In this document: positions 1-64,000 of the stretch, piece by piece
Layout of the letters: each line of letters opens with the position of its first letter
Numbering within the stretch: the first letter of the stretch is position 1
NCBI GenBank assembly: GCA_043826565.1
Contig: JBDRPX010000035.1
Coordinates: 31,299-95,298, forward strand
Length of the DNA stretch: 64,000 bases
Reading direction: 5' to 3'
From: Candidatus Omnitrophota bacterium
GTDB taxonomy: Bacteria; Omnitrophota; Gorgyraeia; B26-G9
The notes under the pieces: generated by a model
The model's input: the letters and a program-made list of their open reading frames with translations, nothing else
Told to the model about the DNA's origin: nothing
The model's database searches: none
Position numbers and translations under genes: made by a program

Positions 1-747
1 TTCCGCGTCTAAAAGAACCATGCCGCCGTTAGCTTCTAATGTTCCTAGGTTCTTTATCGCATCGGTTATCGGATTGCCATTTCGATCTAATATCGTCGAA
101 GCCACTTCTTTATCAATCGCTATAGAGATCATCCCGCCACTGGCAATATCTAATGTTACCGCGTCGCCGCAGGCTAAAGCGATTGTCCCCATCGGAGCAA
201 TGATCGTACCTTTGTTCTCTATACCACCGGCGATCAATACACCAAATCCGCCTTCACGAATATTAATTGTGCCTTCATTAAGCAAAAGCATATCCGCTAA
301 CTGGTCCGGATTTTTCTCAAATACATAATTACCGCTTAAGAAATTACTATTGGTAATATCTCTGGTTGAAGCAATTAATGATCCGGCATCAACAACCGCG
401 TTCGGACCAAAATATAATCCCGCTTCATTTATCAGGATCAGCCGGCCGTTACAGGTTAAATTACCAAGTAATAAACTTGGATTAGCGGATAGAACTCTAT
501 TTAATATTTCATCATTGAGATACGGCAGATTAATGATTACAGATTCTCCCGGTCCAATATTAAACGTAGCATAGTTAATAATTGATTTATCTGTGGCATT
601 AATTTGCAGTGTGGAAGAATTCGGATGTGAAAATTCAACGTCACCGTTGACCACCTCTGAATACTGTGGTAAAGCTAAAGCGCTGACATTAGCTGAATAT
701 ATAATAAAAATATTCAGCAAGATTATTGCTGTGAACTTTTTTAACAT
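1..747 (-). CDS. Partial (5'-end only; extends off the left edge) two-partner-secretion exoprotein / filamentous haemagglutinin N-terminal (haemagglutination-activity, TPS) domain protein
   Basis: Reverse-strand translation from the ATG at 745-747 reads MLKKFTAIILLNIFIIYSANVSALA (signal peptide). It is followed by ...NATDKSIINYATFNIGPGESVIINLP...NRVLSANPSLLLGNLTCNGRLILINEAGLYFGPNAVVDAGSLIASTRDITNSNF..., which is the canonical TPS-domain motif series (NxxG..LINxNGI.FG..A.V..G.LiAST). Confidence 0.75.
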   Translation of the reverse strand, partial: MLKKFTAIILLNIFIIYSANVSALALPQYSEVVNGDVEFSHPNSSTLQINATDKSIINYATFNIGPGESVIINLPYLNDEILNRVLSANPSLLLGNLTCNGRLILINEAGLYFGPNAVVDAGSLIASTRDITNSNFLSGNYVFEKNPDQLADMLLLNEGTINIREGGFGVLIAGGIENKGTIIAPMGTIALACGDAVTLDIASGGMISIAIDKEVASTILDRNGNPITDAIKNLGTLEANGGMVLLDAE

Positions 748-780
748 CTCTTTTACGCCCCCGTAAAACATTGGCTAATA

Positions 781-819
781 AAACAAAAAACCCATTCTTT
801 ATTAAATCTAGAATGGGTC
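781..819 (-). terminator. Rho-independent terminator-like hairpin (ACCCATTCT / AGAATGGGT stem) followed on the minus strand by UUUUUUGUUUU; lies 34 nt upstream of the TpsA-like start codon
   Basis: Perfect 9-bp inverted repeat at 790-798 and 811-819. Plus-strand A-run at 781-790 gives a U-run 3' of the stem on the minus strand. Confidence 0.6.
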
Positions 820-828
820 ACATTTTTT

Positions 829-922
829 CTTCGGCAACTGACTGCCTTTCCGCCACAATGCTTGGCGGATTAAGGCTCTTGAGTTTTGTGCCCCATCCTT
901 TCGGATAGTTTACCTTTTCGTG
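829..922 (-). ncRNA. Candidate GEMM-like (c-di-GMP-I-type) riboswitch aptamer in the leader of the TpsA-like gene
   Basis: Minus-strand RNA reads CACGAAAAGGUAAACUAUCCGAAAGGAUGGGGCACAAAACUCAAGAGCCUUAAUCCGCCAAGCAUUGUGGCGGAAAGGCAGUCAGUUGCCGAAG. The architecture parallels the Vibrio Vc2 aptamer: GG(Y)AAAC junction, a GAAA-tetraloop hairpin (AUCC-GAAA-GGAU), GGGCAC....AGCC, a second hairpin (CCGCCA-agcauug-UGGCGG), and ...UUGCCGAAG followed by the terminator at 781-819. Confidence 0.4.
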
Positions 923-1099
923 AACTAATATTATATTATAAAAGAACTAATTTCCTTATATATAAAGTATAACATATATATAATTATAATACTAATTATT
1001 GAGTAAAAAAAATAGGCCATAACATATCACTATAGAACAAGTTACGAAAGAAGCTTAAAAAAAGCAATCGTTAATTTAATAACTATACAAAATTGTTAA

Positions 1100-1144
1100 A
1101 TCTTTAACAACAAAACGCGGACAGGATTAATTCCCATCCGCGTT
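1100..1144 (-). terminator. Hairpin (AACGCGGA / TCCGCGTT) with a downstream U-rich tract just after the rpsA stop; probable rpsA terminator
   Basis: 8-bp inverted repeat at 1114-1121 and 1137-1144. The minus strand then reads UUUUGUUGUU. Confidence 0.5.
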
Positions 1145-1167
1145 AAATTTGTTATTTTTAGATCTTC

Positions 1168-2829
1168 CTACGATGTCTCTTTCATACTTAAACCGACTTT
1201 TCTCTGTTCATTATCGATTTTAACAATTTTTGCTTTTACTTTGTCATCAACCTTAAAAGTATCTTCCAGTTTCGCTGAAGCTTCAATATTTAATTCTGTA
1301 ATATGCACCAAACCTTCTAATTCTTTTTCAATTTCAACAAAGATCCCAAAAGTTGTAACTTTCGTAATTGTCCCTTCAATTTCTGTACCAATCGGGTAAC
1401 GCTCTACGATTTCCGGCCAAGGATCATCCGTAGCCTGTTTTAGCCCCAATGAGATCTTATGGTTTATCTCATCAACACTCAGGATAACAATTTCTACTTT
1501 TTGACCTTTTTTCAGAAACTCCGCAGGGTTATTCACTTTCTTGGTCCAGGAAATATCAGAAACGTGAATCAATCCATCTATACCTTCTTCGAGCTCAACA
1601 AATGCGCCGTAATCAGTAAGATTTCTCACTCTACCTTTTACTTTCGTACCCGTAGCATATTTACCGCTAATGCCCTGCCAAGGATCTGTTTCCGTTTGTT
1701 TAATCCCTAAAGCGATCTTCTGATTATTCGCTTCAAGATTTAAAACTACCGCCTCAACAATATCACCAATAGCCAGCATTTCCGAAGGATGGCTGATTCT
1801 TCTGACCCAGGAAAATTCTGAAATATGAATTAGCCCCTCAACCCCCTTTTCAAGCTCAACAAAAGCGCCGTAAGGAACAATGTTAACTACTTTCCCTTTT
1901 ATTTTTGAGCCGACAGGATATCTTTCTTCAATTCCCTGCCAAGGACTTTCGGTTTTCTGTTTCAAGCCAAGTGATATTTTTGTATTTTCTTTATTGATGT
2001 CCATGATCACAACATCAATCTTGTCTCCGATCGCCACCATTTCCGAAGGATGGCTGATTCTCCCCCAGCTCATATCCGTAATATGCAAAAGCCCATCAAC
2101 TCCGCCTAAATCTATGAAAACACCAAAATCAGCAATATTTTTAACTAATCCTGTGCGGACCTGACCTTTGGCTATTTCCTTGAGAAGTTTTGTTTTGCTT
2201 TCTTCTCTTTCCTTCATCAAAAGTTCTCTTCGGGAAAGGACAATATTTTTTCTCGGTTTATTTATCTTAACGATCATAAACTCATATTTATTTCCCAGAT
2301 ACTGATCTATGTTTTGCGCCCCGCGCAAAGAAGCCTGCGATGCCGGTAAAAATGCTTCCAATCCGACATCAACCATCAAACCGCCTTTAACCTTACGAGT
2401 TACTTTTCCTTCAATAATATCACCTTCATTAAAGTTATTGACAATTCTTTCCCATCCGAGAGTACGATCGGCTTTTCGCTTAGAAACGATAACCATTCCA
2501 TTTTCATCTTCTTTAGTCTCAAGCAGAACATTAATCTCTTCTTCCATATTGATATTATCAGGATCATCAAACTCATCAAGAGCGAGAATTCCTTCAGATT
2601 TATAACCAATATCCACCAAAACTTCTTTTTTGGTAATTCCGACAACTCTTCCGGTTATAATTTCGCCTTCAATAAGAGGTTTCACCCCCTGCTCATAGAA
2701 CTTTTCCAACTCCTTAGCAAATTTACTGTCTTTTCGGGGGTCTAATTCCTCGAATAATTCTGTTTTTTTCTTTTTTCGTGACATTTCATCTACTACCTCC
2801 TTTTCTAAAATAAGCCCCGCTATTTGCAT
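1168..2829 (-). CDS. rpsA: 30S ribosomal protein S1
   Basis: 553 aa with repeated S1 RNA-binding domains (e.g. GxV..I...GaFV.l..gveGLlHiSe). Typical length and acidic N-terminal region. Confidence 0.93.
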   Translation of the reverse strand: MQIAGLILEKEVVDEMSRKKKKTELFEELDPRKDSKFAKELEKFYEQGVKPLIEGEIITGRVVGITKKEVLVDIGYKSEGILALDEFDDPDNINMEEEINVLLETKEDENGMVIVSKRKADRTLGWERIVNNFNEGDIIEGKVTRKVKGGLMVDVGLEAFLPASQASLRGAQNIDQYLGNKYEFMIVKINKPRKNIVLSRRELLMKEREESKTKLLKEIAKGQVRTGLVKNIADFGVFIDLGGVDGLLHITDMSWGRISHPSEMVAIGDKIDVVIMDINKENTKISLGLKQKTESPWQGIEERYPVGSKIKGKVVNIVPYGAFVELEKGVEGLIHISEFSWVRRISHPSEMLAIGDIVEAVVLNLEANNQKIALGIKQTETDPWQGISGKYATGTKVKGRVRNLTDYGAFVELEEGIDGLIHVSDISWTKKVNNPAEFLKKGQKVEIVILSVDEINHKISLGLKQATDDPWPEIVERYPIGTEIEGTITKVTTFGIFVEIEKELEGLVHITELNIEASAKLEDTFKVDDKVKAKIVKIDNEQRKVGLSMKETS

Positions 2830-2956
2830 AAAAACAATTTGCGCGACTGATCACTCATACCTGAACACCCGGCATAAATGATGTAACCCCTTATGTTATT
2901 AACTAGTTATAAGGGCCTCTGATTTGAACATATATTATAACAAATAGACATTAGCA

Positions 2957-3592
2957 TTACAAGCAATTTTTACTTTTTAGTTCTCTGATACTCTCGATAA
3001 CCTTATCGGCAAATATCTGATAGTCATTCTTATTCTTCGGGTCAAGCCCCAATCCATCAAAACTCAACGGCGCAGCAAAATGCACACTGATCGGGATAAA
3101 TAATGAGAATTTCTTTTCTTTTGCCGGCAAAGCCAGATCAGTTCCGATAATATATGTCGGCACCACAGCAACTCCTGATTTCGCAGCCAGCATTCCCACC
3201 CCGGACTCAGCGTCTTTTATCTGTCCATTAGTACTTCTCGTCCCTTCCGGAAATACGATTAATGCTTTACCGTCTTTAAGCTTCCCCAGAGATGTGCGTA
3301 TCGCCTTTAAATCCCCCTTACCCCGCTCAACAGGAAAAGCATTAAGCGCACTGATCATTACCCCAAAGAACCCTTTAAACAGATCCCTTTTCGCCAAAAA
3401 ATTCAAAATTCGCGGACTAGCAATACTCAGGACCATCGGGTCTAAATAACTTAAATGATTTGACGCGATAATACATCCGCCTGACTTCGGAACAAATTTT
3501 CTTCCGGTTGCTTTAAAGAAAAAACATATTTTATAAAAACCATGCAAAATAAATCTAACCGATAAATATAGCAATATATTTTCTTTATTCAT
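2957..3592 (-). CDS. plsC: 1-acyl-sn-glycerol-3-phosphate acyltransferase
   Basis: ASNHLSYLD (HxxxxD) and FPEGTRS acyltransferase motifs; 211 aa. Confidence 0.88.
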   Translation of the reverse strand: MNKENILLYLSVRFILHGFYKICFFFKATGRKFVPKSGGCIIASNHLSYLDPMVLSIASPRILNFLAKRDLFKGFFGVMISALNAFPVERGKGDLKAIRTSLGKLKDGKALIVFPEGTRSTNGQIKDAESGVGMLAAKSGVAVVPTYIIGTDLALPAKEKKFSLFIPISVHFAAPLSFDGLGLDPKNKNDYQIFADKVIESIRELKSKNCL

Positions 3593-4244
3593 TTTTTATA
3601 TATCCAAAAATTTTATCTACAACTTCCCGAATACTTAATCCGGTGCTGTCAATTAAAACAGCATCTTCTGCCTGTTTTAACGGCCCGCTGGTTCTGGTCT
3701 TATCCCTTTGGTCACGATCTTTGATTTGCTGTACCAATTCCGGGAAATTTACCGGCATTCCCTTTTCCTGGAGTTCTTTGCTTCGGCGCTGTGCCCTTAC
3801 TTGAACATCCGCATCTAAATAAAATTTCTTATCCGCCTTGGGAAAAACAACCGTTCCGATATCCCGGCCCTCCATAACAATATCACTATTATGACCATAC
3901 TCTCTTTGCCAATGCACCATCACTTCCCGTATCTGGGGAATCCCGGCAACTTTAAATACAGCATTAGTCAATTCCGGCGTACGAATTTCCTGGGAGACAT
4001 CTTCTCCATCGAGAAAAACTTTTTCTCCCCCATCTTCTGTTTGTTTTAAGGTTATTTGCGTACGCATTGCCAACTCAACAAGTTTTTCAATCATTTTAAA
4101 ATCAACCTTAGAACGCAGTACTTTTAAAGTAAATGCCCGGTACATCGCTCCGGTATCAATATATAAAAATCCAAGCTTCTTCGCCAGTTGGCGAGCTATT
4201 GTACTTTTGCCTGCTCCGGCAGGCCCATCAATACAGATAATCAT
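3585..4244 (-). CDS. cmk: Cytidylate kinase (the ORF track extends it to 4310; the start is more likely the ATG at 4242-4244 giving MIICIDGPAGAGKST)
   Basis: P-loop IICIDGPAGAGKSTIARQLAKKLGFLYIDTGAMYRA is a typical Cmk N-terminus. The upstream extension MPQWRMNSLSFVILISEQKGYF has no homology. Confidence 0.88.
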   Translation of the reverse strand: MIICIDGPAGAGKSTIARQLAKKLGFLYIDTGAMYRAFTLKVLRSKVDFKMIEKLVELAMRTQITLKQTEDGGEKVFLDGEDVSQEIRTPELTNAVFKVAGIPQIREVMVHWQREYGHNSDIVMEGRDIGTVVFPKADKKFYLDADVQVRAQRRSKELQEKGMPVNFPELVQQIKDRDQRDKTRTSGPLKQAEDAVLIDSTGLSIREVVDKIFGYIKNE

Positions 4245-4326
4245 AAAATATCCTTTTTGCTCGGAAATTAAAATAACAAAGGATAAGGAATTCATCCTCC
4301 ATTGCGGCAATCCCTTATCCTAAAGC

Positions 4327-5208
4327 TTATCCAATAGAGTCGCGTTTTTTCTTAGCCTTAACCAATAACTGTGTAAATGCAGACTCATTATTTGCTGCCA
4401 ACGCCTTTTTCATATATTGCAATTCTTTTTCAAAAAATCGGATACTCTCTAAAATCGCCTGACGATTACTAAAAGAAATATCCCGCCACATTTCCGGGCC
4501 GCCGGAAGCTATGCGAGTTGTATCTTTAAATCCGCTCGCGGCATATTTTAAATAAACCTTATTAGTGCTATCTACAAGTGCGGCCGCTATAATATGCGGC
4601 AAATGACTTATCTGCGCAACGATCCGATCATGATCAGACGGATCAACCAAAACAATTCTTGCTCCTAAGCTCTCCCATAATTTCTTCACACGACTTAATG
4701 CATTTTTATTGGTTCTTTTTGTTTTACTTATAAAACATATCGCGTTTTTAAACAAAGCAATATCTGCGTTAACAACCCCTAATTTTTCAGATCCAGCCAT
4801 GGGATGGGTTCCAATAAAATTTACGTTGACCGGTAAATGCTTTTGCGCGGTATCAACTATTTCCTTTTTCGTACTTCCGACATCAATAACTATAGCTCCT
4901 TTGGCAAGCTTATTCTTAATTTTCAGTATGGTCTTCTCTATCACTCTTACCGGAGTAGCTAAAATTACCAAATCAGCGCCCAAAACTGCTTCTTCTACAT
5001 CCATTGTTCCGTAATCAATCGCCTGCTTTTCTATTGCATTTTCTAAACTCTTACTATGCCTGGTAACACCCACCACACATCGTGATAATTTCTTTTTCTT
5101 TAAAACCATCCCGATTGAACCACCGATTAATCCACTACCAACAATAACTGTTTTATTGAATTTTTTCATCATCATCTTCTCTACTTCTTGATCACAGTCC
5201 CAAGCCAC
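4327..5208 (-). CDS. tyrA: Prephenate (or arogenate) dehydrogenase; true start probably one of the MMMKK methionines near 5169-5175
   Basis: Rossmann motif VIVGSGLIGGSIG, ...ADLVILATPV..., and a dimerisation/PDH C-terminal domain; 293 aa. Confidence 0.85.
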   Translation of the reverse strand: MAWDCDQEVEKMMMKKFNKTVIVGSGLIGGSIGMVLKKKKLSRCVVGVTRHSKSLENAIEKQAIDYGTMDVEEAVLGADLVILATPVRVIEKTILKIKNKLAKGAIVIDVGSTKKEIVDTAQKHLPVNVNFIGTHPMAGSEKLGVVNADIALFKNAICFISKTKRTNKNALSRVKKLWESLGARIVLVDPSDHDRIVAQISHLPHIIAAALVDSTNKVYLKYAASGFKDTTRIASGGPEMWRDISFSNRQAILESIRFFEKELQYMKKALAANNESAFTQLLVKAKKKRDSIG

Positions 5209-5386
5209 AAGCCTCAGGTCACAAGTTAAAACAAAAATACCTTTTTTCTCGAGTTTTCCTATCAGCGATGAACCTTTTTATTGTCATTTAGCTTTTAGTC
5301 TTTAGTTTCTTCTTTCTTCTTTTGCTTTTACTTCTTTCTGCTTTCTGCTTTTTAACTTGCAGCCTGTGACCTGCAACCTGTAACTT

Positions 5387-6400
5387 TTACACTGTTCTGC
5401 CGACAGCTTGAGCAATTTCTCCTACTTCTTTAACAAGTTTTTCAAAATTAACAGGATTCAAAGACTGCACCCCGTCTGAAGAAGCTTCCTCAGGCGCAGT
5501 GTGAACCTCTACAAGTAACCCATCACTACCAGCAGCTATTGCTGCCTTACTAACCGGGGTCACTAGCCCCCATTTACCGGTAGCATGGCTAGGATCAACA
5601 ATAATCGGCAAATGGCTAAGCTGCTTTATCACCGGCACCGCATTAATATCACAAGTATTTCTGGTATAAGTTTCAAAAGTGCGGATACCCCGTTCGCACA
5701 TGATCACATTAAAATTACCTTCGCTTAAAATATATTCCGCGCTCATTAAAAATTCTTTAATCGTAGACATCATCCCCCGTTTTAAAACAACCGGATGATT
5801 TGACTTCCCGACTTCTTTAAGCAGATTAAAGTTTTGCATATTCCGTGCCCCGATCTGCATAATATCCACATATTTAATCATTAATTCTACATCACGAGGA
5901 TCCATAATCTCGGTAACCGTAATCAGATTGAATTCATCAGCAACCTGCTTCATTATCTTAAGCCCTTCTTCTCCTAAGCCCTGGAATGAATAGGGAGAAG
6001 TCCTCGGTTTAAAAGCTCCGCCGCGCAATACGGTTGCCCCTAATCTCTTAACCTCTTTGGCAATTCCGTGCAAAGTTTCATAACTCTCTATCGCGCAAGG
6101 CCCGGCCATGATCACAATTTTTTTTCCGCCGATTTCCAGACCCTTAACTTTTATAACGCTGTTTTCCGGCTTAAATTCCCGGGAAACAAGTTTATATGGC
6201 GCTAATACCGGAATAACTTTCTCAACACCGGAAAAAGCTTCCAAAGGCTGAACCCGGACAACATCTTCTTCTCCGATAACTCCGATAATTGTCCTCTCGA
6301 CACCCTCGGAAACCATTGTATTCAATCCTAAGGAGTGAATTTTGTCAATTACTCTCTTCTTCTCTTCTTCAGTAATTTTCGGTTTAAGTACAATGATCAT
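5387..6400 (-). CDS. aroF: 3-deoxy-7-phosphoheptulonate (DAHP) synthase, class I-beta (KDO8PS-like) with an N-terminal ferredoxin-like regulatory domain
   Basis: 337 aa. An N-terminal ~70-aa ACT/FL-like domain (MIIVLKPKITEEEKKRVIDKIHSLG...) is followed by KPRTSPYSFQGLGEEGLKIM... and the DAHPS/KdsA barrel motifs, as in the Thermotoga-type enzyme. Confidence 0.85.
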   Translation of the reverse strand: MIIVLKPKITEEEKKRVIDKIHSLGLNTMVSEGVERTIIGVIGEEDVVRVQPLEAFSGVEKVIPVLAPYKLVSREFKPENSVIKVKGLEIGGKKIVIMAGPCAIESYETLHGIAKEVKRLGATVLRGGAFKPRTSPYSFQGLGEEGLKIMKQVADEFNLITVTEIMDPRDVELMIKYVDIMQIGARNMQNFNLLKEVGKSNHPVVLKRGMMSTIKEFLMSAEYILSEGNFNVIMCERGIRTFETYTRNTCDINAVPVIKQLSHLPIIVDPSHATGKWGLVTPVSKAAIAAGSDGLLVEVHTAPEEASSDGVQSLNPVNFEKLVKEVGEIAQAVGRTV

Positions 6401-6422
6401 TTTTTAGGCTCCTTAATTTGTG

Positions 6423-7556
6423 TTAGCAAATTAACCTCGAACCGGCAAAGGTGAGAGGTCCTTCTTTTTTTAACAGTTTTTTAAATTCGCGCATAAATAA
6501 TTTATTTTCTTTCATTGATCCGATGGTAACCCGGATAAAATTTTTCAATCCCCAACCGGACATTTCCCGGACAATAATACCCTTCTGAAGCAGCTGCTGA
6601 TATATTGCCGTACTTTTTCTGCCGGCATTAAACAAAATAAAATTGGTTACACTGGGAACAAAAAATAATTTCAAAGCTTTAAATTCACCTGTCAAATATC
6701 TCATCCCCTCGCGTACGACCTTTTTTGATTTTTCTATATGCTTTTTATCTTCTAAAGCTGCCTCCGCAGCTGCCTGAGCCAAAGAGTTTGCGTTAAACGG
6801 TTCTCTGACCTGATTTAAATATCCGGAGATTTCCTTACTCGCCGCTGCCCAGCCGATACGCAAACCTCCCAGACCATATATTTTAGAAAATGTCCGGCTG
6901 ACAATAATATTGCCTTTTCGCAGATATTTCATTGTATCGGGATAATCTTTAACGCTGACATATTCAAAATAAGCTTCATCAAAAAATACAATAACATTTT
7001 CAGGCAATCCTTTTAAAAAATTCTCAACTTCTATTCTGTTGACATAACTTCCCGTCGGGTTATCCGGGTTGGCAATAAAAATCAACTTTGTTTTTGATGT
7101 GATTTTCGCTTTCATCGAAGCGAGATCATAACGAAATGCTTTTAGCGGAACACTTATTATGCGGGCATCACTCAGTTTTGCCGCCAGTTTATATATCAAA
7201 AAAGTTGGATCAGCAACAATTACTTCTTCACCTTTATTAACAAACGCCCTCAGTGCGAGAACAATCAATTCATCTGAGCCGTTTCCCACAATTATGTTTT
7301 CCGCCTTAAGCTTATATTTTTTTGCTAAAGCTTTTTTCAAATAGAAAGATTCCCCATCCGGATAACGGTTAATTTCGACTAAGGACTTTTTAATCGCAGC
7401 AACCGCGCGAGGAGAAGGCCCCAGGCTGTTTTCGTTGGAAGCCATCTTGTAAACTGTTTTAAGGTTCAATTCACGCTTAAGCTCAGATATCGGTTTTCCC
7501 GGTTTATACGGTTTTATTGTTACAACACACGGCCTTACTAAGTCTTTAATACCCAT
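6423..7556 (-). CDS. hisC: Histidinol-phosphate aminotransferase family protein; in this context possibly the aromatic aminotransferase
   Basis: NENSLGPSP...YPD motif; PLP-lysine region TFSKIYGLGGLRIGW; 377 aa. Confidence 0.85.
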   Translation of the reverse strand: MGIKDLVRPCVVTIKPYKPGKPISELKRELNLKTVYKMASNENSLGPSPRAVAAIKKSLVEINRYPDGESFYLKKALAKKYKLKAENIIVGNGSDELIVLALRAFVNKGEEVIVADPTFLIYKLAAKLSDARIISVPLKAFRYDLASMKAKITSKTKLIFIANPDNPTGSYVNRIEVENFLKGLPENVIVFFDEAYFEYVSVKDYPDTMKYLRKGNIIVSRTFSKIYGLGGLRIGWAAASKEISGYLNQVREPFNANSLAQAAAEAALEDKKHIEKSKKVVREGMRYLTGEFKALKLFFVPSVTNFILFNAGRKSTAIYQQLLQKGIIVREMSGWGLKNFIRVTIGSMKENKLFMREFKKLLKKEGPLTFAGSRLIC

Positions 7557-7570
7557 TACTATTTACTCCA

Positions 7571-7890
7571 ATTATTAAGGTTCTTTCTTGTTTAAGTTGA
7601 ATAAAAGAACCTGATTTACCGCCAAGTATTTCCTCTCGAAGCAGCTATTGGCGAGTTCTCGCCGTGGGCCGCTTCAGAGATGTAACTCGGCGGACATAGA
7701 TTTTCAAAAGATTACAGAGATACTAATATATCTAATTGTCGACACTAAAACTGCTTCTTAAGTTACATTGTCCAATCGGTATAATCAGTTTTTTAATCAC
7801 TGTAATCAGGGTCATTCTTGTTTTTATATGATCTCTGTACTTTTATTGTGTTACAGAAATTATCCCACTTCAAATAAGAATGACCCATTA
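7571..7890. repeat. Intergenic repeat element, copy 1 (pheA-hisC spacer), containing two conserved hairpins: GGTTCTTT/AAAGAACC (7579-7611) and GGGTCATTCTT/AAGAATGACCC (7809-7886)
   Basis: Shares ordered blocks with 25561-25770: GGTTCTTTC..GAAAGAACCTGATT, AGATTACA..GATACTAATA, GTAATCAGGGTCATTCTT and AAGAATGACCC. Copy 1 has an extra ~75-bp internal insertion. Confidence 0.55.
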
Positions 7891-9003
7891 TTAACGATCA
7901 TACATTTTTTGTACAGTATGCGGATAAGAGCCAAGTATCTTTAAAAAATAGCACTTTTTCTCCAGCTTATCCAATGCTTTTTTTACAATAATATCATTTT
8001 TATGCCCTTCCATATCCATAAAAAAGTAATAATCCCAAACTTTCTTTTTTGAAGGACGTGATTCAATTTTGGTCAGATTTATTTTCGCTGCTTTAAACGA
8101 AAGCAGCATATCATGCAAAGCACCAACCCGGTCTTTAATGGAAAAAACTACCGAAGTCTTATCCTTGCCTGTCTGTTTTGCTTCATTCTTACCGATCACT
8201 AAGAATCGGGTCATATTATGCGGGCTATCTTCGATTGACTCAGCTAAAACATTAAGTTTATAAACCCTGGCAGCCAAACTGCTGGCAATCGCGGCGCTGC
8301 CTTTTTCTTTTTGAGCAATCTCTGCCGCTCTCGTTGTACTCGATGAATCTATTAATTCTCGTGTCGGCAAATTGCTTTCGAGCCATAAACGGCACTGACC
8401 GAAAACCTGAGATTTGGAATATATGCGTTTTATCTGATTTAACGGACATTTGGCCATTAAATTATGAGAAATATCCAACAAAATCTCCGAGCAAATTTTT
8501 AGATCTGAATCAACCAGCATATCCAAAGTATGATTTACCGCGCCTTCAATGGAATTCTCTACCGGGACAACTCCATAATCACAATTACCGCGCTCTACTT
8601 CACTAAAAACATCGGTTATAGTGTTTGCCGGCTTATATTCAACCTGAGAACCGAATTTTTTCAAACCGGCAAGGTGAGTAAAAGTAGCCACCGGTCCAAG
8701 ATAAGAAACTCTCATCGGTTTTTGAAGCATAATTGTTCCCGACATAATTTCCCGGAATACAGCCATTAACGCTTCATTAGACAGCGGCCCTTTGTTAAAT
8801 TTTTTAATATTATTATATACCTGCTGTTCACGAGCCGGCATATATACAGTTTGTTTAAACTGCTCTTTTAATTTACCAATATCAATCGCTTTGCCTGTAC
8901 GTTTATTTAGAATTTCGATAAGCTGTTTATCAAGGATATCAATCGCCTTGCGCAATTTTGGAATGCTTGTCCTGAGATTGGCTTTCTTCTGGTTCTGCTT
9001 CAT
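7891..9003 (-). CDS. pheA: Bifunctional chorismate mutase / prephenate dehydratase (P-protein)
   Basis: N-terminal chorismate-mutase helix (LRKAIDILDKQLIEILNKR), a PDT domain (VSYLGPVATFTHLAGLKKFG), and a C-terminal ACT domain; 370 aa. Confidence 0.9.
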   Translation of the reverse strand: MKQNQKKANLRTSIPKLRKAIDILDKQLIEILNKRTGKAIDIGKLKEQFKQTVYMPAREQQVYNNIKKFNKGPLSNEALMAVFREIMSGTIMLQKPMRVSYLGPVATFTHLAGLKKFGSQVEYKPANTITDVFSEVERGNCDYGVVPVENSIEGAVNHTLDMLVDSDLKICSEILLDISHNLMAKCPLNQIKRIYSKSQVFGQCRLWLESNLPTRELIDSSSTTRAAEIAQKEKGSAAIASSLAARVYKLNVLAESIEDSPHNMTRFLVIGKNEAKQTGKDKTSVVFSIKDRVGALHDMLLSFKAAKINLTKIESRPSKKKVWDYYFFMDMEGHKNDIIVKKALDKLEKKCYFLKILGSYPHTVQKMYDR

Positions 9004-9676
9004 TGTTTTCCTCCTCCTCTAAAACTTCGTCTGAAGGCTCCTCTGGCATATCATGTTCATTATTTTCTTCAGTTTCTAAATGAATATTTTCAACATCTTC
9101 TTCGCCATCACTACTTTCATTTTCTAAAGCTTGGGCAGTAAATTCCTCCAATGTCGGTAAATCTTGTAATGATTTTAATCCGAAATATTGCAAGAATTCT
9201 TCTGTCGTTCCATATAAAATCGGCTTACCCGGGACATCTTTTCTTCCTTTGATTTTTATTAACCCACGTTCGGAAAGTGTCTTGACTACTCCGTCAACAT
9301 TAACCCCTCGAATAAATTCAATCTCAGAGCGCGTTACCGGCTGCTTATACGCGATAATCGCCAAAGTTTCCAAGGAAGGCCCGGAAAGACGCCAAACCCG
9401 CCGTGTTTTATACAATTTTTTTATATACGCGGCACAATCCGGATTAGTGCAAAATTGATACCCCCCGGCAACTTCAACAATCTGAATCCCTCGATCATTT
9501 TTAGCGTATTCTTCTTTTAAATCCTTTAGAGCTTCTTTTATTTGAGAAACTTCTATTTTATCACAAACCTCAGTGATTTGTTTCATCGTGATTGGCTTTT
9601 CACTGACAAATAATAATGCTTCAACTATTTTTTTCACTTCTACTTCTGACATCCTTATCTCCTTCAATGAGCGCAC
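8939..9676 (-). CDS. scpB: Segregation and condensation protein B with an acidic C-terminal tail (overlaps the pheA start by ~65 nt)
   Basis: EALLFVSEKPITMKQITEV... tandem winged-helix ScpB domains. The C-terminus is rich in E/D. Confidence 0.88.
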   Translation of the reverse strand: MRSLKEIRMSEVEVKKIVEALLFVSEKPITMKQITEVCDKIEVSQIKEALKDLKEEYAKNDRGIQIVEVAGGYQFCTNPDCAAYIKKLYKTRRVWRLSGPSLETLAIIAYKQPVTRSEIEFIRGVNVDGVVKTLSERGLIKIKGRKDVPGKPILYGTTEEFLQYFGLKSLQDLPTLEEFTAQALENESSDGEEDVENIHLETEENNEHDMPEEPSDEVLEEEENNEAEPEESQSQDKHSKIAQGD

Positions 9677-9719
9677 ATTTTACCGAACAAAGTTATGTAA
9701 AATTTCAACGCGAATTGAA

Positions 9720-9810
9720 CCCCGCCCTTTGGGCGTATCAATCAAACTTCAAACATATCACAAACAAGCAATTCTCAATGCAAAACCTCTTACCCGGCCA
9801 AAGGGCGGGG
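9720..9810. repeat. Long GC-rich inverted repeat (CCCCGCCCTTTGG ... CCAAAGGGCGGGG; 13-bp perfect arms, ~64-nt loop) in the scpA-scpB spacer
   Basis: Arms at 9720-9732 and 9798-9810; flanking TTGAA/TTCAA extends the pairing. Confidence 0.55.
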
Positions 9811-9861
9811 TAAATTTCAAGCAAATAAGTTATAGCTTATTTGTAGCCATAACTTATGCCT

Positions 9862-10608
9862 TCAAGTTACATTCGCGTGAATCGTCGGAAGAATACGTTC
9901 TTCATTAAGAAAAACATATATCTGCCCAAAAAGCCCTTTCTGGGCCACGACTATTTCTTTTTGCCTTATCAATTCTAAAACCGCGAGAAACGTAGCAATC
10001 GTTTCATATTTATTTTTAGACTCATTAAACAACTCATTGAGTAAAATCTTCCTTTTTTTAACCAGGACATGCAGCAAATCATGAATTTTCCCTTCTACAG
10101 TAAATTCATCTTTGATGATCTCCCGAAAAATATCCTTGGGAAAATCTTTTAATGCTTTAGAAAACGCACTGATCAGATCAAATACGCTTGTCTCAAAAAA
10201 TACTTCCTCTTCCCCTTCAATATCCGAAGCAACATTAACTCTTTTAAATATTTCACTTTGTTTTGTTTCCTGCTCTTCAAGGTACCCGGCAATTTCCTTA
10301 AATTTTTTATATTCTAAAAGTTTCCTAACCAGTTCATCCCGAGGATCTTCTTCTTCCTGATTTTCACCATCAGTCTCATCGGGAGGTAACAACATTTTTG
10401 ATTTGATATGCATAAGTGTCGCCGCCATAACCAAAAACTCACCGGCAATATTAAGGTCCAAAAGCCGCATTAACTCTAGATATTGCAGATACTGCTCAGT
10501 TACCTTGGACACCGGAATATCATAAATATTAAGATGGCTCTTTTTTATCAAATAGAGCAATAAGTCCAATGGCCCTTCAAAAATTTCCAACTTTATTTTA
10601 TAACTCAT
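9862..10608 (-). CDS. scpA: Segregation and condensation protein A
   Basis: MSYKIKLEIFEGPLDLLLYLIKK... ScpA signature; 248 aa. Confidence 0.9.
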   Translation of the reverse strand: MSYKIKLEIFEGPLDLLLYLIKKSHLNIYDIPVSKVTEQYLQYLELMRLLDLNIAGEFLVMAATLMHIKSKMLLPPDETDGENQEEEDPRDELVRKLLEYKKFKEIAGYLEEQETKQSEIFKRVNVASDIEGEEEVFFETSVFDLISAFSKALKDFPKDIFREIIKDEFTVEGKIHDLLHVLVKKRKILLNELFNESKNKYETIATFLAVLELIRQKEIVVAQKGLFGQIYVFLNEERILPTIHANVT

Positions 10609-11588
10609 AATCCTACAACGTTTCTGACTTCATTCATCGTCGATTTAGCAATCTGTTGCGCTTTTTCTTTACCATCTGCGAGAATCTTCAATAACTGCCC
10701 TTTATCATCAAGCAAAGTCCGCCTTTTCTCCTGAATCGGAGCAAGATAATCTACCAATATCTGGCCTAATTGTTTTTTACAATCCGTACAGCCGATTTCC
10801 GCCGCCGAGCATTTTTTAGCAATCTCCTGAGGTTTTCCGGCATCGGCAAAAACTTTATAATAGCTATGTACATTGCAAACTTCCGGCCGGCCCGCATCTG
10901 TCTTCCGTAATCTTTGAGGATCCGTAAACATACTCATCACTTTTTTTCGTACGCAATCATCCGGATCACTTAACCCGATATAATTGTCATAGCTCTTAGA
11001 CATCTTTCGTCCGTCAAGCCCCAGCAAACGCGGCATCGCAGTCAATTCAGCCTGCGGCGCAGGAAAAACATTTTTCTTCATAACATTATTAAAACGTTCG
11101 GCGATTTTGCGGGTTAATTCAAGATGGGGTAACTGATCTTCACCAACCGGAACAACTTCAGCTTTATATAAGAGTATATCTGCCGCCTGCAAAACAGGGT
11201 ATCCCAAAAAAGCATAGTTATTGACCTCTCTGGTCTTCAATTCTCTTAACTGTTCTTTGTAAGTTGGGCATCGTTCCAGCCAGCCTAAAGGAGTCATACA
11301 GGAAAAAACCGTGAATAGTTCCAAGTGTTCGGGGATCTGAGATTGAATAAATAGCGTAGATTTTTTAGGATCTATGCCGCAGCTGAGCCAGTCGAGGACA
11401 TTATCCAATGAATACTCTCTAATATGCGCAGGATCTTTATACTCACTCATCAGAGCATGCCAATCAGCCACCATGAACAAACAGTCATATTTTTCCTGTA
11501 ATTGACTCCAGTTCTTAAGTGCTCCGACCAAATGACCCAAGTGCAGCTTACCCGTGGGGCGCATTCCGCTTAATATTTTTTTCTTCAT
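10605..11588 (-). CDS. trpS: Tryptophan--tRNA ligase (track ORF extends to 11627; the start is probably the ATG at 11586-11588 giving MKKKILSGMRPTG, 2 nt after the infB stop)
   Basis: RPTGKLHLGHLVGAL (HIGH-like) and KMSKS motifs. Confidence 0.9.
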   Translation of the reverse strand: MKKKILSGMRPTGKLHLGHLVGALKNWSQLQEKYDCLFMVADWHALMSEYKDPAHIREYSLDNVLDWLSCGIDPKKSTLFIQSQIPEHLELFTVFSCMTPLGWLERCPTYKEQLRELKTREVNNYAFLGYPVLQAADILLYKAEVVPVGEDQLPHLELTRKIAERFNNVMKKNVFPAPQAELTAMPRLLGLDGRKMSKSYDNYIGLSDPDDCVRKKVMSMFTDPQRLRKTDAGRPEVCNVHSYYKVFADAGKPQEIAKKCSAAEIGCTDCKKQLGQILVDYLAPIQEKRRTLLDDKGQLLKILADGKEKAQQIAKSTMNEVRNVVGL

Positions 11589-11590
11589 AT

Positions 11591-13552
11591 CTAAAGTCTT
11601 CGAACTATTTTTTCGACATGAAAACATTCAATAATATCTTCGGGAAGAATACTGGCGAAGTTCTCCAATGAAATACCGCATTCTAAGCCTTCACCAACTT
11701 CTTTAACATCATCTTTATAACGTTTTAATGATTCCAGTTTTCCTTCAAACAAACACTGCTCATCACGATATAACCTTACCAATTGTGCCGAACGCATGAA
11801 TTTTCCCTTTACCACCATACATCCGGCTATTTTACCAACCTTAGTGATCTTAAATATCTGCTGAACTTTGGCCCGCCCGATGAAAATTTCCTTTATTTTA
11901 GGTTCAAGCAATCCTTCCATACTCATGCGGACATCATTAATCGCTTCATAAATAATACGATATAACCGCACATCAACACTCTTATTATCCGCCTCTTCTT
12001 TAGCTTTAGATTCAATAGTGACATGAAATCCGATAATAACCGCGTCACTGGCAACAGCCAGCATTACATCTGATTCATTAATGCTGCCGACCTGAGAATG
12101 GATAATTTTGACCACAATGTCATTTGTGCCTAATTTTTCCAAAGAACTGCCTAAAGCCTCCAGTGAACCCTGGACATCTGCTTTTATAATAATTTTGAGT
12201 TCTTTTAGTTTTCCTTCCTGCGCCTGCTCAAACAACTGGTCAAGGCTTACCCGCTGTGAAGGCATTAATTTCTGCTGACGCTGTTCATCTTTTTTTTGCA
12301 GGGTTATTTCACGGGCTCTTCTCTCATCTTCAACCACATAAAAAACATCACCGACCTGAGGAACATAATCCAACCCGAAGATCTCGACCGGAATTGCCGG
12401 TCCGGCTTCGGTAACCCGTTCTCCCAAGTCATCTATCATCGCTCTTACTTTTCCGCAAGTTTGTCCGCAAACAAAAACATCCCCAATCTTCAGTGTGCCA
12501 TTCTGAACCAAGATAGTTACCGTCGGGCCGCTGCCCTTGGAAAGTTTACTTTCAATAATTATCCCCCGCGCCGGCTTATTGGGATTAGCCTTAAGTTCCA
12601 GGATTTCCGCTTCTAAAAGAATACTCTCCAGCAGATTATCTATCCCGGTCCCCACTTTTGCGGAAACCGCTACAGTTATGGTCTTTCCACCCCAATCTTC
12701 ACTCGTAAGATCATGCTCGGCCAAACCTCTTTTTACTTTATCAATATTAGCTCCGGGCAGGTCAATCTTATTAATGGCCACTACTATCGGGACCCCGGCA
12801 GCTTTAGCATGATTAATCGCTTCTATTGTCTGCGGCATCAGCCCGTCATCAGCCGCGACAACCAGGATAACGATATCCGTTACCTGTGCTCCGCGTGCCC
12901 TCATCGCGGTAAATGCCTCATGGCCGGGGGTATCTAAAAAAGTGATCGTTCCATTTTTGAGTTTAACTTTATAAGCGCCGATATGCTGCGTAATGCCGCC
13001 GGATTCTCTTAGCGTTAGATTGGACCGGCGAATAACATCAAGTAAAGACGTCTTTCCATGATCTACATGCCCCATAAGGGTAACTACAGGAGAGCGCGGC
13101 ATAAGCTCATCATCATCTGCATCTGATTCTTTATGTTGAGAAAGCAATTCTTCTTCTTTAGTAGGTTTCTCTTCTAATAAAACATCATATTCCAAAGCAA
13201 TTGCCTGCACCGTATCCTGATCTAGGCGAGTGTTAATATTGGCCATCACTTTATTTTTCATCAACTTTTTGATAATTTCGGTAGCGGAAATCTGCAGTTT
13301 AACAGATAGATCTTTCACTGTTAAAGGAAAAGAAACCAGGACTTTTTTCATTTCTTGTTTTTTCTTTTCTGCCTTCTCTTTTTTTACCTCTTCTTTTTTT
13401 CCCAGTAACTCATGACGTACTATTTCCGTAGTATCATCGTCTAAAGCACTCATGTGCCCCTTAACTTCAACATGCATACCCTTAAGTATTTTTACCAGTT
13501 CTTTACTGGAAACCCCGATTTCTTTAGCTAATTCGTATACACGAACACTCAT
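11591..13552 (-). CDS. infB: Translation initiation factor IF-2
   Basis: G-domain [28 protein letters not shown]; 653 aa. Confidence 0.95.
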
Positions 13553-13562
13553 AAGTAATTAC

Positions 13563-14717
13563 CTATACCACTTTCTTAGCTTCTTCTATAATCTGTTCAG
13601 CACGCTTTTTGCCCACGCCCTTTACTTTTGTTAATTCATCGGCGCTAGCTTGCGCCAATGATTGAACATTATCATACCCTGCTTCAATAAGCGCTTCTTT
13701 AGTCTTGCCTCCGATGCCCGTCAGCTGCGCAAAAGATTCTTCTTTTTTCCTGTCTTTTTCCTTCTTATCTTTTTCAATTTGCGCGTGGCTTCCGATATTT
13801 ATTGACCAGCCTATTAATTTCGAAGCCAGCCGGACATTTTGTCCGCGTTTACCTATAGCTAAAGAAAGAAACTCATCATCAACAACAATATCAACTTTAT
13901 TTTCTTTTGGATCAAGACAGATATCCAGAATCTTCGCCGGACTCAATGCCGCTTTAATATATTCTTTAACATCTTCATTCCAACGAACGATGTCTACTTT
14001 TTCTCCATGCAGCTCGCGCACTATATTTTTAATCCGGGAACCGCGCACCCCGACACAAGCACCCACGCAATCAATTTTATCATCTTTAGAACTTACCGCC
14101 ACTTTAGTTCTCTCCCCGGCTAAACGAGCAATCGATTTAATTTCCACAATCCCTTCATAAATTTCCGGAACTTCCAGTTCAAAAAGACGTTTCACAAATC
14201 CCGCGTTTGTTCTTGATAAGATAATCTGCGGCCCTCGATTAGTCTTTTTCACATCAAGAATTAGAGCCCTGACTCTTTCACCCTGCCGGAATTCTTCTTT
14301 TGGCAAAAGTTCTCTCGTCGATAAAACGCCTTCAGTCTTGCCCAAATCAACAATTATATTTCCCTTTTCAAAACGGTGGACGATCCCATTAGTAATATCC
14401 CCAACTTTAGCCTGATAATCACTAAAAACTACTTCCCGTTCCGCTTCTCTAATCTTTTGGGTGATTATCTGTTTTGCCATCTGCGCGGCAATCCGTCCAA
14501 AATCTCCGGATTTTATCTCTTTACCGTCCTGGGTAACTTTTATCTGTCCTGACTCAGGATCAATCGATACAGCTAAATTTGCCGTCTCTCCGAAACGCTT
14601 ACGCGCAGCAGAAAGCAAAGCCGATTCAATAGCCGAAATAATAACCGTCTTATCAACACCTTTTTCTCTCTCAATATGATCTAAAACCGATAATAACTCA
14701 TTATTCATAACTACCAC
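13563..14717 (-). CDS. nusA: Transcription termination/antitermination factor NusA
   Basis: N-terminal NusA domain, S1 and KH domains; 384 aa. Confidence 0.93.
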   Translation of the reverse strand: MVVMNNELLSVLDHIEREKGVDKTVIISAIESALLSAARKRFGETANLAVSIDPESGQIKVTQDGKEIKSGDFGRIAAQMAKQIITQKIREAEREVVFSDYQAKVGDITNGIVHRFEKGNIIVDLGKTEGVLSTRELLPKEEFRQGERVRALILDVKKTNRGPQIILSRTNAGFVKRLFELEVPEIYEGIVEIKSIARLAGERTKVAVSSKDDKIDCVGACVGVRGSRIKNIVRELHGEKVDIVRWNEDVKEYIKAALSPAKILDICLDPKENKVDIVVDDEFLSLAIGKRGQNVRLASKLIGWSINIGSHAQIEKDKKEKDRKKEESFAQLTGIGGKTKEALIEAGYDNVQSLAQASADELTKVKGVGKKRAEQIIEEAKKVV

Positions 14718-15187
14718 CTAACTTCTAATTTTGCTTTAACAATTTCATCTATATTTAAACTAAATTTTTCATTATCTTCAGTTTGTATCTCTACAATATT
14801 CTGCTCAACCGCGGTTATTACCCCGGTTATATTTGTTTTTTTCTCCATTACCGGCACCCGGGTAATAAAGCTTACGGTTTTCCCCTTGGCCCAGACAAAA
14901 TCAGATTCTTTTTTCAAATCCCTATCTAATCCGGGCGAAGATACTTCTAAAGTATAATCATTACCCAATGCGCCATTTTCATCAAAAATTTCGCGTAAGT
15001 GCTTATTAATAGAAGCGCAATCGTCTAGGGTAATTCCGGTTCTTTCCTTATCCACTGTGATTTTTATATCACAACCTCGCTTAGAAGACTTCACATCAAG
15101 GTCAATTAGCATAAAATCCTGTCCCTTTAAAGCCTTCTCGACCACCTGTCTTGCTATATCTTGAATATTACTCATAAAATTTTCCAC
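14711..15187 (-). CDS. rimP: Ribosome maturation factor RimP
   Basis: DUF150/RimP-like 158-aa protein immediately upstream of nusA, the conserved rimP-nusA-infB arrangement. Confidence 0.8.
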   Translation of the reverse strand: MENFMSNIQDIARQVVEKALKGQDFMLIDLDVKSSKRGCDIKITVDKERTGITLDDCASINKHLREIFDENGALGNDYTLEVSSPGLDRDLKKESDFVWAKGKTVSFITRVPVMEKKTNITGVITAVEQNIVEIQTEDNEKFSLNIDEIVKAKLEVRW

Positions 15188-15232
15188 AAAAAAAGCGGGA
15201 ATAATCTCCCACTTCTTATTTTGACTACCCGC
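15188..15232 (-). promoter_or_regulatory. Terminator-like hairpin plus U7 inside the rimP leader (possible attenuator)
   Basis: Minus-strand RNA reads GCGGG-(33-nt loop holding a GGGA/UCCC hairpin)-CCCGC UUUUUUU. It lies between the consensus promoter and the rimP ATG. Confidence 0.4.
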
Positions 15233-15247
15233 GACTAATCTTAATAT

Positions 15248-15275
15248 ATTATACTATTTAAAAAAATCTTGTCAA
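15248..15275 (-). promoter_or_regulatory. Consensus sigma-70 promoter (TTGACA-16 nt-TATAAT) for rimP-nusA-infB
   Basis: Minus-strand TTGACA at 15275-15270, TATAAT at 15253-15248, with a 16-nt spacer. Confidence 0.6.
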
Positions 15276-15293
15276 GTTAAACAAAAATTATCC

Positions 15294-16967
15294 TCACTTA
15301 GTTAAATTCTCGGAATTGCCTACCTCACCCGTAGCCTTACCTTGTATCTCTATCGCTGTCTTCACTTTACCCAGAATCTCCTTTAACTGTTCTTCTTCGA
15401 TATCGAGAACTTTTTTGCGTTCCATAGCGACAGCTTGTCTTTTAACATCTTCTTTTTCTTTAGGATCTTCCGGAACCTCTGAAGTGGAAAGAACTTCCCG
15501 CAAAAGTTTCTCATCCTGCTCTTCCAAAGTAAGGCCTTCCTCACCCATCATTTTTTTTCTTCTGGCAGCTTCACTAGCCGCTATCTCCTTAGCCTGTCTC
15601 TTTTCTTTACGCTTATTCATATAACCGTCAAATCTCTCTAACTCTGAATCTTCATCAATAGTCAAAGGCTTTTTCTGATCAAGCGCCAGGAACATATCAA
15701 TTTCCTTATCCGTAAGCCTTGTATCCCCAATTATATGCGGAGTAACAAATATCATTAATTCCGTTTCTACTTTACTAATAACTTTTTTCTTAAAGAATAA
15801 ACCAAAAAATGGGATATCCCCAAACCCGGGAATTTTATCATAGGTTACAGTATCATTTACTTTCCGCAATCCTCCAATAACAATTGTCTGTCCGTCTTTT
15901 ACGAGAAGATTTGTTTCGGCTTTACGATAATCAATAACCGGGTTATCCAGAATTTCCGCGGATTTAAAACTTTGTTCCGGCTTAACATTCATAGATATGA
16001 AATTCCCGCTGGTAATATGAGGAGTTACATATAGTTTTATCCCAGCTTCTTTAAATTTTACGTTTGTCGTTGTTCCTGATCCGGAATCAACAGTTTCAAA
16101 ATACGGGATTTCCTCAGTTATTTCAATTTTCGCCTCCTGATTATCCAAAGTCAATACTTTTGGATTAGCCAGAATTTCCGCTCTATTCTCCTGCTGCCAA
16201 AGATCCAGCAAAGCACTTAAATTAAGAGCATCCAGTACCGCGGAAAACTCAAACACACCGCGATTTTCGAGTGAACTATTTTCCATCACATGCTGATAAT
16301 AATTTCCACTGCCCTTTTCATCAACTAACAGATTTACTCCGCGGCGTTCATCCTTAGTTATCTTTACATCAACCATCATTGCTTCTATCAATACCTGCGG
16401 GGTATCCGTATCCAAGGCAATAGCCGCGGCTTCAACTTTATCAACCACATCAGGGATATCCGTAATTATAAGAGAATTAGTCCTTTTATCTACAGTAATA
16501 CTTCCGCGTTTACTAAGAACTTTTGCCAATGAAGCTTTAAGCTCTTCTACATCAGCAAAATTAAGCGGAATGATTTTTGTTGTCAGAGGAACTTTTGTCT
16601 CTTCATCAAGTGCCCGCTGCAAACTCATTACCCGTAAAAGTTTTCCTTCTTTTTTATAAGTAAAATTATATGTTTTTAAAATGGCATCAAGCGCATTCTC
16701 CCAGGGGACATCTTTAAGCTGCACACTTACTTTTGCCGTTACGTCATCACCGGCAATTATGTTCACTCCGCCCTTATATGCCAGAATATTCAATACTTCA
16801 CGCATATCCGTGTCTCTAAAAGTTATCGACACTGTTCCTGTTGTGCTGAAATCATCAGCTTCCCCGGCTTTACACGGATCAAGCCCACATACCCCAAAGC
16901 AAACAAGCATAGACAATAACAAAAACCTGCTTATCCGCTTCTTTTTTTGATAATTAAATACTCTCAT
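15294..16967 (-). CDS. pilQ: Type IV pilus secretin PilQ (GspD family) with a K/E-rich C-terminal tail
   Basis: Secretin domain (ILANPKVLTLDNQEAKIEI...) and N0/N1-type domains; 557 aa. Confidence 0.85.
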   Translation of the reverse strand: MRVFNYQKKKRISRFLLLSMLVCFGVCGLDPCKAGEADDFSTTGTVSITFRDTDMREVLNILAYKGGVNIIAGDDVTAKVSVQLKDVPWENALDAILKTYNFTYKKEGKLLRVMSLQRALDEETKVPLTTKIIPLNFADVEELKASLAKVLSKRGSITVDKRTNSLIITDIPDVVDKVEAAAIALDTDTPQVLIEAMMVDVKITKDERRGVNLLVDEKGSGNYYQHVMENSSLENRGVFEFSAVLDALNLSALLDLWQQENRAEILANPKVLTLDNQEAKIEITEEIPYFETVDSGSGTTTNVKFKEAGIKLYVTPHITSGNFISMNVKPEQSFKSAEILDNPVIDYRKAETNLLVKDGQTIVIGGLRKVNDTVTYDKIPGFGDIPFFGLFFKKKVISKVETELMIFVTPHIIGDTRLTDKEIDMFLALDQKKPLTIDEDSELERFDGYMNKRKEKRQAKEIAASEAARRKKMMGEEGLTLEEQDEKLLREVLSTSEVPEDPKEKEDVKRQAVAMERKKVLDIEEEQLKEILGKVKTAIEIQGKATGEVGNSENLTK

Positions 16968-17408
16968 TTAATCCTCCTTGACAATCTCGTTTTCCTTTTT
17001 TACAAGTGATATTACCTGGGTTAAGTCCTGATACCCGACAACAACACTATCTTCTTTTATATCCATAACAAACAATCCGTTAATGTTATCCCCTTTTTTG
17101 CGGATTTTATTATTAATCATTACTAACGGCATTTGCTCATCCCATAATATTCCGTTGATCGTAATATTCGCTAATAGTTTCCTGAACTCTTCCTCTCTGA
17201 GTACCGGCTCAAGTTTAGGCTTAGTCCCCTGGACATCTAAAAGAGGGATAAAAGGATCTCGTTCATTTTTAATAGTATAGACAAAAGATTGCACCATACT
17301 ATCATCATCAATACCAAACTCTTCGGCCTCTATCTCGGCATAGGCCTTAGATGAAAGCAACAAAACCGTTAATAATAAAATACAAACTTTTATATTGCGC
17401 TTCATCAT
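16968..17408 (-). CDS. Small secreted/periplasmic protein; PilP-like by position
   Basis: 146 aa with a signal peptide, immediately upstream of pilQ. Confidence 0.35.
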   Translation of the reverse strand: MMKRNIKVCILLLTVLLLSSKAYAEIEAEEFGIDDDSMVQSFVYTIKNERDPFIPLLDVQGTKPKLEPVLREEEFRKLLANITINGILWDEQMPLVMINNKIRKKGDNINGLFVMDIKEDSVVVGYQDLTQVISLVKKENEIVKED

Positions 17409-17412
17409 TTTT

Positions 17413-18015
17413 CTATAATGCTCCCTTGGGTTTTCTCTCTGATTTAGCTCTAGTGCTTAATGAATACGAACTCACTTTTAAATGTACGGTATGCTGATGC
17501 GGTTCAGACTGATCCGGAGATATTTGAAAACTGTCAATTTCCATAAATCTTCCGGAACGCTCAATCAGGTTAATAAACTTTCCCAGATTATGATACGCTG
17601 CTTTTAAGGATAGCTGTATCGGCACCTGCAGATAACTATCTTCACTTTCTTCTGAAATTTTAATTTCATCAACATCAAGCGGTTCTATGGAAATAAAAAC
17701 CACCCCGCTATCTTTACCCATTTTGATAAGTGAATCTAAAACCTCCGGAACATTAATTTCTTGCGGAAGTCTCTTTTCATAATAGCTGATTTTCTTCTTA
17801 ATGTTTTCTACTTCTTCAGTTAATTTATTCTTATCGGCAAATACCGTTTCGGCATTTTTCAGCTGATTCATTATTTGTTTTTCCTCAGCAGAAAGTTTCA
17901 TCAGCCTGGATACCAAAGGCATAAAAACAAACATTACATAAAAAACCAAAAACACAAACACTATAAGTATTCCGGCAATCAAATATTGATTTTTTTCCAG
18001 TGTCGCTTTATCCAT
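17413..18015 (-). CDS. PilO-like bitopic membrane protein
   Basis: 200 aa with an N-terminal TM helix (LIAGILIVFVFLVFYVMFVFMPLV) followed by a coiled coil; position within the pilMNOPQ cluster. Confidence 0.45.
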   Translation of the reverse strand: MDKATLEKNQYLIAGILIVFVFLVFYVMFVFMPLVSRLMKLSAEEKQIMNQLKNAETVFADKNKLTEEVENIKKKISYYEKRLPQEINVPEVLDSLIKMGKDSGVVFISIEPLDVDEIKISEESEDSYLQVPIQLSLKAAYHNLGKFINLIERSGRFMEIDSFQISPDQSEPHQHTVHLKVSSYSLSTRAKSERKPKGAL

Positions 18016-18026
18016 ATAAACACACC

Positions 18027-19691
18027 TTACCTTAACATCGCCTGTATTTCAAAACGCATAACTGTAGACTCACCGATCCGATCACGAAAGGTTTTAATCA
18101 ACTCTACATTTTTAAAATCATCAGCAAAATCAGAATTGTTTTTTAAATTGTTTATTAAATTATTGATAGAAAAGAGCATTTGGTCGCTATCCGCCGCAAA
18201 AGCAACTCCGTTAAGATTTAAAAACTGGCGTATTTCCTTTTTACGAAATGCCGTATCCATCAACCTGGTAAACTCATCTTCGTATCTCTTATCCGCGACA
18301 TCCATATTAGTAGTAAAAAGTCCGGTCAACCAGATATCTTTAGGTAAGACACTGCTGATTTCCTGTAATTTCTGAGCCCAGCTTATCCGGCGCTTAAGCA
18401 GGCCCCGAATGCCGTTCATTTGGTTGTCGAGTGTCGCTCTGGCTGTTTTTAAAGCATCTATTTCATCCATAACTAATGTTAAATCACCGTATTTCTGCTG
18501 CAGCCTGGCTTTATTTGCTTCTTTGATTTTAAGCTGCGTAAGCACCATTATCCAAATACCCACCAGCACAAAAGCTACGGCTCCGGATATGTAAATGTAT
18601 TTTTTGTATTGCCCAAAAAGTTCTACCAGCTTGTTTCTATTAACCTTAGCTTTTGTTGTGGAAAGATTAATATCAAAAGCACGGTGACAAGCAAGCCCCG
18701 CGCAAAGAGCCAACATCTTGGAATTATGCTCCAGATCCGTCTTTTTAAAAACCGCTGGATCGTAAGCTACATTAGCCATCGGATTCCATATTTTGACATT
18801 TAAACCAAGAACATTATGCAGGTATTTATCCACATTCTTAAACATGGTAATTCTACCGCTCAAATAAATCTCTTCAACATTATCTCTGCCCTGACTTTCG
18901 TAAAACTCTATTGTTCTTCTGATCTGGTTTGATAATGCGTTCAATATAAATAGACACAACTCATAAAGATCGTCACTTCCCAACACTCCCTTAAGAGAAC
19001 TAATATTGTTAAAATCTAATTCCATCTCTTTGGGTAAGGCATCTACCAAATTACTCCAGGCGACAAAACCATCTTTGGTAAGGCCGACAATTCTACCTCT
19101 GATAATGTCAACATTAGTAACCTCCATACCCACATTTATAATCGCAATGGTTTTATCCGGAGAAACCTGAGGACCGTTGATATAAAAACAATTCAATAAA
19201 CTGAATGTATCAACCTCTATAAATCCGCACTCATAACCGGCAGAAGTTATCAGACTCGCATAATTCTCAATTAAATCTTTTTTTGCCGCAACCAGGATTA
19301 CCCGGGTTTTTGTTTCCGCGATACTTTTATCTAAAACAGAATAATAATCAAAAACAATATCTTCCATTTTATAATGGACCTGCCGTTCAACCTCAAACTT
19401 CAATGCTTTACGAATTTCCGCATCACCCATTTGCGGCCAATGAATATCACGCACCACGACAGATTCACCGGACACCGAAATATTCACCTTAAATTTTTTT
19501 TTCTTTAACGGAAGTTTTTGGATTACATCTTTAATAGCATTTATAATTCCCTGTCTTCCTTCCCGAAAATTAACCTCGACCATTTCTAATCCAAGTAATT
19601 TATTTTCTTTTTCATTAGACGCAATATAGATAGCCTTAACCAGGCCATCGCCGATCTCCAATCCGACTGACTCTTTGTATTTACTGAACAT
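18027..19691 (-). CDS. pilMN: PilM (actin-like ATPase fold) fused to PilN (TM + coiled-coil periplasmic domain)
   Basis: 554 aa. An N-terminal ~350-aa PilM/FtsA-like region is followed by a TM helix (YISGAVAFVLVGIWIMVLT) and a ~180-aa PilN-like C-terminus. Confidence 0.65.
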   Translation of the reverse strand: MFSKYKESVGLEIGDGLVKAIYIASNEKENKLLGLEMVEVNFREGRQGIINAIKDVIQKLPLKKKKFKVNISVSGESVVVRDIHWPQMGDAEIRKALKFEVERQVHYKMEDIVFDYYSVLDKSIAETKTRVILVAAKKDLIENYASLITSAGYECGFIEVDTFSLLNCFYINGPQVSPDKTIAIINVGMEVTNVDIIRGRIVGLTKDGFVAWSNLVDALPKEMELDFNNISSLKGVLGSDDLYELCLFILNALSNQIRRTIEFYESQGRDNVEEIYLSGRITMFKNVDKYLHNVLGLNVKIWNPMANVAYDPAVFKKTDLEHNSKMLALCAGLACHRAFDINLSTTKAKVNRNKLVELFGQYKKYIYISGAVAFVLVGIWIMVLTQLKIKEANKARLQQKYGDLTLVMDEIDALKTARATLDNQMNGIRGLLKRRISWAQKLQEISSVLPKDIWLTGLFTTNMDVADKRYEDEFTRLMDTAFRKKEIRQFLNLNGVAFAADSDQMLFSINNLINNLKNNSDFADDFKNVELIKTFRDRIGESTVMRFEIQAMLR

Positions 19692-20976
19692 GAAACTCCT
19701 CCGGCTCCGGATAACAAACCCTGTTTCTTCCTTCGTGTTTGGCTTTATAAAGCATTTCGTCAGCTTTTTGAATCAACTGATCCATACCCATGGCTTTATC
19801 TTCCGGGAATTTACGCACGACAACACCGACACTAATCGTAAGCTTAATATGTTTATCACCCTGCATTATAAAATCTTCTTTTTCCACGCTCAGACGTAGA
19901 CGTTCGGCAATAGAGAATTGGTCCCCTTCTTTTTCCGCGAGGCCGGGAAGCACAACAACAAATTCTTCGCCGCCATAACGAGCACAAATATCTGTCATAC
20001 GAATACTCTGACTTAAAATTTGCGCGATTTTTTTCAGAACCATATCTCCGTCCTGATGTCCGTAAGTATCATTAATATTCTTAAAATAATCAATATCAAT
20101 CATCAGCAGGCTCATCGGCAATAACTGACGATTACAAAATTCCAACTCTTCATTTATACGTTTTTGTAAAAATGTACGGTTATAAAGCTGAGTTAACCTA
20201 TCCACAGAAGCAAGCCCGCGATGAATCGCGCTTCCTAAAGCAATCGCTCCTTCAGAAACAAGTAGTAGAAAAAATTCTTCTTCATTTTTAATTCTCATGG
20301 CCGCGCTCTCACCGCAAAAAACTACGATAATACCCCAAACTTCATCTTCAAGCACAAGCGGTATCAAAGCAAGAGCGGAAAGCCGGGCCAGATAAGCCGG
20401 CCGTTCTCCTTTTAGAAAATACGATGTCGCCGCGTCATTTCCAAAAGCATCGCCCCGGTCGGTAAAAATTTTTTTCGTTAACATTACCTTCTTGAGCAAT
20501 TCATCAGACTGCTTATATCGCAGAGCCTTTAACATACTGCGGTCAAAATTACAACCCGTCACATAGTCAAATTCATCAGTTCCCGGATCCTGGCAAAGTA
20601 AAAAACATTGGCTATCTCCCGACATATCGGCAGTGATTTTGGAAAACATATTCACGATCAATCTCAATAACTGATCCTTATTTATTGCGGAAGCAAGATC
20701 CTTCCCGAAATTTCTTAACTGAGCAAATTGCTCACGCTGGCGTTTTTCTTTTCTTCTTATTTCCTGAATAATTTCTTCTTTTTCATTTTGAAAAGACGCG
20801 ACAACTGCTTTTAATTCTTCTTCTACTTTAGAAGCATTGATTTTTAAATAAATTGCCGCGGCTAAAAAAGGCCCGCTAACCAGCAGTAAGGCCCCGCCCA
20901 TTAATGGTTTTATAAATAAAAATGCGATTATGAAAATTATGCCTACTGCCAATAATACAATTAAAAATTTCTGCAT
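19681..20976 (-). CDS. Membrane-anchored GGDEF diguanylate cyclase with a GAF-like sensory region
   Basis: GGEEF active-site motif (ARYGGEEFVVVLPG) with ...IDIDYFKNINDTYGHQDGD...; N-terminal TM helices. Confidence 0.85.
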   Translation of the reverse strand: MQKFLIVLLAVGIIFIIAFLFIKPLMGGALLLVSGPFLAAAIYLKINASKVEEELKAVVASFQNEKEEIIQEIRRKEKRQREQFAQLRNFGKDLASAINKDQLLRLIVNMFSKITADMSGDSQCFLLCQDPGTDEFDYVTGCNFDRSMLKALRYKQSDELLKKVMLTKKIFTDRGDAFGNDAATSYFLKGERPAYLARLSALALIPLVLEDEVWGIIVVFCGESAAMRIKNEEEFFLLLVSEGAIALGSAIHRGLASVDRLTQLYNRTFLQKRINEELEFCNRQLLPMSLLMIDIDYFKNINDTYGHQDGDMVLKKIAQILSQSIRMTDICARYGGEEFVVVLPGLAEKEGDQFSIAERLRLSVEKEDFIMQGDKHIKLTISVGVVVRKFPEDKAMGMDQLIQKADEMLYKAKHEGRNRVCYPEPEEFHVQ

Positions 20977-20985
20977 GCTCTTACC

Positions 20986-21177
20986 TTATGATTGCCCTGA
21001 CCGGCCCAGTATTTTCAGCATTTTTAAAATATCGTTCTGAGTATATTCTCTTCTATTATTTACCTTATTGCGGCGCGGCGAAGGAAACTTTTCCAATTTC
21101 TCATATCGCCTAATTGTCTGCACCGAGACGTTTAGCCGCTGAGCAATCTCGCCTATTGAAAAGAATCTTTCCATCAT
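20986..21177 (-). CDS. Small MerR/excisionase-type HTH DNA-binding protein (track ORF runs to 21279; the ATG at 21175-21177 has an AGGAG SD)
   Basis: MMERFFSIGEIAQRLNVSVQTIRRYEK... helix-turn-helix. SD AAAGGAGUGAAUGAU sits before the ATG. Confidence 0.55.
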   Translation of the reverse strand: MMERFFSIGEIAQRLNVSVQTIRRYEKLEKFPSPRRNKVNNRREYTQNDILKMLKILGRSGQS

Positions 21178-21208
21178 ATCATTCACTCCTTTTAATTTGA
21201 AATTATTC

Positions 21209-21266
21209 TTGATATACTTTGATAGTGTTTGATATGATTTTATCATCTTTAAATACCTTTTGTCAA
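21209..21266 (-). promoter_or_regulatory. Sigma-70-like promoter (TTGACA-18 nt-TAAAAT) and three 10-bp-phased TTGATA direct repeats in the HTH gene leader
   Basis: Plus strand 21209-21247 reads cTTGATAtacttTGATAgtgttTGATAtgattttatcatc. Minus-strand -35 at 21266-21261 and -10 at 21242-21237. Confidence 0.4.
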
Positions 21267-21374
21267 CTAAAAACAACACTGCTTAAGCTCAATATGACTA
21301 TTCTGAATATTTACTATAGGGACTTGTACACCTCCTTGTTTAGGAGCAGAGTTTATCCATAAATTCTTTAAATT

Positions 21375-21851
21375 CTAATTACAAACAGTAAGTGCGTAAT
21401 ACGCAGCTTCGGTATTAATTATGGCACCTCCATTGTCTCCTGACCTCAACACACCGGTCTCATTAACACAAAATGTCCGTTCACCTGTAGCCTGATAAAC
21501 TTCCGGAGAGGCACAACAGACAAATTGATTATCATTAAAACGTGTAAAACTATAATTATATCCTTTTCGGGCAATCCCAACAACCGCTGTATCCAGGGAA
21601 GTATCCAGATACGGCGGTACTGCTGCCGTCAACTCCGCAAAATTAAGCGGTACACGCATCGGAGTTTGCGCCGCGCGAAAATTCTCACAAGCGGCAGTAA
21701 CAACTCCTAAAGTTCCCTGGGCCACAGCCTCATTGGCATTAAGTCTGGACCTGAATAAATTAGGGATTGAAATAGCAGATAGTAGAGCAATAATTGCCAC
21801 AACAATCATTATTTCAACCAAAGTAAATCCCTTTGGCCGCCTAAGCTTCAC
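21375..21851 (-). CDS. pilA: Type IVa major-pilin paralog 1 (start re-assigned to the GTG at 21849-21851; prepilin leader MKLRRPKG, mature FTLVEIMIVVAIIALL...)
   Basis: Canonical prepilin cleavage/methylation N-terminus G|FTLVEIM with Glu5. SD AAGGGGGAG lies 7 nt before the GTG. The track ORF's N-terminal extension is occupied by a sigma-70 promoter. Confidence 0.78.
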   Translation of the reverse strand: MKLRRPKGFTLVEIMIVVAIIALLSAISIPNLFRSRLNANEAVAQGTLGVVTAACENFRAAQTPMRVPLNFAELTAAVPPYLDTSLDTAVVGIARKGYNYSFTRFNDNQFVCCASPEVYQATGERTFCVNETGVLRSGDNGGAIINTEAAYYALTVCN

Positions 21852-21876
21852 TATCTTTCTCCCCCTTTCTAACCTC

Positions 21877-21905
21877 ATTATATCAAACAAAAATTGTTTC
21901 TTCAA
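21877..21905 (-). promoter_or_regulatory. Sigma-70 promoter for pilin paralog 1 (TTGAAG-17 nt-TATAAT)
   Basis: Minus-strand -35 at 21905-21900 and -10 at 21882-21877. Confidence 0.55.
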
Positions 21906-21913
21906 GAAAACTT

Positions 21914-21955
21914 AAACAAAAAAAAAGGAACGACGGGCAAAGCCGCCGTTCCTTT
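21914..21955 (-). terminator. Strong Rho-independent terminator after pilin paralog 2
   Basis: AAAGGAACG...CGTTCCTTT GC-rich stem (21924-21932 and 21947-21955), followed on the minus strand by U9GUUU. Confidence 0.75.
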
Positions 21956-21968
21956 AATAACCATATTC

Positions 21969-22430
21969 TTACTGTACAACTGTGTGTCCCGCATAAGTAG
22001 CTTCATCAGCTACCGCACCATCAGCACCGGAACGTAAAACTCCGCTTTCATTAATACAGAACATACGCGTACCGGTTACACCAATAGTAGCCGCTCTTGC
22101 TGAGCATACAAACTGATTGGCATTGATAAATGTGTAAACAAAGTTATATCCCTGCTTCGCAGCTCCGGTTGTAACCGTATCAACTGTAGTATCGATATAA
22201 GCTGGAGTTGCACCAGTCATCGCTGCTAAAGTTGCCGGATATGTCGGAACTGTCTGCGCGGCACGAAAACTCTCACAAGCTGTTGATATTGTCTTGCATG
22301 TAGCTTGTGCCGCAGCTTCGTTAGCATTGTGTCTGGCACGCAGCAAGTTAGGAATAGCAATCGCCGCCAATAAAGCAATGATTGCTACAACGATCATAAT
22401 TTCCACCAATGTAAAACCTTTGCGATCCAT
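21969..22430 (-). CDS. pilA: Type IVa major-pilin paralog 2 (start at the ATG 22428-22430; leader MDRKG, mature FTLVEIMIVVAIIALL...)
   Basis: GGAGG SD 7 nt upstream of the ATG. The G|FTLVEIM prepilin motif and the C-terminal disulfide-region motifs are shared with paralog 1. Confidence 0.85.
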   Translation of the reverse strand: MDRKGFTLVEIMIVVAIIALLAAIAIPNLLRARHNANEAAAQATCKTISTACESFRAAQTVPTYPATLAAMTGATPAYIDTTVDTVTTGAAKQGYNFVYTFINANQFVCSARAATIGVTGTRMFCINESGVLRSGADGAVADEATYAGHTVVQ

Positions 22431-22527
22431 AACCACACCTCCTCTTTCTTTCCTTCCTAAAACCATTTCCACCCTAGTTAAATTTTTGTTTCCCGGACCC
22501 AAATCCTTTGAGTCACACCTCTATAGA

Positions 22528-22543
22528 AGCACTTGACGTGCCA
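22528..22543 (-). promoter_or_regulatory. Sigma-54 (-24/-12) promoter, TGGCACGTCAAGTGCT, upstream of pilin paralog 2
   Basis: GG-N10-GC spacing is exact (GG at 22542-22541, GC at 22530-22529 on the minus strand). The adjacent NtrC-family regulator, called pilR here, fits. Confidence 0.6.
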
Positions 22544-22788
22544 ACGTAATTTTTTTAAACTTTTTTTATTTTTAACATAACGCATCACTAACAAAGAAGT
22601 TATAGACATACCATTAGCTGTTAAATTGTGGATAAGATTTATCATCAGCCTTATTTAGAAAAATCCTTCCAAATTTCAACAAAAATCTTCTGTCATGTTA
22701 GATTTTATCAATTTAAAGGCAATACTATAATGTAGGGATATTATTCTTGTAACTTGCAGCTTGGGACTTGAAACTTGTAGCTTTCAAC

Positions 22789-24141
22789 TTACAAACCATA
22801 CCTTTTAATCTTATAATCCAGATTGCGCCGGGTCATTTTAAGTTTTTCCGCGACAAGATTTTTATTGCCGCCAGATTCTGTGAGTGTCTTTGATATTAAT
22901 TCTTTCTCAAACTGTTCGACTTTTTCTTTCAAAGAATCCTCTTCAGAGACAGACAAGCTTGCCGAAACCGGGCTTTCCGTAATTCTCGCCGGCAAATCAA
23001 CCAGAGAAATTTCATCTTTTTCACTTAAAGCAATCGCGCTCTCGATGGCATTTTCCAGTTCCCGGACATTTCCCGGCCAATTATAGGAACGAAATACATC
23101 TAAACATTCCGGAGAAATTCTTTTCGCCGGAGTTCCCGCGGATTGATATTTCTTCAAAAAATGATTTACTAAAAACTCAATATCTTCTTTTCTTTCTTTT
23201 AGAAGAGGCAAATACAAAGAAATTACACTAATTCGGTAGAAAAGGTCCTTACGGAAATTCCCGCGTTTAACCTCATCCTCAAGGTTTCGATTAGTTGCCG
23301 CGATTATCCGCACATCAACTTTTGCACTCTTTGTTGCGCCTACTGATCTAATTTCTTTTTCCTGCAAAGCTCTTAATAGCTTAGTCTGCATCGCCGGTGA
23401 GGTTTCTCCAATCTCATCTAAGAATAATGTTCCCCCTCCGGCAACTTCAAACAACCCCTGCTTAGTAGAAATAGCCCCGGTAAAAGATCCTTTTACGTGG
23501 CCGAAAAGTTCGCTCTCCAGCAGCTCGTCCGGCAATGCCCCGCAATCAATAGAAACAAACGGCTTAGTTTGCCGCAAGCTATTAAAATGTAGCGCCTTGG
23601 CAATCAATTCTTTTCCCGTACCGCTTTCTCCATTAACCAGAATCGTAGTATTTGTTTTAGCCACTTTGTCGACCATATCAAAAACTTTATGCATGGGTTT
23701 ACTTTTTCCAATAATATTCGCAAAGCGGTAACGCTCCTGTAATTTTTTCTGCGTGGATTTATCTTCAGAAAATATTCTCTTTTGACTGAAAGCTTTTTTT
23801 ATTACTAATTTTATATCATGCAGTTTAAACGGCTTGGTTAAATAATCATACGCTCCGTAACGTAAAGCTTTAATCGCGGTTTCCACCGACGCGTACGCGG
23901 TCATCATCAAAACAATTATTTCCGGGTTGTGCATTTTCACCTGCCGCAGCAATTCAATCCCGTTCATCTCCTTCATCCGGATATCGGTAATAACCATATC
24001 AAACGGTTCTTTTTTAAAAACCTTTAGCGCCTCATCTGCCGTAGCCGCTCGTTTAATAACATATCCTTCGGTCTCTAAGACTACCGTTAGCCATTCCAAG
24101 AGATCTTTCTCATCATCAACTAAAAGAATTTTTCCGCTCAT
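22789..24141 (-). CDS. pilR: Sigma-54-dependent response regulator, PilR/NtrC family (REC + AAA+ + Fis-HTH)
   Basis: GESGTGKELIAKALH Walker A, GSFTGA sigma-54 contact motif, and a C-terminal HTH; 450 aa. Confidence 0.9.
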   Translation of the reverse strand: MSGKILLVDDEKDLLEWLTVVLETEGYVIKRAATADEALKVFKKEPFDMVITDIRMKEMNGIELLRQVKMHNPEIIVLMMTAYASVETAIKALRYGAYDYLTKPFKLHDIKLVIKKAFSQKRIFSEDKSTQKKLQERYRFANIIGKSKPMHKVFDMVDKVAKTNTTILVNGESGTGKELIAKALHFNSLRQTKPFVSIDCGALPDELLESELFGHVKGSFTGAISTKQGLFEVAGGGTLFLDEIGETSPAMQTKLLRALQEKEIRSVGATKSAKVDVRIIAATNRNLEDEVKRGNFRKDLFYRISVISLYLPLLKERKEDIEFLVNHFLKKYQSAGTPAKRISPECLDVFRSYNWPGNVRELENAIESAIALSEKDEISLVDLPARITESPVSASLSVSEEDSLKEKVEQFEKELISKTLTESGGNKNLVAEKLKMTRRNLDYKIKRYGL

Positions 24142-24210
24142 ATCCTAAACCTCATCTTTAATTTCTAATTTAATATTGATAAATATCTAATGTTTTTCCT
24201 ATTCTCTACT

Positions 24211-24262
24211 CTCAATTTTCAATTCTCAATTCTCAATTATCTGCTTATCTGCTTATCTGCTT
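24211..24262. repeat. Short tandem repeats: (T/C)TCAATT x4 followed by ATCTGCTT x3 (the latter overlaps the stop region of the kinase gene)
   Basis: Read directly: ctcaattttcaattctcaattctcaattatctgcttatctgcttatctgctta. Confidence 0.7.
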
Positions 24263-25533
24263 AACGGCAGAAAAACACTAAACGTCGCCCCTTTGCCCGG
24301 AGAGCTGCTTACATCAATATTCCCGCTGTGTTCTTTTATTATACTATAAACTATCGCCAATCCAAGCCCGACCCCTTTATCCTTATCACTGGAAAAAGGT
24401 TCAAACAGGTTTTCTTTCATCCCCTTATTAATACCAATTCCATTATCAATAACATCGATCCTGACCATATTCGTTTCTTTATCAATACTTCCCTTAATCG
24501 TAATCTTTCCCTTTTCTCCCACAGCTTCAACCGCATTAATCAAAAGGTTAAAAAACACTTGTTTCATATGCTGTTCATCGCAGGCTGTCTTGATCTTATC
24601 CACACTGTTTTCTTTTTCTATACTCACCCCGGATTTAAAATCCCGGCTATTTGTAACCAGCGTTACGACATCATCAATTACTTCTCCCAGGGAAACTGTT
24701 TGCATTATTAATTTACGCGGTTTAACATACTCCAGCAGGCTGTTAATTATATTATTCAACCGCGTAGTTTCTTTCATGATCAGACTAAACAGCTTCTGGT
24801 GGTTCCCATCTAAAACTAAAGTCTCACTTAAAGCTTCCACACAACCTGAAATAGACGCCAGAGGATTGCGGATTTCATGGGCGGTACTCGCGGCTAACTT
24901 ACCGATCGCCGAGAGACGGTCTTCTCTTCTGAGTTTTTCTCTTAAAGACTTGACTACTTTATCACGCTTTTTTACCTGACCGGAAATATAGGCGCTTAAG
25001 AACCCGATAACCGAAAAAATCGTAACCCGCAAATACAATAATGAAAACACATATGTGCTTTCATGCTGAGTTATCCCGGCAGCATCAACCGGCAATGGGA
25101 TAATCTCATAAAATTCCAGGCTGACAATTCCGCTATATAATGAGCTTCCTAATAAAGCGATTATTACAGCGGCCCGCGGAGAGATCAGAATACTGGCGGC
25201 AATAGACGAAAGCGGAAAAAGTATATCCAGAACCGATTCAATGCCCCCGGTATAATGAACCAATAAAGTTTCAATTAAAAGATCAATGATTATTTGGGAA
25301 TAAAGAAAAAATTTACTATACTTGCCGCTAAGCAGCAATACCGAGTAGGCAATAGTAATCAGGTATATAATGGCTACAAAAAAATACACCGGGGTTTGGG
25401 CTAAACCGAACAATGCGGTGTTAGCAATTAAAATAACCGTGGCAATCGTAAATCTGAAAATGATGATTTTATATAAATCCGCTTTATTACTTAACATAGA
25501 AACTATTATAAAGAAGGTTCCGGGAAAAGTCAA
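24253..25533 (-). CDS. pilS: Sensor histidine kinase with a polytopic membrane N-terminus (PilS-like, partner of pilR)
   Basis: Six N-terminal TM helices, HisKA (AHEIRNPLASISG), and an HATPase_c domain; 426 aa. Confidence 0.85.
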   Translation of the reverse strand: MTFPGTFFIIVSMLSNKADLYKIIIFRFTIATVILIANTALFGLAQTPVYFFVAIIYLITIAYSVLLLSGKYSKFFLYSQIIIDLLIETLLVHYTGGIESVLDILFPLSSIAASILISPRAAVIIALLGSSLYSGIVSLEFYEIIPLPVDAAGITQHESTYVFSLLYLRVTIFSVIGFLSAYISGQVKKRDKVVKSLREKLRREDRLSAIGKLAASTAHEIRNPLASISGCVEALSETLVLDGNHQKLFSLIMKETTRLNNIINSLLEYVKPRKLIMQTVSLGEVIDDVVTLVTNSRDFKSGVSIEKENSVDKIKTACDEQHMKQVFFNLLINAVEAVGEKGKITIKGSIDKETNMVRIDVIDNGIGINKGMKENLFEPFSSDKDKGVGLGLAIVYSIIKEHSGNIDVSSSPGKGATFSVFLPLSR

Positions 25534-25560
25534 ATTTAAAAAATATCTTCAGGCAGGAAA

Positions 25561-25770
25561 TCCATTTTCGGTTCTTTCGCATTTAGGGTGATTGAAAGAA
25601 CCTGATTACAGCGATTAAATACAGATTACACCGATATACTAATAGAAAACAATCTCTGTAATCTTCTTAATAATCTGTGTAATCAGGGTCATTCTTAAAT
25701 TTAACATAACAGCCTATAAGTCAATAAGTTATATAAATTTATTCACCCTAATTAAGAATGACCCCCATTT
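25561..25770. repeat. Intergenic repeat element, copy 2 (same family as 7571-7890), with hairpins GGTTCTTTC/GAAAGAACC (25570-25602) and GGGTCATTCTT/AAGAATGACCC (25686-25764)
   Basis: Shares ordered blocks with copy 1. Hairpin B directly follows the stop of the upstream gene. Hairpin A sits ~37 nt before the kinase start codon. Confidence 0.55.
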
Positions 25771-25789
25771 TCTCCGCTTAATATACCTA

Positions 25790-26284
25790 TTATTTCGGCA
25801 TATTCTTAGACATATTCTCTTTATACATCTGCTCGATCTTCTTTAATACCTCGGGATCTGTGTCCGGATTTTCCAGTTTTACTGCTTCCATCATATCTTC
25901 GGTTACCTGTTCAGGAGTCACTTCCGGCATGGGTTCGGCAATAGACGAGTATTCCAGATCTCCCATTAACATCTCCGGCCTTAACTCCAGATTTTTTAAC
26001 AGCTGTTCCTCCAGCGGGACAGTCATCTCATTCGGATCGACTTTTTTCCTCTGGGGATCTTTTTTGGGAAAATAATCGGTATTGCGGATAATCCTGGCTC
26101 GGGCGGTAACCGGCATATTATTAGCATGAGCTTTTAGTTTTTCCAGATTTTGACGGCTTTGAATCTTGTCAGTTTTTGCCGCGTCCTTATCCGGCGCGAT
26201 AATATAATTCTTTATCCCAAACATAATTACCAATACCAGCAGTAACATGGTAATTCCCACGGTCATTTTTACACTTTTATCCAT
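25790..26284 (-). CDS. Hypothetical bitopic membrane protein; paralog of 30373-30888
   Basis: N-terminal TM helix. Shares a YF(F)PKK....VDP motif with the protein at 30373-30888. Confidence 0.4.
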   Translation of the reverse strand: MDKSVKMTVGITMLLLVLVIMFGIKNYIIAPDKDAAKTDKIQSRQNLEKLKAHANNMPVTARARIIRNTDYFPKKDPQRKKVDPNEMTVPLEEQLLKNLELRPEMLMGDLEYSSIAEPMPEVTPEQVTEDMMEAVKLENPDTDPEVLKKIEQMYKENMSKNMPK

Positions 26285-26306
26285 AACCTTATCTCTCCTA
26301 AATTAA

Positions 26307-29132
26307 TTAGAAATCCATCTTATAAAAGAAAGCACATTCCGCTTCCGCCCACAAAGATTCGGCCCCGCCGAAAAATACATCTGACGGTGAACGTGAAGCA
26401 CTTTTAAATCTCCCATCATATTCCATAAACTTGGAGGGATAGTAACTTTTTAAATAGTATGATCCGGAGTATGATGTACTCGGCGCTATCCTATCCCGGT
26501 CATCATAATACATTCCTGATTCACTGTAATAATCAACAAACTCATTATTAGCCGCGGTAAATCCATCGCTCTGAATTACAAAATAAGCACCCTTTAAATC
26601 CTGAGTTTTCGAACCCCAATATTCCAAGGCCGCGCCTTTACATCCCGCGCCCCGGGTATCCAGCCAGCGGTTAGAAGCAATTAGACAATTATAATCCTGT
26701 GATTGTGTAACACTATTGGCCATCATGCCGTAGGTAAATGATTCACTTTCCCCGCTATTGTCACCATAAGTCCAGGTAAATGTATCGGTCGCCGCCCCTG
26801 TTGTATCAGGCTTATCAAATTTACTTCTATATTGTGAATCTTTACTGTTTATTCTATTATATAAAGTCCTTTCATAGCTATCTGGAATTTCTGAATAATA
26901 ATCAGTATCATCAACTGCCCCGTCTGTATCCAAACGGTCCCGGTTTACCCAAACACCGTCGTCATTATCCGGATTAGTATCTGTCCAGTATTTAATGACA
27001 ATAGGCTCAGGCAACCAGGGGAAATCGAAAATTCTTTCTGCTTCTTTAACATACATATAGGGATAATCCGGATAATGATACGTTGCCGGAGTTACCTGCG
27101 GGTCATTAAAATCATCCGAAAGCAAAAACACTCTTTTTTTGGAAAGGATCGCGCTGGTGCGCCAATCGCACGGATTCGCTCCTCCGGTATTATAATCTCC
27201 TTTTAAATATATATTCTCTTCACTTAAAACCGTAAACCCGTAATGCTCTTTGGCGCGCGGTAAGACCTCCGCATTAGTAAGCCGCACCGGCACCTGGGAA
27301 TAGACAATTCCGTTTCTCGGATATACCGCGGTTTTCTGCATCTTTTGCAAATCTAATTCTAAAACTGTATTCCATTTATTCGTAAACGCGTTTATGAATT
27401 TGACTTTTTCGGCTACTTTTTCTCCTCCGGCAGCTTCATTAAAACGCTTTACTGCCGCATCCACACTATCTTCGATCACACTTTCCCATTCACTATAATC
27501 ACTGAATTCACCGTCAAAATTATCAGCCAAGCCTATATACGTACCATCTTTTTTCGCTAAAACAGAATAAGTTTTGGAAAACTCCGGGGTATCCAAATAC
27601 TCACCTCCGGTATTCTTGTCACGCAAAACATTATCAAGTTTATTTTTTGATAAAAATTCTTTCCAGGCTTTGGGCTGTTTTTTCGAATTAGTATAATTTA
27701 CCATCGCGTTTCCGTTATTCGAAGACCGGTCTGTGCCGTATCTTCCGTCACTGACAACCTCATCATTAAGCATATTCGCATATCCCGGAGTCCCATTTAC
27801 CGCGCTCCAAAAATCCGGCTTTTTGAACATCTCCCAATAGGTCGCGGCATCCGGATGAGCCGCTTTAAAATCCTCCATGGTAGGATAATCTAGGGGGTTA
27901 AGCATAACAACTTCCTTACTCGCGTCTATTTCCCACCAGCTTTTTTCCGCGCTAACCTGAGCGCCATGATTATCAGTAACATAAAATTCCAGCGGGTTCT
28001 CTCCCACAGCGCTTCCGGTTCCGTATTTACTGCCGAAGTATTTACCCCATTCCCAGGGGCTGTCTAGTTTGGCGGGAATTTCCACCCATTCTCTATCTAC
28101 CAGCTCTCCTTTTTCATCCTGCTGATACGGCTTAACCCAAACATTGTATCTGTTTAAAGGCGTACTATCATTATAAAACTCAGAATCCGGGTCTTTAGCA
28201 TAAGGAGCAATATTATTCTTAGCCTGATCATCACCGACAAAATGAGAATCGAAATCAGTATAAGCATAGGTATACCGAGGCCAATCGGTAACAAGATCTC
28301 TGGTGAAATAATAAGCATAGTCTTTCCAGCACCATTCATCTTTAGAATTATAATACCCAAAAGGCCCGGGAGTAAGCGTACTATCGTCACGGCCGCCCAT
28401 ACTCTGTAAATCATCCAAACGGGAGATCGGAGCTTGGCCGTCTTTTACTCCATCATAATTATCCGCATAATAAGGCGCCGGATATCCTGTGGCCGTATAA
28501 TAAATCGATCCCTCCGCACCCGTACTGATCTCCGATACATTTTCAATACGCATCTGGCTGTCTATATAAATATCACCGTTGGAATGAACACCTCCGCCGT
28601 TCAATTTTGAAGCCCGGCCCAAAGCATCGTATAAATCCAAATTATACGGGCTATAAACAAAAAAATCATAAATTCCCTGGCGGGATAAATAATAGGTTAT
28701 TACTCTGGTCTCCTGTCCGCAGGCTCCTTTAGAAACGATTACGGTTGTATCCGACTGGGTCTGATCCGGATAGGCCTTGACCATAAAATCGCCCTTATCA
28801 TGCACATAAAAACCATCACCGTCAAAGGAACAATCTGATCTGGTTTTTATTTTATAACTTTGATCCCCTGATTCTAAAGGGAGAAGCTTATCTCCGGCAT
28901 CATTCCACTTATGGGTATACCATTGCCAGCCCAGATTATACGATTCATGATACGCGTACGAGACGCCTTTTTCCGCCATATTCAAGGCTTTAGCCGCGTC
29001 ATTACTGCGGGTAACATTTTTGCGTTCCGTAACGATCAAAGTAAAAAAAGCGCTGGCCACCACAATAACAACAAATAAAACCATGTACGTGGAGATAAGA
29101 ATAGTACCTTGCTTTTTTCTTAGTGATATCAT
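26307..29132 (-). CDS. Giant (941 aa) pseudopilin-like protein: GspK/PilX-type N-terminal TM segment lacking Glu5, plus a large Y/W/D/N-rich extracellular domain (possible tip adhesin)
   Basis: N-terminus KKQGTILISTYMVLFVVIVVASAFFTLIVTERK resembles PilX_N/GspK. ~50% identity to the 907-aa paralog across the whole length. Confidence 0.55.
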   Translation of the reverse strand: MISLRKKQGTILISTYMVLFVVIVVASAFFTLIVTERKNVTRSNDAAKALNMAEKGVSYAYHESYNLGWQWYTHKWNDAGDKLLPLESGDQSYKIKTRSDCSFDGDGFYVHDKGDFMVKAYPDQTQSDTTVIVSKGACGQETRVITYYLSRQGIYDFFVYSPYNLDLYDALGRASKLNGGGVHSNGDIYIDSQMRIENVSEISTGAEGSIYYTATGYPAPYYADNYDGVKDGQAPISRLDDLQSMGGRDDSTLTPGPFGYYNSKDEWCWKDYAYYFTRDLVTDWPRYTYAYTDFDSHFVGDDQAKNNIAPYAKDPDSEFYNDSTPLNRYNVWVKPYQQDEKGELVDREWVEIPAKLDSPWEWGKYFGSKYGTGSAVGENPLEFYVTDNHGAQVSAEKSWWEIDASKEVVMLNPLDYPTMEDFKAAHPDAATYWEMFKKPDFWSAVNGTPGYANMLNDEVVSDGRYGTDRSSNNGNAMVNYTNSKKQPKAWKEFLSKNKLDNVLRDKNTGGEYLDTPEFSKTYSVLAKKDGTYIGLADNFDGEFSDYSEWESVIEDSVDAAVKRFNEAAGGEKVAEKVKFINAFTNKWNTVLELDLQKMQKTAVYPRNGIVYSQVPVRLTNAEVLPRAKEHYGFTVLSEENIYLKGDYNTGGANPCDWRTSAILSKKRVFLLSDDFNDPQVTPATYHYPDYPYMYVKEAERIFDFPWLPEPIVIKYWTDTNPDNDDGVWVNRDRLDTDGAVDDTDYYSEIPDSYERTLYNRINSKDSQYRSKFDKPDTTGAATDTFTWTYGDNSGESESFTYGMMANSVTQSQDYNCLIASNRWLDTRGAGCKGAALEYWGSKTQDLKGAYFVIQSDGFTAANNEFVDYYSESGMYYDDRDRIAPSTSYSGSYYLKSYYPSKFMEYDGRFKSASRSPSDVFFGGAESLWAEAECAFFYKMDF

Positions 29133-29157
29133 CGTACGCCTCCTCTATTGATAAAAC

Positions 29158-29847
29158 CTAATTGTTACGTGTAGAAACTCTGTTCGTTAATGTTAATCTT
29201 AACGGGCTCGCCAGATTTCTGCCCCTTACAGTATTTTTTTCCGTACGTATCGTAATGTCAAAAATCTCTACTGCGGAACCGGAAAGCGCTTGCGCGTATT
29301 TCTTGCCGCCGGTATCCCAATATAATCCTTCCACCCAAAAATTCGCTAATCCCCGGGCAATCTCCGTTGAAGAAACCAGTTTATTACTATCGTCCCAGAC
29401 CCGGCGCCACAAACGCCCCTCAGTATCCCCGGCAATAATACAATACTCCACATTATAATCAAGTTTCCCGTCTATCCCCCATTCGATACGGCCAAAATTA
29501 TCAAAAACATTTCCGTCACCGTCCCAGTCCACCGGCACCTGAAAAACAATACTCGGGCCTTGAAAAGTTATCGCTGCCCCCAACTGATCAATTGGCTTAT
29601 CATAAATAAAACAGAGATCTTTTTTGGACATCCGCAATTCTTTTACCATTATGATCATGGCTTTCCGCGCGTTTAGATCAACATCCATTCTCGCGGTATT
29701 ATTAGTAATAAATGTATTCTGCGATATAAGTAATGTAAAAAGCGAACCCACGATCACCGCATATATGCCCATGGATACAAGCATTTCCACCAGGGTATAG
29801 CCGCTGTTTTTTTTTGATCCCTTTAAAATCCTTTTTATTTTTTTCAC
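29158..29847 (-). CDS. Minor pilin / pseudopilin, PilW/GspJ-like
   Basis: Prepilin-type N-terminus SG|YTLVEMLVSMGIYAVIVG with Glu5; 229 aa. Confidence 0.6.
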   Translation of the reverse strand: MKKIKRILKGSKKNSGYTLVEMLVSMGIYAVIVGSLFTLLISQNTFITNNTARMDVDLNARKAMIIMVKELRMSKKDLCFIYDKPIDQLGAAITFQGPSIVFQVPVDWDGDGNVFDNFGRIEWGIDGKLDYNVEYCIIAGDTEGRLWRRVWDDSNKLVSSTEIARGLANFWVEGLYWDTGGKKYAQALSGSAVEIFDITIRTEKNTVRGRNLASPLRLTLTNRVSTRNN

Positions 29848-29850
29848 TTT

Positions 29851-30345
29851 TTAATCCCGGTTATAAATTGCCGCTTCTACGGCGCACGGAGAATCAATAT
29901 CTCCATTACCGTCAAGATCCGCCAAGGTTATCCCTAAAATTCCTTCTTTACCATTATTAATAGCTTCGCCGATAATTCTTTCCCCTTGTTTCCAGCAGAC
30001 AATTACTCTGATTCTTAACATCGCATCTGTTCCGGTTCCGAAACTTTCCAGCAAATCCACTTTTACTAATCCCTGATGCGCGACATTACGAGCCATAAGT
30101 TCATCCACATAAAAAATCTGTCCGTCATAACCTGCTCTAATATCATCAAAGGCTACGTTACGAATTTCATCCATAACCCCTTCCGCCGCGTTCATGCAGG
30201 TAACTGATAATTCCCCGGATTCGGCCAGGCGCGAAAGATACAATGCGGACTGAAAAGTAGTACCCACAGCCACAACCATAATAGCCATGGACATAATAAT
30301 TTCAATAATTGTAAATCCTTTTTCTTTCTTGATCCGCCTGCTCAT
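29851..30345 (-). CDS. Minor pilin / pseudopilin, PilV/GspI-like
   Basis: KG|FTIIEIIMSMAIMVVAVG prepilin N-terminus; 164 aa. Confidence 0.62.
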   Translation of the reverse strand: MSRRIKKEKGFTIIEIIMSMAIMVVAVGTTFQSALYLSRLAESGELSVTCMNAAEGVMDEIRNVAFDDIRAGYDGQIFYVDELMARNVAHQGLVKVDLLESFGTGTDAMLRIRVIVCWKQGERIIGEAINNGKEGILGITLADLDGNGDIDSPCAVEAAIYNRD

Positions 30346-30372
30346 TAATTAAATCCTCTCATCTAACTACAA

Positions 30373-30888
30373 TCACTGCGGTTCATCATCGGAAAACAAA
30401 GTATCCCCCCCATCAAAACTTGGCCCGGGATTAAGCCATTCCGGGATATTTTCCTCCGGGCCCCCCTCTTGCCCAGAAGCAGTTTGTTGTTCAATCAGCT
30501 TTTCGGGCTTTTCTTCTGCGGCCTGATTATTGATCTGATCTCCGGTGATCAGAATCCCCGAATTCTCGATCAATTTTTTATTTCCCCCGGGATCAACACG
30601 TTTAACTTTTTTCTTAGGGAAAAAATATGAATTTTTTCTTACGGCGAGATTTGTGCGGGCTTTTATGCCTAATGGCGCTTTAGAAGGAGAGCCATACTCT
30701 GAGGAATATTTTGCTTTTCTGGACACTTCCTCGCGCAAATTTTTTTTCGTATCTGTTTCAATTATCGAAACCCACCCGTCTTTACTTCTGATTATCTTTA
30801 TGGCATCAACTATAATGATCAACACTAATAAAAGACTACATATCGCTATGGTAATTTTTACCCCTTTTTCCATGTCTTTTTCCCCCAA
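30373..30888 (-). CDS. Hypothetical bitopic membrane protein; paralog of 25790-26284
   Basis: N-terminal TM helix and the shared YFFPKK...VDP motif. Confidence 0.4.
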   Translation of the reverse strand: MGEKDMEKGVKITIAICSLLLVLIIIVDAIKIIRSKDGWVSIIETDTKKNLREEVSRKAKYSSEYGSPSKAPLGIKARTNLAVRKNSYFFPKKKVKRVDPGGNKKLIENSGILITGDQINNQAAEEKPEKLIEQQTASGQEGGPEENIPEWLNPGPSFDGGDTLFSDDEPQ

Positions 30889-30911
30889 TTAATTATTTTT
30901 AAAATACCGCT

Positions 30912-33635
30912 TTAGAAATTCTCCTGATAAAAGAAATCACAGGACTCTTCTTTCCATAAAGACTGCGCCCCTCCGAAAAACACATCCGAAGCCGATCTAG
31001 TCGCGGTTTGAAAACGCTTATCATAATTCAAACTCCAAGGAGGTGATTTCGTACCATAATAAACCGTGCCGCTGACATAACGACCGCGGCTGCTGGTCCC
31101 TAACCCGGACTCATAATCCACAAAATCACCGGTAGGCGCGGTAAATTCGCCATCTTTATCCAGCACAAAATACGCGCCGTTTAAATACTTTTTCATGTCC
31201 TTACTGCCATTATTCCAGTTTTCCAGGTTATCGCCTTTTGTCCCGCGGTAACAAGCGATCAGCGTATTGAAAGTATAGTTATCATAAACCCGATTCGGCA
31301 TCATCCCGTAAGTATAATTTTCTCCGCTGTCCGGCCAGGAAAAAGTCGCCGAAGCTGTTCCGGTGGGATCATGCTTATTAAACATCGCGCGGTACGTTCC
31401 GTCTTTTTTATCAATGAGATCTTTTAACTGCTGTTCATTAGCATCGTCAATATTGGTGTAGCGGTCATAAGTCAGGTAATTCAAATAATCCCGGTAAACC
31501 CACTGCCCCCCGCCTGCATCCGGATTTGCTTCTTCATATATTCCGCTGCCTTCGTCTTTCTTAACATAAAGATAAGGATAATCCCGGTAATGCTCAGTTG
31601 CCGGCACTATTTGAGGATCATTAAAATCATCGGATAAAGTAAAAATACGCTTTTTACCGATAATCGCAGAAGTAACCCATTCATCAGTATTAAAATTTCC
31701 CTGCAAATAGATATTTTCCTCTCCTAAGACCGTAAACCCGTAGGAATCCATTTTTCGCGGCAGTTTTTCCGCATTGGTCAGGCGCAAAGGAACCTGGCTG
31801 TAGACAATACCGTTATCCGGAGTTTTCCCTTCTTTTTGCATCCGTCCTAGATTTATCTCCAAGACAACATTCCATTGATTCGTAAATGTATTGATAAATT
31901 TTACTTTACTGGCCACGGGCCGGGCTGTACCGTCATTAAGTTCTGTCACAGCCTTATCAATACTCTTTTCTAAAACCTTCATCCATTCTTCATAATCATT
32001 ATATTTACCGTCAAAATCATCCGCAAGATTAATAAGCAGTCCGCTGCGTTCGGCCATGCGCGCATAAGTAATATCAAATTCCGGCGGCGCCAGATACTCT
32101 CCTCCGGTATTGCCGTCCCGCACAATCCCGTCTAATTTTGATTTCTTTAAAAAAGAATCCCAAGCATCCGGCTGTTTCTCCGAGTTCGTATGCTTAACCG
32201 GTATCTTTCCTCCGGAAGCCCTCTCCGAACCATAAGTGCCGTCTTTAATATCTTCACTCATATTATCCGGCCAATCCTCTGAACCGGAAAGGTCTTTGCC
32301 TATAGCTGTCCAGTACCGCGGATCTTTAAACATATCCCAATATGATTTAGCCTGCGGATGTTCATCCAGTTTAGCGGGATCAACCATTTCTACTGACACG
32401 GGAGTGTGATGCCCACCTCCGGTTATTTCCCAATAAGTATTCTCCACATTCACTTTATTACCGTCATTATCATAAGTGTAAAAATGCAATGGCTGTTCTC
32501 CGGCACCGCTTCGATATCCATAAGCATCGCCTTTATATTTGCTCCAATCCCAGGTCTGATCCATTTCCGCGGGTATCTGGGTCCATTCTCCGGAAATGAT
32601 ATCGCCGCAATCAGTTTCTCCTAAATATGGTTTGACCCAGGTATTATAACCGTTTAAAGGCTCAGAGCTGTCATTTATAATTGATGAGCTTACCCGGTTA
32701 TCTCTGTTCCCGGGATTAATATTATTATAATCAAGCATATCTCCGTAAAAATACCATTCCGTACTCCGAAAAGCACTGGTCAGCCAAGTACTAGTGCTCC
32801 CGAAATAACTCGCGTTACTCTGATAATTCCAATGCCGGTCACCATATTTATCCCAGTAATAATAACCAAAATCACCGGGATTATCTTTAGCATCATCACG
32901 AAAAATATCATTCGGACGGTCAAGCCGGACCATCGGCGCCATACCGTCTTTTACTCCGTCATAATTATCCGCGTAATATGGAGCCGGGTACTGGTCAGAA
33001 GCCGCGTAATAAATGACCCCGTTTTCTCCGGCACTTAATTCTGAAATATTTTCCAATCTTACCGGATTATCAATCCGGATATTGCCGTTGGTATGGATAC
33101 CTCCGCCGTAAAGCTTTGGGAAATTACCCACCTCATTATCGAGATCCATATCATAAGGACTGTAAAAGAAAAAATCATATATACCCTGGCGGCTGAGCGT
33201 ATAGGTGATCACGCGCCGGTTTTCCCCCTCAATGCCCATGGCGACAATAACTGTCTCATCTTCGTCATCCCGGTTTGGATATGCTTTAACCATGAATTTT
33301 CCGTCATTAGACTGATAATATCCGTTAGCATCAAAAGAGCAATCCGCTCTTAAGAGCTGGCCATAACTGCTGTCTCCGGGAGCCAGCTTAAGGAGTTTAT
33401 CTTCATCATTATTCCATTTATGCGTATACCACTGCCATCCGTAATTTTGTGATTCATAATAAGCATAAGCTACGCCCATTTCCGCATAACCAAGCGCTTT
33501 TTTCCCTCCGGACTCGCGGGCTATACTTTTCTGTTCCGTGATCACAAATGTACACAGAGAGCTGGCCACAACAATAATAATAAACAATACCAGATATGTC
33601 GCAATAAGCATTGTACCTTTATTATTTATCTTCAT
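30912..33635 (-). CDS. Giant (907 aa) GspK/PilX-like pseudopilin paralog
   Basis: N-terminus NKGTMLIATYLVLFIIIVVASSLCTFVITEQK. Many collinear conserved blocks with 26307-29132 (GWQWYTHKWN, APYYADNYDGVKDG, KQPxAWxxFLxKxKLD, YGFTVLxEENIYLxG, SDDFNDPQ, YGMMxN). Confidence 0.55.
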   Translation of the reverse strand: MKINNKGTMLIATYLVLFIIIVVASSLCTFVITEQKSIARESGGKKALGYAEMGVAYAYYESQNYGWQWYTHKWNNDEDKLLKLAPGDSSYGQLLRADCSFDANGYYQSNDGKFMVKAYPNRDDEDETVIVAMGIEGENRRVITYTLSRQGIYDFFFYSPYDMDLDNEVGNFPKLYGGGIHTNGNIRIDNPVRLENISELSAGENGVIYYAASDQYPAPYYADNYDGVKDGMAPMVRLDRPNDIFRDDAKDNPGDFGYYYWDKYGDRHWNYQSNASYFGSTSTWLTSAFRSTEWYFYGDMLDYNNINPGNRDNRVSSSIINDSSEPLNGYNTWVKPYLGETDCGDIISGEWTQIPAEMDQTWDWSKYKGDAYGYRSGAGEQPLHFYTYDNDGNKVNVENTYWEITGGGHHTPVSVEMVDPAKLDEHPQAKSYWDMFKDPRYWTAIGKDLSGSEDWPDNMSEDIKDGTYGSERASGGKIPVKHTNSEKQPDAWDSFLKKSKLDGIVRDGNTGGEYLAPPEFDITYARMAERSGLLINLADDFDGKYNDYEEWMKVLEKSIDKAVTELNDGTARPVASKVKFINTFTNQWNVVLEINLGRMQKEGKTPDNGIVYSQVPLRLTNAEKLPRKMDSYGFTVLGEENIYLQGNFNTDEWVTSAIIGKKRIFTLSDDFNDPQIVPATEHYRDYPYLYVKKDEGSGIYEEANPDAGGGQWVYRDYLNYLTYDRYTNIDDANEQQLKDLIDKKDGTYRAMFNKHDPTGTASATFSWPDSGENYTYGMMPNRVYDNYTFNTLIACYRGTKGDNLENWNNGSKDMKKYLNGAYFVLDKDGEFTAPTGDFVDYESGLGTSSRGRYVSGTVYYGTKSPPWSLNYDKRFQTATRSASDVFFGGAQSLWKEESCDFFYQENF

Positions 33636-33651
33636 AACATACTCTCCTTTT

Positions 33652-34332
33652 CTAATTACGCCAACAAACTCTATTATTTAAAACAACAGTAAGAGGGTTA
33701 TCCAAAGTCCTCCCCTTAATTGTATCTTTTTCCGCGGTAATATTAATTTCAATAAGTTCTATGGTTGTATCCACAACATATTTTTTTAAACCGGTATCAT
33801 AACTGTACCCGATAATTGAAAAATTTGAGATATCATTAGCCACAACTGTTTGCTCGACCAGAGTACTGGTCTCATCCCATACCCGGCGCAAGATCTCTTC
33901 GGCGACCGCGTCCCAGCAATATTCTATCTGCCAGTCCAGGTTATTTTCCGCTCCCCATTCCACACGCCCGAAATTATCCAGGGAATCTCCGTCCGCGTCC
34001 CAATCAACCGGAACCTGGAAAACAATACTTTTAGCATCACTGGCATCAATGAGAACACCGGCTTGATCCAGCGGCCGGTCATAGAGCGTGGTATTTAATC
34101 CCGACCCTACCCTAACCTCTTTAACAATAGAATTCATACCTTTTCCCGCCAGCCGTTTAACATCCCATTTCGCAAAACACTGCTGAGAAATCCGGTTATA
34201 AGATATAAGCATACTAAATAAAGAACCAATCACTACTGAATAAATCCCCATAGATACAATGATCTCAGTCAAAGTAAATCCCTGTTCTTTTTTTCTTTTT
34301 CTACATTTTAATATTTTTTTAATTAGGCTCAC
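33652..34332 (-). CDS. Minor pilin / pseudopilin, PilW/GspJ-like (module 1)
   Basis: QG|FTLTEIIVSMGIYSVVIG; 226 aa. Confidence 0.6.
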   Translation of the reverse strand: MSLIKKILKCRKRKKEQGFTLTEIIVSMGIYSVVIGSLFSMLISYNRISQQCFAKWDVKRLAGKGMNSIVKEVRVGSGLNTTLYDRPLDQAGVLIDASDAKSIVFQVPVDWDADGDSLDNFGRVEWGAENNLDWQIEYCWDAVAEEILRRVWDETSTLVEQTVVANDISNFSIIGYSYDTGLKKYVVDTTIELIEINITAEKDTIKGRTLDNPLTVVLNNRVCWRN

Positions 34333-34354
34333 AAATAACTCCTTTTAGTAAACG

Positions 34355-34819
34355 CTAACGAAAAATAACCGCGGTTTCCATAGCACAGGGCGAATCAATC
34401 AGGCCGTTTAAATTAGTATCTTCTCCGCTGTCTAAAACCCCGTTTAAATTAGCATCTTCTCCGATCATTCTGTTTCCCTGCCGCCAGCAAACAACAATCC
34501 GGAATTTTAAAAGAAAAGAAGGTTCCGTAAGATCTACAGTGATTGTTCCAAGATTAGGCACCCCTTTATTGGTCAGTTCATTTAAGGTGAATTGCGTATT
34601 ATGATAGTTTGGCGAGATATCGTCAAAGGGGACATTTTTTATCTCATCTCTTATCCCTTCAAGAGAATTCATAACCGGAGTAATATTGTCATTAAGTTCA
34701 TTAAGCTGTAGTAAATAACTTGTCGCCTGAAAAGATGAACCGATCGCTACAGACATTATGCCTACTGAAACAAGAATCTCTACTAGAGAAATTCCTTTGT
34801 TATTTTTCAATAACCTCAT
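34355..34819 (-). CDS. Minor pilin / pseudopilin, PilV/GspI-like (module 1)
   Basis: KG|ISLVEILVSVGIMSVAIG; 154 aa. SD GAGGGG immediately follows the leader terminator. Confidence 0.62.
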   Translation of the reverse strand: MRLLKNNKGISLVEILVSVGIMSVAIGSSFQATSYLLQLNELNDNITPVMNSLEGIRDEIKNVPFDDISPNYHNTQFTLNELTNKGVPNLGTITVDLTEPSFLLKFRIVVCWRQGNRMIGEDANLNGVLDSGEDTNLNGLIDSPCAMETAVIFR

Positions 34820-34830
34820 TATTTTACCCC

Positions 34831-34878
34831 TCTAAAAAATAAAATCCGACCTACCGTCCTTTTCCTTCGGTAGCTCGG
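34831..34878 (-). terminator. Intrinsic terminator / riboswitch expression platform 12 nt upstream of the first minor-pilin gene
   Basis: Minus-strand CCGAGCUACCG-(loop)-CGGUAGGUCGG stem (plus 34846-34878), followed by AUUUUAUUUUUU. Confidence 0.65.
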
Positions 34879-34900
34879 CTATCATAGGTTTTTCCTTTTT

Positions 34901-35050
34901 CTTCGGTAACCCGGCTGTCTGAAAAGGTATTACCTTTAGACCCGTGGCTTTGCTCCGGACTGACCAATGTCCAGAATCCCTAGCGCAAATCTCAACCGCT
35001 ATTATGGGATGTCCCCGCCTTTCGACGGGTTTGCCATTATCGGTAAAGGA
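34901..35050 (-). ncRNA. Candidate c-di-GMP-I (GEMM) riboswitch aptamer with an inserted extra hairpin
   Basis: Minus-strand RNA contains GGCAAACC, a CCGUC-GAAA-GGCGG tetraloop hairpin, GGGGAC, an inserted hairpin (AUCCC..UAGCG..CGCUA..GGGAU), GGAGCAAAGCCACGGGUCUAAAGG and CAGCCGGGUUACCGAAG. The last three are near-matches to conserved GEMM-I blocks (GGGACGCAAAGCC, GGGUUACCG). Confidence 0.5.
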
Positions 35051-35100
35051 CACAAATTAATAAAACCTTATAAATTGTGTCTATCTATACTTCTACTATA

Positions 35101-35129
35101 AGTATACCCTATATACCGAACTTTGTCAA
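35101..35129 (-). promoter_or_regulatory. Sigma-70 promoter (TTGACA-17 nt-TATACT) driving the riboswitch leader / minor-pilin module
   Basis: Minus-strand -35 at 35129-35124 and -10 at 35106-35101. Confidence 0.55.
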
Positions 35130-35180
35130 TGTTAGCCCAGGACACCTAACCGCTTTAAAATAAAAAAGTTACGCAACTTT

Positions 35181-36395
35181 TTATCCGATAAGTTCTGTAA
35201 TTTTGAAAATCGGCAGAAACATCGCCACAACAATACCGCCGACAACAATACCCAAAAAAGCAATAATCAGCGGCTCAATCAAGCTGGTAAGGCCGCTTAC
35301 CGCCGCATCAACCTGATCTTCATAAAAATCAGCGATCTTACTTAACATTTTTTCCAGCTCTCCGGATTCCTCCCCAACTGAAATCATTCGGGTCACCATC
35401 GGAGGAAAAGCACGGCTCTTCGCCAAAGGCGTGGAAATACTTTCTCCTTCAAGAATACCAGCACGAGCTTTATCCACAGCGCCTTCAATTACGCTATTTC
35501 CGGCAGTCTTGCCGACAATTTCCAAAGCACCCAAAATAGGCACACCGCTGCGTATTAATGTTGCTAGCGTTCGGGAAAAACGCGCTACCGCCACTTTTCT
35601 TAACAATGGACCGAACACCGGCATATTAAGTTTAAGCTGGTCTATCTTTACCCGGCCTACGGGTGTCTTAATAAATTTGGCAATAACAAAAACAAAACCC
35701 GCCAGACCAATAACAACATATATAAAATAATATCTAAGAGTATCGGAAACATTAATCAGCAGCTGCGTAGGAGCAGGCAATGCGCCGCCTAAAGATTCAA
35801 ATATCTCCTTAAAAGTCGGAATAACTTTCAGCAGTAATACCAGGGTAATACCAATAGCCATACAGGAAACTACACTCGGATAGACCATTGCCGATTTTAC
35901 TTTACGCACGAGTTGAGTATTTTTTTCCAGGTACCCGGCAAGCCTGTCGAGAATTTCATCAAGCATACCGCTGGTTTCTCCGGCTTTGACCATATTCGTA
36001 TATAATAGGGTAAAAACCCGGGGATGTTTCTCCAATGCCGCGGATAGACTTGATCCGGATTCTACATCCTGCCTTACCTTAGTTATAACCGCACGTAAAA
36101 CTGGGCTTTCCATCTGTTCACTAAGAATGTCCAGACTTTGCACTAAAGGAATACCCGCGTTTACCATCGTGGCCAGCTGTCGGGAAAAAATTACCAGCTC
36201 CTCGGATTTGACTGATTTTTTTCCCATGGATTTTGCCTCGGCTGCTGCTTTCCCCGATTTTTCCTCTGTAACAGAAATGATAATCAGATTTTTAACACGC
36301 AGCATGTCCAAGGCTATAGATTTATCTTTAGCCTCAATCACATCCGTAACTGTATTACCTTCCTCATCTTTAGCGGTATACTTAAAAAATGGCAT
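35181..36395 (-). CDS. pilC: Type IV pilus inner-membrane platform protein PilC (GspF family)
   Basis: Two GspF repeats and three TM segments; 404 aa. Confidence 0.9.
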   Translation of the reverse strand: MPFFKYTAKDEEGNTVTDVIEAKDKSIALDMLRVKNLIIISVTEEKSGKAAAEAKSMGKKSVKSEELVIFSRQLATMVNAGIPLVQSLDILSEQMESPVLRAVITKVRQDVESGSSLSAALEKHPRVFTLLYTNMVKAGETSGMLDEILDRLAGYLEKNTQLVRKVKSAMVYPSVVSCMAIGITLVLLLKVIPTFKEIFESLGGALPAPTQLLINVSDTLRYYFIYVVIGLAGFVFVIAKFIKTPVGRVKIDQLKLNMPVFGPLLRKVAVARFSRTLATLIRSGVPILGALEIVGKTAGNSVIEGAVDKARAGILEGESISTPLAKSRAFPPMVTRMISVGEESGELEKMLSKIADFYEDQVDAAVSGLTSLIEPLIIAFLGIVVGGIVVAMFLPIFKITELIG

Positions 36396-36455
36396 ATTCT
36401 CCCCCTTTTAATTAGCTCATTGTTTATAGCTAATGGCTCATAGCATCTTTCCCAT

Positions 36456-36567
36456 CAACCATCAACTATCAACTATCAATTATCAACTATCAATTATCAA
36501 CTATCAACTATCAACTATCAACTATCAACTATCAATTATCAATTATCAATTATCAATTATCAATTAT
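36456..36567. repeat. Perfectly phased 7-bp tandem repeat, CAAYTAT x16 (minus strand: ATARTTG), in the pilB-pilC spacer
   Basis: Read directly: caaccat caactat caactat caattat ... caattat, 112 bp. Confidence 0.85.
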
Positions 36568-36607
36568 CTTATTATATATTAAATCCACAATATATAGAAT
36601 AACTTTT

Positions 36608-38332
36608 TTATTCTGAAGAGGTCACCCGTAAAACTTCTTCTAATGTAGTTTTCCCTTCCAAAAAATTATGTATCCCGGCCCCACGTAAAGTAACCATGCC
36701 CACTTCTTTTTTAGCATAGCGTTTAATCTCATCGCTGGAACATCGTTTCATGATCATCTCCCGGATATCATCATTAAGTAATAAAATTTCAATCATCGCA
36801 AAACGCCCGCGATATCCTCCGGTGCATTTATTGCATCCTTTCCCTTTATACACAGTTAATTCTTCGGATTTTTTATCAATCTCCATCCGATCCAGCACTG
36901 ACTGAGGTACCTTATACGCCTCTTTACAATGAGAACAAACTTTACGGGCAAGCCTTTGCGCAACTACAGCCACAACACTCGAAGCAATTAAAAACGGTTC
37001 AATACCCATATCAATAAGTCTGGTTACCGCTCCCGGCGCGTCATTAGTATGGAGAGTACTTAAAAGCATTGCTCCGGTTAATGCCGCTTTAATCGCGATA
37101 TCACCTGTTTCAAAGTCTCTGATTTCTCCCACCATTAGAACATCCGGATTCTGCCTTAAAATCGATCTTAGCCCGGAGGAAAAAGTAAGTCCGATATCCG
37201 GTTTAACCTGTACCTGGGTAATTCCTTCAACCTGATATTCAACCGGATCTTCGACGGTAATAATATTTTTTTCCGGAGTATTAAGTTTATTTAAAACAGA
37301 ATACAAAGTCGTTGATTTCCCGCTTCCGGTAGGCCCGGTAACCAGGATCATGCCATACGGCCGGGTAATCGCGTAGTTAAAATCTTCCAGTGCTTTTGGC
37401 AGGAATCCTAAGGCTTCCAATCCAATGCTTAAATTGGATTTATCCAAAGCCCGCATAACAACTTTTTCCCCAAAACTGATCGGCAGGACAGAAACACGAA
37501 AATCAACTTCTTTTTGCGCGAATCTGACTTTAAACCTGCCGTCCTGAGGAATATGCCGCTGCGTAATATCCAGATTTGACATTATTTTTAAGCGTGCGGC
37601 AATAGCGTTCTGTATTTTTTTCGGCAAAATCGCGGCTTCGTGCAATGCTCCGTCAATTCTATATCTAACTCTAATATTATGTTCATACGGTTCAATATGT
37701 ATATCCGAAGCTTCTTTGATCAGGGATTCGGCGATTAAAGCATCGATCATCTTAACAATCGGAGCTTCTTCACTGGAACGGATTACATCACCGATATCAA
37801 CCTGGTCGTGCTGCTGAACCACTTCGATATCGTCTTCAGTCATATTCTTAACTAAATCATCAATTGACTGATTAAGCTTTTTCTGCGCCTCCACCCCTCC
37901 CGGATGATATAATCTATCTATGGTCGAAGTAACCGCACTCACGGTACAGACAGCCGGAGCCACATCATAGCCGGTAAGCGCTTTTATATCATCTATGGCT
38001 AATACATTTGATGGGTCACTCATGGCAATGCTCAGCATACTTCCAATCCTGGAGATAGCTAAGAGCTGGTAATGACGGGCTACATGTTCCGGGATTATCT
38101 TAACCGCTTTTTCCGCAGCATTAAACTTAGTAAGGTCAATTAGCGGCACATGCAGATATTTACAAAAACAAATCGCGATATTTTCTTCGGTTGTGAATTT
38201 ATTTTCTACTAATATAGTCGCTAACTGTCCGCCTTTCTTTTGCTGAATATTCAAGGCTTCATTGAGTGTTTTTTCGTCAATAAGATTGTGCTCTATTAGT
38301 AGTTCATTAAGTCTTTTTTTTACTCTACGCAT
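36608..38332 (-). CDS. pilB: Type IV pilus assembly ATPase PilB/GspE with an N-terminal MshEN (GspE-N) domain and tetracysteine motif
   Basis: N-terminal RLNELLIEHNLIDEKTLNEALNIQ (MshEN), Walker A GPTGSGKSTT, and CSHC...CNKC zinc site; 574 aa. Confidence 0.9.
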   Translation of the reverse strand: MRRVKKRLNELLIEHNLIDEKTLNEALNIQQKKGGQLATILVENKFTTEENIAICFCKYLHVPLIDLTKFNAAEKAVKIIPEHVARHYQLLAISRIGSMLSIAMSDPSNVLAIDDIKALTGYDVAPAVCTVSAVTSTIDRLYHPGGVEAQKKLNQSIDDLVKNMTEDDIEVVQQHDQVDIGDVIRSSEEAPIVKMIDALIAESLIKEASDIHIEPYEHNIRVRYRIDGALHEAAILPKKIQNAIAARLKIMSNLDITQRHIPQDGRFKVRFAQKEVDFRVSVLPISFGEKVVMRALDKSNLSIGLEALGFLPKALEDFNYAITRPYGMILVTGPTGSGKSTTLYSVLNKLNTPEKNIITVEDPVEYQVEGITQVQVKPDIGLTFSSGLRSILRQNPDVLMVGEIRDFETGDIAIKAALTGAMLLSTLHTNDAPGAVTRLIDMGIEPFLIASSVVAVVAQRLARKVCSHCKEAYKVPQSVLDRMEIDKKSEELTVYKGKGCNKCTGGYRGRFAMIEILLLNDDIREMIMKRCSSDEIKRYAKKEVGMVTLRGAGIHNFLEGKTTLEEVLRVTSSE

Positions 38333-38343
38333 TCATTATTCCT

Positions 38344-40059
38344 TTAATCATCCGCAGTTAAACGGGTGATCTCTTCTAAACTTGTAAGCCCTTTCAGTGC
38401 TTTAATAACACCGTTTTCCCGTAAAGTGGTCATTCCTTCCTCTCGCGCTTTTTTCTTGATGATCCCTTCCTGGGCTTTTTGCATAACCAAGTCCCGGATA
38501 TCCGGAGTAAAAATCAAAACCTCACATAAACCGAGTCTTCCCCGATAACCGGTATTACTACATTTAGCACATCCTTTAGGTTTGAATAACTCTTTAGCAT
38601 CCTCGTTAATAAAAAATCTTTTTCTTATCTCCGGGGTTATCTCATATGCTTCTTTACAATTATCACAAAGTTTTCGGATCAATCTCTGGGCACATACCAA
38701 TAAGCACGAGGAAGTGATCAGAAACGGTTCAATACCCATATTTACCATTCTGGTTACCGCTCCGGAAGCTTCCGTCGTATGTAATGTGCTTAAAACTAAA
38801 TGCCCGGTAAGAGCAGCTTTAATCGCGATATCCAGAGTTTCTGTATCACGAATTTCACCGACCATAATGATATCCGGGTCCTGACGTAAAAATGATCGTA
38901 AAGCACCGCTAAAAGTAAGCCCGATCTCCGGGTTAACACTAACCTGATTAATTCCCGGCAATTGGTATTCAACCGGATCCTCTGCGGTAACCAGATTTAG
39001 TTCCGGATTATCCACATATTTTAAAACCGAATACAAAGTAGTCGATTTTCCGCTTCCGGTCGGCCCGACAACAAGGATCATTCCATGCGGTTCCTGCGCA
39101 AGGGTCTTAACTCTTTGTATTGTTTCAACCTCAAAACCTAAAGCGTCCAAATCAAGAATTACCGTAGTCTTATCTAATATACGCAAAGCAATTTTCTCTC
39201 CGTGGGTGCACGGCATAATCGAAACACGAAAATCAATTTCCCGGTCACCGATTTTAATTTTAAAACGGCCGTCTTGCGGTAAACGATGTTCCGCTATATT
39301 TAAAGTGGACATGACTTTAATCCGGGAAATAATCGCGTCCTGCATATGTACCGGCGGTGCCGGAAATTCCTGTAGAATTCCATCGAGGCGATAACGTATC
39401 CGCAGGCGTTTTTCCTGCGGTTCAATTAAAACATCGCTCGCTTTGTGTTTAATCGCTTCCGCAAGAAGCATATTCGTAACTTTTACAACCGGAGTATCTT
39501 CAACTTGAGCAAGAAGTTGTTTTTCACTAAGCTGCCTATCTTCAGAAGCACCTTCATCCTGAAATATTTGGATATCCATGTCCTTTACATCATCAATAAT
39601 TGCTCTCATCTGATCATCCGATGACCCGCTATAATGTTTTTCAATTGCTTCCTTAAGCTCCTTTTCAGCCGCAATAACAACTTTCAGCTGATAATTGGTA
39701 AGCACTTTAAGTTCATCAATAGCCAGGACATTAAGCGGGTCGACCATGGCGACTGTTAAAACTTTTCCAATTTTAGAAATCGCAATCGCCAGATATTTTT
39801 CCGCCAGCTGCCGGGGAATGATCTGAACCACATCCTGATTTATTTTGAACTTAGCAAGGTTGATCGGGGGGATATTCAAACTTTGACTTAATACAATTAC
39901 CAAGTCACGCTGACTAATATAACCCATTGTCGTCAGGACTTCACTTAAACGCCGTCCCGTTTCTTTTTGCAAAGCAATAGCTTCCTCAAGCTGCTCCTTT
40001 GTTAAGAAATTAGAGCGGGTTAAAACCTCCAGCATTTTGTCTTTAATACCTTGAACCAT
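38344..40059 (-). CDS. Second PilB/GspE-family ATPase paralog with an N-terminal MshEN domain
   Basis: KMLEVLTRSNFLTKEQLEEAIALQ, GPTGSGKSTT, and CDNC...CAKC; 571 aa. Confidence 0.88.
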   Translation of the reverse strand: MVQGIKDKMLEVLTRSNFLTKEQLEEAIALQKETGRRLSEVLTTMGYISQRDLVIVLSQSLNIPPINLAKFKINQDVVQIIPRQLAEKYLAIAISKIGKVLTVAMVDPLNVLAIDELKVLTNYQLKVVIAAEKELKEAIEKHYSGSSDDQMRAIIDDVKDMDIQIFQDEGASEDRQLSEKQLLAQVEDTPVVKVTNMLLAEAIKHKASDVLIEPQEKRLRIRYRLDGILQEFPAPPVHMQDAIISRIKVMSTLNIAEHRLPQDGRFKIKIGDREIDFRVSIMPCTHGEKIALRILDKTTVILDLDALGFEVETIQRVKTLAQEPHGMILVVGPTGSGKSTTLYSVLKYVDNPELNLVTAEDPVEYQLPGINQVSVNPEIGLTFSGALRSFLRQDPDIIMVGEIRDTETLDIAIKAALTGHLVLSTLHTTEASGAVTRMVNMGIEPFLITSSCLLVCAQRLIRKLCDNCKEAYEITPEIRKRFFINEDAKELFKPKGCAKCSNTGYRGRLGLCEVLIFTPDIRDLVMQKAQEGIIKKKAREEGMTTLRENGVIKALKGLTSLEEITRLTADD

Positions 40060-40077
40060 TAGAAGACCTCAATAAGG

Positions 40078-40698
40078 CTATTTCGGCTCATAATACTGGG
40101 CGATAGCATTATTAATATCCGAAAAGGTAGAAATAAACGTCTCAACATCAAGTCCGGTAATCTGTTTTATTTCTTCTTTCGCAGCAGAGTTAAGAGGATC
40201 AGCCATGGCAACAGTAAGAATGTTGCCAATTTTATCGATCGGGATAAGATTGTATTTCTGAGCAATATCTTTTGAAATAATTTTTACTAATTCGGTTTCA
40301 ATTTCATAATTTTCCAACTGTAAATAAGGAAATCCGTATTGAGTCACCATAGTACTCACAAGGTCTTCTTCCGAAAGGTAACCCATTTCGATAATTAGTT
40401 GAAATAAAGATCCTCCCTTTTTAGTTTGCATCTCCAACGCTTTATCTAACTGCTCCTGGGTAATAATGCCGATATCCAACAGAATGTTTTCCAGTTTCTG
40501 CGCTGTATGCGTCTGCTCATAAATACTTTCCTCTATCTGCTCCGAAGTAACATACTTAAGTTTGACTAAAATCTGACCGACTAAACCACCTTCCTGAAGC
40601 TGAACTTCCAGAGCTTTTTCCAATTGCTCCTGGGTGATCAGATTCTTCTCGATCAAAAGTTGTCCGATTTGTTTCTTTTTATTTTTTTTCAATTCCAA
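40078..40698 (-). CDS. Stand-alone protein made of two MshEN (GspE N-terminal, c-di-GMP-binding type) domains with no ATPase domain
   Basis: Two copies of the MshEN consensus: QIGQLLIEKNLITQEQLEKALEVQ and KLENILLDIGIITQEQLDKALEMQ; 206 aa. Confidence 0.65.
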   Translation of the reverse strand: MELKKNKKKQIGQLLIEKNLITQEQLEKALEVQLQEGGLVGQILVKLKYVTSEQIEESIYEQTHTAQKLENILLDIGIITQEQLDKALEMQTKKGGSLFQLIIEMGYLSEEDLVSTMVTQYGFPYLQLENYEIETELVKIISKDIAQKYNLIPIDKIGNILTVAMADPLNSAAKEEIKQITGLDVETFISTFSDINNAIAQYYEPK

Positions 40699-40702
40699 CC
40701 AC

Positions 40703-41767
40703 CTATCGTTTAAACAAACGAATTAAATCATCCGGATCCGTAGAACGGGATATCGCGTCCTCATAAGCAATTAATTTACGTGTATATAACTCATAAAGGG
40801 CCTGATTCATAGTCTGCATCCCTTCTTTTTGTCCGGTTTGAATCAGTGAATAAATCTGATGAACTTTTTGTTCTCTGATCATACTTTTTACAGCCGGAGT
40901 AGCCACCATAACCTCAGCACCAAGTACCCGTCCGAATCCACCAACTTTAGGAACCAACTGCTGAGAAAGAATTCCCACCATTACAAAGGAAAGCTGAGTT
41001 CTAACCTGCTGCTGCTGATGCGAAGGAAAAACGTCAATAATTCGGTTTACTGTTTGCACCGCGTCAGAAGTGTGTAATGTGGCAAACACTAAGTGCCCTG
41101 TTTCCGCAATTGTTAATGCCGCCTCAATTGTTTCTAAGTCGCGCATTTCGCCGACCAGAATAACATCCGGGTCTTGTCTAAGAATATGTTTAAGAGCTAA
41201 ACCAAATGATTTTGTATCCTGCCCTATCTCCCGCTGATCCACAACCGACATCTTATTTGCATGTACAAATTCTATCGGGTCCTCTACCGTTATAATATGA
41301 CAAGCCCTATCTTCATTTACTTTATCCACAATAGATGCCAAGGTAGTTGATTTACCACTACCCGTAGCTCCGGTAACCAAAACCAGCCCTTTGGGTTTTC
41401 GGGAAAGTTCTGTAACAACCTTCACCGGTAACCCGCATTCGGTAAAGCTTAAAATCTTAAACGGAATAGCCCGGATAGCCGTTCCGACAAAACTGCGTTG
41501 AAAAAACACATTCATACGAAAACGGCTTAAACCTTCAATTTCAAAAGACCGGTCAAGTTCCCTGTTTGTCTCAAACTTCGCAATTTCTTCCGGGCTGAGC
41601 ACCGCATAAATAATGTCTTTGACCTCTCCCGGAGAAAGTGACGGCATATCCAGTGGAACCATTTTTTCATCAATACGCATATGCGGAGGCGTATGCGCGC
41701 CTAAATGCAGATCCGAGGCATTGCGCTCAATTAGAATCCTCAATAATTGGGATAAATCAGCACCCAT
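40703..41767 (-). CDS. pilT: Twitching-motility retraction ATPase PilT
   Basis: Walker A GATGSGKSTT, and C-terminal GMQTMNQALYELY (PilT signature); 354 aa. Confidence 0.9.
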   Translation of the reverse strand: MGADLSQLLRILIERNASDLHLGAHTPPHMRIDEKMVPLDMPSLSPGEVKDIIYAVLSPEEIAKFETNRELDRSFEIEGLSRFRMNVFFQRSFVGTAIRAIPFKILSFTECGLPVKVVTELSRKPKGLVLVTGATGSGKSTTLASIVDKVNEDRACHIITVEDPIEFVHANKMSVVDQREIGQDTKSFGLALKHILRQDPDVILVGEMRDLETIEAALTIAETGHLVFATLHTSDAVQTVNRIIDVFPSHQQQQVRTQLSFVMVGILSQQLVPKVGGFGRVLGAEVMVATPAVKSMIREQKVHQIYSLIQTGQKEGMQTMNQALYELYTRKLIAYEDAISRSTDPDDLIRLFKR

Positions 41768-42188
41768 GCTCGTCCTCTCTTCCTTCTGTTTTTTGTAATC
41801 CTTTATGTATTCTTAACGCGGTATGGATTAATCGCGCGGCTTCCTCGAACCCTTTTTCTTTGGCAAAGAAACCGGAAATTCCCAGTTTAGTCGCCTCCTT
41901 CATGCTTTCCATCGTTCCGAAAGCGCTAAAAATCACAACCGGTATTTTCTTGTCGATTTCCCGGACTTGTTTAAGTATCTCTATTCCGCTTAGCCCGGGG
42001 AGCTTTAAATCCAGAAAAATTATATTGTATTTATTAGCCCGGATCTGCTCAATAACTTTTTCTCCGCTATAAAGCACATCCGCATCAAATTCCCGGCTTT
42101 TTAGCCAGAATTGCATCATGTTAATAAAATCCATCTCATCATCAATTAACAATACTTTAATTTTTTCATCCATAACAAACCCCATCAT
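41757..42188 (-). CDS. Single-domain response-regulator receiver (CheY-like)
   Basis: VLLIDDE...FLDLKLPGLSGIE...FFAKE; REC domain only, 143 aa. Confidence 0.8.
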   Translation of the reverse strand: MMGFVMDEKIKVLLIDDEMDFINMMQFWLKSREFDADVLYSGEKVIEQIRANKYNIIFLDLKLPGLSGIEILKQVREIDKKIPVVIFSAFGTMESMKEATKLGISGFFAKEKGFEEAARLIHTALRIHKGLQKTEGREDEHGC

Positions 42189-42205
42189 TTAAAATTTTTA
42201 GTTCA

Positions 42206-43321
42206 TTACGTACTGCTGTGCTTAAAAAACCGTTTAAAATCATCGTGATCAGTAACATGCAAAGCCGCTTCCTGGTAACTAATTAACCCCTGTTTATATA
42301 ATTCAAAAAGTGACTGATTCATCGTCTTCATTCCATCTTTTTGTCCAGTCTGGATCAAAGAAAAAATTTGATGGATCTTTTCTTCTCTAATCATCGCCCG
42401 GATACCAAAATTAGAAATCATTATCTCTACCGCAAGAGCTCTTCCATTTTCATCAGAACGCGGTATCAACTGCTGAGAAACAGTTGCCAGCAGCACAAAT
42501 GATAATTGGGTACGTACCTGCGATTGCTGCGACGCGGGGAAAACATCGATAATTCTGTTAATTGTCTGTACACAATCAGATGTGTGCAGCGTAGCAAAAA
42601 CAAGATGTCCGGTTTCCGCAATATTTAATGCCGCCTGAATCGTCTCCACATCCCGCATTTCTCCGATAAGAATAACATCAGGGTCTTGCCTTAAAACATA
42701 TTTCAGCGCTCCGCTATAAGAATCGGTATCCGTACCGATTTCTCTTTGTGATACAAGACTTTTTTTGTTCAAATGCACAAATTCTACAGGATCCTCTACC
42801 GTAACAATATGGCAATGCCTCTCGGAGTTTATATGATCAATCATCGCGGAGAGTGTTGTTGTTTTTCCTACCCCGGTAGCCCCGGTAACCAGAACCAACC
42901 CCCTTTGACTTCTACAGATTTGTAAAAATTGCTCTTCCGGTAATCCTAAAGCTCTAAACCCGGAGATTTCCTTAGGAATAACGCGCAGGGAAGCACAAAC
43001 TGCCCGACGATGATAAAACACATTAACCCGAAATCTGCCGATATCACCAAGATCATACGATTTATCAAGCTCTTTTTTATCTTCAAACTGTTTTATTTCG
43101 TCAGTAGTTAATAATAAATAAATCATTGTTTTACAATCATCTTCAGTTAAGCTAGGATATTCGAGCTTCACTAATTTGGAATCAACTCTGATTTGCGGGG
43201 GGCTATCTACGTGGATATGCAGATCCGATGCTCTTCTCTCCACCATAATTTTAGCAAGTGTTTCTATCTTTAAAGTCATTTCAAGTCCTTTTTTTATACC
43301 GGCTAAATTGCTTTCAGGCAA
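42206..43321 (-). CDS. Second PilT/PilU-family retraction ATPase
   Basis: GATGVGKTTT, and GMKTMNQSLFELYKQGLISYQEA; 371 aa. Confidence 0.88.
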   Translation of the reverse strand: MPESNLAGIKKGLEMTLKIETLAKIMVERRASDLHIHVDSPPQIRVDSKLVKLEYPSLTEDDCKTMIYLLLTTDEIKQFEDKKELDKSYDLGDIGRFRVNVFYHRRAVCASLRVIPKEISGFRALGLPEEQFLQICRSQRGLVLVTGATGVGKTTTLSAMIDHINSERHCHIVTVEDPVEFVHLNKKSLVSQREIGTDTDSYSGALKYVLRQDPDVILIGEMRDVETIQAALNIAETGHLVFATLHTSDCVQTINRIIDVFPASQQSQVRTQLSFVLLATVSQQLIPRSDENGRALAVEIMISNFGIRAMIREEKIHQIFSLIQTGQKDGMKTMNQSLFELYKQGLISYQEAALHVTDHDDFKRFFKHSST

Positions 43322-43402
43322 TTTTATAACATTTATCTATTCTCAGATAGGTAAAGAGAGTTTAAAATAAATATAACAGATAACTAAAGCTATGTCAACT
43401 GG

Positions 43403-45121
43403 TTAAATGCCGGATTTTCGCAAGGCATCACGAAGAACCTCACTAGGAATTCCGCAATCTATATACTCCCAGGGTAAATCCTGGGAAATATCTCTCTTTT
43501 GGCAAACATATTGCCGAGGATCAATATCATGTTCTTTAAAAGCTTCCTGCCAGAGAGCAAAGTTAAATGATTCTGACCAGGCATCAAAACGGGCTCCTGA
43601 TGTATACGCTTTAAAAATCACCTTATGTAACTGACGGTCTCCCCGGGTTAAATATGCCTCGAGAAAACTCATTCTCACATCATGAAAACTAACTTTTAAA
43701 TTCTTAGCGGAAAGCCGAGACCTAAGATATTGTTGTTTAGCCGCCAGCTCCTCCGGAGTATTCATTCCCAACCATTGAAAGGGTGTATGTGCTTTGGGAA
43801 TAAAATTCGATATGCTTACATTTATCTGTCCGAGTCTTGAGTCAACAGATTTTCTCAAATAAGTGAATTCCTTCACCAGACTAACAATATTCTCCAAATC
43901 CTCATTGTCTTCGGTCGGCAGGCCGATCATAAAATATAATTTTAATTTTTTCCACCCTATTTTATGCGCGGCAAGAACAGCATCTTTTAATGACTGAATA
44001 TCAATATTTTTATTAATAAGTTTTCGTAAACGCTCACTGCCTGCCTCAGGAGCAAATGTTAACCCGGTTTTTTTTAAATCACCTATCATCGCCAGAATTT
44101 CCGAAAAATCCTTATCGATCCGCAAAGACGGCAGGGAAATCCCTAATCCTCTTTCCCGGCAAAATGAGTGCATTTGGGTGATCAGCTTTTTGAGATTTGG
44201 ATAATTCGCGCTGGAAAGCGCGCAAAAAGCAATTTTTTCAAAACCTGTGTTTCGATATGTTTTCTTGGCAAGCTCCAATACTTTATCCACACTGCGCATG
44301 CGCACAGGATTTATCGTAAATCCGGCCTGGCAAAAATAACATTGGTTTGGACATCCCCGCATTATTTCCAGGCTTATCCGGTCATGAATCACTTCAACAA
44401 ACGGCACCGGCGGCGCTGTAGGAACTTCCGTTTCTTCAAAATTTTCAACATATCGTCTGGTTATACGCTTGGGCGTTTCTGTAAACGTCGGGACATAAAC
44501 ACCTTCAATTTTCGCCAATTCACGCAGTAGTTTTTCTCTTTGACTTAAACTTTCTGCTTCAGGTAAATCCTCAAAAGATTTTTTAAACTCACGGCATTTA
44601 TTCACCAATTCAATAATTACTTCCTCTGCTTCTCCAATCACAAAAACATCAATAAACTCAGCCATAGGCTCAGGATTATAACAACAAGGACCGCCGGCTA
44701 TGACAATCGGCAATCCGGCTCTGTCCTTTGCATAGATGGGAATACCGCCAAGTTCAAGCATATTCAATACATTGGTAAATCCAAGCTCATACTGCAAAGA
44801 AAAACCCAGAACATCAAAATCTGAGAGCGGTCTTTGACTTTCCAGACTAAGTAAAGGAAGATTACGTTTGCGCATTAACTCTTCCATATCCAACCACGGA
44901 GCAAAACATCGCTGGCAGAACACTTCTTCCTGTTTATTTAAAATATGGTAAAGAACTTTAATCCCCAAATGACTCATTCCGACTTCATAAGCATCGGGGA
45001 AACATAAAACAATATTAAATGTATTGCTGTTTATTTTTTTAACGACACTATTAAACTCCCGGCCGATATATCTAGCCGGCTTTCTCACTTCCAGTAAATA
45101 GTCTTCTGTATTTTCTTCCAT
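43403..45121 (-). CDS. B12-binding-domain radical SAM protein (uncharacterised family)
   Basis: CPNQCYFCQAG (CxxxCxxC) radical-SAM cluster motif and an N-terminal cobalamin-binding-like domain; 572 aa. Confidence 0.75.
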   Translation of the reverse strand: MEENTEDYLLEVRKPARYIGREFNSVVKKINSNTFNIVLCFPDAYEVGMSHLGIKVLYHILNKQEEVFCQRCFAPWLDMEELMRKRNLPLLSLESQRPLSDFDVLGFSLQYELGFTNVLNMLELGGIPIYAKDRAGLPIVIAGGPCCYNPEPMAEFIDVFVIGEAEEVIIELVNKCREFKKSFEDLPEAESLSQREKLLRELAKIEGVYVPTFTETPKRITRRYVENFEETEVPTAPPVPFVEVIHDRISLEIMRGCPNQCYFCQAGFTINPVRMRSVDKVLELAKKTYRNTGFEKIAFCALSSANYPNLKKLITQMHSFCRERGLGISLPSLRIDKDFSEILAMIGDLKKTGLTFAPEAGSERLRKLINKNIDIQSLKDAVLAAHKIGWKKLKLYFMIGLPTEDNEDLENIVSLVKEFTYLRKSVDSRLGQINVSISNFIPKAHTPFQWLGMNTPEELAAKQQYLRSRLSAKNLKVSFHDVRMSFLEAYLTRGDRQLHKVIFKAYTSGARFDAWSESFNFALWQEAFKEHDIDPRQYVCQKRDISQDLPWEYIDCGIPSEVLRDALRKSGI

Positions 45122-45393
45122 TAACCACCTAATCTATTTTATAATATTTGAGTATTGAATATTGAGAATTGAGAGTTGGGAATTTCAATAACTAGTTACC
45201 AGTAACCAGGAAACATAAAGGTTCCGCAAAAGAAGTGAAGCGTAAAAAACACGCAAATTAATTTTTGTTTTTGGCTTATAGTCTATTGAGTACTTAATAT
45301 AAATATCGACAAATAGTTATTGTTAAATAATACATTTTCAATCTTTTTTCTACATCCTATTCTCAACTATCAATTTTCAATTGTCTAGAATCA

Positions 45394-47478
45394 TTAATCT
45401 CTAATATCAAGCAGTTCTTTTTCCTTCGGGATAGTAAAATAAAATCTGCTTCCTTTACCCAACTCACTCTCTACCCAGATTTTTCCGCCATGAAGTTCAA
45501 TGATTTCTTTTACAATCGCAAGCCCTAGACCGGTTCCTTTGGGCGATCCCTCGATCGGAACAGTTTTCGACTGCTCGAATTTCTCAAAAATCCGGACTAA
45601 ACTCTCCGAAGGTATTCCGCAGCCTGTATCCGCAACGCATATCTCGATTAATTTATCTTTGGGCTGCGCAGATAAGACAACCGATCCTCCGGCCGGCGTA
45701 AATTTAATCGCGTTTCCCACGAGATTAGTAAATACCTGATTCATCATTTTTGAATCCACATCAAATTCAATGGATTCATCAATATTTTTTTCAAGTTTTA
45801 CTTCTCGGCTCTGGGCCCAGGCCCCGATCAAGTCAAACACTCCGCTAACGATCAAGCTCAAAGAATCACGAGTACATTCTAAATGCATCTTACCTGCTTC
45901 AAGCTTTGATATATCCAGCAAATCATTAACCAGTTCCGTCAAACGTTTCGCATTATTACTGGCAATTTCCAAAAATTGTTTCTGCTGGGCATCCATACCC
46001 CCTTTATTTGCCGTATCTAAGATCAATCCCAGACTCTTTTGAATAGAAATTAACGGAGCGCGCAATTCATGAGAAACATTTGAAACAAAAGCATCTTTCA
46101 TTTTATTTATCTCTTTTTCCTTGGTAACATCACTTAAAACCGAGACCATTCCGACAGCCTGCCCATTTTCATTTTCAATTACCGCCGTACTCGCACGAAG
46201 TGTTTTTTTAGTCGCGTCATTCGGACCGGATAATTCTATTTCTATCTCCTGCAGCTTATCTTTGGAAAGACTCACGATATGTTCATCCTTTAATCCCTCC
46301 AAGATATTATTACCAATCTTTTCCTCTTTATTAACTCCCAGCAACACCTCAGCCGCCGGGTTAAGCGCCATAACTTTACCGTCATTATCAACAATAACCA
46401 ACCCTTCGGCAATATTTCTTAACACCGAATTTATCCGCTCCTTATCTTTCTTGATCTTGCGGTTTTCACTCATCAACACCTGCGTTGCTTCCGCTACTCT
46501 CTTTTCGACAAACCCTTCAATATTTTTCAGTTCACTCTTTAAAGCTAAATTCTCTTTTTGTGTCTTTTTTAATTCATTTTCCAACTGTTTCTTAGTAACC
46601 TTCGGCTGTTTTAACCTGATCGTTTCCGCCTCTATTTTTTTAAGCAACGGAACCTGTTCGACATCCGTAAACCCGGCTTGATCAAAACGCTCCTTAATAA
46701 TCTCAATCACTTCTTCGACAGCTTTTTCCGGACCGACCAATTCCAGAAATTGTTTTACCAGACGACGCGCATGTTTTTTAAATTCCAGAGAAATCAATTC
46801 CTTTTCCGGCATAAGCTCGGACTGGCCTCCTAAAAAATCACTAACCATTCCTACAATATCCTTTTTTCCTGTTCCGGTCCCCGCTCCGATGCCTTCGCCT
46901 ATTCCTGCCCCCTCTCCGATGCCTTCGCCTGTTCCTTTTCCTTCGCCGGTTACTCCCGTTGCCTCCTGGATCTTTTTAACTTCTTCATCTTCGGTAATCC
47001 GGGCATAGTGTACTTCAATAATCTGCACATTTTCAATCTGCTTTTCTTCAAGAATGTTTTTCACCCCGCCTTTTTTATCAGCATCTTCAGGCTTTAAAAC
47101 AAGCACCTCTAAAAATTTTTCCAATTCTTCCTTGGAAAGCCCCTGTTTAAATAACAATCCCTGGATATGAAACTTTTTTAAATTGGTAATTAGGCTTTTG
47201 GAGGCATCGGCTACATCTTCTAATAGTTCCCCATAAAACATTACATTGTGCTCCATAATATCCAGCGACATATCCCCAAACTTCGCCAGGAATGCAGTTA
47301 ATTCAATGGTTGCCTTTTCAATTGCTCCTTTGACCATCGGATGTGCTGCCGGATATAAAGGAACAATCCGTAAGGCAGAAGAAAATGCCTTAAAAAAATC
47401 TCGGATTTTTGTCTTTATGATTTTGTCGTTTTTTAACGCCTCGGTAAAAGCGTGATTTTTTTGATGTTCGTCACTCAT
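45394..47478 (-). CDS. Cytoplasmic sensor histidine kinase with a PAS domain, a Gly-rich (GTGEGxGxG) linker and an uncharacterised N-terminal domain
   Basis: HisKA ([11 protein letters not shown]) and HATPase_c ([12 protein letters not shown]); 694 aa; no TM segment evident. Confidence 0.8.
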
Positions 47479-47547
47479 TTAAAATCTCCTCTTTTATGAA
47501 CGCTTAATTTATAGCGCGCTTCATGTGATTTAAATTATTTGCGCGAA

Positions 47548-48645
47548 TTAAAAAACTGTCCGATGCATTTTCACATTAAACAGAAAACCCATAGCAATAA
47601 AATTACATATCAAAGCAGATCCCCCATAACTAATAAACGGTAAGGGCATCCCGACAACCGGCATCAGCCCTAAGGTCATACCTATATTTATTATAGCATG
47701 TAATGCCAACATTGTCGTCACCCCTGTAGCAATAAGCTGTCCGGAGATATCATTAGTATTTTCCGCTATTTTTAAGCCCCTTAAGATCAGCATTAGAAAA
47801 AGAATTATTATTGCCCCGGCAGCTAAGAACCCGCCTTCTTCTCCAATCACAGAAAAAATAAAATCAGTATGACGTTCCGGCAAAAAATTCAAACGGTTTT
47901 GGGTACCGATAAATAAACCCTTTCCTGTTAACATGCCCGAACCGATAGCAATTTTAGACTGATTAATTGTGTATCCTACTCCCAAAGGATCAAGATTTGG
48001 ATTTATAAAAACCATTAACCTGTCTTTTTGGTAAGGTTTCAGGAAAAGCCAAAAAAACGGTAAACTCACCACCCCAGCCGCTATCGCAGAAACAAGATAT
48101 TTTATTTTTATCCCGCCGACTAAAAACATCGCCATTAAAATCGGCAAAAAGATTATCGCTGTTCCTAAATCCGGCTGTTTAAAAATCAATACCATCGGCA
48201 CTAAAGTAATTAAAAACGGTCCTAAGAGGCCTCCCAGGGTTTTTAATCTTTGCGGGTTATCGCCAACCATTCTGGCTACAGCTAAAATGGTAAATAATTT
48301 TGAAAATTCCGAAGGCTGAAAACCTATTCCGCCGATACTAATCCAGCGTTGCGCACCAAAAGCTGTTTTGCCCATCAGCAAAACAAACACTAATGAAATT
48401 ATATGAATACCATAGATTATATAAGCAACGCTCAAAAAAGAATGGTAACTTGTCTTAGCTACGACAAACATTAAAAACAGGCCAATAGAAAGCCACACTA
48501 TCTGGCTTAGGAAAAAATTCTTCCCGGTATCTATCTGTTTTTGATATGAAGCGCTAAGTATCGCCATCAACCCAAACACAATCAGAATCACGAGAATAAC
48601 TGCCAAATATTTATCAAATCCCCCCATTGAGATATTACTAAACAT
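47548..48645 (-). CDS. mrdB: Peptidoglycan glycosyltransferase RodA (SEDS family)
   Basis: FtsW/RodA polytopic membrane-protein motifs; adjacent to PBP2; 365 aa. Confidence 0.85.
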   Translation of the reverse strand: MFSNISMGGFDKYLAVILVILIVFGLMAILSASYQKQIDTGKNFFLSQIVWLSIGLFLMFVVAKTSYHSFLSVAYIIYGIHIISLVFVLLMGKTAFGAQRWISIGGIGFQPSEFSKLFTILAVARMVGDNPQRLKTLGGLLGPFLITLVPMVLIFKQPDLGTAIIFLPILMAMFLVGGIKIKYLVSAIAAGVVSLPFFWLFLKPYQKDRLMVFINPNLDPLGVGYTINQSKIAIGSGMLTGKGLFIGTQNRLNFLPERHTDFIFSVIGEEGGFLAAGAIIILFLMLILRGLKIAENTNDISGQLIATGVTTMLALHAIINIGMTLGLMPVVGMPLPFISYGGSALICNFIAMGFLFNVKMHRTVF

Positions 48646-48661
48646 ATTTTTAAAAATTCCT

Positions 48662-50368
48662 TTATATTTTCTTTTTATCCCTTAAGTATTCCACTATCTG
48701 CTTGGCGATATCCGCGGCTTGCCCGCCGCCGTGTCCGCCATGCTCAAGAAACACAACAAAACAAACATTCTCCCGGGCAAGCTGAGCATACCCGATAAAC
48801 CAGGCGTGAGCAGTATGCCCAGACACCTGTGCGGTACCTGTCTTGGCAAAAACCGGAACATTCTCAACATTAGCACGTATTCCGGTCCCATAACTGGTAT
48901 TGACAACTTTTCTCATTCCATTACGAACTATACGCAATTCCTCAGGTGAAAGCACCTGCGGGCTTAGAAACTTCCCTCCTTTAACCAGATGAGGCTGAAC
49001 CTGTTTACCTTCATTGGCAACTAACGATACCATTTTTAAAGCCTGTAAAGGACTTAACAGCAAATATCCCTGCCCGATCGCAAAGTTAACTGTATCTCCG
49101 CCATACCATTTTTGGCGCAAAGCTGTTCTTTTCCATTGCGGATTTGGCACAACACCTCCCTGCTCTGCTGGTAAACCGACTCTAGTCGGCTCCCCAAGGC
49201 CAAATTCTTTAGCGTAATTAGATAATGTTTGTGCCCCCAATCTAGTCCCTACATTATAAAAGAATACATTGCAGGAAGTCGCTAACGCATCTTCTACACT
49301 GACGCTACCATGGCCTCTTTCTAACCAACACCTAAACACGGCCTTGCCCAGATCGTAATGCCCGGGACAGAAAAAGGTAGTACTAGGATCAATTTTTTTC
49401 TCTTTAAGTCCGGCATAGGCGGTAACAATTTTAAAAATTGAACCCGGCGGATATACCTGTAGGCATCTATTAAGCATTAAAGCATCTTTATGTCTTAAGA
49501 TTTCATTGATTTGCTTATTTTGCTTTTGATCCATAAACACATTCGGATTGAATGAAGGCCCGCTATAAAGCGCTAATATTTCCCCTGTCTGAGCATCCAT
49601 TACACTCACCGCGCCTTTTAATTCCTCCATCGCGTGATATATCAAATTCTGCAGGCCGATATCTATAGTTAAATGTATATCCTGACCACGAACCGGCGGT
49701 TTATATCCCAAAACTTCGATAATATTACCTTCACTATTAACTTCAAGCTGCATACCCCCGGGCTGACCGTGCAGAACATCCTCGAGCTCTTTCTCTAAAC
49801 CACTTCTGCCGATAACGTCATTTATCCCGTATCCGAATTCTTTTAATTCCTGGTATTCGCTTTTATGCATCATCCCTACATATCCCAACAAATGCGCCGT
49901 AGCTGCTTCATATATATATTGGCGCTCTGCGCGGGGTTTAATAAAGATACCGGAAAGTTTTGTTCTTTCCTGTTCAATAAGAAAGGCCACATCGCGCGGA
50001 ACATCCGCGGAAAGCAATACCGGATAAAACGATGTCCGGGAGCTGTAATTATAATTAAATGTATCGGCTAATACCTGGGAACTCACATCTAAAAACTTAC
50101 TCAGCTGCTCAAATAAAACACTTTTGTTTTTGCCTTCAAGTTCTTGCGGAACAGCAACCACATCAAAAGCAAGCTTGTTTTTAACAAGCGGAATATCATT
50201 ACGATCATATATAATACCGCGCGATGCTTCTTCCGGAACCAAGCGAATACGATTACTTTCACTTTGCTTAAAATATTCCCTTCCTTTAAGGCACTGCATC
50301 CTGAATAAATGAACAAATAAAATCAGGAATAAAAATATTATTATATTTCGAACAGCATATAATCGCAT
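48662..50368 (-). CDS. mrdA: Penicillin-binding protein 2 (elongasome transpeptidase)
   Basis: SIFK (SxxK), SCN (SxN) and KTGTA motifs; 568 aa. Confidence 0.9.
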   Translation of the reverse strand: MRLYAVRNIIIFLFLILFVHLFRMQCLKGREYFKQSESNRIRLVPEEASRGIIYDRNDIPLVKNKLAFDVVAVPQELEGKNKSVLFEQLSKFLDVSSQVLADTFNYNYSSRTSFYPVLLSADVPRDVAFLIEQERTKLSGIFIKPRAERQYIYEAATAHLLGYVGMMHKSEYQELKEFGYGINDVIGRSGLEKELEDVLHGQPGGMQLEVNSEGNIIEVLGYKPPVRGQDIHLTIDIGLQNLIYHAMEELKGAVSVMDAQTGEILALYSGPSFNPNVFMDQKQNKQINEILRHKDALMLNRCLQVYPPGSIFKIVTAYAGLKEKKIDPSTTFFCPGHYDLGKAVFRCWLERGHGSVSVEDALATSCNVFFYNVGTRLGAQTLSNYAKEFGLGEPTRVGLPAEQGGVVPNPQWKRTALRQKWYGGDTVNFAIGQGYLLLSPLQALKMVSLVANEGKQVQPHLVKGGKFLSPQVLSPEELRIVRNGMRKVVNTSYGTGIRANVENVPVFAKTGTAQVSGHTAHAWFIGYAQLARENVCFVVFLEHGGHGGGQAADIAKQIVEYLRDKKKI

Positions 50369-50376
50369 GACTGCCT

Positions 50377-50889
50377 TCAGTTTCTTTGTAATGTATATTG
50401 CTTAAGAACCGTTTGTTTTTCTAAAAAATTAAAAAATACCAGGCTTAAAAAAGTCGTATATAAAACTGACCCCGCGATAACACCGATGTGTTCAGAAAAG
50501 GCTGGTAATCCATAAAAATTACCGGCCAGAATATAATATGCGGTTACGGAAAAAATACTGCCGGAAAATGGAACTAAAATCTTTGTTAAGAAATGTGTCC
50601 GATAAACCCTGTCTTCTAATAACCCGGTCATCATGCCGACAGCCCCTAGGATAATACTGTTTATGCCCAGAATCCCTCCGCTTAAACTATCAACACAAAA
50701 CCCCAAAATTATTCCACAGAAAACTCCTCGATAAATACCATTATACAGACCGAAAAATATTACCAATAATAAAATAAGGTCCGGTTTTATAACTCCTAAA
50801 GAAATAATATTTATCAACGTTGTCTGAAATACCAAACTTAACAAAGCAATGATCACAAATCTTACTGTTTTGAATCTGATTTTATACAT
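50377..50889 (-). CDS. mreD: Rod shape-determining protein MreD
   Basis: 170-aa polytopic membrane protein immediately downstream of mreC. Confidence 0.6.
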   Translation of the reverse strand: MYKIRFKTVRFVIIALLSLVFQTTLINIISLGVIKPDLILLLVIFFGLYNGIYRGVFCGIILGFCVDSLSGGILGINSIILGAVGMMTGLLEDRVYRTHFLTKILVPFSGSIFSVTAYYILAGNFYGLPAFSEHIGVIAGSVLYTTFLSLVFFNFLEKQTVLKQYTLQRN

Positions 50890-51653
50890 AAAATTTCTTC
50901 CAAACCGGAAAGAGGTGAAAGTGGTTTAACAATACAGTTTTTATAAATCCCCCCTCTTTCGACCTTAATGCTTTCAATCTTTCCGATAACTAATCCTTTA
51001 GGATAAACTCCGCCGACGCCGGCGCTGATAACAATATCACCTAACTCTACATCCGCATCTACAGGTAAATATTTCAGACGGCATAATTCACTGCCGATAC
51101 CTTCTAATAGCCCTTCTTCTCTTGTCCGCTGAACCATGACCACAACCCGGGAATTAACATCACTAATTAGAAGTATTTTTGACACCCAAGGACTAACTTC
51201 AAAAACTTTCCCGATTAATCCGGAATAACTCATAACCGGCTGATTGATGAAAATCCCCTGATCATAACCTTTATTTATTATGATACTGTTGAGCCAGTTT
51301 GTCGGCTCCTTGCCGATAACCTGAGCAACAATGTAACTATGCGGACTTTTTTCCTGCAGTTGGAGAATCGAGCGCAGTCTTTGGTTTTCCAATTTCTCTT
51401 CTTTTAACTGATTGATCTGAAACTTAAGTTTTTCAATCACCTTTAGATTTTTCTCATTATTAGAAAATCCGGTTACCAGCTGACGGGTCTCAAATATAGC
51501 TAGATAAATACGATAAGTAATCGTAAGGGGAGCTTTTAAAAGGCCTAAAAAACCACTTTTAAAATGCACTGATTTATGGGGTGGAAAAATAAAAATAGCG
51601 ATCAGTAAAAAAACAACGGGAATAATGAAAAGTGGTTTTTTTTGTTTAAGCAC
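50862..51653 (-). CDS. mreC: Rod shape-determining protein MreC
   Basis: N-terminal TM helix, coiled coil, C-terminal beta domains; 263 aa; between mreB and mreD. Confidence 0.8.
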   Translation of the reverse strand: MLKQKKPLFIIPVVFLLIAIFIFPPHKSVHFKSGFLGLLKAPLTITYRIYLAIFETRQLVTGFSNNEKNLKVIEKLKFQINQLKEEKLENQRLRSILQLQEKSPHSYIVAQVIGKEPTNWLNSIIINKGYDQGIFINQPVMSYSGLIGKVFEVSPWVSKILLISDVNSRVVVMVQRTREEGLLEGIGSELCRLKYLPVDADVELGDIVISAGVGGVYPKGLVIGKIESIKVERGGIYKNCIVKPLSPLSGLEEILCIKSDSKQ

Positions 51654-51669
51654 TGTAAAAAATTATCTT

Positions 51670-52734
51670 TCAAAACCGGGATCTTTTTGCACTAACCCTG
51701 CGAAAATTATGAATTTCATTTAAAAATTTCCCTGTTCCCAAAGCTACCGCAGTTAACGCATCTTCGGCAACCCGTACCGGCAAGCCTGTTTCATCAGCTA
51801 ATAATCTATCAATGCCTCTGAGAAGACTGCCTCCTCCCACTAAAACTATTCCTTGGTCCACAAGATCAGCGGAAAGTTCAGCCGGAGCTTTTTCTAAAAT
51901 TATTCTTACAGACTCAACAATCGAGCTTATCGGTTCTGATAATGATTCACGAATTTCCTGAGATGTAATCTTTATTGTTTTGGGCAGACCGGCAATTAAA
52001 TCACGTCCCTTTATATCCATCTCCAACTCTTCCTCTAACGGATACGCTGAACCAATTCTTATCTTTATTTCTTCCGCGGTACGTTCTCCGACCATCAGGT
52101 TATACGCGCGCTTAAGATGCTGAATGATCGCTCCGTCCATTTCATCTCCACCGATACGTAAACTTCGAGAACAAACAATCCCCCCCAACGAAATAATCGC
52201 AATTTCCGTTGTCCCGCCTCCGATATCAACGATCATATTACCGATGGGGTCTTGCACCGGCAAGCCGACTCCAATAGCCGCAGCTTTCGGCTCTTCAATT
52301 AAATAAACTTCCCGAGCACCGGCTCTTTCTGCCGAATCAACAACCGCTCTTTTTTCAACTTCAGTTATCCCTGAAGGCACTGCGATAACAATTAAAGGTT
52401 TGACAAAACGACGGCGTTTGTGAACACGTGAGATAAAATAACGTAACATCCTTTCACTGATATCAAAGTCAGCAATAACTCCGTCTTTCATCGGACGTAT
52501 TGCAATAATATTACCGGGAGTACGGCCAAGCATCTTCTTAGCTTCTTCTCCGACGGCTAAGACCTGATTCGTCCCTTTTCTCACCGCGACAACAGACGGT
52601 TCACAAAGAACAATTCCTTCGCCTTTTACATACACAAGAGTATTAGCTGTACCAAGATCGATGCCGATGTCGAAAGACAGGAAAGCACGTATTGAATTAA
52701 CTAGTTTAACTAACCGTTCAAATAATTTATTCAT
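51670..52734 (-). CDS. mreB: Rod shape-determining actin homolog MreB
   Basis: [17 protein letters not shown]... actin-fold motifs; 354 aa. Confidence 0.95.
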
Positions 52735-52819
52735 GCAACACCTTCCTTGTTTCGTAGAGATTAAATATAAAATTATATATAGTTATAACATATTCGAAAC
52801 ATTATGTCAAACGAGTATT

Positions 52820-54136
52820 TTACCCCTTTTTCAAGCTCTTTAATACTTTCATAAACTCAGGGAATGACTTATGAATACATTCTGTATCTTTAATCGTTGT
52901 CTGGCCTTGGGATAATAACCCTGCGATAGCCATACACATGGCACTGCGGTGGTCTTTAAAACTGTTAACCACCGCTCCTTTTAGCTGAGCCGGACCGCTT
53001 ATGATCAAATCATTTTTCTTATTAACAATATCCGCACCCATTTTTTGAAGATTAGTAACCATAGAATAAATCCGGTCAGTTTCCTTCACACGCAATTCAC
53101 CTGCTCCGCGAATATACGTTTTGCCTTTGGCAAAACAAGCAGCCACACATAATATCGGCAATTCATCAATACAGTAAGCAGCTTCTTTTTCCGAAATATT
53201 AATTCCTTTTAAAGAACTTGATTTTATCATCAGATCCGCGGCCGGTTCCCAACTTTTGAGTCTATTATTTTTCTTTAAAATTCTAATATCCGCACCCATT
53301 TTTTTTAAAAGCGGAATCAGGTAACTGCGCGTTGGATTGAGCCCGACATTGCGAATAGTAATATTTGAGCCCTTAATTATTGTTGCCCCAACAATAAAAA
53401 AAGCAGCCGAGGAAATATCCCCGGGTAGAGTAATTTTCCCGGGAGCGAGTAATTCATTTTTTCCGCTTAAATTTATAATTTCCCCTTTAACCTTTATATC
53501 GGCATTAAACAGTTTTAACATTCTTTCAGAATGGTCCCGTGTCTTAATTATTTCCTTAATCCGGGTCTTCCCTTGGGCATATAATCCGGCTAAAAGAATC
53601 GCCGACTTAACTTGCGCACTTTTTATCGGCATATCATAACGTATCCCTTTTAATTTTTTTCCGCTAATTACTAGAGGTGGGTATTCTTGTCCGCCCTTTT
53701 TTTTACCGTAAATATCCGCGCCCATTTTCCGCAAAGGGAGAATTATCCTTTTCATCGGCCTTAAGGACAAAGACGGATCTCCGCTTAAAACGCTTTTAAA
53801 TTTCTGTCCGGCCAAAATCCCGGAAAGCAATCGCATCGTAGTTCCGGAATTACCAATATCCAATCTACCTTTAGGCGCTTTCAACCCATTCAACCCTTTG
53901 CCTTTTATTTTGACATTTACAGTCTTTCTATTTTTAATAAGCTTTATGGAAACCCCCATATTCCGAAATGCCGTAATCGCATTACGCGAATCACTACAAT
54001 CTAAAAAATGCTGTATGAGAGTTTCTCCTTCGGCAATAGCCCCAATCATGACCGCGCGCTGCGAAAGAGACTTATCACTGGGAGCACTAAAAACCCCTTT
54101 AAGTTTTCTAATTTTTCTTACCTTTATCTGTTCCAT
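52820..54136 (-). CDS. aroA: 3-phosphoshikimate 1-carboxyvinyltransferase (EPSP synthase)
   Basis: KGVFSAPSDKSLSQRAVMIGAIAEGET and LNPTRS... EPSPS motifs; 438 aa. MurA is the alternative fold, judged less likely. Confidence 0.8.
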   Translation of the reverse strand: MEQIKVRKIRKLKGVFSAPSDKSLSQRAVMIGAIAEGETLIQHFLDCSDSRNAITAFRNMGVSIKLIKNRKTVNVKIKGKGLNGLKAPKGRLDIGNSGTTMRLLSGILAGQKFKSVLSGDPSLSLRPMKRIILPLRKMGADIYGKKKGGQEYPPLVISGKKLKGIRYDMPIKSAQVKSAILLAGLYAQGKTRIKEIIKTRDHSERMLKLFNADIKVKGEIINLSGKNELLAPGKITLPGDISSAAFFIVGATIIKGSNITIRNVGLNPTRSYLIPLLKKMGADIRILKKNNRLKSWEPAADLMIKSSSLKGINISEKEAAYCIDELPILCVAACFAKGKTYIRGAGELRVKETDRIYSMVTNLQKMGADIVNKKNDLIISGPAQLKGAVVNSFKDHRSAMCMAIAGLLSQGQTTIKDTECIHKSFPEFMKVLKSLKKG

Positions 54137-54163
54137 AATTCTCCAAAACTACCCCGTTCAAAA

Positions 54164-54263
54164 CTTGGCGTCCTGCCAATGAACCCGATTATTTCATCCT
54201 GAAACTACCCTGCCTAGGAGCTTTTGCGTCCGGCAAACCGGCCCGGTCATTTCATCCTGAAAC
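54164..54263. repeat. Two tandem ~42-bp imperfect direct repeats (period 58 bp), each ending ATTTCATCCTGAAAC, in the aroA upstream region
   Basis: Unit 1 at 54164-54205 and unit 2 at 54222-54263; the 15-bp core is identical. Confidence 0.55.
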
Positions 54264-54295
54264 CCGAAGGGTTCCGCGAGCGTAGCGAAGTGCAA

Positions 54296-54325
54296 CTAAA
54301 AAGGGGAAGCTCAACACTCCCCCTT
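54296..54325 (-). terminator. Possible intrinsic terminator after the 54353-55402 gene (AAGGGGG...CCCCUU stem + UUUAG)
   Basis: Inverted repeat at 54301-54306 and 54320-54325 with a U-tract on the minus strand. Confidence 0.4.
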
Positions 54326-54352
54326 CTAAAGTCTTAACTTATCCCACACTCC

Positions 54353-55402
54353 TTAAATCTGTTTTACTGCATCTCCTTCTTTAATCTCTTCGGTAGTATA
54401 TTCCGGCAGGATCACAGCTGAGGACATGGTATCATAAATTCTTTCCACCTGTACTTTTCCTAAATAATTTTGCCCTCTATAAACTTCTAATATTTTGGAT
54501 TCTTCTAAACCGTCTTTTTGTCCGATATTAATTACAACAAACGCAAACTCTTTATTTACAACAAGCACCTGCCCCTCTAAACTAGCCGGTGGCGGCAAGC
54601 TTATATAATGCCCCTGATCCTCAGGGTTGGGGATCATTGTCTTTTTTTTTTGCGTTCCGGAGCTGTCGTCTCCCACGACAATTTTTTCTAATTCAACAGT
54701 ATTCGCGCTTTTTTTGCGGCTTAGCTGTATAATTCTGTTTTCCAATGATTCCTTAGCCATTCTAATCTGACTAAGCTGTACTTTTAAATGCTGCAAGTCC
54801 CGATTTGCTTCCTTAAATTTATTATCCAACTTTTCCTGCTCTTTATCTTTTTTGGACAAAGAAGCGTTCAAAGAAGCAACCATATTATTCGTATCGTCAA
54901 TCTGTTTTTCTTTTTTAGCCAGCTCTTCTTCTTTTTCGGCAAGTTCTGACAAAGTCTTTTTGAAATCTTGTCTGGTCTGGGTTAAATCTGACTCAAACTG
55001 ATCTTTAACAATAATTGTATCCTTTAACTCTTTTTCAGTTTGCTCTTTAGCCAGCTGGGTTGCCTCCAAAGTCGCCTCAACTTCTAAGCGTTTATTAACC
55101 TCAGCCTCCTTAATGACATACAATGCCACTGCTCCGGAAACAGAAAAGACAGTCAAAACAACAAGCGCTATTGTTAAAATCGAAGTGTTTGATTTCTTAG
55201 GCTCCGGAATATCTGACCCAGACAAATTTTTATCCGGAAATTGGCTTTCTTGAGGTATCTTATCCTGTGGGTTCATTTCAGCCCCAAACGGAATTTCCTG
55301 CCCGACCCCGAATCCCTTATCCATTAGTCCCCCTTGGTTATTTAGCCCTTTGAATACTTTTGCAGTTGTTATCAGAATATCAAAAATAAAAAAATATGTC
55401 AA
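54353..55402 (-). CDS. Hypothetical membrane-anchored coiled-coil protein with a C-terminal beta-rich domain (start possibly the internal MDKGFGV)
   Basis: TM helix (~aa 75-95), ~130-aa heptad-rich coiled coil, C-terminal domain GQVLVVNKEFAFVVINIGQKDG...; no family recognised. Confidence 0.4.
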   Translation of the reverse strand: MTYFFIFDILITTAKVFKGLNNQGGLMDKGFGVGQEIPFGAEMNPQDKIPQESQFPDKNLSGSDIPEPKKSNTSILTIALVVLTVFSVSGAVALYVIKEAEVNKRLEVEATLEATQLAKEQTEKELKDTIIVKDQFESDLTQTRQDFKKTLSELAEKEEELAKKEKQIDDTNNMVASLNASLSKKDKEQEKLDNKFKEANRDLQHLKVQLSQIRMAKESLENRIIQLSRKKSANTVELEKIVVGDDSSGTQKKKTMIPNPEDQGHYISLPPPASLEGQVLVVNKEFAFVVINIGQKDGLEESKILEVYRGQNYLGKVQVERIYDTMSSAVILPEYTTEEIKEGDAVKQI

Positions 55403-55433
55403 CCATTTTATCTACTGCACACAGCTTAACTTA

Positions 55434-56183
55434 TTAATAATTCACTTTCAAAAGACATAGTCCTTTAGCCGGAGCAGTGGGGCCGGCTTGGCTCCTGTCT
55501 TTTGACTTTAAGATGCGTTTTACCGCTCCTTTTTCGAACTTCCCCTTACCTACTTCCAAAAGAGTTCCGACAATATTTCTCACCATATTATAAAGGAACC
55601 CATCTGCTTCGACATCAATGAGAATGTAGTTATTACGTTTTCTCACTAAAAGTTTCTTAATCGTACGTATTGAATTACGGTGTATTTTGTCACTTGCCTG
55701 AAAAGATTTAAAATCATGTCTTCCGATAAGCGTCTTTGCTTCCTCCTGCATTGCTTTAATATCAAGCTTTCGGGAAATTTGGACTACCCAGCTTCGATCA
55801 AAAACAGAATTATATTCTCTGTTTATAATCGCATAGCGATATGTCTTACTTTTAGCACAGTAACGGGCATGGAAATCCTTACCCGCTAAACAAATGGCTT
55901 TAATCCGAATATCTTCCGGCAGCAGAGAATTAAGCGCGATCTTTATTTTTTTTAAAGGGATCTCTGAATAAGTATTAAAATTAGCTACCTGCTCTTTGGC
56001 ATGAACTCCGGAATCTGTACGTCCGGAACTAATAAGATTTACATTTTCCTGCAATACCTGTGATAAAACTTTTTCTATTGTTTCCTGAATAGTAACAAAC
56101 CGGGTTTTCCCTCGTTTGCGCTGAGTCTGCCAACCCTGATAATTTGTTCCGTCATATTCGATTTTAAGTAAAATATTACGCAT
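55434..56183 (-). CDS. truA: tRNA pseudouridine(38-40) synthase
   Basis: LLKIEYDGTNYQGWQTQ and the catalytic Asp region; 249 aa. Confidence 0.9.
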   Translation of the reverse strand: MRNILLKIEYDGTNYQGWQTQRKRGKTRFVTIQETIEKVLSQVLQENVNLISSGRTDSGVHAKEQVANFNTYSEIPLKKIKIALNSLLPEDIRIKAICLAGKDFHARYCAKSKTYRYAIINREYNSVFDRSWVVQISRKLDIKAMQEEAKTLIGRHDFKSFQASDKIHRNSIRTIKKLLVRKRNNYILIDVEADGFLYNMVRNIVGTLLEVGKGKFEKGAVKRILKSKDRSQAGPTAPAKGLCLLKVNY

Positions 56184-56310
56184 ATCAACTCAAAATTCAA
56201 AACGCAAAATTCAAAAATTCAACTTAAAAATCAAAAATAAAAACATTTTTAAAAAAGTTTTAAGTTTTGGATTGCAGTTTTGACTTTTGACTTTTTAGTT
56301 TTGAATTCAT

Positions 56311-57366
56311 TTAGTACTTCCCGATAAGATACTCCGCTATCTGAACCGCATTAGCTGCCGCGCCTTTTCTCAAATTATCGCTAACTACCCAAAGCCACAA
56401 TCCGTTTTTAACAAACGGGTCTTTTCTGATCCGGCCCACAAAAACCTCATCTTTTCCTGAGCATTGTGCCGGCATGGGATATTGAGACTTTTTCGGATCA
56501 TCAACTACGACGATGCCTTTAGCTTTGCTTAGAATCTTTTTCACCTCTGCCGGACTAATCGGTTTAGAAGTTTCAATATAAATCGATTCAGAGTGCGAAT
56601 TCAATATCGGAACCCTTATGCAAGTTGCCGATACTTTAATTTTCTTAGTTCCAAATATCTTATGAGTTTCATGAACCATTTTCCATTCTTCACTAGTATA
56701 ATCATCTTCAGCAAAACCACCGATCTGAGGAATAGCATTAAAAGCAATTTGATAAGCCAAAGGAGTACCCTCAATATTTTTCATATTCTGCACAGGATTT
56801 TCATAGGCAGATTTTGCATCATTCTTACTGACCATATAATCAGTCTCTGCCCAAAGTCTCTGCAAAGCACTTCTTCCAGCCCCGGAAACTGCCTGAAAAG
56901 TTGAAACAATAATTCTTTTAATCCCAACTTTGCGGTGAATCGGAGCTATTGCCGCAACCATCTGAATAGTTGAACAATTCGGATTAGCAATAATGCCTTT
57001 ATTTTTTTTAGCATCAGCTCCATTAACCTCCGGGACGACCAAAGGCACATTTTTTTTCAAGCGAAAATCAGCGCCGTTATCAATAACGATCGCACCTCTT
57101 TTTACTGCCTCCGGAGCATAAGTCACGGCCGCGCCTTTCTCTCCTTCGGTTCCGGCAAAAAGCGCGAAATCCATATCATTAAAGCTATCGGCGGAAATCT
57201 GTTCCACCTCATATGTTTTTCCGTCAACTTTAATCTTTCTGGCACTGCGCGCCAAAACCTTTAATTTATTAATCGGAAATTTATGCTGGCACAACACCTT
57301 GAGCATCTCCTCTCCTACCGCGCCAACTCCGACAACCGCAACATTGTATTTTTGTTTTTTCTTCAT
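56311..57366 (-). CDS. asd: Aspartate-semialdehyde dehydrogenase
   Basis: NVAVVGVGAVGEEM Rossmann motif and the active-site Cys region NPNCSTIQMV; 351 aa. Confidence 0.9.
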   Translation of the reverse strand: MKKKQKYNVAVVGVGAVGEEMLKVLCQHKFPINKLKVLARSARKIKVDGKTYEVEQISADSFNDMDFALFAGTEGEKGAAVTYAPEAVKRGAIVIDNGADFRLKKNVPLVVPEVNGADAKKNKGIIANPNCSTIQMVAAIAPIHRKVGIKRIIVSTFQAVSGAGRSALQRLWAETDYMVSKNDAKSAYENPVQNMKNIEGTPLAYQIAFNAIPQIGGFAEDDYTSEEWKMVHETHKIFGTKKIKVSATCIRVPILNSHSESIYIETSKPISPAEVKKILSKAKGIVVVDDPKKSQYPMPAQCSGKDEVFVGRIRKDPFVKNGLWLWVVSDNLRKGAAANAVQIAEYLIGKY

Positions 57367-57410
57367 TTTCTTCCTTTGTCTCGGGCGGGCACAAGGCCCG
57401 CCCCTACAGG

Positions 57411-58472
57411 TTACTTAAGATTTTCCACCACCAAGTCACCGATTTCAGAAGTAGAATACCCCATTCTACCGGCACCTAAGCTCTTAACCTTATTTTTCAC
57501 AATATAGATTACCGCATCCTCGATACTCTTAGCGGCCTTTTCTTCTCCTAATGTCTCCAAAAGCATCGCTAAAGCACAAATCGCTGCCAGCGGATTAATT
57601 ACATTCTTTCCTGTATACTTCGGAGCTGATCCGCCAATCGGTTCAAACATGGAAACTCCCTGAGGATTGATATTGCCACCGGCGGCAATTCCCATCCCTC
57701 CCTGAACCATCGCGCCCAGGTCGGTAATAATATCTCCAAACATATTATCGGTAACAATGACATCAAACCATTCCGGATTTTTCACAAACCACATGGTCGT
57801 TGCATCAACGTGCGCATAATCTGTAGTAATATCCGGGTATTCTTTGGCGACTTCATCAAATGTTCTCTGCCAAAGGCCCCAAGCATAAGTTAATACGTTT
57901 GTCTTCCCGCACAAGGTAAGGTTTTTCCTTTTATTACGTTTACGCGTATATTCAAAAGCATAGCGGATACACCGCTCAATCCCCTTCCGGGTATTATAAG
58001 AAAGCTGAATCGCTACTTCTTCCGGAGTCCCTTCATTCTGAATTTCTCCCATACCTTTATATAAACCTTCGGAATTTTCACGGACGACTACAAAATCAAC
58101 ATCTTCTTCATTTTTATCTTTTATCGGACAAAAATCTTTATTATATAACTTTACCGGACGTAAATTAATATACTGATCCAGTCCAAATCTGGTTTTAAGC
58201 AAAATACCCTTTTCTAGTATACCCGGTTTTACATCAGGATGCCCGATTGCTCCTAAATAAATAGCGTCAAACTTCTTCAACCCGTCAACTTCTTCATCAG
58301 TCATAACCACACCGGTCTCAATATAGCGGTCTCCGCCATAATTGAAATTTGTAAGCTCATATTCAAATCCGAACATTTTGCTAACTTTTTCTAAAACCTT
58401 CAGCCCCTCATCTATCACCTCAGGACCAGTACCATCTCCAGGCATAACTGCAATTTTATACATTTGCGTCAC
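57411..58472 (-). CDS. leuB: 3-isopropylmalate dehydrogenase (isocitrate/isopropylmalate dehydrogenase family)
   Basis: [13 protein letters not shown] and [26 protein letters not shown] motifs; adjacent to leuD/leuC. Confidence 0.8.
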
Positions 58473-58557
58473 CTCTTTCTTTCCCGCCGGGTACCTTCTT
58501 CGAAGTATCCCACGGGAGGCTCGCCACTGTCCATTTCTTAAGTGTCCACATGGCGGC

Positions 58558-59085
58558 TTATTTTTTGTTTTTCTTGCGCTTCGCTTTGCTCGCGGAACCT
58601 TTCGGGTTTTTAATCCAATTTAATAGTCCGCCGCAATTGACAATCTCCTGCATAAAATCAGCAAACTTATCAGTCTTATAACTTTTTTTATTTGTTAAAT
58701 TGTAAATCACACCTTCGGTCACATCTACCTCAATCACATCTTTTTCCTTAATATCACAGGATGCCTGCTTACTCACAAGTATCGGCAATCCGATATTAAT
58801 TGCATTGCGGTAAAATATCCGGGCAAAACTTTCCGCGATAACACATGATATCCCGCAGCCCTTAATCGCAATCGGCGCATGCTCACGAGAAGAACCGCAT
58901 CCGAAATTCTTACCGGCAACCATACAGTCTCCTATTGAAATCTTTTTCAAAAATTTTCCGTCAATATCTTCCATGCAATGCTCTCCCAGTTCCCGAGCAT
59001 CAAATGTATTTAGATATCGCGCGGCGATAATTTCATCAGTATTGATATTATCGCCAAACCGCCAAGCAGTGCCTTTTAATTTCAT
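58558..59085 (-). CDS. leuD: 3-isopropylmalate dehydratase small subunit (short archaeal/aconitase-X-like type)
   Basis: WRFGDNINTDEIIAARYL swivel-domain motif; 175 aa. Confidence 0.85.
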   Translation of the reverse strand: MKLKGTAWRFGDNINTDEIIAARYLNTFDARELGEHCMEDIDGKFLKKISIGDCMVAGKNFGCGSSREHAPIAIKGCGISCVIAESFARIFYRNAINIGLPILVSKQASCDIKEKDVIEVDVTEGVIYNLTNKKSYKTDKFADFMQEIVNCGGLLNWIKNPKGSASKAKRKKNKK

Positions 59086-59160
59086 AATCTAACCTCATTT
59101 TTCTATCTTCTATTTTCTTGTTTTTTGATTTTCTATACGCTATCCGCTATACGCTCCACG

Positions 59161-60444
59161 CTATATTTTACTCGGATGAGTAACACAACCGGTAATCGCG
59201 CTCGCCGCGGCAACAGCCGGACTGCTTAAGATAACTTCACTTTCCGGATGCCCCATGCGCCCGACGAAATTTCTATTCGTTGTCGCTATCGCCCGTTCTC
59301 CCTTAGCCAAAATACCCATGTGCCCGCCTAAACAAGGACCGCAGGTAGGAGTAGAAACAACCGCATTTGCTTTAACAAAAATTTCCAACAATCCTTCTTT
59401 CATTGCCTGAGAATAAATCTTCTGGGTAGCGGGAAAAACAATACAGCGCACATCCGGATGGACTTTTTTTCCTTTTAGAATTTTTGCCGCAATACGTAAA
59501 TCAGTGATTCTTCCGTTTGTACATGAGCCGATAACGACCTGATCAACACGCATTTTTTTGAGTTTGCTGACCGGCCGGGTATTGCTCGGTAAATGCGGCA
59601 AAGACACCTGCGGTTCTATCTCGGAAACATTGATCTCTATAGTTTTTTCATATTCAGCATCGGAATCACTTTTTAAATAATCATAGTTTTTCGCTAATCT
59701 GCCCTTAGCAGGATTATTATGCGCCTTTACATATTCCATAGTAATCGCATCCGGTTCAATCAATCCGGCTTTTCCTCCGGCTTCAATCGCCATATTCGAC
59801 ATAGTAAAACGGTCATCAATCGCAAGATGCTTAATAACCGGACCGGTAAATTCCATCGCTTTATAAAGTGCACCGTCAACACCGATCAATCCGATTGTAT
59901 AAAGAATCAGATCTTTTCCGGAAACCCATTTATTCATTTTCCCCTTATACACAAAACGAATGGTTTCCGGCACCCGAAACCACGCTTTTCCCGTAGCCCA
60001 GCAGGCGGCCAAATCAGTAGATCCCACTCCGGTAGCAAACGCACCTAAAGCCCCGTATGTACAAGTATGCGAATCTGCTCCGATAATAAGTTCTCCGGGA
60101 CGAACTAATCCACACTCCGGCAGTAGAGCGTGCTCAATACCCATCCGCCCCACTTCAAAATAATTCACAAGTTTCTGCTCTTTAGCAAATTCCCGCAAAA
60201 CCTTTGCCTGCTCAGCGCTTTTTATATCCTTAGCCGGAGTAAAATGATCCGGAACAAGCACGACTTTCTTTCGATCATATACTTTTTTAACCCCGATCTT
60301 TTTAAACTGATCGATAGCTATAGGTGCAGTTATATCATTCCCCAAAGCAACATCTACATCAGCGTAAACAAAATCACCGGCCTTAACTTTTTTTGCTCCC
60401 TTAACATGAGCATTAAATATTTTTTCCGAAATCGTAAATCCCAT
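59161..60444 (-). CDS. leuC: 3-isopropylmalate dehydratase large subunit (track ORF runs to 60465; start probably the ATG at 60442-60444, MGFTISEKI)
   Basis: Aconitase-family Fe-S cysteine motifs (CTNGR..., PTCGPCLG); ~427 aa. Confidence 0.88.
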
Positions 60445-60542
60445 AACAAATTTCCCCTTCCACAACTATACTTGTCTTTTTCTGTTTTTATTTTTTGTTT
60501 TTATTTTTTGTTTTTTAGTCTATGGTCCATAGTCTATTGTCT

Positions 60543-60995
60543 CTAGTCTATTGTTTTAATCATTGCTGTTTCATCACAGTCGGGGAATTTGATACATTCG
60601 ACACAATCACTCCATATTTTATGAGGAAGCGTCGCTTTATCCACAATTTTAAACCCGAATTTTTCAAAATACCCGATATGCGCAGTAAGCAAAAATGTTC
60701 TAGTTATCCCAAAGTGTTTTGCATCTTCTAAACAAAAATTAATTAATTGTGTACCAATCCCTTTTTTTTGATAGGCGTCATCTACAATAAGTGAGCGTAT
60801 TTCCGCCAAATTCCCCCAGGTGATATGTAAAGCACAACATCCAATAATAATACTATTTTCCGCACAAACCACAAAATCACGAATATTCTCATATATATTA
60901 TTTAAAGAGCGGGGCAAAACCTGGCTTTTTTTCGCGTGAGTATTTATCAGCGCTTGAATCGCTTCAACATCTTTAACATTAGCTTTTCGAATCAT
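60543..60995 (-). CDS. GNAT-family N-acetyltransferase (short amino-acid N-acetyltransferase-like)
   Basis: Acetyl-CoA-binding motif QKKGIGTQLI; 150 aa. Confidence 0.75.
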   Translation of the reverse strand: MIRKANVKDVEAIQALINTHAKKSQVLPRSLNNIYENIRDFVVCAENSIIIGCCALHITWGNLAEIRSLIVDDAYQKKGIGTQLINFCLEDAKHFGITRTFLLTAHIGYFEKFGFKIVDKATLPHKIWSDCVECIKFPDCDETAMIKTID

Positions 60996-61005
60996 AATTT
61001 ATACC

Positions 61006-61413
61006 TCATATTATAATTTCTACCGCCCGGTAAGGACACAATGGAACACATAAACCGCAGGCAATACATTTATTCTTATTAAACTCGACCCGCATATCCA
61101 CTTTGTTTGTAAAAAACGCTCCCGTCGGACACACTGTAATACATTTCGTGCAATGGATACATTTCCTTTCATCCCACTTAATATCCTGAATGAGTGATTC
61201 TATTTTAACTCCTGTTTTTTTAAGATAATCAATGCCGGCATCAAGATTCTGCTTATTACCTTCAATCTCTAATACCAGTAACCCGAGTTCATTAGGTGTA
61301 ATATTAGCCTTTAAAATATTCACGATCAGGTCAAAGTCCTTAATCAGGTGATAGGTTATCGGCTTACTCAGCAGATCATGCGGAAATGTTAAAACAACTC
61401 TTTTTTTATTCAT
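61006..61413 (-). CDS. NIL-domain-containing 2x[4Fe-4S] ferredoxin
   Basis: CTKCITVCP and CIACGLCVPLCP cluster motifs; N-terminal NIL-like domain; 135 aa. Confidence 0.7.
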   Translation of the reverse strand: MNKKRVVLTFPHDLLSKPITYHLIKDFDLIVNILKANITPNELGLLVLEIEGNKQNLDAGIDYLKKTGVKIESLIQDIKWDERKCIHCTKCITVCPTGAFFTNKVDMRVEFNKNKCIACGLCVPLCPYRAVEIII

Positions 61414-61429
61414 CAGGTCACCTTAACTT

Positions 61430-61984
61430 CTAATTATTCTCTTTAACAATTACCGTATCCACAGCATCAAGCAAATCCTTGGCGATAAAATCCGGTTTTA
61501 ACTCAAAATCATTGATCTCTTCCCGATCTTTAGTATTCCCGGAAAGAACTAATATTGTTCGGAATCCAAGTTTTTGTCCTGCCTGAATATCCCTGGCACT
61601 ATCTCCAATAACAAATACCTGCCCCGGGTCTACTTTTCTACCAACAATCGCCTGTTCAAAAAGTCCGGTCTTAGGCTTACGGCAATCACATGCATCCTCA
61701 TCTCTATGCAGACAATAGTGAACTTTATTAACATTTCCGCCGCCTGCTTTTATTGCTCCCAGCATATTTTGTGTCATCCGGGATAACTCTTCTTCTGTAT
61801 ACAGCCCTTTGGCTACACCAGCCTGATTAGAAATCACAAAGATTTCAATCCCAAGATCCGTAATTTTTTTAATCGCCTCTATAGAACCAGGTAAAAACTC
61901 GAAGTGCTCCCAAGACCGGACATATTGGTCTTTATTGTTTTTATTTATAACTCCATCCCTATCTAAGAGAATGATTTTTACCAT
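61430..61984 (-). CDS. gmhB: HAD-IIIA phosphatase, D,D-heptose 1,7-bisphosphate phosphatase (GmhB)-like
   Basis: LDRDGVIN motif I, VISNQAG motif II; 184 aa. Confidence 0.72.
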   Translation of the reverse strand: MVKIILLDRDGVINKNNKDQYVRSWEHFEFLPGSIEAIKKITDLGIEIFVISNQAGVAKGLYTEEELSRMTQNMLGAIKAGGGNVNKVHYCLHRDEDACDCRKPKTGLFEQAIVGRKVDPGQVFVIGDSARDIQAGQKLGFRTILVLSGNTKDREEINDFELKPDFIAKDLLDAVDTVIVKENN

Positions 61985-62043
61985 GATTTTGTTCCTAAAA
62001 GTTGTTTAAATATTTTCTTTCATATTAAGTCGATTATTATATA

Positions 62044-63579
62044 TTAACCTACGGCGTTTGTCAAATCCGTCATGTCCGAAAAAAATCTCTGCCTCCGAGA
62101 GTAAAAACCAATCACTAAAACCACAAACAAGTAATAAATAGACACCCCTGCGAAAGAAATATCTTTTATTTCCCAATAGGCCCCGGGAAAACCTAAGAAA
62201 ACTATGTTTATTTTGTATAGCAAAGCAACTAAGAGTTCACAGCTTAGCGCTAAAGGCCCGAGCAATCCGGGGATTATTCCTCCTAAAATAATCATCAAAA
62301 AACCACTAGCAATAACGATAAACAAAAACGGCACTATGATAATATTCGCGATAACCGCTATCGGGGTAAAGAGTTGAAAATAATAGGCAATTATTCCCGT
62401 TGCTCCCAGCCAGGCGGAAACAGACACACTGAAACTTTTCAAAATCAAAGCTAACCACTTATTTTCCTTCCATTTAACCGGAAAAATACTCAATATTGTA
62501 TTTGTGAACTTAAAAATAGAAAGAACGCAGGCAAAAGACAGTTGAAATCCAACTTCAAATAATTGCCACGGATTTACATATAGAATAATAAGCGCGGATA
62601 AACTTAAAGCACTGTACGGATCATAATCTCTGTTTAATAACACTCCGGAGAGAAAAACTACGGTCATAATCGTTGCCCGGACAACCGAAACCCTCCCTCC
62701 GGTGAATATACAGAACCCGCATAAAGCAATAATCGCCAGCAAATATCTTAGCCGAAACGGCATTTGGCAGAGTTTCAGTAAGGATATTATTATCATCGCA
62801 ACTATGCCGACATGTAATCCGGAAACAGCCAGAATATGTACGGTCCCGGTTCTTTGCAATGCGGTATTTATAAATCTCGGCACATCTTCCCTGTCCCCTA
62901 AGATCATCGCGCTCATTATTTTCCCCGCATTTTCCGACAAATGGACATTAATCATTTGCTTAACTTTACTTTTTAAAGACAGGATGATTGTTTTTATAGA
63001 GTTGTTTTGCTTTGATTGTTCAACTGTTATCTTGCCTTGCTTGCCGACGCTTAGAATCGAATATATCCCTTTTCGTTTAAGAAACTCACGATACCTGAAT
63101 CTCCCGCTATTGGGGAAGTTATATGGTTTATATAATGTTCCGGAAACAGTGATCCTGTCTTGATCATTGATTTTTTCCTTTTTAAAAAAATTCACTAAAA
63201 GATTCCCCTGAATTGGAAAATCTTTATTATCAATTACAATCTTTTCCGTTTTCACAATAAAAATAGTTTTATTCTTTTTCTTTACCGGGGCAGAAATCAC
63301 CAACCCTTTTACTGAAACAAACTTCCCTTTATGCGGAGTAATTTTGGCGATATGATTATTCGGTAAGATTTGTGCGATTAAAAAATGGCAATACCCTAAA
63401 TAAAAACAGCACAGAATCAGCGAAAATCGGAATGTAATTTTATCCTCTAAATTAACAAATAAGCTGATAAAAGCAGCGATGAGACAAGCAAACGAAAACC
63501 AGACATTTAAAGAAACAAACGAAGCCGCAACAATTCCGCAAATAATTGAGATACACACCACCACCAAAGGACGTTTCAT
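62044..63579 (-). CDS. comEC: DNA-internalisation competence protein ComEC/Rec2 (channel domain only, no beta-lactamase domain)
   Basis: Polytopic membrane protein with the competence domain (HILAVSGLHVGIV); 511 aa. Confidence 0.82.
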   Translation of the reverse strand: MKRPLVVVCISIICGIVAASFVSLNVWFSFACLIAAFISLFVNLEDKITFRFSLILCCFYLGYCHFLIAQILPNNHIAKITPHKGKFVSVKGLVISAPVKKKNKTIFIVKTEKIVIDNKDFPIQGNLLVNFFKKEKINDQDRITVSGTLYKPYNFPNSGRFRYREFLKRKGIYSILSVGKQGKITVEQSKQNNSIKTIILSLKSKVKQMINVHLSENAGKIMSAMILGDREDVPRFINTALQRTGTVHILAVSGLHVGIVAMIIISLLKLCQMPFRLRYLLAIIALCGFCIFTGGRVSVVRATIMTVVFLSGVLLNRDYDPYSALSLSALIILYVNPWQLFEVGFQLSFACVLSIFKFTNTILSIFPVKWKENKWLALILKSFSVSVSAWLGATGIIAYYFQLFTPIAVIANIIIVPFLFIVIASGFLMIILGGIIPGLLGPLALSCELLVALLYKINIVFLGFPGAYWEIKDISFAGVSIYYLFVVLVIGFYSRRQRFFSDMTDLTNAVG

Positions 63580-63587
63580 TGCCTCCC

Positions 63588-63959
63588 CTATAATTTTACA
63601 TGATTTTCTATTACTATAAGTTTTTTAGGCCCGATTCCTTTGACTTCCATTAATTCGTCTTTTGTTTTAAATAATCCATTTTTCCGGCGATATTCAATTA
63701 TTCGGTTGGCAATTACCGGTCCGATTCCGGGGATACGGCAGAGTTCTTGGGCATTGGCTTGATTAAGCGCGATTAATTCCGGGTGACTATCCTGAGTTGA
63801 AGCAACTAATGGAGAGATTCTATTGTCCTGGCTAATAGCCATGATCCGCTCAGCTGCTTGTGAGTTATTTTTCTTAACCCAGCTTAATCCCAACCCCAGA
63901 ATCAAAACAGCGAGAACAAAGACAATAATTTTTCTTTCTTCTATAATAAAGTCCTGCAT
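63588..63959 (-). CDS. comEA: Competence protein ComEA (helix-hairpin-helix DNA receptor)
   Basis: Tandem HhH motifs ELCRIPGIGPVIANRII and MEVKGIGPKKL; N-terminal TM helix; 123 aa. Confidence 0.85.
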   Translation of the reverse strand: MQDFIIEERKIIVFVLAVLILGLGLSWVKKNNSQAAERIMAISQDNRISPLVASTQDSHPELIALNQANAQELCRIPGIGPVIANRIIEYRRKNGLFKTKDELMEVKGIGPKKLIVIENHVKL

Positions 63960-64000
63960 GACTCCCCCCCCAAAAAAACGCCTACAGGTATTTGCGGAAA

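Follow-up and report, generated by a model that had tools for sequence, protein, structure and literature searches.

MshEN is one of the few widespread receptor domains for c-di-GMP, and it has been studied almost wholly as the cis-acting N-terminus of ATPases. The N-terminal domain of Vibrio cholerae MshE, which has c-di-GMP bound in the structure 5HTL, joins a four-helix MshEN_N bundle to an alpha/beta domain (MshEN_C/T2SSE_N1), and its two binding motifs are laid out as 24+5+24 residues. The Gly at position 3 of the motif is essential, as G11L abolishes c-di-GMP binding by MshE and G40I weakens it 72-fold (PMC5013675); its importance was later confirmed (PMC12002112). The Arg at position 1 is dispensable, and proteins with Leu or Lys there bind with nM affinity (PMC11731258). 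The extended consensus at this position is R/K/L (Neissner et al. 2024), and Wang's relaxed set is [RKPN]. Fused architectures of the form (MshEN)2-4-T2SSE exist in other phyla (PMC5013675). In Thermus thermophilus PilF, GSPII-A (RLG/SLA) is a non-binding "landing pad", and GSPII-B (KLG/LLG) binds c-di-GMP without arginine, at 6 nM (PMC11731258, PMC12002112).

MshEN proteins that lack an ATPase have also been described. One is Pseudomonas aeruginosa PA3740 (MshEN-xT2SSE_N1, no ATPase), a protein with a link to surface motility whose KD for c-di-GMP is ~30 nM (Wang et al. 2016, PMC5013675 Suppl. Tables 4 and 6); another is cce_1044 of Cyanothece sp. ATCC 51142, a free (MshEN_N)2 protein (PMC5013675). 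A different solution is found in Xanthomonas citri, where PilB lacks the motif and the c-di-GMP input arrives via accessory proteins of the FimX-PilZ-PilB system that bind the PilB N-terminal domain (PMC8389850). Here we analyse a stand-alone MshEN protein, called X below, that is encoded among the type IV pilus motor genes of an Omnitrophota bacterium. The original prediction had held that no stand-alone example was described; since PA3740 and cce_1044 already are, X is not a new kind of protein, and what is new is the variant and its genomic context.

Gene and operon context

The gene for X occupies positions 40078..40698 on the (-) strand of the window, that is, the whole stretch of 64,000 nucleotides analysed; the original prediction had given exactly this open reading frame and left its strand unstated. 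In the list of open reading frames, X has 206 aa, from a TTG at 40698 to the stop codon TAG at 40078-40080. The listed TTG lies merely 4 nt past an AGGTGG that overlaps the pilT stop. An alternative TTG at 40692 lies 6 nt past this AGGTGG Shine-Dalgarno sequence and yields 204 aa, the form annotated by NCBI in an identical Omnitrophota MAG (P0001, 100% identity). The true start is likely the TTG at 40692, given the 6-nt spacing, the identical 204-aa protein of P0001 and the conserved length of the family.

The neighbouring genes described here are on the (-) strand, and X is placed between pilT and two tandem pilB genes, so that its predicted position between PilB and PilT holds. Immediately upstream in the operon is the retraction ATPase PilT (40703..41767; TIGR01420, 481.7 bits), preceded by a single-domain response regulator (REC; 41757..42188; PF00072, 81 bits) that stands between the two PilT genes, and by a second PilT-like ATPase (42206..43321; PF00437, 151 bits). 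The extension ATPase PilB1 (38344..40059; TIGR02538, 646 bits) begins 18 nt downstream of X and is followed by its tandem paralog PilB2 (36608..38332; TIGR02538, 652 bits) and by the platform protein PilC, next in the operon (35181..36395; PF00482, 224 bits). The original prediction had described both PilBs as upstream proteins that start with MshEN; they do have N-terminal MshEN-like regions, but in transcription order they lie downstream of X. On inspection of the sequence, the ribosome-binding site of X and the pilT stop codon share nucleotides, and the operon is apparently translationally coupled.

Two further genes of the window are relevant, both on the (-) strand. A canonical diguanylate cyclase at 19681..20976 (PF00990, 159.9 bits) has an RMTD I-site and GGEEF in the active-site alignment; its gene extends into the start of pilM, and the enzyme could be what supplies the c-di-GMP signal. 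PilM (18027..19691; PF11104, 106 bits) is a GspL-like platform protein of 554 aa. It is a candidate docking partner of N1 domains, as N1E-GspL structures are among the fold matches of X.

Domain architecture and predicted structure

The NCBIfam model of the c-di-GMP motif, NF053729, matches X twice (93.9 bits in total, cutoff 38). MshEN_N module 1 (40513..40671, (-) strand) covers aa 10-62 of the 206-aa frame with 59.1 bits (E 2.6e-16), and module 2 (40339..40497, (-) strand) covers aa 68-120 with 49.1 bits (E 3.5e-13). The modules are 37% identical to each other (E 2e-10). Each has 53 residues, made of two 24-residue motifs and a 5-residue spacer, so that X holds four motif copies with a motif-to-motif spacing of exactly 29 residues in both modules. 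Module 1 consists of motif I QIGQLLIEKNLITQEQLEKALEVQ, the spacer LQEGG and motif II LVGQILVKLKYVTSEQIEESIYEQ; module 2 consists of motif I KLENILLDIGIITQEQLDKALEMQ, the spacer TKKGG and motif II SLFQLIIEMGYLSEEDLVSTMVTQ.

Behind the two modules lies an alpha/beta domain, T2SSE_N1 or MshEN_C (40087..40338, (-) strand; aa 121-204; Pfam PF05157, 74.2 bits), a homologue of the GspE/PilB N1 domain and likely the docking part of X. The two MshEN repeats of the original prediction are thus present, but each "repeat" is a pair of motifs, and this C-terminal domain had been missed. The Pfam search that it had proposed, with PF05157, does give 74 bits on aa 121-204, but leaves the part with the c-di-GMP motifs unmatched. 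Over module 2 and N1 together, X shares 32-35% identity with the N-terminal regions of the two PilBs.

The two modules and N1 cover the full 204 aa of X, and there is no fused catalytic or output domain. As predicted, X has no match to the T2SSE ATPase domain (PF00437, Walker A/B), for which PilB1 and PilB2 score 468 and 451 bits. TIGR02538 matches X over profile positions 2-137 of 564 alone (94.9 bits, cutoff 675). Matches of Pfam FumaraseC_C (35 bits) and DUF4388 to aa 7-36 were taken as cross-hits to the helical motif.

The AF2 model of X (pLDDT 86.5) comprises two four-helix bundles and an alpha/beta domain. The bundle of module 1 is formed by helices 9-15, 21-34, 38-44 and 50-64, and N1 has strands at 149-155, 158-163 and 182-187 with pLDDT above 90. 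The top Foldseek matches are PilF GSPII-A (TM 0.78), MshE with c-di-GMP (5HTL), PilF GSPII-B with c-di-GMP and X. citri PilB-Nt, with E values of 6e-9 to 5e-7 for 5HTL, 8PDK and 9G1W; the N1E-GspL complexes 2bh1 and 4pht and PDB 7LKM-O are also among the matches. For aa 68-203, the closest solved relative is the non-binding Thermus PilF GSPII-A (71.5 bits; TM 0.78, rmsd 1.9 Å).

X shares with MshE the four-helix bundle, the alpha/beta domain and the motif layout, and differs in having an extra module and no ATPase. The closest parallel to its tandem arrangement is Thermus PilF (9G1W, 8PDK), which likewise has tandem MshEN-type units, one a binder without arginine and one a non-binder. Module 2 with N1 has GSPII-A as its best match in both sequence and fold. 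The PilF units, however, are fused to the ATPase in the order non-binder to binder, whereas X is free and has the predicted binder first, and module 1 of X lacks an N1 subdomain of its own, unlike the units of PilF. By architecture, PA3740 resembles X in being a free MshEN protein that lacks the ATPase, but it has a single module and a highly diverged N1, and was reported from beta- and gammaproteobacteria and not as a pilB-adjacent operon member. The cyanobacterial cce_1044 can be likened to X by its architecture too, being free and having two tandem MshEN_N modules and no ATPase; it differs in lacking T2SSE_N1 and in keeping the position-3 Gly in every motif (PLG/RLG, SLG/RIG).

Residues of the c-di-GMP motifs

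All four N-terminal modules of the locus (the two of X and those of PilB1 and PilB2) pass NF053729, so its score does not predict binding, and residue-level criteria were used for this purpose instead. In module 1 of X, the position-3 Gly is kept in each motif (QIG/LVG). In module 2, this Gly is gone from both motifs and is replaced by Glu and Phe (KLE/SLF), a pattern that is kept across the clade of double-module proteins to which X belongs. The Gln at position 24 (Q32 and Q61 of MshE) is present in all four motifs of X. The MshEN_N motifs of the two motors are degenerate, reading KML/RLS in PilB1 and RLN/QLA in PilB2.

Module 1 has the same position-3 Gly, hydrophobic positions and two terminal Gln as MshE, and on these residues it is predicted to be a c-di-GMP site. 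Module 2 is probably a non-binding, structural module. Position 1 of module 1 is Gln in motif I and Leu in motif II, in contrast to Arg/Arg in MshE; in motif II it resembles PilF GSPII-B. In module 2, position 1 is K and S. Across the family, position 1 of motif I may be Q, P, H, K, L or R, always preceded by an invariant Lys. Motif position 10 is Asn/Lys in X instead of Gly.

A census of 87 loci showed the position-3 Gly in both motifs of 86 of the 89 X-family open reading frames, and the last-position Gln in motif I of 84 and in motif II of 88 of them. Among the 136 adjacent PilBs, none has both glycines and 120 have neither. This complementarity between X and PilB is suggestive but not decisive, because PilBs in general often have degenerate MshEN motifs. 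In 68 relatives of X, K7, L13, G36, L37 and G39 are invariant, and G10 is conserved in at least 90% (G10 and G39 as numbered in the 204-aa form). Module 1 is also better conserved than module 2, with majority fractions of 0.77 and 0.67, respectively.

Distribution and synteny in Omnitrophota

The family of X is found at no fewer than 85 Omnitrophota loci, with lengths of 145-215 aa and a conserved gene position, and the top relatives of X are all from Omnitrophota. X is a real small gene, conserved in this phylum, whose product matches the regulatory front part of a pilus motor and lacks the motor itself. The gene 3' of X is pilB in 79 of the 81 loci with a visible downstream gene, and pilB-pilB follows X directly in 66 of 69; the X-pilB-pilB order is carried by more than 500 species. 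X is located between pilT and pilB in many loci, and the gap from X to pilB ranges from -79 to +155 nt in the relatives. No Rosetta-stone fusions of X and PilB were found in the related loci; PilB open reading frames of at least 590 aa had been considered as fusions, but were artefacts of an upstream start-codon call and contained no extra modules. A search of the literature on Omnitrophota with PilB or c-di-GMP found nothing on X.

Most relatives have a single module and ~149 aa, with GGDEF and often HD-GYP genes alongside. A GGDEF gene lies at most two genes upstream of X in 61 of the 68 single-module loci, and in 15 of 43 loci, pilB2 and pilC are separated by a REC-HD-GYP gene. The active sites of the syntenic GGDEF proteins are mostly degenerate (GDDEF, GDNEF, RDDKF), with GG[DE]EF in only ~4 of 63; these genes are thus no evidence of local c-di-GMP synthesis. 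The double-module clade has neither GGDEF nor HD-GYP neighbours; their place is taken by a histidine kinase, REC and an additional PilT. Of the 12 double-module loci in which upstream genes are visible, 10 have REC-PilT on the upstream side of X.

Proposed role and alternative explanations

We lean, by a small degree, towards reading X as a trans-acting c-di-GMP sensor or adaptor for type IV pilus motors. An adaptor role for the PilBs had been put forward in the original prediction, and judged from sequence it is the best-supported reading: it would account for the motif of module 1, the position before pilB-pilB, the GGDEF and HD-GYP genes of the relatives and the degenerate PilB motifs. X would correspond to the regulatory N-terminus of a PilB-type motor, split off and made as a separate polypeptide. 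c-di-GMP would bind module 1, whose motif II begins with Leu as in the 6-nM binder GSPII-B, and the degenerate module 2 with N1, resembling the "landing pad" GSPII-A, would dock X. The docking site may be the N-terminal domain of PilB1/PilB2, or the PilM/PilC platform that is used by PilB's own N1. X could in this way make the choice between pilus extension and retraction depend on the c-di-GMP level, and by analogy with MshE and with PilB elsewhere, a high level may stimulate extension. X and PilB together would then be a two-part counterpart, acting in trans, of the multi-MshEN ATPases found as single chains in other phyla, and one sensor could serve two motor paralogs. The functional logic would be the same as in X. 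citri, where PilB ND0 has no c-di-GMP motif and the signal comes via separate proteins; the proteins there have unrelated folds, one being a PilZ adaptor and the other a degenerate GGDEF-EAL receptor, and X would unite receptor and adaptor in one MshEN-type protein.

Several observations count against the sensor reading. The Gln at position 1 of motif I falls outside both the extended consensus (R/K/L) and Wang's [RKPN], and position 10 is Asn/Lys rather than Gly. The degeneracy of the syntenic GGDEF proteins, together with the absence of GGDEF and HD-GYP genes in the double-module clade, also weighs against it, as does the case of Thermus GSPII-A, in which even a motif restored to the consensus may not bind. 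A broader evolutionary scenario, which we consider doubtful though conceivable, is that Omnitrophota moved c-di-GMP sensing off the ATPase to X, which serves two PilBs in trans as a split PilF-like motor. The clade represented in the window would then have gained a degenerate second module, with the histidine kinase, REC and extra PilT replacing a degenerate HAMP-GAF-GGDEF protein, and its X would integrate c-di-GMP and phosphorelay inputs in choosing extension or retraction.

A c-di-GMP-independent role of X as a structural accessory is rather unlikely. In such a role, X would be a "landing pad" or assembly cofactor made of MshEN/N1 folds, which scaffolds the two PilBs (or PilT) or localises them to the PilM/PilC platform; a role of this type has been proposed for Thermus PilF GSPII-A. 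It is consistent with the non-binding GSPII-A being the closest solved relative of aa 68-203, with both glycines missing from module 2, with the Gln that starts motif I of module 1 and with the lack of GGDEF or HD-GYP neighbours in the double-module clade. A consensus motif is moreover insufficient for binding; in Thermus GSPII-A, a restored consensus motif may still fail to bind owing to the N-cap and inter-subdomain contacts (PMC12002112). However, such a role leaves unexplained why Gly3 and Gln24 of module 1 are near-invariant among relatives of 41-75% identity, when module 2 and 136 PilBs vary freely at these positions, and it leaves the GGDEF/HD-GYP synteny of the single-module orthologs unexplained as well.

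X might also be a decoy or competitive inhibitor, the "competitor" of the original prediction, whose free N1 would occupy the PilM (GspL-like) site of PilB N1 and block extension, with or without control by c-di-GMP. Its N1 is a normal T2SSE_N1 and, with module 2, shares the above identity with the PilB N-terminal regions; N1E-GspL complexes are among its fold matches, its gene often lies between pilT and pilB, and the stator is a presumed contact of the PilB N1D (PMC11656802). In the characterised systems, however, MshEN-bound c-di-GMP promotes pilus assembly, and the tight co-transcription of X with the motors, apparently with translational coupling, better suits a stoichiometric subunit. 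We regard inhibition by X as improbable.

That X is a gene fragment, left over from the N-terminus of a pilB after a frameshift or truncation, is hardly credible and is refuted by the conservation data: X is homologous to PilB N-termini (TIGR02538 positions 2-137) and shares its reading frame with pilB1, but the downstream PilB is full length with its own N-terminus, an in-frame TAG and TGA lie between the two genes, the short length (145-215 aa) and gene position are conserved at the family's loci in dozens of species, and residue conservation is strong and the AF2 model confident, so that the original prediction was right to see no frameshift. A read-through fusion of X with PilB1 is ruled out by the same two stop codons and by the variable gap in the relatives.

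Significance

Omnitrophota is an uncultivated phylum, and pili are thought to matter for its lifestyle. If the sensor reading is true, X would open a first route to the regulation of pili by c-di-GMP in this phylum. An operon-encoded free MshEN protein beside PilBs with decayed sites would also be a natural split system, and this system could reveal how MshEN/N1 talks to the motor and platform, which is considered poorly understood (PMC11656802). The practical gain is modest, consisting of a testable hypothesis and a corrected annotation. X-type proteins are currently annotated as "hypothetical protein" or mis-called "PilB".

Gene and operon

The open reading frame predicted at 40078-40698 is present in the ORF list, on the reverse strand. 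Upstream of it, an AGGTGG shares bases with the TAG that ends pilT. The first TTG codon of the frame (40698) lies 4 nt past this AGGTGG; a second TTG (40692), 6 nt past it, gives a product of 204 aa, which protein search found to be identical to P0001, an NCBI protein of a Candidatus Omnitrophota MAG. On the same strand, the operon runs from a pilT-like gene (42206-43321) through REC (41757-42188) and pilT (40703-41767) to the MshEN gene, and then to pilB1 (38344-40059), pilB2 (36608-38332) and pilC (35181-36395), after which come the pilin genes. The MshEN gene ends with TAG, and pilB1 starts 18 nt further on with its own GAGG in front. The tandem PilB paralogs (36608-40059, reverse strand) are full-length, with 571 and 574 aa.

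Domain architecture

By Pfam, the protein has no ATPase domain, in agreement with the original prediction. A match to PF05157, a family that now carries the name 'MshEN', had also been expected. There is one (74 bits), but it covers the T2SSE_N1/MshEN_C subdomain (N1; aa 121-204 of the 206-aa ORF, 40087-40338, reverse strand) rather than the region of the c-di-GMP motif; since PF05157 matches this part alone, such a match is uninformative on c-di-GMP binding. NCBIfam NF053729, which represents the c-di-GMP motif, matches twice (93.9 bits in total). Scored separately, module 1 (aa 10-62, 206-aa numbering) reaches 59.1 bits and module 2 (aa 68-120) 49.1 bits, with a cutoff of 38 bits. Each module contains paired 24-residue motifs with a spacing of exactly 29 residues, and the two modules are 37% identical (E 2e-10).

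An AlphaFold2 model based on a 68-sequence alignment (mean pLDDT 86.5) has four-helix bundles at residues 9-64 and 67-119 (204-aa numbering), followed by an alpha/beta domain. Foldseek matches include Thermus PilF GSPII-A (TM 0.78, rmsd 1.9 A), MshE with c-di-GMP (5HTL), PilF GSPII-B with c-di-GMP, X. citri PilB-Nt with PilZ, and XpsE-Nt; the last domain matches N1E-GspL complexes. Together, the Pfam, NF053729, AlphaFold2 and Foldseek results define the architecture as (MshEN_N)2-T2SSE_N1, i.e., a complete MshEN domain with one additional MshEN_N bundle ahead. The first MshEN_N helix (aa 7-36) also matches Pfam FumaraseC_C (PF10415; 35 bits, cutoff 32.5) and DUF4388 (23 bits). Many members of the family carry these labels in their precomputed annotations; the helical motif seems to attract them as cross-hits.

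Published work already covers the MshEN domain, MshEN_N modules in tandem and MshEN proteins that have no ATPase, so the earlier statement that no stand-alone example was known is wrong: PA3740 is an ATPase-free MshEN-xT2SSE_N1 protein that binds c-di-GMP at ~30 nM, and a free (MshEN_N)2 protein, Cyanothece cce_1044, has two modules and no ATPase like ours (PMC5013675 supplement). Undescribed in the searchable literature are the architecture with an intact MshEN_N in front of a degenerate MshEN, the fixed place of the protein in the Omnitrophota pilus operon, and its systematic contrast with degenerate PilBs.

Protein family

Protein search recovered ~42 clusters of 202-206 aa (56-100% identity) and a far larger set of 145-150-aa proteins, and the named matches are Omnitrophota or PVC MAGs throughout. 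A scan of GTDB species representatives gave 563 related stretches, and almost all of the best 80 carry an Omnitrophota label. In alignment, the 149-aa form corresponds to the N-terminal half of module 1 plus the C-terminal end of module 2, which identifies the 204-aa form as an internal duplication of ~58 residues. Across the 68 aligned relatives, K7, L13, G36, L37 and G39 do not vary, and conservation of G10 is 90% or higher. Within the double-module clade, conservation is higher in module 1 (0.77) and N1 (0.78) than in module 2 (0.67). A few forms of 212-221 aa have both modules intact (e.g., QLG/LIG + LIG/LIG).

Integrity of the predicted c-di-GMP site

The published consensus consists of two copies of RLGxx(L/V/I)(L/V/I)xxG(L/V/I)(L/V/I)xxxxLxxxLxxQ; in MshE, G11L leaves no binding, and with G40I it is 72-fold weaker (PMC5013675). 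The arginine at position 1 is dispensable, as Thermus GSPII-B (KLG/LLG) binds at 6 nM and its K167L variant at 2 nM, and this position has been widened to (R/K/L) (PMC11731258). GSPII-A (RLG/SLA) is a non-binder in which the position 3 residue blocks the pocket, and context outside the motif matters too (PMC12002112). A good motif alone is insufficient for binding, which is a caveat for module 1.

Module 1 reads QIG/LVG at positions 1-3 of its two motifs and retains both Gln24 and the hydrophobic positions; it deviates in Gln at motif I position 1 and Asn/Lys at position 10. Judged from these residues, it is a plausible c-di-GMP binder. Module 2 (KLE/SLF) has lost both glycines and is probably non-binding; in sequence and fold searches, the best match of module 2 plus N1 is the non-binding GSPII-A.

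The neighbouring PilBs differ sharply. Both glycines are kept in 86 of 89 ORFs of the stand-alone protein, covering all loci (the other three are edge-truncated ORFs or PilB fragments), versus none of 136 full-length neighbouring PilBs, 120 of which have neither; the final Gln of motif II survives in merely 14 of 133. The window's own pair has KML/RLS (PilB1) and RLN/QLA (PilB2), both without the essential MshEN_N glycines. The contrast is the strongest comparative argument for a ligand site maintained specifically in the stand-alone protein, but it is not decisive, because the motif is missing from many PilBs of other phyla too. A parallel exists in Xanthomonas, where PilB ND0 is without the motif and c-di-GMP input comes separately, via FimX-PilZ on the PilB N-terminal domain (PMC8389850).

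Genomic context across relatives

Among 85 non-redundant loci, pilB directly follows the MshEN gene in 79/81, mostly with a gap of -4 to +90 nt, and a tandem pilB pair follows in 66/69 related Omnitrophota loci. Double-module loci, including the window, have the order rodA - PAS-HK - radical SAM - (pilT) - REC - pilT - MshEN gene - pilB - pilB - pilC, with no GGDEF or HD-GYP near the MshEN gene. Single-module loci have rodA - radical SAM - HAMP/GAF/GGDEF - (pilT) - MshEN gene - pilB - pilB - (REC-HD-GYP) - pilC. In 61 of 68 of them a GGDEF gene lies at most two genes upstream, and in 15 of 43 a REC-HD-GYP phosphodiesterase gene occupies the pilB2/pilC interval (e.g., L003 11928-12992, the one syntenic HD-GYP protein inspected, with an intact HD...GYP motif).

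The syntenic GGDEF signatures are canonical in ~4/63 and degenerate in ~59/63 (GDDEF, GDNEF, RDDKF and others), and no RxxD I-site was found in the 63 domains compared; judging by sequence, a sensory or scaffolding role suits these proteins better than cyclase activity. In single-module loci (L003 6575-7975; L006 5489-6940; many of L015-L086), the gene one or two places upstream encodes a HAMP-GAF-GGDEF membrane protein, a candidate partner of the MshEN protein as sensor or scaffold. In nearly every related locus, the radical SAM gene (window 43403-45121, reverse strand; Radical_SAM_N2 and Radical_SAM domains) has rodA or the histidine kinase on one side and the genes of the pilus motors on the other.

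Possible role

The stand-alone protein is a real feature, and its domain layout, conservation and synteny are direct observations. As to function, we favour, as slightly more likely than not, a sensor or adaptor for c-di-GMP that acts in trans on the pilus motors. Module 1 would bind c-di-GMP, and module 2 plus N1 would dock onto the PilB N-terminal domain or PilM/PilC, a proposal based on N1E-GspL as precedent and on the proposed contact of PilB N1D with the stator (PMC11656802). With MshE and PilB as guides, we lean towards high c-di-GMP promoting extension. In other phyla, (MshEN)2-4-T2SSE ATPases exist as fusions (PMC5013675), which makes a physical association with PilB plausible.

A c-di-GMP-independent scaffold is a less probable alternative; Gln at motif I position 1 of module 1 and GSPII-A as the non-binding closest match of module 2 plus N1 are compatible with it, and the kept glycines speak for a ligand site. 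The N1E-GspL resemblance would suit a decoy for the PilM site, an unlikely reading. A gene fragment can practically be dismissed; the MshEN gene and pilB1 share one reading frame, with TAG and TGA between them.

Other features of the window

All plausible genes in the window (1-64000) lie on the reverse strand; forward ORFs are short, each overlapping reverse ones. A canonical diguanylate cyclase with RMTD I-site and GGEEF is encoded 19 kb away (19681-20976, reverse strand). Its gene overlaps the start of pilM (18027-19691, reverse strand) by 11 nt, which suggests a c-di-GMP source co-translated with the pilus platform; PilM is unusually long (554 aa), its PilM_2 domain covering just aa 38-336. 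Two very large ORFs inside the pilin cluster, 30912-33635 (907 aa, with a hydrophobic N-terminus) and 26307-29132 (941 aa, no Pfam match), both on the reverse strand, are candidates for tip proteins or minor pilins of giant size. A histidine kinase that resembles PilS (6TM_PilS domain) and a sigma-54 response regulator that resembles PilR are encoded at 22789-25533 (reverse strand), where they separate the pilin cluster from the GGDEF-pilM genes.
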